13,888 nucleotides of DNA, taken from an uncultured Candidatus Saccharibacteria bacterium. GTDB lineage: Bacteria; Patescibacteriota; Minisyncoccia; Phycocordibacterales; JBBUBG01. Within the stretch, counting starts at the first letter, position 1, and each line of letters begins with the position of its first letter. Shown here one piece after another: positions 1 through 13,888 of the stretch. The notes beneath the pieces were generated by a model. It saw only the letters and a list, made by a program, of their open reading frames with translations, was not told the DNA's origin and ran no database searches. Both the position numbers and the translations under genes were made by a program. The stretch is from the NCBI GenBank assembly GCA_964368365.1, contig CAYJBK010000008.1, positions 1 to 13,888 on the forward strand, read 5' to 3'.

Positions 1-2
1 AC

Positions 3-365
3 AACCTCCTTGAGCATCTGTACTCCCCCCATCCATTACTAATAAAAATCAAACGCTACCTTAAGCCGAATGGAATTGTGTTACTCGGCGTTCCCTGCAT
101 CCCCAAGATTGTCTCGCTTCTCCATATACAGAAGTTTCGAGGCAGCCTTTCGCTTGAACATATAAACTTCTTTACGAAAGATACATTAGTAAAAACCACG
201 GAAAGAGCGGGCTGGGAAGTTAAAACGGCCCGAGGCTTTCGTTTTGAAAACAGCATTCTTGACCATCTCCTTGACCCCATTTATCCGCACTTCTACGTTG
301 TGGCAAGCGAAGATACACAGTTCAGATATTCTGATAAAAGAATGAAGGAGCTCGGCGGCTACTGA
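3..365 (+). CDS. C-terminal fragment of a class I SAM-dependent methyltransferase (5' end lies outside the window)
   Basis: The frame of track ORF 78..365 stays open back to the window edge (…NLLEHLYSPHPLLIKIKRYLKPNGIVLLGVPCIPK…). 'R.LKPNG.v.L' is the conserved post-motif-II segment of Rossmann-fold SAM MTases. Stop TGA at 363-365, overlapping the stop of the convergent gene 359..3031 by 7 nt. Confidence 0.5.
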   Translation, partial: NLLEHLYSPHPLLIKIKRYLKPNGIVLLGVPCIPKIVSLLHIQKFRGSLSLEHINFFTKDTLVKTTERAGWEVKTARGFRFENSILDHLLDPIYPHFYVVASEDTQFRYSDKRMKELGGY

Positions 366-3031
366 GCAGTAAGTACAGCCTGGCTTCTGCCAACTTCCTC
401 TGGTCCCCGGTGGCAGTACACCAGCTCAAACTGCTGACCACGAGTCGAAGAAATGGAAACCTGGACTATGCCGTGCTGGCGTCCGTTTACGAAAAACCAT
501 GGATATGGTTCCGACCACGCCTGTCCTTTGGGTACGAGCGCAATCCAATCCCCGTCTTTCACTACACCATCCTGTGCCCACCACATAAGGTTTATAGCCT
601 CCTGTGTCTGGCTAGAGAGAAAAGTACGCCCAGGAGACAACGCCACACTACCGGAAAATGGGGCAACGTGAACTGACGCAAGTCGTCCCGCTTCGTTCTG
701 GGTGTCGTTTCTGTAATACACAAGATCGTACGTACCGGGAATTGCGGGAACCGGAAGCTCTCGTGATCCGCTCTTCGCACCACCGGTATATCCCCAACCA
801 TATCCCTGAGTCCAGTCCTCACCCTGCGGTACAAAAGCCACCCAGTCCTTGGGTGTGGTCTCGATAGGTGTCGACCAGGACACCGCAACAGTTGAAGCTG
901 CGGAAAGCGAGAGAGACGGGAGAGAAACCGTCGTGACCCCCTGAAGCAGAGGAGTAACGGTAATCTTAAGAGACGCAGCGTAGCTCTCTCCACCACTTCC
1001 CGTACATCGGGCAGTAAACGACGTATCCTGCGTGAGGATACCGGTCCATCCTGACCACGTGGGAACCTGGGTTTGCTGACCCGCGCCATACGCACCGCCC
1101 GCAATCGTACAGAATGCAACACCCGGCGCGCTGAGCGAAAGCGTTGAGAACTCTCCGGAAGAAATAGTAGAAGGACTCGCAGAAAGCGTTATGACGCCAG
1201 ACGTACTCGTAAAGGTAGAAGGAGTAGCCGGGGCGAGAGTAGAGGCCGGAGCACTCACTGACCCAGTAGTAGGCACAGTCGTTGCTGGGGGCACCACAGG
1301 TGTTGCTGCCGATGTCGTTGTACTCTGTTGAATACTGCTCCTTCCTGATGCACTCGAGCACGTGCCGCTGTCTCGTAACGGAATACAGAAGGAGCCCGCA
1401 TACCACGAAGCGTTGGAGTCATCCAGGCCCGCATAGTATCCGCGGAGAACGTCTGGCGTGTATCCGAGGGGCGAGGACCACGGTTTTATAAGCGTCGGAT
1501 ATGCGAGCTGTGTGGTATCAGTCACGAGACGAGACAGTGCGAGCGACCGCTTGTCCCACGTAATGCCATCATCGTCACTGGAAAAGATAACCAGCTTTTT
1601 CTTATGAGCTCCCAGGACTCGGAGAACGTTGTCGCTGTCTATCTGAAGCTGCGGATAGCTCCCCAAGCAGCCCAGCGAAAGACGGGTGCTCGTAAAAATT
1701 CCGTCGAGCCCCTCCTTCATAAGATAGTTGCAGTCGTTACCGACACTCGGGCTCTTATGATAGAGGGCGTAAAGTCTCCCCTGCTGGTTAAACGACATAT
1801 CCGATCCGAAAATAAAGGAGCTTACTCCGTCTGCAGCCGGAACCGTATCCGAAAAAACTTTCTGAAATGCACCACCGGAATATCGGTAGACCGCAATGCC
1901 TGTATATTCCGCAGAACTTTTCCAGTCGCGCCGGAGCTCGTTCACCGCCACGTAGGTGGTGCCGTTCGGAGAAATAGCAAACTGCAAATACGCAAGCTTG
2001 GATGTTGTATCAAGCTTGGGAACGAAATCAAACCGGGGCGCCGAGACACCAAGCGAGAATACATGATTATTAAAATCGGCATTGGTAGCCAGGGACCCAA
2101 GCACAGTGCCTGATGCAGGATTTACGGCAATGTTCATATACCCATACGACTCTTGAACCCACTCATTGCTGTTGAGGAATGAGTGTACGAAGTCAACGGA
2201 TCCATCCGAATTCCGTCCGTTGAATACCAGGTGGTAGTACCGGGTATTATCTTGCGCCGTGACGCCACCCCCCGAACACTCATGATTCTGCGGCATACAA
2301 TCAAAAACAATGTGTACATCCCCTCGCGTATCCATCACGATCCCCGGAAGCTGATGCAGGTAGTTAAAAAATCGTCCGGTGAAAACCCAGGAAGATTCTC
2401 CCGTGCGTTTTTTATACACCCATGCGACGCGGTTGTTTACATCGGCCTGAAAACGAGAAAAAACCGCGTACGACCACACAGGACCCACAACCATCTTTGG
2501 CAGGTGTGCATTCCACGTTGACGGTGCGGTAATACTGCGCTCCGCGTCAATCGTAATAATGTCGTCGACTATGGAAAATGCTTGACCAGACTCCGCAGCC
2601 GTCACAACTGGCTGCTGGAAATCCAGAAAAGAAACGAGGGCAGGCTCGTCTCCGTCTGCAGAAGAAGACGCCTCGCCCTCTGCCGTTTCCCGCGCTTCGT
2701 TAAATTCATTTGTCCGCTCACGAGTTCGGGTGTCAAACTCCCCGGTCTCAGCGATACCAAAAAACCGCTGAAGACTTTTTACCGCTTTCGTGGTACGTGA
2801 AAAGTAGTTACCGGTAATGGGTCCGCTGTAGAGCTTTTCATCAGTGAGATATCTTTGCAGTTTCGTAACGTCGGTGCTGTTTTCCAGCCCGTATCTCAAA
2901 TTGCGCGCGAAAGAAACAAAGGCGAGCGAGTATTCTGACGTGGTCTCCACATACCGGGCAAGGCCCACGGGTGCAAAGAGTAGGCCCAGAAGAAAGCTGA
3001 GGGCGAGAAGCTTTCGTTTGGCATCATTCAT
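359..3031 (-). CDS. Large secreted multidomain surface protein: signal peptide, peptidoglycan-binding (PG_binding_1-like) domain, acidic linker, BNR/Asp-box-containing beta-propeller-like region, Ser/Thr/Pro-rich linker and three C-terminal ~95-aa beta-domain repeats
   Basis: 890-aa ORF. N-terminus MNDAKRKLLALSFLLGLLFAPVGLARY is a signal peptide. Residues ~45-100 (VTKLQRYLTDEKLYSGPITGNYFSRTTKAVKSLQRFFGIAETGEFD) match the PG_binding_1 pattern. There is one canonical Asp-box, SSDDDGITW (S-x-D-x-G-x-T-W), at aa ~484-492. Linker aa ~560-612 is STTTSAATPVVPPATTVPTTGSVSAPASTLAPATPSTFTSTS. C-terminal repeats share DW[VI]A[FL]VP.G..W…Y.W (DWVAFVPQGEDWTQGYGW / DWIALVPKGQAWSEPYPW). Confidence 0.75.
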   Translation of the reverse strand: MNDAKRKLLALSFLLGLLFAPVGLARYVETTSEYSLAFVSFARNLRYGLENSTDVTKLQRYLTDEKLYSGPITGNYFSRTTKAVKSLQRFFGIAETGEFDTRTRERTNEFNEARETAEGEASSSADGDEPALVSFLDFQQPVVTAAESGQAFSIVDDIITIDAERSITAPSTWNAHLPKMVVGPVWSYAVFSRFQADVNNRVAWVYKKRTGESSWVFTGRFFNYLHQLPGIVMDTRGDVHIVFDCMPQNHECSGGGVTAQDNTRYYHLVFNGRNSDGSVDFVHSFLNSNEWVQESYGYMNIAVNPASGTVLGSLATNADFNNHVFSLGVSAPRFDFVPKLDTTSKLAYLQFAISPNGTTYVAVNELRRDWKSSAEYTGIAVYRYSGGAFQKVFSDTVPAADGVSSFIFGSDMSFNQQGRLYALYHKSPSVGNDCNYLMKEGLDGIFTSTRLSLGCLGSYPQLQIDSDNVLRVLGAHKKKLVIFSSDDDGITWDKRSLALSRLVTDTTQLAYPTLIKPWSSPLGYTPDVLRGYYAGLDDSNASWYAGSFCIPLRDSGTCSSASGRSSIQQSTTTSAATPVVPPATTVPTTGSVSAPASTLAPATPSTFTSTSGVITLSASPSTISSGEFSTLSLSAPGVAFCTIAGGAYGAGQQTQVPTWSGWTGILTQDTSFTARCTGSGGESYAASLKITVTPLLQGVTTVSLPSLSLSAASTVAVSWSTPIETTPKDWVAFVPQGEDWTQGYGWGYTGGAKSGSRELPVPAIPGTYDLVYYRNDTQNEAGRLASVHVAPFSGSVALSPGRTFLSSQTQEAINLMWWAQDGVVKDGDWIALVPKGQAWSEPYPWFFVNGRQHGIVQVSISSTRGQQFELVYCHRGPEEVGRSQAVLTAQ

Positions 3032-3185
3032 AGGGTAATGATACCACCGTCAGGTGACCCCGACCTATGAATCGACGGGGATAACTACCTGTCCGCCCGG
3101 AGGGAATCGAGTATCACTTTTATCACGCAGATACGTTAGATATCCACAGTCTTATTAGAACTAGCTATGATATACTTCATTATAT
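3032..3185. promoter_or_regulatory. Divergent intergenic region, expected to carry the promoters for 359..3031 (-) and 3186..3920 (+)
   Basis: AT-rich 3' half (…cttattagaactagctatgatatacttcattatatATG) with several TATA-like hexamers. A short GC hairpin (CCCCGaC…GaCGGGG, ~3058-3085) lies just upstream of the minus-strand start. No exact -35/-10 assignment is possible by eye. Confidence 0.3.
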
Positions 3186-3920
3186 ATGGCCACTAGTTCA
3201 ATAAGTATTTCTCACAGGCACTGGTCTTTAAAAGAGAAGGCCCGTGCGCTCCGTGCTGAAGGAAAAAGTTTCTCGGAAATCATGCGCGAGGTCCCGGTAG
3301 CAAAATCTACGATAAGTCTATGGTGCAAAAATATTAGCCTTACCGAAGATCAGAGATCGCGCCTCGCATCAAAAAAGAAAGGTAACTACATGAATGGTAT
3401 TCGAGCCATTCAAACAATGTTCTGGGGCAAGCAGTGCGATGCGTTTCAAGCAGGTCAGGAAAAATATAAACTCTTCAAAAACGACCCGGAATTTGTTGCC
3501 GGCCTCATGCTCTATTGGGCAGAGGGAAGCAAAACCAGCGTTGCGGCGCTTGCAAACTCCGATGCAGATATGATCAAGTTTATTACTAATTGGTTTAAGA
3601 AATTTTTTGGATTACCGACCACTTCTTTCAGTATTCACCTACATATGCATTCCGGTCAAAACGAGCGAGAAATTAAGGAGTACTGGTCCGGCATTACCGC
3701 AATACCCTTGCTCAATTTCCAAAAAAGCTTTATAAAGCCAGAGGGGTCAGGGTACAGAAAAAACTTGCTCTACAAAGGAACCGTGAAAGTTAGCGCACGT
3801 GGAAAAGGAAGCACCTATCTTCTCTACACCATATTTGGTTCAATCGCCCAGTTTCTCGAAGACACAACCAACAAAAAGGCCCGAGTGGAGAGTTGGCTCG
3901 AGAAGTTACAATACGCATAA
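3186..3920 (+). CDS. HTH-domain protein with LAGLIDADG-like (homing-endonuclease-like) C-terminal domain
   Basis: 244-aa ORF. The N-terminus (LKEKARALRAEGKSFSEIMREVPVAKSTISLWCKN) is a resolvase/transposase-type helix-turn-helix. 'PEFVAGLMLYWAEGSKTS…ADMIKFITNWFKKFFGLP' resembles the LAGLIDADG helix (acidic residue, then G-S) followed by the alpha/beta core, as in LAGLIDADG_3-type proteins. Lower GC than the neighbouring genes. Stops 6 nt before tRNA-Lys. Confidence 0.45.
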   Translation: MATSSISISHRHWSLKEKARALRAEGKSFSEIMREVPVAKSTISLWCKNISLTEDQRSRLASKKKGNYMNGIRAIQTMFWGKQCDAFQAGQEKYKLFKNDPEFVAGLMLYWAEGSKTSVAALANSDADMIKFITNWFKKFFGLPTTSFSIHLHMHSGQNEREIKEYWSGITAIPLLNFQKSFIKPEGSGYRKNLLYKGTVKVSARGKGSTYLLYTIFGSIAQFLEDTTNKKARVESWLEKLQYA

Positions 3921-3926
3921 GTATAT

Positions 3927-3999
3927 CCGCCCGTAGCTCAGTTGGTAGAGCAGCTCGCTCTTAACGAGATGGTCGGGGGTTCAATTCCCTCCGGGCGGA
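3927..3999 (+). tRNA. tRNA-Lys (anticodon CTT)
   Basis: Hand-folded cloverleaf. Acceptor CCGCCCG/CGGGCGG (7 bp). T8A9, D-arm GCTC-AGTTGGTA-GAGC. Anticodon stem GCTCG/CGAGA (4 bp plus a 27-43 mismatch), loop CTCTTAA (U33, anticodon CTT, A37). Variable loop TGGTC. T-arm GGGGG-TTCAATT-CCCTC. Discriminator A. CCA not encoded. Near-identical in layout to E. coli tRNA-Lys. Confidence 0.85.
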
Positions 4000-4039
4000 C
4001 AAGATTAGGCAAGGAAACGTGGTATTATAACTACCACTT

Positions 4040-4121
4040 GGGCAGGTGGCGTAACTGGTAGCCGCGTGGGCCTTAGAAGCCCATGCCGAAAGGCGTGGAG
4101 GTTCAAATCCTCTCCTGCCCA
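4040..4121 (+). tRNA. tRNA-Leu (anticodon TAG), class II with long variable arm
   Basis: Acceptor GGGCAGG/CCTGCCC. D-arm GCG-TAACTGGTAGC-CGC. Anticodon stem TGGGC/GCCCA with loop CTTAGAA (anticodon TAG). Long variable arm TGCCGAAAGGCGT (GCC/GGC stem, GAAA loop). T-arm GGAGG-TTCAAAT-CCTCT. Discriminator A. Confidence 0.85.
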
Positions 4122-4184
4122 TAAAGAACTGACAAATTCACAAAATACCCTTATTTTACGAGCCTTATTTGCTCATCCTGGGAC

Positions 4185-4213
4185 TTGACAAATACGGTGT
4201 TTTGATATATAAT
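4185..4213 (+). promoter_or_regulatory. Consensus sigma70-type promoter (TTGACA - 17 nt - TATAAT) for the SPFH module
   Basis: ggacTTGACAaatacggtgttttgataTATAATagc: exact -35 and -10 hexamers with a 17-nt spacer in an AT-rich intergenic region ~160 nt upstream of the ATG at 4374. Confidence 0.6.
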
Positions 4214-4341
4214 AGCAGAGGATACGAAAAGGCAGAATTGTAGCCTTTGGTGAGACCTTTAACACCACCTTAAGTATAGAAATTATGCGCTCGACATGTC
4301 GTCGGGCGTACTCACGTTTCCCGTTCACTGTTCCCCTACCC

Positions 4342-4366
4342 GTCTTGCTTCGGCAAGACAAAGGAG
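4342..4366 (+). promoter_or_regulatory. Leader stem-loop (7-bp stem, UUCG tetraloop) immediately 5' of the Shine-Dalgarno AAGGAG
   Basis: GTCTTGC-TTCG-GCAAGAC at ~4342-4359, followed directly by aAAGGAG (4361-4366) and ATG at 4374. Not followed by a U-run, so it is not a terminator. Likely an mRNA 5' structural or stability element. Confidence 0.4.
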
Positions 4367-4373
4367 ATCTGCA

Positions 4374-5516
4374 ATGTCTACTTTCGCCTGGGTCGGTCTC
4401 GCCTTTCTCGCGTTCAACATCGGACTCATTGTCTTGATGTGGAAGCGACCGGGAACGACCGACCCCTGGTCCGCCGGCGTTGGCCGCTTCCTTTCCCTAA
4501 GGAGCGGATTCTACGCTGGCTATGTGATCAACCTCACACTGCTCCTCCTGGAGTTCATCCTGTGCATGATCTTCCCGACCTCTCATCCGTGGTTCCTCTT
4601 TGCCGGCGTCGCTATCATCTCGATTGCGTACTTCGGACTCTGGGGCATCACAACCATCGAAACGGGCATCGAAGGAGCCCTGGTGTTCTTGTTCGCCTGG
4701 GTCATGGACCCAAGCCCACCACCACCTCCTGCTGCCCAGGTGCTCAAGAGAGGAAAGGGTGTCTACTGGACACTGCCGCCTCCGTTCGGCGGATTCGAAA
4801 CGATTGAGATCCGGGAACGGGTCTCACGGTTCGGATTCGTGGACGAGAAGACAGCCGCAGTCGGGTTTAAGATCTACACCAATGATGGAATCGTCCACCA
4901 GGTGTTCGGGTCCATAACCTGGTTCATCGAGGACATCGCCCATGTGCTGACTCACAGCACGAAGCCGATCCACGAAGTGCTGAAAAACCTGGCACAAGAA
5001 GAGATCAAGCAGGATGCGTCAGGCGTAGCGTCAGATGTGTTCTGCAATCAGATCAATACTGTTGCCAACCAGACGGCGGAGAGAATCAAGGCAGCAATGG
5101 CCGCGGTCGCAGCTGCTCACGGCGTACGTGTCGAACTCGTGCAGATCACGCAAGTCGATCCGCCCAAGTCCGTCGTCGACGCCAAGGCCAAGGTTGCCCA
5201 GGAGAGGGCAGAGAAGGAAGCCGAGGAAATCGAGATCGCGCACGTTACAAAAATGGTTCAAGAGCTTCGTACGAAAAACAAGAAGCTCTCCCACGCCGAC
5301 GCACTCAGAGCTGTCATGGCTGAGCGCGGCAAGCTGGTGTGGAAGTACGACGATTACCCTACCGACTACAGCCTCGACATCAAGGGGCTGCCGGACGGGC
5401 TGACAAGCATTAACGTCGTAGGCGCCCCGGGCACTCGTGGGCCCGGTTCCGGCGGAAAAAAGAAAAACCCGAATAGCGGAGGAGGCAGCAGTGGCAACCC
5501 CGGCAACACCCCCTAG
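4374..5516 (+). CDS. Polytopic membrane protein with C-terminal SPFH/band-7 (HflK/C-, stomatin-, flotillin-like) domain
   Basis: Track ORF 4296..5516. The start is chosen at ATG 4374 (MSTFAWVGL…) because of AAGGAG 8 nt upstream. Three to four predicted TM helices (FAWVGLAFLAFNIGLIVLMW; YAGYVINLTLLLLEFILCMIF; WFLFAGVAIISIAYFGLWGI; GALVFLFAWVM), then PSPPPPPAAQ. The C-terminal segment GVRVELVQITQVDPPKSVVDAKAKVAQERAEKEAEEIEIAHV is the characteristic SPFH 'v.i.dv.pp..v..a...aereaea' helix region. Gly/Ser-rich disordered tail. GC-rich coding sequence. Confidence 0.6.
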   Translation: MSTFAWVGLAFLAFNIGLIVLMWKRPGTTDPWSAGVGRFLSLRSGFYAGYVINLTLLLLEFILCMIFPTSHPWFLFAGVAIISIAYFGLWGITTIETGIEGALVFLFAWVMDPSPPPPPAAQVLKRGKGVYWTLPPPFGGFETIEIRERVSRFGFVDEKTAAVGFKIYTNDGIVHQVFGSITWFIEDIAHVLTHSTKPIHEVLKNLAQEEIKQDASGVASDVFCNQINTVANQTAERIKAAMAAVAAAHGVRVELVQITQVDPPKSVVDAKAKVAQERAEKEAEEIEIAHVTKMVQELRTKNKKLSHADALRAVMAERGKLVWKYDDYPTDYSLDIKGLPDGLTSINVVGAPGTRGPGSGGKKKNPNSGGGSSGNPGNTP

Positions 5517-6105
5517 TGCTCCAGTGGTGCCACCAGTACACACGAGACGCGCCCCTGGGTGTCTCGTGCTCGTAATTGTGGCGCTTGTGTTCGCGCTCGG
5601 GTTCGCGTACTCCCTGTTCTCCCTCTTCTCTTCGAGCAGTGGGGCTACGGTACGCGCGACGTCGGGCTGGAAGATTAAGTACTTCTACATGTACTCGAAA
5701 AAGTACGGGAAGGACCCGGAGCAGGCTCGCCCCACGGCAACGATCACAGACTTCGTCGAAGATCGCGGCACGGGTAGGCTCTCGCTCTCCTACGACGACC
5801 CCGAGGTCGGGCCCGTGACGTTCCAGTCGACCTGGAACCCGGAAAAGAAGGTTCTCGCAGGGCAGGTACCACGAGGCGAGCAGAGTGTCATCAAGTTCCG
5901 CAAGGAGCTGGATGGCTACTATCTCGTCGAGTGGGAGAATGCCGAGGGTCGAGGTACGGTATACCTCACACGAGTTGCTGGTTCACGGCACCTCGAAGGA
6001 TACACGGTCAACAAGAGACCGCTAGACAAAGGTGGTGAGACAATAGAAGAAGACACCTTCATCGATCGGTACGTCATGATCACGGCACCCCCTCCGGGCG
6101 CGTGA
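5437..6105 (+). CDS. Single-pass membrane protein of unknown function, co-transcribed with the SPFH gene (possible SPFH partner)
   Basis: 222-aa ORF. The start is uncertain: ATG 5437 overlaps the upstream gene by 80 nt, and an in-frame GTG at ~5524 lies just after the upstream stop. Pro/Ala-rich N-terminus, one TM helix (CLVLVIVALVFALGFAYSLFSLF), then a ~150-aa soluble domain with no motif I can recognise. Ends 27 nt before a strong terminator hairpin. Confidence 0.55.
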   Translation: MGPVPAEKRKTRIAEEAAVATPATPPSAPVVPPVHTRRAPGCLVLVIVALVFALGFAYSLFSLFSSSSGATVRATSGWKIKYFYMYSKKYGKDPEQARPTATITDFVEDRGTGRLSLSYDDPEVGPVTFQSTWNPEKKVLAGQVPRGEQSVIKFRKELDGYYLVEWENAEGRGTVYLTRVAGSRHLEGYTVNKRPLDKGGETIEEDTFIDRYVMITAPPPGA

Positions 6106-6132
6106 TCATACGCGGCTAATCGGTGAAAAGGC

Positions 6133-6181
6133 AGAGCCCCGCACGTCGTCTCACGACACGTGACGGGGCTCTCGAATTTTT
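6133..6181. terminator. Bidirectional rho-independent terminator between convergent transcription units
   Basis: AGAGCCCCG…(cacgtcgtctcacgacacgtga)…CGGGGCTCT long GC-rich hairpin with an internal GTCGT/ACGAC sub-stem. Followed by TTTTTAT on the plus strand and preceded by GAAAAG (a U-run for the minus-strand transcript). Lies between the stop at 6105 (+) and the stop at 6200 (-). Confidence 0.6.
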
Positions 6182-6199
6182 ATACGATATTTTCTCTCC

Positions 6200-6490
6200 C
6201 TACTGCAATGACTTTATCGACTCGATGATGAAGTTGGTGAGACCGAAAGCAGATACCATAATGAAGAGTCCTATAAGACCGTAGATGATATGCTGCTTCC
6301 CAACATCTCGAGTCTTGTCGTCTGCTTGAATAAACTGAATCACTCCCCAGAGAAAGTAGAGGAACGCGACCCCAAAGAGAAGTCCGATGATGGGATTCAC
6401 CACATTCACCTTAATCCTGTCGAGGAGAGGCAGAGTTGACTCTCCTGCCGCGTACGCCTCCGTTGCAAGCAGTGACAAGATCCCGTTCAT
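6200..6490 (-). CDS. Small membrane protein, paralog 1 of a tandem family with a two-helix hairpin core (TrbC/VirB2-like pilin architecture)
   Basis: 96 aa. Core PIIGLLFGVAFLYFLWGVIQFIQADDKTRDVGKQHIIYGLIGLFIMVSAFGL aligns with the four upstream paralogs (hydrophobic helix, short charged loop, hydrophobic helix). The N-terminus is only weakly signal-like (no basic residues). Starts 9 nt after the paralog 2 stop. Confidence 0.65.
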   Translation of the reverse strand: MNGILSLLATEAYAAGESTLPLLDRIKVNVVNPIIGLLFGVAFLYFLWGVIQFIQADDKTRDVGKQHIIYGLIGLFIMVSAFGLTNFIIESIKSLQ

Positions 6491-6499
6491 CCAGAAAAA

Positions 6500-6946
6500 C
6501 TAGTTCCCAAATGCACCACTCCCACGAGGGTTGTTGCCTGGTATAAGACGAGGGTTCTGCTGTTGGATAGCTTTCGGTATGATCGATTCAACATTTCCAA
6601 TGCTATCCTGTCCAACCCCGAACGTGTTTCCAATTACACGAACAAGACCCCACACGGACACCATCACAAAAAGTGCGATAATACCCTGGATCATGCGCTC
6701 GCGTCCCTCTGTGCGAGCCTCCGTATCCTTTGCCTTAAATATGTATTCTGCCAAGCCATAGAAGAAGTATAGGAGAGCGAGGACAAGAAGAATCGGGATA
6801 CCCAGATCCATCAAATTCTTAATCGTAAGAACAATCGTTGTGACTGTTGTATTCTGAGAAGTACCTTGTGCAAACGCTGCGAGCGGGAGTGCGAGAGCAG
6901 CTGCTCCCACAATCGACGCACGAACTGTTCTGAGAACCTTTTTCAT
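6500..6946 (-). CDS. Secreted small membrane protein, paralog 2 (TrbC/VirB2-like pilin architecture)
   Basis: 148 aa. Signal peptide MKKVLRTVRASIVGAAALALPLAAFA|QG (AxA site). Core LLVLALLYFFYGLAEYIFKAKDTEARTEGRERMIQGIIALFVMVSVWGLVRVIGNTF. Gly/Pro/Asn-rich C-terminal tail. A ~90-nt AT-rich spacer upstream may carry an internal promoter. Confidence 0.7.
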   Translation of the reverse strand: MKKVLRTVRASIVGAAALALPLAAFAQGTSQNTTVTTIVLTIKNLMDLGIPILLVLALLYFFYGLAEYIFKAKDTEARTEGRERMIQGIIALFVMVSVWGLVRVIGNTFGVGQDSIGNVESIIPKAIQQQNPRLIPGNNPRGSGAFGN

Positions 6947-7036
6947 GATCGTAGCTTTTTATATTAAAAACTTATTTTTTTATAGTGACCTTATTCTACC
7001 CCCTAGCACACTACCTGTCTACGAGTTATCCACCAA

Positions 7037-7420
7037 CTACCGAAGCTTTGGGTACGCAGGGAGCACAACATCTGTCGAAGGATCTAGCTGGAACGTATTG
7101 GTGAGTACTCCAACGAGGCCCCAAACAGAGAGCATTACAAAAAGACCAACGAGACCGTAGACGATCTTATTTCGCGCCTCGTCACGAGTCTTGTCGTCAG
7201 CTCGGATGAACGTAATCGCGCCGTAGAGAAAGTATATGAGTGCGGCAACAAAGAGAAGGGGCACCACGGACTGAAAGGTACAGAGTAGAAAGTTAACAAG
7301 CGCCGACAAGCTTCTTACGGGCGCACCGCACCCCGACCCCGCGCCTTGGGCAAAAACCCAGAGCGGAGTAGCCGCAAGCAGCAGCGAATAAAAGCCTACT
7401 TGTATGCGTTTTTTCATCAT
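7037..7420 (-). CDS. Secreted small membrane protein, paralog 3 (TrbC/VirB2-like pilin architecture)
   Basis: 127 aa. Signal peptide MMKKRIQVGFYSLLLAATPLWVFA|QG. Cys pair (GCGAP…LLC). Core FVAALIYFLYGAITFIRADDKTRDEARNKIVYGLVGLFVMLSVWGLVGVLTNTF, the closest match to paralogs 1 and 2. Start overlaps the paralog 4 stop (ATGA). Confidence 0.7.
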   Translation of the reverse strand: MMKKRIQVGFYSLLLAATPLWVFAQGAGSGCGAPVRSLSALVNFLLCTFQSVVPLLFVAALIYFLYGAITFIRADDKTRDEARNKIVYGLVGLFVMLSVWGLVGVLTNTFQLDPSTDVVLPAYPKLR

Positions 7421-7848
7421 GATGGTTTTGTAATTGCGTTTATTGTGCCTTGTATTACTTCCGCGAGAACACCGGAACCCAAGAGAACCGCCGCTCCAAT
7501 CACGGTGTATTTGAAAATCTGATGTGCGGAATCAATCGCTTTCTGGTCACCCAGGGCTGTCACATACTTAAAGCCCGCGTAGAGAAATGCGAGCACTATA
7601 ACCACAACTCCAATCTGCATCAAAGCATCTACAATCTTCTTGGGAAGCGACCGGATATCGAGGGAAGATCCGGGACCGTCACAGTTGAGCGGGTCGCACA
7701 GAGTGGGCTGGCCACCTCCCGGGGGCTCGGTACCTCCGGGCTTTTTCGCGCCCTGAGCGAACGAAACGAGTGGCAAAACAAATAACGCAATAATAAAAGT
7801 AAACACTGCCGCCTTCTTTAAATACCCTGGCACTGGAATACTCATCAT
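7417..7848 (-). CDS. Secreted small membrane protein, paralog 4 (TrbC/VirB2-like pilin architecture)
   Basis: 143 aa. Signal peptide MMSIPVPGYLKKAAVFTFIIALFVLPLVSFA|QG. Gly/Pro-rich segment with a Cys pair (LCDPLNCDG). Core VVVIVLAFLYAGFKYVTALGDQKAIDSAHQIFKYTVIGAAVLLGSGVLAEVIQG. Start overlaps the paralog 5 stop (ATGA). Confidence 0.7.
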   Translation of the reverse strand: MMSIPVPGYLKKAAVFTFIIALFVLPLVSFAQGAKKPGGTEPPGGGQPTLCDPLNCDGPGSSLDIRSLPKKIVDALMQIGVVVIVLAFLYAGFKYVTALGDQKAIDSAHQIFKYTVIGAAVLLGSGVLAEVIQGTINAITKPS

Positions 7849-8234
7849 GATCGTATAAATGGATTAAAGCTGTCGTGGACAAAGAAACTAAATATGGTAC
7901 TCACGATAAACCATGCGAGGAAAGCCAGGAAGACCCCTTTTACCGTTGAGGTAACCATGCCGTGGACCTTGGTCGCCTCGCTCTCGTTGCCAAAGGCTAT
8001 CAAGTAGCGAAAGCCGGCAATAGCAAAGGAAATTGTGGCGAGTGGAATAATCAGCCAAAAAAGCGAGAACTTTATGATCCTGTCTGCGAGTACGAGAAAG
8101 TCATTGAACGTGCAGAGTGGCTGACCCGCATTACCACACGGCACAAGTGGCTCCGGTGCGCCATCGGCCGCAAACACTATCATCGGGAGCATGGCGAGAC
8201 CAAGCACAAATCCAAACCTTGGAAGAAGTTTCAT
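7845..8234 (-). CDS. Secreted small membrane protein, paralog 5 (TrbC/VirB2-like pilin architecture)
   Basis: Track ORF 7845..8321, trimmed to the internal ATG at 8234 (MKLLPRFGFVLGLAMLPMIVFA|ADG), which gives a proper signal peptide and removes the overlap with the upstream gene. Cys pair (PCGNAGQPLC). Core LIIPLATISFAIAGFRYLIAFGNESEATKVHGMVTSTVKGVFLAFLAWFIVSTIF. 1-nt gap from the stop of the SBP gene. Confidence 0.65.
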   Translation of the reverse strand: MKLLPRFGFVLGLAMLPMIVFAADGAPEPLVPCGNAGQPLCTFNDFLVLADRIIKFSLFWLIIPLATISFAIAGFRYLIAFGNESEATKVHGMVTSTVKGVFLAFLAWFIVSTIFSFFVHDSFNPFIRS

Positions 8235-8235
8235 A

Positions 8236-9540
8236 CTAATTGCCGAGGAGTGCCCGAATGCGTCGCGATGCACGCAAGACCGCGTCACTCTCTGTCGTCT
8301 TGTTAATGATAACAGACTCAATCATCTCAGCAAAGACGGCATCTGTCTCTTTAGGATCTGGGTCATACCATCCTCTGCTTATAATTGCAGAGCGGTTGAA
8401 GATATCGAGCACAGGATCAGCTTCGGGCAACGAGAGTACGCTCCGCGAAGCAGAGGGCAGGCCCACTGTCTTTGACACAGCAGCACTACTCTCGGGGCTC
8501 GTCAGATCCAGCGCAGCGTTGAAGGCGGTCTCAGGATTCTGCGAGGCGCGAAGCACACCCACACCATACATCTGGGCGAAAGTGACCTTCCTCACCGCCT
8601 TATCTCGCTGAGGCATCTGGGCTACATCAAAGTTGAGATGGGGATTCTTGCGCACAATATCGAAATAGTCGCTCGCACGCCCAAAGTAAACCGCGAGCGT
8701 ACCCGCCTCAAACGCAGCCTTAGAATTTGAGAGTGCACTGTTCCAAGAGTATGAAGTCTTGGAGGGATTCGCAAACTCCGTATAGAACCGAACCGCCGCA
8801 GATGCGCTGGAAGGCACATCGCCGACGCTCTGACCCAGGAGGGATACAATCCTACCCGTACTGTCGAGTCCTGCTATCGAGTCCCCCACCTGCATAATGA
8901 GTGTACTCAGGATATCTTTACTCCACTCTGTATTTCGAACACCTCCCAAAGCTACCGCACTCTGGGTAATGTTGCCGCGCGAATCACGCACCGTAAGCTT
9001 CTCCGGTAAAGCCGGAAACTGCTCCCACACTTTAGGCGGCTCCACAATCCCCGCAGAGGAGAAAAGGTCTCTGTTCCAATACATAATGAGTGGATCGACG
9101 TAGAGCGGCAACGCGGTCATGCCATCGGGGGCCAGATACAGCTCCCCCTCGTCGATGTAAGTATCCTTAAAGGATCGGAGCGGCAACGATTCGTACGGCA
9201 AGGAGTACAGCTTATCGCCTTGGGCAATAAGGAGATCGTGTGGAAAAAGTATCATGTCTGGACCGCGACCCGAGGCGAGTTCTGAGATCAGTGTGCTCTC
9301 GAGGGACTCTGCTGGAATTTCTTCGTAGACAAGAGAATATTCAGCCTCGTGGGTCGCATTAAACTCCACAACAAAAGGACCCATGGAGCTACTCGGCAGC
9401 GAGCCCCATAGTACCACCTCTCCGCCAAACTGCTGTGCGTCTGGACGGCCAGGAAGAGGTATATATCCCGAGAAGGCAAGGACCGCGAGAATCCCGAGAG
9501 CGCCGAAAATAATAAGAAGAAATATTTGAAAAGTACTCAT
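8236..9540 (-). CDS. Membrane-anchored extracellular solute-binding protein homolog (ABC-transporter SBP family 1-like), with no permease or ATPase genes adjacent
   Basis: 434 aa. N-terminal TM anchor (FQIFLLIIFGALGILAVLAF). Segments GEVVLWGSLP…, DMILFPHDLL… and especially LYVDPLIMYWNRDLFSSAGIVEPPKVWEQF match the SBP_bac_1 signature (…lyYNkdlf..aGl.pPkTWdE…). Start is 2 nt after the MTase stop. Stop is 1 nt before paralog 5. Confidence 0.55.
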   Translation of the reverse strand: MSTFQIFLLIIFGALGILAVLAFSGYIPLPGRPDAQQFGGEVVLWGSLPSSSMGPFVVEFNATHEAEYSLVYEEIPAESLESTLISELASGRGPDMILFPHDLLIAQGDKLYSLPYESLPLRSFKDTYIDEGELYLAPDGMTALPLYVDPLIMYWNRDLFSSAGIVEPPKVWEQFPALPEKLTVRDSRGNITQSAVALGGVRNTEWSKDILSTLIMQVGDSIAGLDSTGRIVSLLGQSVGDVPSSASAAVRFYTEFANPSKTSYSWNSALSNSKAAFEAGTLAVYFGRASDYFDIVRKNPHLNFDVAQMPQRDKAVRKVTFAQMYGVGVLRASQNPETAFNAALDLTSPESSAAVSKTVGLPSASRSVLSLPEADPVLDIFNRSAIISRGWYDPDPKETDAVFAEMIESVIINKTTESDAVLRASRRIRALLGN

Positions 9541-9542
9541 GG

Positions 9543-10115
9543 CTATGTCTTCATATAGAGCAGTCCGTAATGGTGCGCACCCGCGAAGAATGCGTCCTTA
9601 TACAAGAAGCCGACCTTGCCGAGAAGCTCTTTGGCTGTGCCTTCTGAGACCACCTGGTCTGGATGTGGCCCCATGCCCGCGAAGGAGGCGGACCAGTCGA
9701 CGACGAGGATCAGAGCACCGGGCTTCAAAACTCTCGCCAGTTCAAGAAGGAAATGCTCCTTATGCTCGGACTGAAAAAGAACATTGGCGAGCACAGCCGC
9801 GTCGAGCGAAGAATCGACAAGCTTCGTACCCCCCAGTGTGTCGAGGTTGCACCACACGACCTCAAGCTGCCCCACCTTTTTAGCTTCCGCCTCTTTCTTG
9901 AGGCGCGAGAGGAGATCCTTCTGAACGTCCAGGGCGTATACGCGGCCAGATGGACCAACGGCCGCGGCCAGCGCAAACGCGTAGGCACCTGTTCCAGTGC
10001 CAAAATCAGCAACATGCATCCCCTCCGTAAGATGCAGGCGCCGAACATTATCCTCCGGATTCGAGAATTCCATGTGCTTTAGTATACCACCTCCAGCCAC
10101 ATCCTCTGTGGACAT
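9543..10115 (-). CDS. Small class I SAM-dependent methyltransferase (first gene of the minus-strand operon)
   Basis: Track ORF 9543..10409, trimmed to ATG 10115 (MSTEDVAGGG…). The longer N-terminal extension runs through the REP palindrome and the start of the divergent gene, and is low-complexity. Motif I VADFGTGTGAYAFALA, acidic post-I ALDVQKD, motif II/III region LKPGALILVVDW. An alternative start at ATG 10073 (MEFSNPEDN…) is possible. Confidence 0.7.
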   Translation of the reverse strand: MSTEDVAGGGILKHMEFSNPEDNVRRLHLTEGMHVADFGTGTGAYAFALAAAVGPSGRVYALDVQKDLLSRLKKEAEAKKVGQLEVVWCNLDTLGGTKLVDSSLDAAVLANVLFQSEHKEHFLLELARVLKPGALILVVDWSASFAGMGPHPDQVVSEGTAKELLGKVGFLYKDAFFAGAHHYGLLYMKT

Positions 10116-10116
10116 C

Positions 10117-10141
10117 CACTTGGGAGCCTGGCTCCCAAGTG
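10117..10141. repeat. REP-like perfect palindrome, copy 1 (CACTTGGGAGCC-T-GGCTCCCAAGTG)
   Basis: 12-bp arms around a single T. Lies in the 39-nt divergent intergenic region between the MTase start (10115) and the RAYT start (10155). Confidence 0.85.
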
Positions 10142-10154
10142 CTATACTCCTGCA

Positions 10155-10796
10155 ATGGGAATGAGAAAAATAGTGCTTGCTGACGACGAGTATTATCACA
10201 TCTATAATCAGGGGGTAGACAAACGCGACGTGTTTTTGGACGAAGAAGACTACAAACGACTCCTGAAAAGCATTCGGGTATTTAATCAAGAAGAGATCAG
10301 TGGAAGTATTCATGAGTTTTCTTTTGGAAGCAAAAAGAAAACTCCTCCGCTCGTAGACATAATCGCCTACTGTCTTAATCCCAATCATTATCATTTTATC
10401 CTTAAACAAAATACGGAGCGGGGCATCGAGAAGTTTATGCAGCGCATCGGCACAGGGTATTCAAACTATTTTAATAAAAAATACCAGAGAAAAGGACCCC
10501 TTTTCCAGGGAAAGTTCAAATCAAAACATGTCGACGGAAACGATTACCTTGTCTACTTGTCCGCCTATGTAAACCTCAACAACGAAATTCATGGACTTGG
10601 GAGCCTGGCTCCCAAGTCCAGTTTCTCTGAATACATTTCTCCTCAGACAAAGGATGCGGTCTGCGCAAAAGAGATTATTTTAGGTCAGTTTAAAAACCAT
10701 GGGGAGTACGCACTGTTTGCGCGAGATTCAATTTTAGAAACCGCACAGCGTCGCAGACAAGACGCATTATTAGATACAATCTTAGGGGATATTTAG
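10155..10796 (+). CDS. HuH Y1 transposase of the IS200/RAYT (REP-associated tyrosine transposase) type
   Basis: 213 aa. HuH motif in LNPNHYHFILK. C-terminal catalytic-Tyr region GNDYLVYLSAYVNLNNEIHG parallels E. coli RayT DYIYINPVKHG (Y-[IV]-N-[PL]-x-x-x-HG). Flanked on both sides by the same palindrome in inverted orientation. Confidence 0.65.
   Translation: MGMRKIVLADDEYYHIYNQGVDKRDVFLDEEDYKRLLKSIRVFNQEEISGSIHEFSFGSKKKTPPLVDIIAYCLNPNHYHFILKQNTERGIEKFMQRIGTGYSNYFNKKYQRKGPLFQGKFKSKHVDGNDYLVYLSAYVNLNNEIHGLGSLAPKSSFSEYISPQTKDAVCAKEIILGQFKNHGEYALFARDSILETAQRRRQDALLDTILGDI
10593..10619. repeat. REP-like perfect palindrome, copy 2 (GGACTTGGGAGCC-T-GGCTCCCAAGTCC), lying in-frame inside the RAYT coding sequence
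   Basis: 13-bp arms, 27 nt in total, equal to exactly nine in-frame codons encoding GLGSLAPKS. It immediately follows the conserved HG of the catalytic region. Confidence 0.85.
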
Positions 10797-10808
10797 CGAC
10801 TTGCTTGA

Positions 10809-10831
10809 ACTTGGGAGCCAGGCTCCCAAGT
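10809..10831. repeat. REP-like perfect palindrome, copy 3 (ACTTGGGAGCC-A-GGCTCCCAAGT), in inverted orientation relative to copy 1
   Basis: 11-bp arms. The central base is A instead of T, so it is the reverse complement of copies 1 and 2. Begins 13 nt after the RAYT stop. Confidence 0.85.
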
Positions 10832-10861
10832 GAGGAGGGGCTGGTGTATACTGGCGCTACG

Positions 10862-11524
10862 ATGCGCTCCGTCGTCTTAGTTCTTACACTTACAGCAATC
10901 GCGCTTCTTATATTTAAAGTAAACTTCATGCACACACCGCAGACATTTATTCCTATCGGCAACTCATATTCTATCGGCGAAGGTGTGAGCGAATCGGAGC
11001 GATGGCCGAATTTGCTTGCGAATCATATGACGCAAGAAGGAAAAGCCACCAAACTTCTCGCGAATCCGGGGCGCACGGGATGGACCACGCGCCAGGCACT
11101 GGAGAATGAACTGCCGCTCGTCGAAAAAGAACGTCCAAGTCTCATCACCATCCTTATTGGCGTGAACGATCTCGTGCAGGGTGTGTCCGTAGAAGAATTT
11201 GAGAGAAATCTCCGCGAGATCCTAGACCGGAGCGAGAAAGCGCTTCAGAAGCCTGGAAAAATAATCTTGATCACGATCCCTGACTTTACACTCACCCCAT
11301 CGGGAAAATCCTTTGGAGACCCGGCAACGATTCAGAAAAAGCTCGCCGAGTTTAATGCCGTGATTAAAAAAGAGGCAGCAGATAAAGGTCTCCCGCTTGC
11401 GGATATATATGAAGTAAGCGTCCAACTCGGGAGCGACTCGGCATACGTAGCCAAAGACGGGCTGCACCCTTCCCCCACTGCGTATATTGAATGGGAAAAG
11501 GAAATCTACTCGGCTATCAAATAG
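10862..11524 (+). CDS. SGNH/GDSL-family hydrolase (lipase/esterase-like), N-terminally membrane-anchored or secreted
   Basis: Track ORF 10805..11524 begins with a TTG inside the palindrome. It is trimmed to ATG 10862 (MRSVVLVLTLTAIALLIF…, a signal/anchor). Block I GNSYSIGEG, block II ANPGRTGW, block III ILIGVNDL (GxND), block V DGLHPS (DxxH). Confidence 0.65.
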   Translation: MRSVVLVLTLTAIALLIFKVNFMHTPQTFIPIGNSYSIGEGVSESERWPNLLANHMTQEGKATKLLANPGRTGWTTRQALENELPLVEKERPSLITILIGVNDLVQGVSVEEFERNLREILDRSEKALQKPGKIILITIPDFTLTPSGKSFGDPATIQKKLAEFNAVIKKEAADKGLPLADIYEVSVQLGSDSAYVAKDGLHPSPTAYIEWEKEIYSAIK

Positions 11525-11533
11525 ATCCGGATA

Positions 11534-13888
11534 CTAGAGACACGTCAAGCTCGCGATCGAATCCCCTTCGCGGAGTTTCATGATGCGCACGCCTTGCGTT
11601 GAACGGCCGAGGGACGGAATGGTCGCGAGGTCTGTGCGGATCACCTGCGCGTTCTTGGAGATCGCCACAAGTTCTACCTCTGTGCTTACGACCTTCCCTA
11701 CGATAACCTTGCCGGTCTTTGGGGTCACGTTTGCCGTCTTGATGCCACTACCGCCGCGCTTCTGAATCTTATACTCTGCGATCTTAGTTTTCTTGCCGTA
11801 TCCGTTGTGACTCATAATGAGAAACTGCGCATCTTTCTCCTCCTTATTCACGATATCTGCTCCCACAAGCGCATCGTTCTTGCCGAGCTTCATGGCACGC
11901 ACACCCATGGCCGTCCGACCCATTTCCCGGATATCAGATTCTTTAAATCGAATAGACTGACCGCCCGCGGTCGCCAAGATCACCGAACCACCCTTCTCGA
12001 CAAAGCGCGCTGCCAAAAGTTCGTCACCGGCATCGAGCGTGATAGCGATAAGTCCGCTGCGGCGCACATCAGTAAAACTCTCCGCTGAAACTTTCTTTGC
12101 GACGCCATTCTTTGTGACCATCAGAAGTGAGAGGCCACTGCCCTTCACCTTCTTGGGCATCGCGAGCACAGAGGTAACCCGCTCGCCTGCGGAAAGCGAA
12201 AGATAGTTCATGATCGACTTACCGCGTGTGGCACGCTTACCCTCAGGCAGCTCAAACATCTTTATCTGATACGCCTTTCCGCGGTCACTGAAGAAGAGCA
12301 CGTCGTTATGCGTATTTGCCGTGAGAAATATAGTAATGAAATCTTCTTCTTTGGTATCGAGATCGATGACACCCACGCCACCACGCTTCTGTGAGCGATA
12401 TTCGGTTGGGTCTGTGCGCTTTACATATCCGCCAGAAGTGAGGACCAAAATACTCTCCTTTTCTGGAATGAGATCCTCTACGTTGATCTCCTTGGCGCCG
12501 GAGCGAACGATCTTTGTGCGGCGATCATCTCCGTATTTCTCCGCAATCTCCTCAGATTCTTTCTTGATCGCCGCGAGCATAAGCTTGGGGTCTCCTAAGA
12601 ATTTCTTGAGGTCTTTGATGAGCGCAAGCTTCTCCTTAAGTTCGTCCTCAACCTTCTGACGCTCAAGACCAGCAAGACGCTGGAGGCGCATTTCAAGGAT
12701 CGCGGTAGCCTGGAGCTCCGAGAGCTTGAACCGCTTCATCAAATTCGCATGCGCCTCCTCAGTCGTCTCTGCCTTTCGGATCACTTTGATCACTTCGTCG
12801 ATATGATCAAGTGCGATCTTCAAACCTTCAAGAATATGTGCGCGCTCCTCTGCCTTACGAAGATCAAACTGTGCCCGGCGCTTCACCACATCTCTCCTGT
12901 GCAGAATAAACTCTTCGAGAACCGACTTCAGCGAGAGTACACGCGGCACGCCGCCCACAAGGGCAAGCATGTTGTAGTTGAAAACGACCTCAAGGTCCGA
13001 ATGCTTATAGAGAAAGTTCAGCGTCTGCTGCGGATGGATCCCCTGCTTGAGATCGATCACAACGCGAATGTCATCCGTGGACTCATCGCGGATATCTTTG
13101 ATACCCTCAAGCTTCTTCTCCTTCACGAGATCCGCGATCTTGATCAAAAGTTCTGACTTGTTCACCTGGTATGGGATAGAGGTGATCACGATCTGGAACA
13201 TGCCCGCCTTGGTTTCCGTGATCTCTGCCTCTCCGCGAGTAAGCACACCACCGCGGCCCGTGCCGTAGGCATGCGCAATATCTTTTTCATTAAAAGCGAG
13301 TCCGCCTGTTGGGAAGTCGGGACCCTTCACGAATTTCAAAAGATCCTCGGTGGTGGCCTTCGGCTCATCGATAAGATGCACCACAGCGCCCATCACCTCA
13401 CGCAGATTGTGTGGGGGGATCTTGGTAGCCATGCCCACAGCAATGCCGAGAGTACCATTCAAAAGTAGGTTTGGAACCGCGGAAGGAAAAACAACAGGCT
13501 CCTTCTTCGTGTTGTCGTAGTTGGGAACAAAGTCTACGGTCTCTTTATCAAGATCGCGGATCAGCTCGTCGGCGATCTTGCTCATCTTTACCTCGGTATA
13601 CCTGTAGGCAGCGGCTGAGTCGCCGTCGATGCTACCAAAATTTCCCTGCCCGATCGCCAAGGGGTACCGCATATAGAATCCCTGCGCCATCTTTACCATG
13701 GCATCGTACACAGAGGTGTCGCCGTGCGGATGCCAGCTACCGAGCACATCACCCACCACAGTTGCAGACTTCTTGAACTTAGCGCTCGAGTTCAAGCCGA
13801 CGTTATTCATCGCATAGAGAATACGGAGGTGCACCGGCTTCAGACCGTCGCGCAAATCCGGCAAAGCGCGAGACACAAAGACAGACAT
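11534..13888 (-). CDS. gyrA: DNA gyrase subunit A (N-terminal ~30 codons lie beyond the right edge of the window)
   Basis: The frame is open to the window edge. [20 protein letters not shown]… and the QRDR/active-site block [41 protein letters not shown] (catalytic Tyr in RYTE) are nearly identical to the canonical GyrA N-terminal domain. The C-terminal beta-pinwheel begins with the GyrA-box-like QKRGGVG, which favours GyrA over ParC. Confidence 0.9.

Follow-up and report, generated by a model that had tools for sequence, protein, structure and literature searches.

SPFH scaffold proteins are found everywhere in life, and in bacteria their partner is nearly always described as NfeD. The locus described here, from an uncultured groundwater Patescibacterium of the Paceibacteria type, raises the question of how an SPFH gene with a small non-NfeD partner came to lie next to two tRNA genes, as an acquired island or as a resident of the chromosome, and what the two products may do together. 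The window, which is the whole stretch of DNA analysed, is 13,888 nucleotides long. The locus is a two-gene operon with a strong promoter and, as judged from sequence, appears to encode an SPFH scaffold of stomatin type with a highly diverged sequence, together with a small protein of one TM helix for which a beta-barrel is predicted. The reading we favour, with a probability of about 70%, is that of a resident, vertically inherited and strongly transcribed operon, in which the divergent stomatin-like SPFH protein would form rings and the barrel protein would be its coupled partner. The features of the locus are the following:

3927 to 4000, plus strand: tRNA-Lys(ctt) (ARAGORN; Rfam 67.8 bits), in the conserved tRNA block and outside the operon
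4039 to 4122, plus strand: tRNA-Leu(tag) (ARAGORN, Rfam), the conserved upstream boundary of the SPFH locus
4185 to 4213, plus strand: sigma-70-type promoter, TTGACA at 4185-4190, 17 nt, TATAAT at 4208-4213, 12 of 12 consensus positions
4257 to 4272, plus strand: leader box CTTTAACACCACCTTA, 16 nt, common to the leader of locus L003 with one difference
4286 to 4310, plus strand: leader hairpin 1, predicted RNA fold, 10-bp stem with 2 G-U pairs
4342 to 4359, plus strand: leader hairpin 2, GUCUUGC-UUCG-GCAAGAC, abutting the Shine-Dalgarno (SD) sequence of gene 1
4360 to 4366, plus strand: SD of gene 1, AAAGGAG, 7 nt 5' of the ATG, read from the sequence
4374 to 5516, plus strand: gene 1, 380 aa, ATG at 4374, SPFH domain at residues 127-286
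5480 to 5485, plus strand: SD of gene 2, AGGAGG, within the 3' end of gene 1, read from the sequence
5491 to 6105, plus strand: gene 2, 204 aa, GTG start, Pro-rich N-tail, one TM helix, domain predicted as all-beta
6132 to 6181, no strand assigned: intrinsic terminator, GC-rich hairpin at about 6132-6173 and T5 at 6177-6181
6200 to 8321, minus strand: VirB2-like T4SS_pilin array of five genes, convergent to the operon, conserved neighbour

Both gene starts and coordinates agree with the public gene calls on the ENA contig. The two genes, which an earlier note on this DNA had described as overlapping or adjacent, share 26 nt and are served by one promoter and one terminator, and the two tRNA genes which the note had placed directly upstream are called there by ARAGORN. 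Pfam PF18895 matches four pilin genes of the array, the fifth being taken from the precomputed record. The 244-aa flanking gene upstream had been labelled LAGLIDADG-like; it has no LAGLIDADG match in Pfam, where only weak HTH matches were obtained, and the label was dropped.

The promoter, correctly described as perfect, is the only match in the window at up to one mismatch (0.03 expected by chance), with a predicted transcription start near 4220, and near-consensus promoters with at least 10 of 12 positions lie 5' of the syntenic SPFH genes at 18 of 26 loci. Within the leader, the 10-bp palindrome CGACATGTCG is present at 4292-4301, inside the predicted stem of hairpin 1; at the corresponding position the L003 leader has a hairpin of 10 perfect base pairs whose sequence is different. 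The UUCG-capped 7-bp hairpin was likewise confirmed, with the SD immediately 3', and the leader of the closest relative, L008, has GUCUGC-AUAC-GCAGAC directly 5' of its SD AGGGAGG. Beyond L003, the leader box occurs nowhere else in 2.58 Mb of related sequence; a MAFFT alignment places it opposite the TCWTTGA box present in other SPFH leaders. Compared with control upstream regions, the leaders of SPFH genes have somewhat more stable predicted folds (median z -1.14 versus -0.56, p = 0.013), and an Rfam search of the leader gave no match. The terminator, common to the operon and the convergent pilin array, folds at -38.8 kcal/mol (z = -5.3; none of 200 shuffles folds as well). It had been called strong and bidirectional: the strength holds, while bidirectionality is plausible on weaker grounds, the minus-strand hairpin being followed by CCTTTTC with four T.

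Gene 1 encodes an SPFH protein, as had been proposed, with a Pfam Band_7 (PF01145) match of 54.1 bits against a cut-off of 23.6 (E = 2.5e-14) and a match to phrog_200 (1.2e-10). The suggestion that only the C-terminal helical half of the domain is present proved wrong: residues 127-286 cover profile positions 22-170 of 176, so that the SPFH domain is almost complete. An N-terminal membrane anchor lies directly before it. The expected three to four TM helices are found as three clear ones (about 4-23, 46-66 and 72-92) and a short hydrophobic helix at 95-111. The PPPPP run and the Gly-rich tail are both present, the tail being basic. A single-sequence AF2 model gives a helix at 265-301 with low confidence (pLDDT 47.5), and in the family alignment a strand of hydrophobic and Gly residues recurs close to the C-terminus. 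An SPFH domain preceded by more than one TM helix and paired with a one-TM partner had been thought unusual; this architecture recurs in about nine related species.

Searched alone, gene 1 found no relative besides itself in a word-indexed search of 5.8 billion proteins at E <= 10, no match among PDB sequences and none in phage genomes by tblastn; with the SPFH protein of L008 it gives a BLASTP match of 4e-5. The family profile built from 25 syntenic SPFH proteins (A3) is more informative. Its best matches in the PDB are PH stomatin (5.8e-22) and human stomatin (9e-22), with residues 74-285 aligned, and weaker ones are HflK (1.7e-12), QmcA (1e-10), flotillin-2 (1e-5) and prohibitin (4e-4). By profile comparison the family is thus nearer to stomatins than to HflK/C, flotillins or prohibitins, an affinity that is valid at family level only, since gene 1 alone gives no PDB match.

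Gene 2 encodes, as described, a single-TM protein (helix at about 23-47) with a domain of about 150 aa that has no assignment, and it is not a recognisable NfeD, with no match to PF01957 or NCBIfam; ten syntenic partner proteins are likewise without NfeD match. This domain is predicted as a lipocalin-like up-and-down beta-barrel of eight or more strands. The pair is indeed uncharacterised: in addition to the orphan status of gene 1, an exhaustive search of 1.84 billion representative proteins gave a single true homologue of gene 2. A gene 2 profile found no relatives in the GTDB genomes, and a scan of metagenomes with it recovered the L003 lineage again and nothing more. That sole homologue, in L003, is paired with a 431-aa protein, and a tRNA-Leu(tag) lies upstream of the L003 pair too. 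The 431-aa protein was considered as an SPFH protein and not retained, with no support from BLASTP, Pfam, PHROGs, hhalign against A3 or a sub-family HMM. Other candidate homologues of gene 2 were also discarded: P0004 and P0005 are repeat-driven chance matches, and the partner of L008 is not significant, though the same segment was picked by both methods. The positive-inside rule gives conflicting topology signals among the partners. The TM helix of gene 2 is preceded by RR, as would suit a barrel outside the cell, and that of P0003 is followed by five K/R, as would suit a barrel inside. In a replicate assembly gene 2 has a nonsense change, the positions concerned being 5835 and 5848, on a contig of 2x coverage where it may be a sequencing error.

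The position of the pair was compared with GTDB relatives, among which 45 related loci had enough sequence to be informative. The recurrent order in related Paceibacteria is gyrA, methyltransferase, solute-binding protein, VirB2-like pilin array, the SPFH gene with a small membrane protein gene, tRNA-Leu(tag) and tRNA-Lys. The pilin array is present in 54 of 80 related loci, tRNA-Leu(tag) lies beyond it in 24 of the 45, and tRNA-Lys(ctt) also flanks the locus in relatives. It is in the gap between array and tRNA-Leu(tag) that the relatives carry their SPFH gene, convergent to the pilins: clearly in 22 of the 45 informative loci and weakly in 3 more, with no detectable SPFH gene at the position in the other 20. 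Band_7 is above cut-off in the syntenic genes of L008, L016, L024, L039 and L036, and a local iterative HMM of the syntenic SPFH genes converges on 25 members. Directly 3' of the SPFH gene there is a small membrane-protein gene in 24 of 25 cases, with an overlap which in the relatives is usually 4 nt. These partners have one to four TM helices and sort into at least 14 sequence clusters unrelated to one another, which weakens the case for a single conserved partner function.

The locus is a fast-evolving resident, with an equivalent pair at the same chromosomal spot in related species. Median alignment score per residue is 0.13 for the SPFH proteins versus 1.9-3.6 for the flanking genes. For the window and L008, and likewise for several other pairs, GyrA and SPFH point to one and the same nearest relative, in support of vertical descent; SPFH relationships thus appear to track GyrA relationships in part. 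The raised GC content which had been noted is real (57.7% in gene 1 and 59.3% in gene 2 versus 51.5% in the window), as is an excess at third codon positions (GC3 of 0.72 and 0.69 versus 0.46-0.63 in the other genes of the window). The GC3 excess is common to the syntenic SPFH genes of 21 of 25 relatives and is therefore a trait of the locus and not a mark of recent import.

For the working of the pair we propose the following. The gene 1 protein would be anchored in the membrane by its three N-terminal helices, with the SPFH domain most likely facing the cytoplasm, and a predicted helix after this domain together with a short C-terminal strand would drive assembly into a membrane ring or dome. 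By analogy with stomatin, QmcA and HflK/C, such a ring or dome could fence off a membrane microdomain. Gene 2 would be translated in coupling with gene 1, as suggested by the location of its GTG and SD inside the end of gene 1 and by the short overlaps in relatives. Its product would most likely be an accessory or client subunit of the ring at a fixed ratio, having the role of NfeD without being an NfeD, and the two proteins may thus be physically paired. The leader of 160 nt, with its two hairpins and conserved box, probably stabilises the mRNA or tunes its translation.

The earlier note had instead proposed horizontal acquisition at a tRNA integration hotspot, which would make the pair an accessory module with a possible role in stress or phage defence. 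The location immediately 3' of two tRNA genes, a GC3 above that of every other gene of the window and the lack of close relatives of both proteins in public data all favour this, and cassette swapping at a fixed site could explain the diverse partners and the 20 of 45 loci where SPFH was not detected. The note itself had named conservation of the pair at this position in related genomes as evidence against its view, and such conservation is largely what is seen. An equivalent pair at the same spot in the relatives, with SPFH genes in 22-25 of 45, points to a resident locus and not to an island acquired at the tRNA; moreover, SPFH relationships partly track GyrA and the GC3 excess is shared by orthologous loci. 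No att-like repeat of the tRNA-Leu 3' end was found in the window, even with 3 mismatches allowed, and no integrase was found among its ORFs scanned against Pfam. The link to phage response found no match in PADLOC, where JetC in PADLOC-DB is at chance level only (E = 0.094, 9.9 bits), or by tblastn against phages. Acquisition at the tRNA is therefore largely refuted for this window and we consider it improbable. Still further down the scale, and very improbable, is that gene 2 encodes an unrelated small membrane protein which shares the transcript without a specific SPFH complex, the slot accepting any small membrane ORF. The diversity of the partners, the sole gene 2 homologue adjoining a protein not detectably SPFH and the nonsense change in the replicate assembly would fit, but in 24 of 25 cases the gene immediately 3' of the SPFH gene still encodes a membrane protein, the overlaps (usually 4 nt, 26 nt in the window) point to coupled translation, both genes of the window have the same GC3 excess, and the nonsense variant may be an error of a 2x contig.

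Two further explanations involve the neighbouring pilins. The pair could be an accessory of the VirB2-like array, the SPFH ring acting as a membrane platform and the partner barrel, exposed at the surface, helping to assemble or anchor a pilus or host-contact apparatus, with exposure to host or phage driving the extreme divergence. The pair is convergent to the array, shares its terminator and adjoins it in every locus with the SPFH family; gene 2 and several partners with one TM helix have N-tails resembling N-in signal anchors; and pilin arrays of Patescibacteria are highly variable and tied to the epibiotic lifestyle (bioRxiv 10.1101/2025.01.22.634366). However, adjacency is weak evidence, as synteny extends over the entire block between gyrA and the tRNAs, and operon and array are separate, convergent transcription units. 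P0003 and the L008 partner are more positive after the TM helix, suggesting a cytoplasmic barrel, and the SPFH proteins of Agrobacterium are dispensable for T4SS localisation and function (PMC8656257). On balance we find this explanation unlikely. A similarly small probability is given to a broader version, by which the slot between pilins and tRNAs is, across Paceibacteria, a dedicated and quickly diversifying SPFH-partner cassette with its own leader element, strong promoter and GC3 bias, serving as platform or surface-exposed adaptor for a host-contact or T4SS-like apparatus and evolving under host or phage conflict. If this were true, the interchangeable partners, with the orphan lipocalin-like barrel among them, would make up a new class of accessory subunit that takes the place of NfeD beside SPFH proteins.

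On the favoured reading of a resident operon, a whole lineage of Patescibacteria has a stomatin-like gene at one fixed place, with non-NfeD membrane partners that vary by species. Although the evolution of the pair is about ten times as fast as that of the neighbouring genes, its GC3 and promoters are signs of high expression. Should the two proteins form a complex, the known range of SPFH accessory subunits would widen, and there would be an entry point to the membrane organisation of epibionts with tiny genomes. For genome scanning the locus is a caution, as tRNA adjacency, raised GC and orphan sequences can mimic an island at a resident locus.

The closest known systems are the stomatin-NfeD type operons, such as Pyrococcus PH1511/PH1510 and QmcA-YbbJ of E. 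coli. In bacteria, SPFH genes usually share their operon with NfeD, whose cytosolic barrel binds the coiled-coil region (PMC11222466); QmcA is described as forming a 26-mer together with YbbJ (Tan et al. 2024, as cited in PMC12624060). As in our locus, the SPFH domain is membrane-anchored, with a helix and a short C-terminal segment after it that are predictions in the case of gene 1, the operon has two genes, and the second of them encodes a small membrane protein whose soluble part is a beta-barrel, which here is a predicted one; PH stomatin, human stomatin and QmcA are among the best PDB matches of the family profile. The differences are that gene 2 has one TM helix where NfeD has several, and a barrel predicted as lipocalin-like with at least eight strands where NfeD has a five-stranded OB fold, that the N-terminal helices of gene 1 number three to four as against the single anchor of QmcA or PH1511, and that gene 1 shows extreme sequence divergence, with no PDB match of its own.

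FloA-NfeD of Staphylococcus aureus and Bacillus subtilis has the same domain order of TM, SPFH (PHB), coiled coil and low-complexity Gly-rich tail, and is also an operon with a barrel-bearing membrane protein, the helix after the SPFH domain and the barrel being predictions in our case. The SPFH domain of FloA is cytoplasmic in a monoderm cell (PMC11222466), the side which is probable also for gene 1. In distinction to FloA, gene 1 has no FloA/flotillin match in Pfam and its family profile scores 1e-5 with flotillin-2 as opposed to 1e-21 with stomatin; the gene order is reversed, since nfeD comes first in Firmicutes, and the predicted fold of gene 2 differs from that of FloA's NfeD partner. 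With HflK/HflC, the cage which regulates FtsH, the locus shares the SPFH fold, as reflected in the HflK match of the profile. There are two paralogues in HflK/HflC and one SPFH gene here, the NCBIfam HflC model gives 12.6 bits against a cut-off of 427, the orientation of gene 1 is probably cytoplasmic whereas HflK/C is periplasmic, and no ftsH is present in the window. PaFlo3-9 of Pseudomonas aeruginosa are SPFH proteins whose sequences diverge remarkably and are conserved over a limited phylogenetic range; only a part of them is paired with NfeD (PMC13086221). The PaFlo loci are without conserved genomic context, whereas at the locus described here the context is conserved and it is the sequences that diverge.

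The pair is a two-gene operon, and it lies between two tRNA genes and a convergent array of pilin genes. The larger features considered here are listed by window coordinates and strand; for genes 1 and 2 the public gene calls agree.

359-3031, minus: 890-aa protein, peptidoglycan-binding domain (PF01471) at its N-terminus, long stretches rich in Ser/Thr/Pro
3186-3920, plus: 244-aa ORF directly upstream of tRNA-Lys
4374-5516, plus: gene 1, 380 aa
5491-6105, plus: gene 2, 204 aa, with a GTG start preceded by AGGAGG
6200-8321, minus: VirB2-like T4SS_pilin array (PF18895) of five divergent genes, convergent to the operon
10155-10796, plus: ORF with an IS200-like Y1 transposase domain (PF01797, E = 5e-9), GC ~42%

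The signals which the earlier note had read around the two genes were found as described. The promoter TTGACA-17-TATAAT (4185-4213) is perfect, and no other site in the window comes within one mismatch of the consensus (0.03 expected by chance). In the leader the palindrome CGACATGTCG is present at 4292-4301, its RNA form sitting within a 10-bp stem (4286-4310), and a 7-bp UUCG hairpin (4342-4359) abuts the Shine-Dalgarno sequence AAAGGAG ahead of the gene 1 ATG at 4374. The genes do overlap, by 26 nt, and the strong terminator is a hairpin with a T5 run at ~6132-6181 (z = -5.3). The whole leader folds moderately better than shuffled sequences (z = -2.05), and an Rfam search of it gave no match.

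Gene 1 had been described as carrying only the C-terminal half of an SPFH domain. This does not hold, as the Pfam Band_7 match (54 bits) spans residues 127-286 and covers profile positions 22-170 of 176. Besides Pfam the sole significant match was phrog_200 (1.2e-10); a word-indexed search of 5.8 billion proteins returned the protein itself only, even at E <= 10, and there was no match to PDB sequences. The protein of the closest related locus, L008, aligns to gene 1 with E = 4e-5.

The window is from a contig of an uncultured bacterium, and pieces identical to it are present in two ENA assemblies from Hainich H51 groundwater. Its GyrA fragment shares 65-74% identity with the GyrA of Patescibacteria MAGs that carry the labels Paceibacteria, Taylorbacteria, Yonathbacteria or Nomurabacteria. 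For comparison we used 80 loci from GTDB species representatives, with GyrA as anchor. The order in most of them is gyrA, methyltransferase, solute-binding protein, VirB2-like pilin array, a gap of 0.5-5 kb and tRNAs (tRNA-Leu(tag), tRNA-Lys(ctt), tRNA-Leu(taa), tRNA-Cys). An equivalent array comes after the solute-binding protein gene in 54 of the 80; such pilin arrays of Patescibacteria have already been described (bioRxiv 10.1101/2025.01.22.634366). The gap typically holds, convergent to the pilins, a protein of ~330-500 aa and, after it, a small membrane protein. Among the first ten of these upstream proteins tested with Pfam, Band_7 was over the cut-off in five and weak in two more, and three of ten further candidates gave weak matches. 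A local iterative HMM converged at 25 members, 24 of them at the gap position between pilins and tRNAs. At 45 loci a pilin array is present and the sequence runs on for 2 kb or more past it; among these, a clear SPFH gene occupies this position in 22, and a weak match in three more. At the SPFH position of one locus (L011, 13602-14722, minus strand) there are consecutive short ORFs of 72-115 aa, two of which match the family HMM weakly; they may represent an SPFH gene that is frameshifted or in decay.

Searched as a profile, the 25 proteins give their best matches among those listed to PH stomatin (5.8e-22) and human stomatin (9e-22), ahead of HflK (1.7e-12) and QmcA (1e-10), while flotillin, the major vault protein and prohibitin are matched at a greater distance; on this sequence evidence the syntenic family is classed as stomatin-like.

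The proposed acquisition at a tRNA hotspot is decided by this context. SPFH genes recur at the same position in related loci and no att-like repeat of the tRNA-Leu end was present in the window, and a tRNA island was therefore rejected. The picture suggested by the sequences is one of descent in place with very fast divergence. GyrA and SPFH point to the same nearest relative in the case of the window and L008, and likewise for L014/L049, L024/L039, L063/L067, L062/L086 and L029/L042. GyrA identity and SPFH similarity are positively correlated (rho 0.25, the same value as for the methyltransferase). Smith-Waterman scores per residue have medians of 0.13 (SPFH), 1.91 (solute-binding protein), 2.27 (methyltransferase) and 3.57 (GyrA). 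Occasional replacement of the SPFH gene is possible in the 20 loci where none is detectable.

Raised GC, also claimed in the earlier note, was confirmed (gene 1 57.7% and gene 2 59.3% vs a window mean of 51.5%); these GC values, and the GC3 values of 0.72 and 0.69, are the highest in the window. GC3 of the syntenic SPFH gene exceeds that of its neighbours in 21 of 25 genomes (mean +0.09) and frequently ranks first to third within its locus; in some genomes the excess is near 3 SD (0.42 vs 0.18 in L067). At least ten of twelve consensus promoter positions are found ahead of 18 of 26 of these genes, with perfect promoters in the window, L008, L042, L067, L029 and L003, the last being the locus carrying the gene 2 homologue. 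The hairpin next to the Shine-Dalgarno sequence recurs in L008, one base pair shorter, and control upstream regions fold slightly less well than SPFH leaders do (p = 0.013). The GC, promoter and leader features belong to the SPFH family at this locus as a whole. We take them, from sequence, as probable evidence of high expression and of a conserved 5' element in this operon; alternatively, the GC3 excess could come from GC-biased gene conversion at a site prone to recombination, in place of codon bias from high expression.

The 16-nt box CTTTAACAYCACCTTA (4257-4272) and a 10-bp hairpin are common to the window and L003 only. Eleven of 25 leaders contain a related box, TCWTTGA, a ~23-fold enrichment for a pattern picked after seeing the data. 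Its longer form TTCWTTGAMA, ~30 nt 5' of the start codon, is nearly confined to the SPFH locus and may be an operator or RNA element. It is seen ~30-50 nt before the start codon in L024, L028, L029, L036, L039 and L042; six of its nine gene-proximal occurrences in 2.58 Mb fall in SPFH leaders. Frequently it lies within a small inverted repeat, e.g. TTGAAAnTTCAA, and in a MAFFT alignment it falls on the CCTTTAACAYCA box seen in the window and L003.

Searches of Pfam, NCBIfam, PADLOC and PDB placed gene 2 in no family. Exhaustive phmmer against 1.84 billion representatives found one true homologue, P0003 (207 aa, 43-44% identity), and a shortened copy of gene 2 itself; two further matches were dismissed as repeat-driven artefacts. 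The shortened copy (P0002, 119 aa) comes from the replicate assembly L002, where two substitutions 13 nt apart (5835 G->T, W115C; 5848 A->T, AAG->TAG stop) lie on a contig of ~2x coverage; the change may be an error of sequencing or else a true nonsense variant. The contigs of P0003 have the layout of the window, with tRNA-Leu(tag), a 431-aa multi-TM protein, the gene 2 homologue and a convergent T4SS_pilin gene (67% identity to the window's pilin). The 431-aa protein (L003, 381-1676, plus strand) occupies the SPFH position; SPFH similarity was not detected in it by any method used; either it has diverged to an extreme degree or it is a replacement.

A membrane-protein gene lies directly 3' of the SPFH gene in 24 of 25 loci, the overlap frequently being 4 nt. 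One-TM SPFH proteins tend to pair with three- or four-TM partners, and two- or three-TM SPFH proteins, the window's included, with one-TM partners. By sequence the partners form 14 or more clusters, and those tested matched no Pfam family. The architecture, previously called unusual, is shared with other relatives, since the sub-family HMM of the group with multi-TM SPFH and one-TM partner picks gene 1 as its first new match (E = 5e-6).

Neither the 890-aa protein nor the 244-aa ORF has a homologue in the 80 related loci. The latter, called LAGLIDADG-like in the earlier note, has no LAGLIDADG match; its HTH matches are weak and its GC of 44% is the lowest among the larger window genes. On its side of the tRNA block relatives have tRNA-Leu(taa) and tRNA-Cys. 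If anything in the window is an insertion, the candidate is this ORF and not the SPFH pair. The long Y1 transposase ORF and the start of the methyltransferase gene overlap; the public gene call retains only the last 119 aa of the ORF, a possible remnant or REP-associated transposase.

By analogy to solved SPFH assemblies, such as stomatin 16-mers and HflK/C (PDB entries and literature) or QmcA 26-mers with YbbJ (Tan et al. 2024, as cited in PMC12624060), gene 1 would form a membrane-attached ring or dome. A cytoplasmic SPFH domain is favoured for all three anchor types, because the N-tails lack positive charge and positive residues follow the last TM helix. Coupled translation would provide gene 2 in a fixed ratio to gene 1, and its product would most likely join the ring as accessory or client; its predicted barrel may face either side of the membrane. 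No paper on Patescibacteria SPFH proteins was listed by the literature search, where the entry listed dealt with how cyanobacterial thylakoids evolved. As identities for the pair, HflK/C, flotillin and known defence systems were rejected. Although gene 2 came out negative in the tests for NfeD membership, the pair may in its working be likened to the stomatin/NfeD or FloA/NfeD operons.

Follow-up and report, generated by a model that had tools for sequence, protein, structure and literature searches.

Tandem arrays of VirB2-like pilin genes in Patescibacteria have already been published (PMC12102498, PMC10633639, PMC12857230), including in a survey of 441 VirB2-like arrays (Quinonero-Coronel et al. 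2025, PMC12102498). Homologues of VirB4, TrsD, VirB3 and VirB6 are reported to be widespread in Patescibacteria, dnaA and dnaN are frequent neighbours of virB4 in most classes, Paceibacteria included, and a pilin gene lies near virB4 in only 1,135 of the 1,948 assemblies that have both VirB2-like pilins and VirB4 (PMC12102498). In Southlakia six tandem PF18895 pilins are each essential in Tn-seq (PMC10633639 supplement), and T4SS pilins are among the top-expressed signal-peptide genes of Paceibacteria growing on methanogens (PMC10936435). Here we analysed a window of 13,888 nucleotides, the whole of the stretch presented, from a contig of an ultrasmall bacterium of Hainich groundwater (CPR, Paceibacteria), in which an array of this type is coupled to genes for a methyltransferase (MTase) and a tethered solute-binding protein (SBP). 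The original prediction knew of no described system with this arrangement. The VirB2-like tandem array as such has been described, but its coupling to the two other genes and its fixed set of five paralogues appear to be undescribed, as none of the publications consulted mentions an operon of this kind.

Organisation and conservation of the operon

The seven-gene locus on the minus strand is a real operon, encoding the MTase, the SBP and five pilin-like proteins (P1-P5). The features of the region are the following:

11534-13888, minus strand: gyrA (Pfam DNA_topoisoIV and DNA_gyraseA_C), 5' end cut by the window edge
10115 or 10073 to 9543, minus strand: MTase, operon gene 1, cytoplasmic class I SAM-dependent methyltransferase (Pfam Methyltransf_31/25/11 and Ubie_methyltran)
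9540 to 8236, minus strand: SBP, operon gene 2, MalE-like (family 1) solute-binding protein (Pfam SBP_bac_8, 65.6 bits; SBP_bac_1, 48.2 bits)
8234 to 6200, minus strand: the five small genes P1-P5, downstream of SBP
8234 to 7845, minus strand: P1, 129 aa, PF18895 29.3 bits; signal peptide, two conserved Cys, two-helix hairpin
7848 to 7417, minus strand: P2, 143 aa, PF18895 30.4 bits; TrbC/VirB2 24.3 bits, just under the cutoff of 27.9
7420 to 7037, minus strand: P3, 127 aa, PF18895 34.3 bits
7036 to 6947, minus strand: P3-P4 spacer, 90 nt, AT-rich, with a promoter-like site
6946 to 6500, minus strand: P4, 148 aa, PF18895 37.9 bits; first gene past the putative internal promoter
6490 to 6200, minus strand: P5, 96 aa, PF18895 37.5 bits; without a canonical signal peptide
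6172 to 6133, minus strand: intrinsic terminator hairpin, dG -31.1 kcal/mol, z = -4.37

The reading frames and their close junctions are as originally described. The MTase stop (9543) is separated by 2 nt from the SBP ATG (9540) and the SBP stop (8236) by 1 nt from the P1 ATG (8234), ATGA overlaps join P1 to P2 (7848-7845) and P2 to P3 (7420-7417), and 9 nt lie between the end of P4 (6500) and the P5 ATG (6490). The expected terminator hairpin was found at the end of the operon, and only there; none of 200 shuffles folded equally well, and CCTTTTC follows it. Because it is situated between convergent genes, this terminator may be bidirectional.

The order gyrA–MTase–SBP–pilin array is kept in nearly all of ~85 related loci, and the same gene order emerged whether the loci were selected via the SBP or via the MTase; the synteny of these two genes with the array is very strongly conserved. 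The operon is vertically inherited and chromosomal in Paceibacteria (CPR/Patescibacteria). The gyrA gene, which lies ahead of the MTase gene at a distance of at most 300 nt in 51 of 65 loci, is a conserved upstream neighbour that we regard as context and not as a functional part; in the window, gyrA and the MTase gene are separated by an insertion of two genes on the plus strand, one Y1_Tnp-like and one GDSL. The wider region is syntenic across Paceibacteria as well (lepB, pth, S1, Lactamase_B_3, gyrA ... rbfA, infB), and since the whole neighbourhood is syntenic housekeeping DNA, guilt by association is weakened. The lack of VirB4, VirB6 and VirD4 noted for the window extends further, given that neither the window nor the ±10 kb around the ~85 related loci yielded an identifiable gene for VirB4, VirB6, VirB3 or VirD4, although three large ORFs nearby match no Pfam family.

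Five position-fixed pilin-like proteins

The proposed membership of the TrbC/VirB2-like or T4SS_pilin families was borne out, since P1-P5 all exceed the Pfam gathering cutoff of PF18895 (T4SS_pilin, 26.6 bits) with 29.3-37.9 bits, indicating that the resemblance is not due to chance, and P2 comes just below the TrbC cutoff. Among the array members of relatives, 78 of 80 matched PF18895 and 21 of 80 matched TrbC. Holins and bacteriocins, named originally as the alternative, gave no match to P1-P5 in Pfam, nor did PHROGs. There is a sub-threshold likeness to a Mycoplasma ICE pilin-like protein, and the best sequence matches among solved structures are a phage coat protein (8ixk, E 0.0073) and next pKM101 TraM (E 0.011), the latter resting mainly on the signal peptide; a fold search with the hairpin returned nothing significant. 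To our knowledge, PF18895 proteins have never been seen to form a pilus, and the name of the family comes from computational annotation.

All five proteins are membrane hairpins in which a short charged loop links two helices, and they have this helix-loop-helix core in common at a mutual identity of 13-37%. The predicted hairpin is seen in the AlphaFold (AF2) model, made for P3 alone among the five, which consists of a signal helix and a hairpin of two helices around a charged loop of 5 residues (helices 3-24, 38-73 and 79-109). A signal peptide, originally assigned to all five, is of the classical (Sec-type) kind in P1-P4 only, whereas P5 and most of its orthologues lack a canonical one (median 90 aa, with K/R within the first 8 residues in only 56%).

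The array positions differ from one another in length, in signal-peptide status and in the motifs that are conserved, including a C...C motif in the P1 orthogroup, NPL and GFxFVxAxG in that of P2, and SVWGLV in that of P4; P1 orthologues sometimes bear large N-terminal extensions (722 aa in L091, 541 aa in L042). Same-position proteins of other genomes scored on average 58.8 bits, against 37.3 bits for other positions of the same genome. Because 202 of 215 best cross-genome matches fall at the same array position, P1-P5 are ancient, position-specific orthologues, that is, fixed and non-interchangeable paralogues and not a variation array. Array size among the loci is 4 to 7 members, with five or more in 52 of the 58 loci that have sufficient downstream sequence.

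In 41 five-pilin loci the P3-P4 junction is the sole large one, with a median of 105 nt, against medians of 6-13 nt for the SBP-P1, P1-P2, P2-P3 and P4-P5 gaps. A promoter scan detected the promoter-like site TAGACA-17-TAGAAT at 7021→6993 (TAGACA at ~7021-7016, TAGAAT at 6998-6993). Across the 41 spacers, GTATAAT occurs in 12 (0.43 expected) and ATCC[AC]CA in 15, at -53 to -107, with 14 of these at -73 to -107. These features point to a conserved internal promoter ahead of P4-P5. The spacer also contains a DnaA-box-like sequence, TTATCCACC, on the plus strand at 7026-7034.

The solute-binding protein and the methyltransferase

In the AF2 model of the SBP (pLDDT 90.7) a linker connects helix 3-24 to a fold of two lobes; the best Foldseek matches are oligosaccharide SBPs and MalE (TM 0.6-0.74). 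Comparison with MalE by hhalign gave 95% probability, identity to solved SBPs is only 15-20%, and the MalE ligand positions D65, E111 and W340 are kept as D102, D149 and W391. Thirty-four residues are invariant among 24 sequences of 40-65% identity, and the N-terminal TM helix is conserved to the same degree as the globular part. The original description as a lipo/anchor protein needs correction, since the SBP has no lipobox cysteine and is therefore not a lipoprotein; the hydrophobic helix at its N-terminus (residues 3-24) is either an anchor or a signal that stays uncleaved. The SBP is encoded in at least 583 species-level genomes (GTDB), but is dispensable in at least one lineage, because Ca. 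Yanofskyibacterium has gyrA, MTase and four pilins without it. We know of no SBP established as a T4SS part.

The stop originally given for the MTase gene is right, whereas its start is uncertain: because the orthologues are ~175 aa long (445 homologues), the ATG at 10073, giving ~176 aa, is likely the true one in place of 10115. The ENA-called ORF of 281/288 aa, reaching to 10409, has probably been extended too far, over the divergent Y1_Tnp gene. No NCBIfam equivalog came close to its cutoff with the MTase, and the closest PDB entry, 3dh0, has no known function. The median gap from MTase to SBP is 10 nt (76 loci).

Proposed function and relation to known systems

The best explanation overall, which we hold to be somewhat probable, is a pilin operon serving a T4SS encoded elsewhere, with SBP and MTase as accessories; we infer that its function is likely the supply of pilins to this distally encoded system, with the SBP as tethered receptor or accessory. 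The P1-P5 hairpins would go into the membrane and then serve a Patescibacteria-type (monoderm, MPF-FATA-like) T4SS encoded elsewhere on the chromosome; its homologues of VirB4, TrsD, VirB3 and VirB6 would assemble a heteromeric pilus or conduit where the cell contacts its host. Having a promoter of their own, P4-P5 could be the abundant (major) subunits. P1-P3, translated together with the SBP, could be subunits of low copy number that initiate the structure or form its tip or base, and P1 has large extracellular extensions in some species. The tethered SBP may be an accessory receptor for a host-derived glycan or metabolite, acting in adhesion, cargo capture or triggering, and the MTase may modify a component of the system, be it a pilin loop on the cytoplasmic side or a small molecule such as a lipid. 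The operon probably builds part of the surface apparatus used by these bacteria on hosts, and the putative surface filament or host-interaction module first envisaged agrees with the literature. None of the three outcomes named beforehand as speaking against it (an unrelated family, no hairpin, no conserved synteny) was observed, and the earlier interpretation is supported.

It is conceivable, if unlikely, that the pilin array alone is functional and that MTase and SBP are unrelated genes, kept adjacent by frozen gene order and co-transcribed for economy, the SBP working with an ABC importer whose genes lie elsewhere, and the MTase being a housekeeping enzyme. The lepB...infB synteny across Paceibacteria, the SBP-less MTase-pilin locus of Yanofskyibacterium, the Southlakia T4SS/pilin cluster with neither gene, and the MTase-SBP gap of >100 nt in 13 of 76 loci all speak for it. 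However, the MTase-SBP and SBP-P1 junctions are at most 10 nt or overlapping in most species, at only 40-47% protein identity, a pattern typical of translational coupling; moreover, no CUT1 permease or ATPase gene adjoins the SBP gene in any locus compared, conservation of the SBP TM helix like that of the globular domain is unusual for a mere anchor, and the MTase is still joined to the pilins where the SBP is absent.

Less probable again is that there is no pilus, and that P1-P5 and the tethered SBP constitute a hetero-oligomeric membrane complex of fixed composition (5 x 2 = 10 helices) independent of VirB4. Such an assembly could, for instance, have evolved from T4SS pilins into a new kind of uptake channel or receptor that depends on the SBP. 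Such a complex would suit five non-interchangeable paralogues in conserved order, the absence of T4SS genes nearby, the conserved TM helix of the SBP, the normal docking of SBPs on membrane permeases, and the occasional weak matches to small transporter subunits (DctQ, 3 of 80 members). Nevertheless, members score at or above the PF18895 cutoff and none at that of any transporter family, no energising module is present, and the putative internal promoter implies unequal expression of P4-P5 and P1-P3, a misfit to a strict 1:1 complex. The large extracellular P1 extensions of some species and the range of array sizes also speak against it, as does the location of the homologous arrays of Saccharibacteria inside the T4SS cluster. 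A device of interchangeable paralogues broadening host range or evading recognition, a published suggestion for Patescibacterial VirB2 arrays, as for the Bartonella and Anaplasma VirB2 copies, would fit the high divergence noted for such arrays (PMC12102498) and the variable array size, but is very improbable here, being largely refuted by the position-specific orthology and scores; the motifs, lengths and signal-peptide status of each position, the co-transcription of all the genes without switching, and the individual essentiality of the six Southlakia pilins also speak against it.

P1-P5 are built like VirB2, TrbC, TraA and TraM, with weak profile similarity (P2 to TrbC, 24.3 bits; pKM101 TraM, E 0.011). 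VirB2 (Agrobacterium Ti), TrbC (RP4), TraA (F) and TraM (pKM101) are small proteins that have a leader peptide and, on either side of a short charged loop, a hydrophobic helix; they are encoded by single genes within the virB/tra operon of diderm bacteria, where adjacent VirB4/VirB6 assemble lipid-containing pili and some pilins are cyclised or acetylated. In contrast, the present system has five paralogues in a monoderm-type CPR cell, with no adjacent machinery and only a putative filament. The FimU-PilVWXE and PilY1 priming module of type IV pili, in which several non-interchangeable pilin paralogues and a non-pilin surface protein are expressed together, apart from a highly expressed major pilin, is a functional analogy only: type IV pilins, with an N-methylated N-terminal helix processed by PilD, belong to a protein family and an assembly machine unrelated to those of P1-P5.

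The SBP shares the full-length two-lobe fold and some ligand-contact positions with MalE/CUT1 SBPs (E. coli MalE, CpMnBP1 4r9f/4r9g, 7bvt), but is set in a pilin operon with no MalF/MalG/MalK-type genes nearby, and has a conserved N-terminal TM helix in place of their lipobox or cleaved signal. An orphan SBP encoded with T4SS/conjugation genes, without its own permease, is also found in PrgZ (pCF10) and TraC (pAD1), the pheromone-binding SBPs of enterococcal conjugative plasmids. PrgZ, a lipoprotein of the OppA-like type (family 5), delivers its peptide signal to an Opp permease encoded on the chromosome, whereas the SBP described here is MalE-like (family 1) with a TM helix.

The array of Ca. 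Southlakia epibionticum ML1 (SEML1_0014-0019; Wang et al. 2023, PMC10633639) falls into the Pfam family of P1-P5 (PF18895, alone or together with PF04956), and the locus shares with Patescibacteria arrays the tandem arrangement of divergent paralogues (2-11), the signal peptides, the chromosomal location, the lack of a relaxase and the CPR host. Non-redundancy is suggested in both, in Southlakia by per-gene essentiality and here by position-specific orthology. The Paceibacteria form, with its five fixed orthogroups, is not described in the published array work (PMC10633639, PMC12102498). While the Southlakia array lies inside a T4SS cluster beside VirB6, VirB3 and VirB4, without SBP or MTase, the present one follows gyrA, has an MTase and a tethered SBP coupled to it, and is apparently split by a conserved internal promoter; the distance to any T4SS gene that could be identified exceeds 10 kb.

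Layout and conservation of the operon

Inspection of the open reading frames and junctions between positions 10115 and 6200 recovered exactly the seven minus-strand genes of the original prediction, encoding a methyltransferase (MTase), a solute-binding protein (SBP) and five small pilin-like proteins (P1 to P5), which are arranged as follows:

9543..10115 (or start at 10073), minus strand, MTase
8236..9540, minus strand, SBP
7845..8234, minus strand, P1
7417..7848, minus strand, P2
7037..7420, minus strand, P3
7036-6947, 90-nt AT-rich spacer between P3 and P4
6500..6946, minus strand, P4
6200..6490, minus strand, P5
6133-6172, 3' of P5, GC-rich hairpin of 40 nt (dG -31.1 kcal/mol, z -4.4)

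The MTase stop codon is separated by 2 nt from the SBP start and the SBP stop by 1 nt from the P1 start, ATGA overlaps are found at both P1/P2 and P2/P3, P4 and P5 are 9 nt apart, and 0 of 200 shuffles folded as well as the hairpin. The operon is co-directional, tightly packed and bounded by a terminator; an Rfam search of operon and spacer gave no match. The contig is recorded in ENA ERZ1292623, derived from a 0.1-µm-filtered Hainich groundwater metagenome.

To describe the locus in relatives, 89 loci from other genomes (L-numbers below) were compared, using ORFs that we called ourselves and a pilin HMM built up by iteration. The order gyrA, MTase, SBP, pilin chain was found in nearly every one, with a median MTase-SBP gap of 10 nt (n=76 loci; overlap in 12) and with gyrA ending no more than 300 nt from the MTase in 51 of 65 loci. 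Hundreds of SBP orthologues were found at 40-47% identity, all from CPR/Parcubacteria/Paceibacteria sources, and at least 583 SBP-encoding stretches were detected when one genome was scanned for each GTDB species. Because these loci had been picked via the SBP, the synteny test was repeated with loci picked via MTase homologues, and the same operon was present in all four long contigs so selected (4/4). The gene order is conserved class-wide, and the expectation that SBP and MTase would accompany the array in relatives was borne out by both selections. Array size was scored in the 58 non-redundant loci that extend at least 3.5 kb downstream: five members in 35, six in 11, seven in 6 and fewer in 6.

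The wider neighbourhood consists of housekeeping genes, with lepB, pth, an S1 protein gene, Lactamase_B_3, a small protein gene and gyrA on one side and, in relatives, a convergent SPFH/Band_7 gene, rbfA and infB on the other. An origin by horizontal transfer or from a mobile element is unsupported, given that the GC content of the operon resembles that of its flanks and the locus lies within this conserved housekeeping backbone. A rival explanation of the gene order is that neighbourhood conservation alone accounts for the MTase and SBP beside the pilins. No VirB4, VirB6, VirB3 or VirD4 gene was identified in the window or within ±10 kb in about 85 related loci, considering neighbours and large unassigned ORFs, which upholds the absence of VirB4/VirB6/VirD4 noted for the window and extends it to relatives; three large ORFs within ±10 kb have no Pfam match.

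Several other features were observed around the operon:

10155-11524, plus strand, Y1_Tnp/REP-associated-tyrosine-transposase-like gene (213 aa, sub-threshold match) and GDSL hydrolase gene, inserted between gyrA and MTase
4296-5516, plus strand, SPFH/Band_7 membrane-scaffold gene
4039-4122, plus strand, tRNA-Leu(tag), downstream of the operon
3927-4000, plus strand, tRNA-Lys(ctt), downstream of the operon
359-3031, minus strand, 890-aa secreted protein with N-terminal PG_binding_1 and a long Ser/Thr/Pro-rich linker

In most relatives gyrA and MTase adjoin, unlike in the window, where the insertion between them creates a long antisense ORF that is probably behind the 281-aa MTase call of ENA. 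Many relatives likewise have the SPFH/Band_7 gene near the operon (L006 15559-16689, L013 13906-15063, L016 8158-9183, L078 8022-9677), usually convergent just downstream of the array (clustered in at least 21 loci), and in L002 (8298-9212) between gyrA and MTase; it could be a functional neighbour, for instance providing a membrane microdomain for assembly, or reflect mere synteny. In a Lloydbacteria relative (L006/L007 5481-9152) the 1223-aa gyrA product carries an intein (Intein_splicing) inside its topoisomerase domain, and in L050 (6281-7924, minus strand) a 548-aa protein with an SLT_3 lysozyme-like domain, seen in this single locus just downstream of a seven-pilin array, is a possible VirB1 analogue. 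Paceibacteria have highly expressed PGBD proteins, proposed to act in host attachment (PMC10936435), and the 890-aa protein is of their class.

The five pilin-like proteins and their internal junction

The five small proteins had been predicted to be of the TrbC/VirB2 or T4SS_pilin type, and all of them scored above the curated gathering cutoff of PF18895 (T4SS_pilin; 29.3-37.9 bits against 26.6), a family that also matched 78 of 80 orthologues from related loci. TrbC/VirB2 itself (PF04956) matched only P2 among the five, at 24.3 bits and below its cutoff of 27.9, and was detected at E<=0.01 in 21 of the 80 relatives (best 5e-9), besides a sub-threshold similarity in NCBIfam to the Mycoplasma ICE 'pilin-like conjugal transfer protein'. 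As judged by these profiles, P1 to P5 belong to the T4SS_pilin family. A holin, bacteriocin or phage small-membrane-protein reading was rejected, since P1 to P5 gave no match to such families in Pfam at E<=1 and none in PHROGs.

Pairwise identity among P1 to P5 is 13-37%, and two hydrophobic blocks with a loop are visible in their alignments. The anticipated two-helix hairpin is present in the AlphaFold (AF2) model of P3 (pLDDT 76), which predicts a signal helix (3-24) followed by helices 38-73 and 79-109 joined by a charged loop of 5 residues. A signal peptide had been expected in all five; its features were found in 80-98% of P1-P4 orthologues, the exception being P5, in which the hairpin is present and a canonical signal peptide is absent. 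When the pilin model was compared with PDB structures by Foldseek, nothing significant was retrieved (best E about 1); a small two-helix hairpin preceded by a signal helix has no discriminating power in such a search, so the fold is unable to prove VirB2 homology. A profile of 80 array members gave weak matches to PDB sequences, among them phage coat protein G8P (E 0.007) and pKM101 TraM (E 0.011), which were discounted as evidence of homology, since they run mainly over the signal peptide. It is thus the HMMs that carry the family assignment, the fold search having been uninformative and the profile matches to solved pilins marginal. We found no report in the literature of a pilus built of PF18895 proteins, and a rival to the pilin reading, which we consider improbable, is that the SBP and the five hairpins form a non-pilus membrane complex; such an assembly of SBP and pilin-derived hairpins would be a new kind of SBP-dependent membrane transporter.

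For 202 of the 215 pilin cores in 43 five-member arrays, the best match in another genome occupied the corresponding array position; same-position scores between genomes averaged 58.8 bits, as against 37.3 bits between different positions within one genome. Each position, or pair of positions, has its own signature:

P1, conserved Cys pair
P2, NPL and GFxFVxAxG
P3 and P4, SVWGLV
P5, about 90 aa, ILNPII, canonical signal peptide absent

The five pilins are position-specific orthologues, with an identity fixed at each array position, for which we found no precedent in the literature. This strongly disfavours a variation array, in which the paralogues would be interchangeable instead of a fixed ensemble. 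Two P1 orthologues have a very large extension before the hairpin (L091, 722 aa, 11842-14010; L042, 541 aa, 4722-6347). In both, the hairpin is confined to the very C-terminus (residues 641-704 in L091) and the large N-terminal part has no Pfam match, which would fit a surface-exposed, adhesin-bearing subunit.

The P3-P4 interval is the only large junction of the operon, with a median of 105 nt versus 6-13 nt elsewhere. These spacers are AT-rich and contain GTATAAT in 12 of 41 cases against 0.43 expected, and that of the window carries the promoter-like site TAGACA-17-TAGAAT. The length and AT-richness of the spacer together with the enrichment of the -10 motif point to a conserved internal promoter that would boost P4-P5, and no such junction was found in the literature.

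Two further motifs recur in the spacers. Upstream of the putative internal promoter there is a DnaA-box-like motif (consensus TTATCCACA), represented in the window by TTATCCACC at 7026-7034 on the plus strand, inverted relative to the operon. ATCC[AC]CA was present in 15 of the 41 spacers, an enrichment of about 11-fold over its density across the locus, 14 of the 15 being at -73 to -107 from the P4 start and the remaining one, L075, at -53; the motif is enriched in the comparative set only, and does not reach significance within the window by itself (4 matches versus 2.2 expected). It may be a site for DnaA or another regulator tying pilin expression to replication status. Directly 3' of the -10 in many spacers, a motif of the form GGTCG/AGTCG(Y)TTTAA...TTATTAG is found, whose k-mers TTATTAG and ATTAGTA each occur in 8-9 of 41 spacers versus about 0.25 expected; it has no Rfam match and may mark a conserved start of transcription or an element of the 5'-UTR.

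Occurrence of the two spacer motifs
DnaA-box-like motif: L016, L025, L027, L032, L052, L062, L065, L069, L072, L075, L076, L082, L087, L068, L028
GGTCG-type motif, window: about 6985-6992, minus strand, AAGGTCAC
GGTCG-type motif, same place in relatives: L010, L008, L013, L024, L026, L027, L025, L032, L063, L067, L081

The SBP, the methyltransferase and a proposed mechanism

The SBP (434 aa) matches SBP_bac_8 at 65.6 bits and SBP_bac_1 at 48.2 bits, which places it in family 1. In its AF2 model (pLDDT 90.7) a flexible linker connects an N-terminal helix (3-24) to a MalE-like two-lobe fold, for which Foldseek retrieved sugar SBPs at E about 1e-23, and hhalign aligned it with E. coli MalE over the whole length at 95% probability. 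MalE residues D65, E111 and W340 align with D102, D149 and W391, other contact residues being different, and 34 positions are invariant in the SBP alignment, many of them W, Y, D, N or Q. Since the sequence lacks a lipobox cysteine, the lipoprotein half of the predicted 'lipo/anchor' protein was rejected, and the N-terminal helix would be an anchor or an uncleaved signal. This helix (consensus FQxxxLxxFGFxxxxxVLxF[SA]G) is conserved as much as the globular part; the model shows a MalE-like fold with a conserved, predicted TM helix. In agreement with the description of an SBP without a permease, no BPD_transp_1-type permease or importer ATPase was found in the window or in any related locus. 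One relative (L092, 8198-9943) has a fused exporter-type ABC gene (ABC_membrane and ABC_tran, 581 aa) inserted between gyrA and MTase, which is not an importer partner for the SBP.

By its sequence, the first gene encodes a class I SAM-dependent methyltransferase, with SAM motif I (DxGxGxG) as VADFGTGTG and scores of 50-59 bits to Methyltransf_31/25/11. UbiE/MenG, ArsM, PCMT and RNA MTases were rejected as its identity, every score being far under cutoff (best NCBIfam equivalog 49 bits, cutoffs 150-575), and the closest PDB entry, 3dh0, is itself uncharacterised.

It is reasonable to suppose that the pilins would be substrates of a distally encoded Patescibacteria T4SS and would form a heteromeric surface structure, in which P4-P5 would be abundant subunits and P1-P3 low-copy subunits produced along with the SBP. 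The latter, being tethered, would serve as receptor or accessory for a ligand derived from the host, and the MTase would modify some component of the system. We hold this overall model, with T4SS pilin supply, accessory SBP and modifying MTase, to be slightly favoured, its uncertainty being mostly in the roles of SBP and MTase and in whether any filament forms. A bolder version, which we regard as improbable, is a class-wide SBP-coupled T4SS pilus, a heteromeric VirB2-like filament or conduit of five dedicated subunits, physically coupled at its base or tip through the conserved TM helix to the tethered MalE-like receptor, with subunits or bound lipid methylated by the operon's MTase, that would capture or import host glycans or metabolites instead of exporting DNA or protein.

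Patescibacteria make up a large share of bacterial diversity and depend on host cells, and we know of no account of how they take what they need from them. In Paceibacteria the pilin set is a fixed five-member ensemble rather than a variable repertoire, which corrects the 'antigenic/host-range variation' reading for this type of array, and it comes firmly coupled to a methyltransferase and to a tethered receptor of sugar-binding type, within an operon of putative two-tier expression architecture. The SBP ligand, pilin or lipid methylation, and major versus minor subunits are testable handles that bear on whether the T4SS pilus of CPR bacteria serves for adhesion or as a conduit for uptake.

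Comparison with known pilin arrays

Tandem arrays of 2-11 VirB2-like pilins (PF18895/PF04956) have been described in Patescibacteria (441 arrays in 383 assemblies), defined as at least two such genes in tandem or one non-pilin gene apart with low paralogue identity (PMC12102498). With five tandem genes at 13-37% identity, compared with an average of 25% in the published arrays, the present operon falls within that definition. Paceibacteria are among the most represented classes in this T4SS survey, which also found many dnaA and dnaN genes in the vicinity of virB4, in Paceibacteria as in most other classes (PMC12102498); none of the assemblies compared here occurs in its supplements. According to a 2025 review, the Patescibacterial systems are the only monoderm T4SSs with VirB2-like pilins (PMC12857230), and in Paceibacteria growing on methanogens T4SS pilins ranked in the top five by expression among genes with a signal peptide (PMC10936435).

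The annotation table of Ca. Yanofskyibacterium lists gyrA, MTase, four pilins and tRNA-Leu(tag), with the SBP absent, and a VirB4/TraC gene 11 genes from the array by gene numbering, contig continuity not being established (PMC10936435). The tRNA-Leu(tag) directly follows the array there and lies downstream of the operon in the window, which hints at very old synteny.

An SBP or MTase alongside pilins is not mentioned in PMC12102498, PMC10633639, PMC12857230 or PMC10936435. The original prediction that the arrangement was undescribed has to be narrowed: the Patescibacterial VirB2-like pilin array was already known, and it is the Paceibacteria-wide, SBP/MTase-coupled, five-orthogroup form with two putative promoters that appears to be undescribed. 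In the T4SS cluster of Ca. Southlakia epibionticum there are six tandem PF18895 genes, each essential by Tn-seq, and SBP and MTase are absent (PMC10633639), whereas here both are joined to the array.

What the first reader, a model, noticed from the sequence alone, without database searches (positions are those of the whole stretch)
10117..10831. REP-RAYT unit: HuH Y1 transposase flanked by identical inverted 23-25-bp palindromes
The same perfect palindrome, ACTTGGGAGCC[T/A]GGCTCCCAAGT, occurs three times within 715 bp. Copy 1 (central T) is 14 nt upstream of the Y1-transposase start. Copy 3 (central A, i.e. the reverse complement) is 13 nt after its stop. The protein has the HuH motif (NHYHFIL) and a RayT-like catalytic-Tyr segment (YLSAYVNLNNEIHG versus E. 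coli RayT YIYINPVKHG). This is the signature of REP elements with their cognate RAYT, which are single-copy domesticated transposases that spread REP/REPIN palindromes. Copy 1 also sits in the shared divergent promoter region abutting the ATG of the methyltransferase operon (hairpin ends ~2 nt from the start codon). It could therefore influence expression of that operon.
Basis: partly seen in the sequence, partly recalled or inferred. Interest (0 to 1): 0.65.

Follow-up and report, generated by a model that had tools for sequence, protein, structure and literature searches.

The report
Patescibacterial REP palindromes with RAYT-like transposase
A single-copy tyrosine-transposase-like gene of a tiny groundwater bacterium carries the same 23-base DNA hairpin in front of it, behind it and in-frame inside it; relatives across the Patescibacteria show the same layout and scatter the hairpin through their genomes, even inside essential genes.

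Summary
A perfect 23-nt palindrome, A-CTTGG-GAGCC-[T/A]-GGCTC-CCAAG-T, occurs three times in 715 bp and nowhere else in the window (0 of 200 shuffles). It lies 14 nt before the ATG, in-frame inside the ORF (aa 147-155) and 12 nt after the stop of a 213-aa HUH/Y1 protein.

The REP-RAYT reading is essentially right, but the case is not canonical. The model's best structural match is E. coli TnpA_REP (4ER8). The NCBIfam RAYT model scores only 27 bits (cut-off 80). The palindrome has no GTAG foot and no bulge.

About 77 of 80 independently sampled homologous loci have palindromes at the same four places: 5', aa ~60, aa ~150 and 3'. The outer CTTGG/CCAAG arms are conserved. The inner stem varies between loci with compensating changes, but is the same in all copies of one locus (90% against 5% between loci).

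The 5' copy sits a fixed distance from an extended -10 box and a leaderless ATG. Related palindromes are scattered at about one per 41 kb. Nearly half lie in-frame inside long ORFs, including gyrA, dnaE and tRNA-synthetase genes. The gene keeps one genomic context in every lineage checked.

Dispersal in the window's own genome could not be tested. Verdict: a new variant of a known kind.

The parts
10118..10140 (.). 5' copy of the 23-nt palindrome ACTTGGGAGCC-T-GGCTCCCAAGT (25 nt with the C/G extension, 10117-10141). It covers the -35 and spacer region of the Y1 promoter.
   Evidence: The position relative to the ATG is stereotyped across loci: the CCAAG arm most often ends 15 nt before the ATG.
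10120..10148 (+). Promoter-like site for the Y1 gene: TTGGGA (10120-10125, inside the palindrome), a 17-nt spacer, TG (10140-10141) and TATACT (10143-10148). Six bases then separate it from the ATG at 10155, which implies a leaderless mRNA.
   Evidence: One search finds 9 of 12 consensus matches plus the TG. examines the 28 loci with 15-nt spacing: after CCAAG the bases are T 28/28, G 25/28, n, T 27/28, A 28/28, n, n, A 26/28, T 28/28. Function is inferred, not shown.
10155..10796 (+). Y1/HUH RAYT-like gene, 213 aa. HuH is H78-Y79-H80 (10386-10394). The putative catalytic Tyr is Y138 (10566-10568).
   Evidence: Pfam Y1_Tnp scores 36.7 bits against a cut-off of 23. All family-invariant residues are present. 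The AF2 model has pLDDT 83. The Foldseek top hit is 4er8_A, E 1.1e-5. hhalign places Y138 opposite Y115 of TnpA_REP.
10595..10617 (.). Internal in-frame copy of the palindrome (extends to 10592-10620). It encodes G147-LGSLAPK-S155 in a loop just after the Tyr helix and the H146-G147 motif.
   Evidence: Homologs carry a copy at the same site and in the same frame. Covariation at this site is shown. The AF2 model places it in a loop.
10809..10831 (.). 3' copy of the palindrome (centre A, the reverse complement of copies 1 and 2), 12 nt after the stop codon.
   Evidence: In homologous loci the 3' copy starts 0-25 nt after the stop.
9543..10073 (-). Neighbouring SAM-methyltransferase gene, transcribed divergently. 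Its probable start is the ATG at 10073-10071, with its own TGGTATACT box at 10089-10081. It is context only, not part of the unit.
   Evidence: Pfam methyltransferase domains. Comparison of the N-terminus with ortholog L002.

Best explanation
This is a REPtron of a patescibacterial type. It consists of a single-copy, vertically kept, RAYT-like Y1/HUH single-strand DNA endonuclease gene together with its cognate short palindromes.

Shown:
- The enzyme has the TnpA_REP/IS200 fold with intact HuH and Tyr motifs.
- Its gene is bracketed by a genome-specific 23-nt hairpin and carries one or two more copies in-frame in two surface loops.
- The same hairpin type is scattered at low density elsewhere in relatives' genomes, both between genes and in-frame within genes.
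- All copies at a locus share one inner-stem variant.
- The hairpin class follows the similarity of the protein.

Inferred:
- The protein binds the hairpin as extruded or single-stranded DNA. It recognises the conserved A-CTTGG / CCAAG-T foot and tolerates any paired inner stem.
- It cuts and rejoins DNA there. This copies or overwrites hairpins, which would keep all copies of a genome alike.
- The 5' copy lies over the -35 and spacer of an extended -10, leaderless promoter. Binding of the protein there would let it repress its own gene.
- The internal copies persist because they fall in loops where any L-G-x-x-x-x-K heptapeptide is tolerated.
For: Enzyme: Pfam Y1_Tnp is above its cut-off. H78, H80, Y131, Y138, N140 and N142 are invariant in 22 homologs. 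The AF2 model has pLDDT 83 and pTM 0.81. Its best PDB match is TnpA_REP bound to a REP (4er8_A, E 1.1e-5, TM 0.50/0.63), ahead of the IS608 and ISDra2 TnpA structures. hhalign aligns HYH with HMH, Y138 with the catalytic Y115, N142 with N119 and H146-G147 with H123-G124.

Layout: loci L126-L205 were sampled by protein motifs that do not include the palindrome. About 50 of these 80 have CTTGG-N11-CCAAG at the 5' site, at aa ~60 and/or ~150 (always frame 0) and at the 3' site. Most of the remaining loci have other palindromes at the same places.

Structure-level constraint: at the internal site in 27 length-matched loci, 70% of cells pair against 55% in shuffles (0 of 500 reach it). The covariation score is 0.403 against 0.18, and 0.06-0.17 when the partners are slid.

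Concerted evolution: the inner stem is identical in 90% of within-locus copy pairs and in 5% of between-locus pairs. There are 20 variants among 51 loci.

Dispersal: the genome scan returned at least 118 tiles, where about 4 matches were expected by chance (my estimate). Nearly all come from Patescibacteria, and only about 20 hold a Y1 gene. Several genomes have hits on 3-5 contigs with the same variant as their Y1 locus. In unbiased flanks there are 8 copies in 330 kb.

Gain or loss: the GyrA of L084 has an 11-aa extra segment exactly at two palindromes when compared with the window's GyrA.

Single fixed locus: P0001, P0008, P0015, P0065 and P0002 always have the same neighbours, across up to 24 contigs each.

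Co-variation of hairpin class and protein: the nearest protein neighbour has the same class in 83 of 99 cases. Label shuffles average 53, and the highest of 1000 reached 72.

Promoter overlap.
Against: No biochemical evidence links this protein to these hairpins. Dispersal in the window's own genome is untested: the 13.9-kb window and 10.7 kb of its nearest relative hold no copy outside the Y1 locus.

The hairpin lacks the GT[AG]G guide and the bulge that E. coli TnpA_REP needs for binding (PMC3479197). Residues that read GTAG are only partly kept: Q95 corresponds to Q118, but W94 is replaced by F117.

The sequence-level link to RAYT is weak: NCBIfam scores 27 against a cut-off of 80, the family profile finds no PDB sequence even at E 10, and the hhalign E-value is 0.058.

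The internal site has the same length whether or not it holds a palindrome. Simple insertion and excision therefore does not explain it, and the route of homogenisation is unknown. No presence/absence polymorphism was seen among strain-level variants.
Confidence: 0.72

Rival explanations
1. An autonomous IS200/IS605-type insertion sequence. In this reading the hairpins are its left and right ends, and the whole 0.7-kb unit transposes.
For: The protein has the Y1 fold shared with IS608 and ISDra2 TnpA and matches Pfam 'Transposase IS200 like'. Hairpins lie at both ends of the gene.
Against: The two end hairpins are the same symmetric palindrome rather than distinct imperfect LE and RE hairpins. 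Their relative orientation is random across loci: 19 direct, 17 inverted. Identical proteins always sit in one genomic context in up to 24 contigs from different samples, and the context is conserved at 69% protein identity. The protein is 213 aa with a C-terminal extension and is structurally closer to TnpA_REP than to IS200 TnpA. Most palindrome copies lie far from any Y1 gene.
Confidence: 0.06
2. The palindromes are host regulatory or structural sites: operators for a dimeric DNA-binding protein, or RNA hairpins acting as terminators or stabilisers. They would be unrelated to any cutting by the Y1 protein, and the link to the gene would be regulatory only or coincidental.
For: The 5' copy overlaps the core promoter at a fixed distance. 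The 3' copy follows the stop codon like a terminator stem. The scan flags the internal copy as terminator-like. The conserved half-sites CTTGG/CCAAG resemble a two-fold symmetric operator.
Against: An operator spacer has no need to be self-complementary, yet the 11-nt centre pairs and co-varies. There is no consistent T-run after the stems. About half of the scattered copies lie inside long ORFs, including essential genes, where a terminator or operator makes little sense. G:T and A:C mismatches are equally frequent (19 against 22, and 35 against 33), which argues against selection on one RNA strand. Three or four copies cluster at the one gene whose protein family is known to bind such hairpins. 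No Rfam family matches.
Confidence: 0.12
3. The internal 'palindrome' is a by-product of a conserved peptide motif (H-x-LGSxASK-SSW), and only the two flanking copies are real repeats.
For: The alignment shows L148, K154 and S156 as invariant and an LGS..SK-like consensus.
Against: The codons for residues 3 and 5 of the heptapeptide change together so that pairing is kept: AGC/GCT, GGT/ACC, CAC/GTG, CGT/ACG, AAT/ATT. The internal copy always has the same inner stem as the non-coding flanking copies of its own locus. Lineages without the palindrome have unrelated heptapeptides of the same length. The copy's orientation avoids stop codons: 25 of 81 internal copies would carry a stop if reversed.
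Confidence: 0.02

Closest known systems
E. coli TnpA_REP (RayT/YafM) with REP/BIME sequences, the 'REPtron' (Ton-Hoang 2012; Messing 2012, PMC3479197; Quentin 2018, PMC6006769)
   Same: Both have a single-copy Y1/HUH enzyme gene bracketed by its own short palindromes. The same palindrome family is scattered in the genome. This is the best structural match (4er8_A). The HuH, the Tyr helix and the following H-G motif align. The protein is longer than IS200 TnpA and has a C-terminal extension.
   Different: Here the hairpin is a perfect two-fold symmetric 23-mer with no 5' GT[AG]G guide and no bulge. Both features are required for binding by the E. coli enzyme. Copy number is about one per 41 kb, not hundreds per genome. 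The NCBIfam RAYT model scores far below its cut-off. Copies occur in-frame in the enzyme's own gene and in essential genes. The 5' copy is fused to the promoter at a fixed distance.
TnpA_Y1 subclass 2.4 of Quentin et al. 2018 (PMC6006769): 'double-foot' REPs and REPs inserted in-frame within tnpA_REP
   Same: This is the precedent for REP copies inside the RAYT gene that keep the reading frame and lie in a peripheral variable region. It is also the precedent for REPs that are symmetric at both feet.
   Different: [quoted passage not shown] Here the two sites are before HuH (aa ~60) and just after the Tyr helix (aa ~150). They are fixed across a family of more than 1000 clusters at 50% identity and are not length-changing insertions. 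That paper does not mention any candidate-phyla taxon.
IS200/IS605 TnpA (IS608, ISDra2)
   Same: The catalytic fold is shared, the substrates are hairpin DNA, and the Pfam family is the same.
   Different: Those enzymes are obligate dimers of about 130-150 aa with distinct left-end and right-end hairpins (PMC3479197 and PMC6006769; the size is from my own knowledge). From my own knowledge, they are also multi-copy elements and are often paired with tnpB. None of these applies here.
Rickettsia palindromic elements (RPE) inserted in-frame in protein-coding genes (Ogata et al. 2000; from my own knowledge, not read here)
   Same: A palindromic repeat with no stop codon in any frame sits inside conserved housekeeping genes and adds a short peptide in a loop. 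The setting is a reduced genome.
   Different: RPEs are about 100-150 bp and have no known cognate transposase. The element here is 23 nt and is tied to a Y1 gene.

Membership tests
RAYT / TnpA_REP with REP (REPtron) | Y1/HUH catalytic core with a HuH motif and a catalytic Tyr on the following helix | tested here: met
   Pfam Y1_Tnp scores 36.7 bits against a cut-off of 23. H78/H80 and Y138 are invariant. The Foldseek top hit is 4er8_A. Y138 aligns with Y115.
RAYT / TnpA_REP with REP (REPtron) | The gene is flanked by copies of its cognate palindrome | tested here: met
   In the window the copies are at 10118-10140 and 10809-10831. About 77 of 80 independently sampled homologous loci show the same arrangement.
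RAYT / TnpA_REP with REP (REPtron) | The same palindrome family is dispersed elsewhere in the same genome | tested here: inconclusive
   This is met for relatives. JAGXAA01, JAHIHZ01, MFIO01 and JAUSIP01 have the same variant on other contigs, and unbiased flanks hold 8 copies in 330 kb.
RAYT / TnpA_REP with REP (REPtron) | Single-copy gene at a fixed locus (domesticated, not multi-copy with its flanks) | tested here: met
   The neighbours are the same in all contigs carrying P0002 (3 contigs), P0001 (3), P0008 (10), P0015 (24) and P0065 (24). A whole-genome copy count was not possible.
RAYT / TnpA_REP with REP (REPtron) | Canonical REP anatomy: an imperfect palindrome with a 5' GT[AG]G foot | tested here: not met
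   The palindrome is perfect and two-fold symmetric. Its foot is A-CTTGG/CCAAG-T, often CA.../...TG, and there is no GTAG. Quentin et al. also describe atypical REPs without GTAG for classes 2.6 and 3.
RAYT / TnpA_REP with REP (REPtron) | Score above the curated NCBIfam equivalog model NF047646 | tested here: not met
   27 bits against a cut-off of 80.
RAYT / TnpA_REP with REP (REPtron) | The enzyme binds and cleaves its REP as single-stranded DNA | not testable with these tools
   This needs biochemistry.
IS200/IS605 insertion sequence | Multi-copy element that moves with its flanks and has distinct LE and RE hairpins | tested here: not met
   There is one context per lineage. Both ends carry the identical symmetric palindrome in random relative orientation.
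Rickettsia-type in-frame palindromic elements | A palindromic repeat inserted in-frame in conserved protein genes | tested here: met
   50 of 107 scattered copies lie in ORFs of at least 200 aa. The host genes include ArgRS, GyrA, DnaE, RecG, FtsK, PheT, RecJ and LeuRS. GyrA carries an 11-aa extra segment relative to the window's GyrA. The size class (23 nt against about 100-150 bp) differs, so this is an analogy and not membership.

The most novel reading that the evidence does not exclude
The Y1 enzyme may be a phylum-wide domesticated short-patch DNA editor. On this reading it rewrites 23-nt hairpin cassettes at fixed sites, which would explain three things. All copies in a genome change their inner stem together. 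The sites inside the enzyme's own gene and inside essential genes keep a constant length. The enzyme's two loops next to the catalytic helix are literally encoded by its own substrate. Enzyme loops and DNA target would then be coupled and self-referential, and the promoter-overlapping copy would close an autoregulatory loop.
Probability: 0.2. Interest if true: 0.85.

Novelty: new variant of a known kind. Interest (0 to 1): 0.6.

Why it matters
How RAYTs spread and maintain REPs is still unresolved: no transposition of a REP has been seen directly. This patescibacterial family offers an unusually clean natural experiment for four reasons.

- The hairpin is short and symmetric.
- There are only tens of copies per genome.
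- Three or four copies sit at fixed, homologous positions that can be aligned across hundreds of lineages.
- The inner stem changes freely but in concert.

That makes the mode of copying (insertion, replacement or conversion) and the recognition code directly testable by comparative genomics and simple oligonucleotide assays.

It also shows that repeat elements can sit in-frame in gyrA, dnaE and aminoacyl-tRNA synthetase genes of some of the smallest known genomes.

There is a practical consequence as well. Gene callers mis-annotate these loci: here the gene is truncated to 119 aa in the deposited annotation. Assemblies of the nearest relative start at the hairpin, which suggests that they break there.

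Tried and rejected
- Chance occurrence of the three copies was rejected.
- A protein-motif origin of the internal copy was rejected on covariation and on its identity with the non-coding copies.
- The IS200-type reading was rejected on context constancy and end symmetry.
- Sequence searches of the PDB with the protein and with the family profile found nothing, even at E 10. Only the fold search linked the protein to TnpA_REP.
- Rfam gave no family.
- A scan of viral contigs for the exact window palindrome found nothing.
- Strain-level variants (L206-L221) were searched for presence/absence polymorphism that could show an empty site or a footprint. None was found.
- The idea that every palindrome carries a promoter was tested. 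The TGnTAnnAT box follows almost only the 5' copy of Y1 genes: 28 of 267 copies have it, and one of those is a 3' copy. The idea is rejected as a general property.
Copy number in that genome therefore remains unknown.
- Literature searches for REP/RAYT in Patescibacteria or the candidate phyla radiation found no description.
Full report
OBSERVATION. The window holds exactly three matches to GGGAGCCWGGCTCCC, even when two mismatches are allowed. The expected number is 0.04, and none of 200 shuffles gave three. The full units are perfect 23-nt palindromes, A-CTTGG-GAGCC-N-GGCTC-CCAAG-T, at 10118-10140, 10595-10617 and 10809-10831. The first and second extend to 25 and 29 nt. As single-stranded DNA they fold at -10.8 to -15.4 kcal/mol.

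The ORF 10155-10796 encodes 213 aa with NHYHFIL and YLSAYVNLNNEIHG. Copy 1 ends 14 nt before the ATG, and copy 3 starts 12 nt after the stop. Copy 2 is inside the ORF and in frame.

THE PROTEIN. Pfam Y1_Tnp matches above its cut-off, 36.7 against 23 bits, over the C-terminal two-thirds of the model. The NCBIfam RAYT equivalog NF047646 scores only 27 bits against a cut-off of 80. Neither the protein nor a 22-sequence family profile finds any PDB sequence, even at E 10.

An AlphaFold model built on the family alignment is confident (pLDDT 83, pTM 0.81). Its best PDB match is E. coli TnpA_REP bound to a REP hairpin (4er8_A, E 1.1e-5, TM 0.50/0.63). The IS608 and ISDra2 TnpA structures follow.

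A profile-sequence alignment to the 4ER8 sequence (sequence verified) is weak (E 0.058) but coherent. HYH aligns with HMH, Q118 with Q95, Y138 with the catalytic Y115, N142 with N119, and H146-G147 with H123-G124. W94 of the GTAG-reading region is F117 here.

The family is large. 1,032 clusters at 50% identity score E <= 1e-30. Every source name among the 120 best hits points to Patescibacteria, for example Giovannoni-, Kaiser-, Morani-, Pace- and Parcubacteria. Some are labelled 'transposase' or 'RayT'.

THE LAYOUT IS FAMILY-WIDE. The closest homolog is P0001 (69% identity), found in the same gene order: methyltransferase, Y1, GDSL lipase, gyrA. A Giovannonibacteria homolog, P0008, comes from the 651-kb record CP066687.1. 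Both show a palindrome before the ATG, in-frame near aa 150 (and near aa 60 in P0008), and just after the stop.

To avoid circularity I sampled 80 metagenome loci using protein motifs that do not include the palindrome-encoded peptide: NPNHYHFI and YHIYNRG. About 50 of them carry CTTGG-N11-CCAAG at these stereotyped places.
- The 5' copy most often ends 15 nt before the ATG.
- Internal copies lie at aa ~60 and/or ~150, always in the frame CTT GGn ... nCC AAG.
- The 3' copy starts 0-25 nt after the stop.

In that call, 31 loci lacked the motif (29 of them from the 80-locus sample). Nearly all of these have other palindromes at the same four places, such as ACTTAG..CTAAGT, GTGGACAC..GTGTCCAC or CAGCGGTT..AACCGCTG. 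Some are 36-52-nt double palindromes. The spacing between CTTGG and CCAAG is 11 nt in 220 of 232 cases.

SELECTION ACTS ON THE DNA HAIRPIN, NOT THE PEPTIDE. The outer A-CTTGG/CCAAG-T arms are nearly invariant: the A/T closing pair is present in 98% of copies. The inner five pairs vary freely and stay complementary.

I examined the internal site in 27 loci chosen only for equal loop length. There, 70% of cells pair against 55% in shuffles (0 of 500 reach it). The covariation score is 0.403 against 0.18, and slid controls give 0.06-0.17.

The encoded heptapeptide changes accordingly: LGSLAPK, LGSLTSK, LGGETPK, LGHAVSK, LGRETSK, LGNRIAK. Thirteen of the 27 loci have unrelated heptapeptides of the same length and no palindrome. 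The site is therefore not a simple length-adding insertion. Both palindrome-encoded peptides fall in loops of the model. The orientation of internal copies avoids stop codons: 25 of 81 would carry a stop if reversed.

CONCERTED EVOLUTION AND CO-VARIATION WITH THE PROTEIN. Copies within one locus share the same 4-nt inner stem in 147 of 164 pairs (90%), against 5% between loci. There are 20 variants among 51 loci. The window (GAGCC) and its 69%-identical syntenic relative (AAGTT) differ at three compensated stem positions in all three copies. The palindrome class follows protein similarity. The nearest protein neighbour has the same class in 83 of 99 cases, against a shuffled mean of 53 and a maximum of 72.

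DISPERSAL. Nearly all are Patescibacteria MAGs, and only about 20 tiles hold a Y1 homolog. Several genomes have hits on 3-5 contigs. In JAGXAA01, MFIO01, JAUSIP01 and JAHIHZ01 the scattered copies have the same variant as the Y1 locus.

In the flanks of the unbiased loci there are 8 copies in 330 kb, about one per 41 kb. That implies tens per genome, against 3-4 in 0.7 kb at the Y1 gene.

Of 107 scattered copies, 51 lie outside any ORF of at least 100 aa; 16% of random positions do so. A further 50 lie inside ORFs of at least 200 aa. The palindrome has no stop in any frame. The host genes include argS, gyrA, dnaE, recG, ftsK, pheT, recJ and leuS. The GyrA of L084 is 63% identical to the window's GyrA and has an 11-aa extra segment exactly where two adjacent palindromes sit.

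The window's own genome was not among the rows returned. The window, three replicate assemblies of the same locus, and 10.7 kb of the nearest relative show no copy outside the Y1 locus. Dispersal in this particular genome is therefore untested.

THE GENE DOES NOT BEHAVE AS AN INSERTION SEQUENCE. Identical proteins are always found with the same neighbours.
- P0002, the window lineage: 3 contigs.
- P0001: 3 contigs.
- P0008: 10 contigs.
- P0015: 24 contigs, between pilB and pilC.
- P0065: 24 contigs, upstream of dnaG-rpoD.

The 5' and 3' copies are direct in 19 loci, inverted in 17 and different in 13, so there is no left-end/right-end polarity.

PROMOTER OVERLAP. After the 5' palindrome the sequence is T-G-n-T-A-n-n-A-T, followed by six bases and then the ATG. 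Among the 28 loci with 15-nt spacing the counts are T 28/28, G 25/28, T 27/28, A 28/28, A 26/28 and T 28/28. This is an extended -10 box placed for a leaderless mRNA. The consensus scan also pairs TTGGGA, inside the palindrome, with TATACT at a 17-nt spacing plus TG.

The box follows almost only the 5' copies of Y1 genes, 28 of 267 copies with one exception. It is therefore a property of the gene's own copy and not of the repeat. I infer autoregulation by binding of the protein at this copy. This has not been shown.

THE METHYLTRANSFERASE CLAIM. The ATG 2 nt from the hairpin (10115-10113) is probably not the start. The ortholog in L002 has stop codons upstream and begins at the residue that aligns with M15 (ATG 10073-10071). 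That start is preceded by TGGTATACT plus 7 nt. The hairpin then lies about 28 nt upstream of that -10 box, outside the core promoter.

COMPARISON WITH WHAT IS KNOWN. The arrangement is the 'REPtron' of Quentin et al. 2018 (PMC6006769). [quoted passage not shown] It does not mention any candidate-phyla taxon. I found no paper describing REP/RAYT in Patescibacteria.

E. coli TnpA_REP is a monomer that needs the 5' GTAG and a bulge for binding. It cuts at CT dinucleotides and has an autoinhibitory C-terminal tail (PMC3479197). The element here differs in six ways:
- perfect two-fold symmetry, with no GTAG and no bulge;
- low copy number;
- two fixed in-frame sites at other positions in the gene;
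- constant-length sites;
- fusion of the 5' copy to the promoter;
- frequent in-frame residence in essential genes, which recalls Rickettsia palindromic elements (from my own knowledge).

VERDICT. The REP-RAYT interpretation is supported in substance, but with failed strict-membership criteria, one wrong detail and one untested prediction. It is best filed as a new variant of a known kind: a patescibacterial REPtron. My confidence is about 0.7 that the Y1 protein acts on these hairpins and maintains them. The route of concerted change and the role of the internal copies remain unexplained.

Noticed in passing
window 3090-3110 and 3981-4001: A 21-nt inverted repeat, 95% complementary. The right arm is the 3' end of tRNA-Lys(CTT) (3927-4000). 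The left arm is an inverted copy of it with no tRNA attached. The arms bracket a 244-aa ORF (3186-3920) with no Pfam match. This may be a remnant of integration or rearrangement at the tRNA gene.
   Followed up: partly
window 6503-8321 (minus strand): Four tandem small genes (148, 127, 143 and 158 aa) all match Pfam T4SS_pilin. A replicate assembly (L222) lists five such genes.
   Followed up: no
window 9543-10409 and 10437-10796; L222-L224: The deposited gene calls extend the methyltransferase to 281-288 aa, across the palindrome and into the opposite strand of the Y1 gene. They truncate the Y1 gene to 119 aa (P0002, starting at M95), which then has no Pfam hit. The full 213-aa ORF is the one conserved in homologs.
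   Followed up: yes
window 10081-10089 (minus strand) and 10140-10148 (plus strand): Both divergent genes appear to use extended -10 boxes (TGGTATACT and TGCTATACT) placed 6-7 nt before their ATG. This suggests leaderless mRNAs. The GDSL-lipase gene (ATG 10863) also has a TATACT box (10846-10851), directly preceded by TG, 11 nt upstream.
   Followed up: partly
L050 about 2655-2705; L071 about 4575-4616; L084 3992-4039; L105 364-412: In L050 one palindrome sits in the centre of another copy. In L071, L084 and L105 copies lie directly adjacent to each other, 25-26 nt apart. This suggests a preference for hairpin loops or existing copies as targets.
   Followed up: no
L023 5195-5781 and L034 756-1194 (genome JAHIHZ01): A cluster of seven palindromes of at least four stem variants lies within 600 bp. 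It is embedded in a larger repeat (aggcaaggcctccgtgggaaaatca...) that recurs inverted on another contig. This may be a composite, REPIN-like or larger element.
   Followed up: no
L046 (aa 53 and 433), L014 (aa 59), L028 (aa 426); L057 and L060: Arginyl-tRNA synthetase genes of different lineages carry palindromes at the same two loop positions but in different reading frames (LEAQLPS and LGSSASK). Two Zambryskibacteria orthologs share one site. These are either hot spots or old insertions that are kept updated.
   Followed up: no
L001 and L003, position 1: Two independent assemblies of the nearest relative start exactly at the 5' palindrome (CCCACTTGGAAGTT...). This is as expected if assemblies break at a repeated sequence.
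   Followed up: no
L206-L213 (for example L206 5106-5131): A 26-nt palindrome of a different build, ACTTGTCCCGCC-AT-GGCGGGACAAGT, lies inside the dnaG gene next to the Y1 gene of the P0065 lineage.
   Followed up: no
Scattered copies in L008-L125: In-ORF copies are mostly read as L-[EG]-A-x-L-P-S (33) rather than L-G-S-x-A-S-K (13) or T-W-K..F-Q-V (4). Inside Y1 genes the frame is always L-G-x-x-x-x-K. Flanks extend the palindrome more often than chance: 54%, 48% and 38% Watson-Crick at the next three pairs.
   Followed up: partly

Follow-up and report, generated by a model that had tools for sequence, protein, structure and literature searches.

One hairpin, placed in frame within a RAYT-like gene and on both sides of it, appears to evolve in concert in a gene family of Patescibacteria

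A gene for a RAYT-like protein was found to carry, in frame within its own coding sequence, the same hairpin that stands on either side of it, and comparison with related genes suggests that the copies have changed together. One layout is common to a family of such genes in Patescibacteria, with a hairpin upstream of the start (UP), in-frame copies in either or both of two loops (sites IN-1 and IN-2) and a hairpin at the end of the gene (DOWN). The role of RAYT-type enzymes and the uniformity of REP families within genomes are still unsettled; here three to four identical hairpins lie within about 700 nt, some of them also coding, so that copying can be read at one small locus, and the comparison reveals compensatory changes that take precedence over the conservation of amino acids.

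The window (the whole stretch of 13,888 nt that was analysed) contains three copies of the palindrome CTTGGGAGCC[T/A]GGCTCCCAAG, one in the promoter region, one within the ORF and one just past its stop codon (for coordinates see Table 1). Its 21-mer core is repeated exactly at 10119-10139, 10596-10616 and 10810-10830, a repetition found in none of 200 dinucleotide-preserving shuffles; three exact core copies are not expected by chance, and the repeated palindrome that an earlier reading of the DNA without database searches (hereafter, the sequence-only reading) had noticed at the locus is confirmed. Positions 10593-10619 read GGACTTGGGAGCCTGGCTCCCAAGTCC, a 13+1+13 palindrome whose pairing extends one base further to 14-bp arms. 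As had been stated in that reading, this 27-nt palindrome is aligned with the codons of the ORF [(10593-10155)/3 = 146], filling exactly the nine from G147 to S155, and 58 codons follow 3' of it. The three copies have perfect stems within the flanks atcC/ACTTGG, atgG/ACTTGG and tgaA/ACTTGG; the center is T in UP and IN-2 and A in DOWN, which is formally inverted by this one base only. Folding as single-stranded DNA, a check that had been suggested beforehand, gave -16.6 kcal/mol for the IN-2 copy (z = -5.9) and -12.3 kcal/mol for the UP copy (z = -3.9). Perfect hairpins with a stem of at least 8 bp number four in the whole window and all four lie inside or adjoin the gene at 10155-10796, and no further copy of the cognate palindrome was found elsewhere in the 13.9 kb. 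The hairpin at the IN-1 site of the window is unrelated in sequence to the cognate palindrome and does not count among its copies (z = -3.0 as single-stranded DNA); its significance is uncertain because it is not kept in the closest ortholog.

Table 1. Features of the RAYT-like gene, its hairpins and its neighbors in the window.
Feature	Position	Strand	Remarks
Methyltransferase gene	9543-10076	-	Flanks the RAYT-like gene
UP copy of the cognate palindrome	10117-10141	n/a	CACTTGGGAGCC-T-GGCTCCCAAGTG, 12-bp arms; altered in concert in ortholog L082
Promoter-like site	10120-10148	+	-35 TTGGGA in the UP left arm, 17-nt spacer, TG-n-TATACT; consensus match only
RAYT-like Y1 HUH (TnpA-Y1) ORF	10155-10796	+	Intact, 213 aa; HUH H78-Y-H80 at 10386-10394, catalytic Tyr Y138 at 10566-10568
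IN-1 hairpin, A/T-rich, other sequence	10314-10344	n/a	GAGTTTTCTTTT-GGAAGCA-AAAAGAAAACTC, 12-bp stem, codons E54-T63
IN-2 in-frame copy	10592-10620	n/a	14-bp arms, codons G147-S155 (GLGSLAPKS), loop directly after the catalytic-Tyr helix
DOWN copy	10809-10831	n/a	ACTTGGGAGCC-A-GGCTCCCAAGT, 11-bp arms, begins 13 nt past the TAG stop; altered in concert in ortholog L082
AGGAGG, then GTG	10833-10838, GTG 10844		3' of the DOWN copy; likely start of the GDSL lipase gene
GDSL lipase gene	10844-11524		Start at GTG 10844 likely; adjoins the DOWN copy
gyrA			Beyond the GDSL lipase gene

The 213-aa protein matches Pfam Y1_Tnp (5.3e-9), and the HuH motif H78-Y79-H80 and the catalytic Y138 are conserved in the homolog alignment. 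Against the NCBIfam equivalog NF047646 (REP_Tyr_transpos) it reaches 27 bits, below the cut-off of 80. The family is large, with about 3000 homologs, mostly of 208-230 aa and alignable end to end, mainly in Patescibacteria, where the biology of mobile elements is little known. Some of the homologs are named RayT in their source records. The AlphaFold model (pLDDT 83.9) has low-confidence loops at residues 54-66 (IN-1) and 146-155 (IN-2), and its best PDB match by Foldseek is 4ER8_A, a complex of E. coli TnpA-REP with a REP hairpin (E = 1.3e-5), followed by the TnpA proteins of IS608 and ISDra2; a sequence search of the PDB with the same protein gave no match at E <= 1. The public gene call on the window contig (P0002) has 119 aa and is a truncated call, the 213-aa product being recorded elsewhere; the gene is intact with all motifs present, and the full-length ORF speaks against the suspicion that it might be a decaying pseudogene. 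The His-Gly that the sequence-only reading placed in the catalytic region just before the palindrome is indeed conserved (H146-G147), but it is not the catalytic motif, which consists of H78-Y79-H80 and Y138.

Two options had been offered for the in-frame copy, insertion of a REP into the gene or a coding sequence that carries its own hairpin. The loop from H146 to S156 has the length of the corresponding stretch of E. coli RayT, as seen in the alignment by eye (YVNLNNEIHG-LGSLAPKS-SFSEY in the window, YIYINPVKHG-WVKQVSDW-PFSTF in RayT); a profile alignment of the two proteins, weak in itself (hhalign E = 0.047) and used only as consistent with the motif alignment by eye, likewise pairs HG with HG. 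An 8-residue loop of equal length, free of any palindrome, was present at IN-2 in L009, L014, L020, L041, L047 and L062, and the motif H-x-LGSxASK-SSW-x-EY was found in all 28 close homologs aligned. Because the loop length is the same in RayT and in palindrome-free members of the family, the palindrome is written over a native surface loop that follows the catalytic-Tyr helix of this RAYT-like Y1 HUH nuclease/transferase of single-stranded DNA, and the nine residues are not an insert. In-frame insertion of a REP finds no support at IN-2 on the same ground, and of the two options it is the second that is supported, in a form far broader than had been offered, the hairpin being family-wide, fixed in position and evolving with the flanking copies.

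The closest ortholog (P0001, locus L082) is 69% identical and stands in the same order of genes, methyltransferase, RAYT-like gene, GDSL lipase and gyrA, which suggests vertical inheritance of the gene and argues against recent mobility. At all three sites this ortholog carries ACTTGGAAGTT.AACTTCCAAGT in place of the ACTTGGGAGCC.GGCTCCCAAGT of the window, a difference of three compensatory pair changes repeated in each of the three copies. Since nine identical double substitutions can hardly be independent, we infer that the hairpin has been copied between the sites of one gene. Within IN-2 the changes of the left arm are synonymous (GGG to GGA, AGC to AGT), and those of the right arm alter the protein from A152-P153 to T-S. 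The compensatory changes kept the pairing at a cost in amino acids, and for this reason it is the DNA palindrome, rather than the peptide, that is maintained. The case named in advance as speaking for coincidence was that of orthologs with the same residues in other codons and no palindrome; the opposite was seen, the palindrome being kept and the residues changed, and a coincidence of a conserved peptide motif is contradicted, in that the residues change with pairing retained and in step with the flanking copies.

The same behavior was found across the family in a set of 20 IN-2 sequences that were picked by eye for a common register (H-x-L/I start) and for being mostly palindromic. In this set 91% of the cells are paired and 8 of the 12 pairs vary on both sides; the covariation score was reached by none of 500 shuffles, pairing falls to 51% or less once the register is slid, and few of the pairs are G-U. 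Mixed states also occur, with UP and IN-2 of one type and IN-1 and DOWN of another in L002, and with UP and IN-1 differing from IN-2 and DOWN in L006, and these fit piecemeal copying.

The UP hairpin overlies the promoter-like site, and its foot provides the TG of TG-n-TATACT. The predicted -10 box ends 6 nt 5' of ATG 10155, and its closeness to the ATG suggests a leaderless mRNA starting there; across the family, -10 box and ATG are most often separated by the same 6 nt, and TATACT is kept in the ortholog L082. A -10-like box within 5 nt after the hairpin was found in 21 of 66 genes for UP, in 3 of 47 for DOWN and in 9% of shuffles, and the UP hairpin is probably part of the predicted promoter in about one third of the genes. 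Another promoter candidate, 3' of the DOWN hairpin (TGTATACT, 10846-10853), was dropped, since AGGAGG with GTG (10833-10846) and the layout of the ortholog fit co-transcription better.

We lean towards the reading that the hairpins are cognate single-strand DNA sites of the enzyme, kept identical by site-to-site copying, with self-regulation as the simplest consequence. The encoded enzyme would recognize the hairpins in single-stranded DNA and act on them, as E. coli TnpA-REP does on REPs, and a hairpin of about 20 nt would be copied from site to site through cleavage and strand transfer by the enzyme or, by an alternative route, through template switching of replication at the ACTTGG/CCAAGT foot, which is conserved. 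The peptide that the hairpin encodes would be a passenger, tolerated in flexible loops. With the UP copy lying over the -35 and the extended -10, and with further copies inside, the protein would act on its own gene and thus presumably regulate it, most simply by self-repression. Counter-points to the cognate-site reading are the missing foot, bulge and guide, the random orientation, the rarity of copies off the gene and a promoter recognized by consensus only. The homogenization could also be purely replicative, by template switching at palindromes, in which case the enzyme would play no part and the gene would gain nothing.

The layout was established on 80 fetched genome loci, which together with the window gave 86 homologous genes, plus the closest ortholog. 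Relative to the start, the hairpins of the 86 genes cluster at -60 to -30 (UP), +150 to 210 (IN-1), +420 to 510 (IN-2) and +630 to 750 (DOWN), the last at or across the stop codon. Among the 66 genes having an UP hairpin, 38 carry a copy of it with at most 3 mismatches at IN-1, 21 at IN-2 and 45 at DOWN. In 45 of the 66 there is an internal copy that differs from the UP hairpin of the same gene by no more than 1 mismatch, against 0.37% of cross-locus pairs, which answers the question, put by the sequence-only reading, whether other RAYT genes carry internal cognate hairpins. Close homologs often have a fourth cognate copy, at IN-1; the IN-1 and IN-2 peptides are often identical, as for QLGSLASKS twice in P0013, and of 101 closer homologs 87 have a 7-mer peptide compatible with its reverse complement at IN-2 and 62 have one at IN-1. 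Within one gene the sites share one hairpin sequence; between genomes the hairpin sequences are diverse, for instance ACTTGGGAGCC.., ACTTAGAAGCT.., TCCAAGGTTCGACCTTGGA and CTATCGAGGTTCAACCTCGATAG, and paralogs at the same locus (L004, L049, L062), which when aligned separately to the query show 30-51% identity, carry distinct hairpin types, each its own.

No internal copy was detected in 17 of the 66 genes, and three of the 86 genes are without any hairpin (L073, L074 and L047, whose gene is cut by the contig end), so that the protein can do without the internal copies. This frequent loss of internal copies, together with the existence of palindrome-free loops of equal length and with a length of the IN-1 loop that varies across the family as for an insert present or absent (shortest in the window and P0001), agrees with a rather unlikely alternative, that REP-like palindromes settled anciently in two tolerant loops as neutral or selfish passengers without a role, their likeness being due to quasi-palindrome correction or template switching. 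The insertions of TnpA-Y1 subclass 2.4 were taken as harmless loop insertions of this kind in a survey by Quentin et al. (2018; PMC6006769). Mere passengers account less well for the positions and the reading frame, which are kept down to about 36% identity within the family, with 48 of 61 internal copies having the palindrome center on the second position of a codon, or for a hairpin density inside the gene that exceeds that of the flanks about 50-fold. Moreover, some internal stems run on for several base pairs past the core that the sites have in common, reaching 16 bp in L002, L006 and L013, the mean stem lengths being alike across sites, and the UP copy lies within the predicted promoter.

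Copies off the gene were rare, 24 in 902 kb of related flanks (0.27 per 10 kb), and lie mostly between genes near ORF ends, as in L035, L065 and L005. The exact 23-mer of the window was found in intergenic DNA of four metagenome contigs, in one of which it adjoins a 48%-identical homolog. One copy of the same hairpin type lies within the unrelated ligA gene of L011, in the same frame and reading ELGSSTPKR, and this again agrees with tolerated passengers.

It is improbable, in our estimate, that the hairpins are module boundaries of a self-editing switch, at which the enzyme joins two hairpins and deletes its N-terminal module or its C-terminal tail, and equally so that as recombination sites they serve to switch the enzyme off or make it hyperactive, the hairpins being copied in the same process. 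If true, such self-editing would account for the concerted evolution. IN-2 falls precisely where the catalytic helix gives way to the C-terminal extension, and truncation of the tail of E. coli TnpA-REP yields a hyperactive enzyme (PMC3479197), but the inhibitory tail is known from E. coli and the tail of the window protein is likened to it by analogy. A natural allele in L062 lacks all that precedes the IN-1 hairpin, retains one hairpin at the junction and would be a natural product of such joining; it is, however, the one allele of this kind, the same product arises from replication slippage between repeats, and truncation at IN-2 was found in none of the 86 genes.

A little less probable still is an element acting at the level of RNA, in which the hairpins would control mRNA stability, translation pausing or premature termination through an RNase or RNA-binding protein. 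The internal copies do lie in the transcribed ORF, DOWN would be transcribed if the gene is co-transcribed with the next one, and IN-2 together with the GTTTCTCT behind it has a terminator-like score. In the ortholog, however, no T-run follows IN-2, and the idea that IN-2 is a conserved intrinsic terminator was rejected; the UP copy would be untranscribed if the predicted leaderless promoter is right, and G-U is nearly absent, the changes on both sides of the stem being Watson-Crick. Loop orientation is about 50/50 at every site, by which the fixed inverted orientation of flanking copies in a classical REPtron is also rejected, and the scattered copies, mostly intergenic, lie in either orientation. 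A scan of the hairpins against Rfam matched no family. Promoter overlap, random orientation and the lack of an Rfam match favor a DNA element over an mRNA structure. As for a recent in-frame insertion, a coincidence of motifs or a pseudogene, to which the LGSxASK motif conserved in close homologs and the public call of 119 aa might point, these are very improbable in view of a loop as long as in RayT and palindrome-free homologs, of residues that vary under preserved pairing and of the intact ORF.

Our preferred reading, that of cognate sites of the enzyme, draws on the E. coli system. E. coli REPs are imperfect, bulged and GTAG-footed, and they number hundreds per genome. The window gene resembles that of E. 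coli RayT (TnpA-REP, YafM) in the Y1 HUH fold of its product, for which 4ER8 is the best PDB match, and in being one gene with cognate hairpins on both sides; it differs in its internal copy, since in E. coli the REPs flank rayT on either side and are absent from the gene itself. The REPs of the E. coli REPtron are bulged and GTAG-footed, whereas the stems in the window are perfect. Known Y1 enzymes need a 5' GT[AG]G foot, a bulge and a guide tetranucleotide, and the near-perfect palindromes described here have none of these. Classical REP families are also made of dispersed copies, and the family described here may differ from them in this, copies off the gene being rare at related loci and none being found elsewhere in the window.

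Insertion sequences of the IS200/IS605 group are marked by a Y motif of the form Y---Q, by the presence of several nearly identical copies in a genome and by imperfect LE/RE hairpins with guide tetranucleotides. Identity with this group was rejected, since the Y motif of the window protein is YVNLN and its paralogs are diverged, with different hairpins. Nor is the Class 2 Y motif Y---NP matched, the window having Y138-V-N-L-N-N and the family the consensus Y[VI]NLN-x.

In-frame REPs within tnpA-REP genes have been described by Quentin, Siguier, Chandler and Fichant (2018; PMC6006769) for TnpA-Y1 subclass 2.4 (Bertels group 4), so that the phenomenon of an in-frame cognate REP is already known in kind. 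The sequence-only reading had known of no such description; what stands as new is that the family, the positions and the type of palindrome all differ. Genes of subclass 2.4 resemble those described here in having cognate REP-like palindromes both flanking and inside a gene whose frame stays intact, where the protein is peripheral or flexible (PMC6006769). They differ in their motifs, NH[IFV]H, WQ and YIxNNP against NHYH, FQ and YVNLNN in the window family, and in their REPs, which have GT[AG]G feet that are absent in the window family (PMC6006769). Moreover, the sites of the window family are fixed at residues 54-66 before the HuH motif and 146-155 after the Tyr, positions other than those given for subclass 2.4, and the IN-2 palindrome overlays a native loop without added length, in contrast to that subclass (PMC6006769). 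Concerted compensatory evolution or a copy embedded in a promoter is not mentioned in the portion of the survey available to us (PMC6006769), and internal REPs are not mentioned in Nunvar 2010 or Bertels 2017. The report of 2018 is herewith extended to a second, unrelated branch, which suggests a recurrent relation between enzyme and hairpin rather than an oddity.

The motifs of subclass 2.1 (TIRYT) in Table 1 of PMC6006769, namely NH[YF]H, FQ, a Y[IV]HLNP-like motif and a tail with SS, match the NHYH, LFQG, YVNLNN and KSSF of the window protein by eye only. According to the same survey (PMC6006769), genes of this subclass are without REP-like sequences nearby and encode a C-terminal HTH-like domain; unlike them, the window gene has hairpins, and no HTH domain was found in its product by Pfam.

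Short palindromes tolerated in frame are also known from intragenic REPs and from the Rickettsia palindromic elements, which lie in frame in coding genes (Di Nocera 2013, PMC3733652), and the copy in ligA may be compared with these. The elements described there (PMC3733652) occur in unrelated genes at scattered positions, whereas the hairpins described here lie in the gene of their presumed cognate enzyme, at positions fixed throughout the family.

The RAYT-like gene of the window carries, at the first of the two in-frame hairpin sites of the family (IN-1), an A/T-rich hairpin of its own (Table), of which the left part, TTTGGAAGCAA, is similar to the palindrome of the L005 type. This resemblance suggests that the IN-1 hairpin is a decayed copy. 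The closest ortholog (69% identity) does not conserve it. The hairpin as a whole is unrelated in sequence to the cognate palindrome. In the public annotation the gene is called as a 119-aa protein starting at M95 (P0002; window 10437-10796), which lacks the HuH motif and the rest of the N-terminal half of the RAYT-like protein; another assembly has the complete product of 213 aa on record.

Positions of the features within the window or within each homologous locus (L-numbers)
Feature	Locus	Position	Remarks
A/T-rich hairpin, 12-bp stem	window	10314-10344	codons E54-T63; exactly at IN-1 site
Hairpin across stop codon (DOWN)	L007	10614-10632	
Hairpin across stop codon (DOWN)	L049	9445-9465	
Hairpin across stop codon (DOWN)	L066	6342-6366	
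Truncated homolog	L062	9942-10444	starts directly after IN-1-position hairpin
Cognate hairpin in NAD-dependent DNA ligase gene	L011	1597-1619	in frame; adenylation domain
Four perfect cognate hairpins, clustered	L065	942-2434	in and around reverse-transcriptase (RVT_1) gene
21-nt inverted repeat, 95% complementary	window	3090-3110 and 3981-4001	
Small ORFs matching T4SS_pilin (TrbC/VirB2-like)	window	6500-6946 and 7417-7848	minus strand

Two distinct hairpin types were found inside a single gene region in both L002, where the upstream (UP) and second in-frame (IN-2) copies are unlike those at IN-1 and DOWN, and L006, where UP and IN-1 are unlike IN-2 and DOWN; these mixed sets look like intermediates of homogenisation or module exchange. 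Where the DOWN hairpin crosses the stop in L007, L049 and L066, the stop codon is provided by the hairpin loop (GGT TGA ACC), and the IN-2 copy of the same hairpin in L007 has the loop flipped to GGT TCA ACC, encoding G-S-T. The truncated homolog of L062 is devoid of the N-terminal module and retains a single hairpin at the junction; an fpg-like gene ends 31 nt before it.

Cognate hairpins were also located in or near other genes. The copy within the ligase gene of L011 shares its reading frame with the copy in the RAYT-like gene, giving the peptide ELGSSTPKR. The reverse-transcriptase gene of L065 is situated directly upstream of the RAYT-like gene and holds one of the four clustered copies inside its ORF.

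Elsewhere in the window, one arm of the 21-nt inverted repeat forms the 3' end of tRNA-Lys(CTT) (3927-4000) and the other is its reverse-complement copy 870 nt upstream, the two arms enclosing a 244-aa ORF (3186-3920) with no match in Pfam; the repeat may be a remnant of integration or rearrangement at this tRNA gene. Both pilin-like ORFs belong to a minus-strand series of small ORFs.
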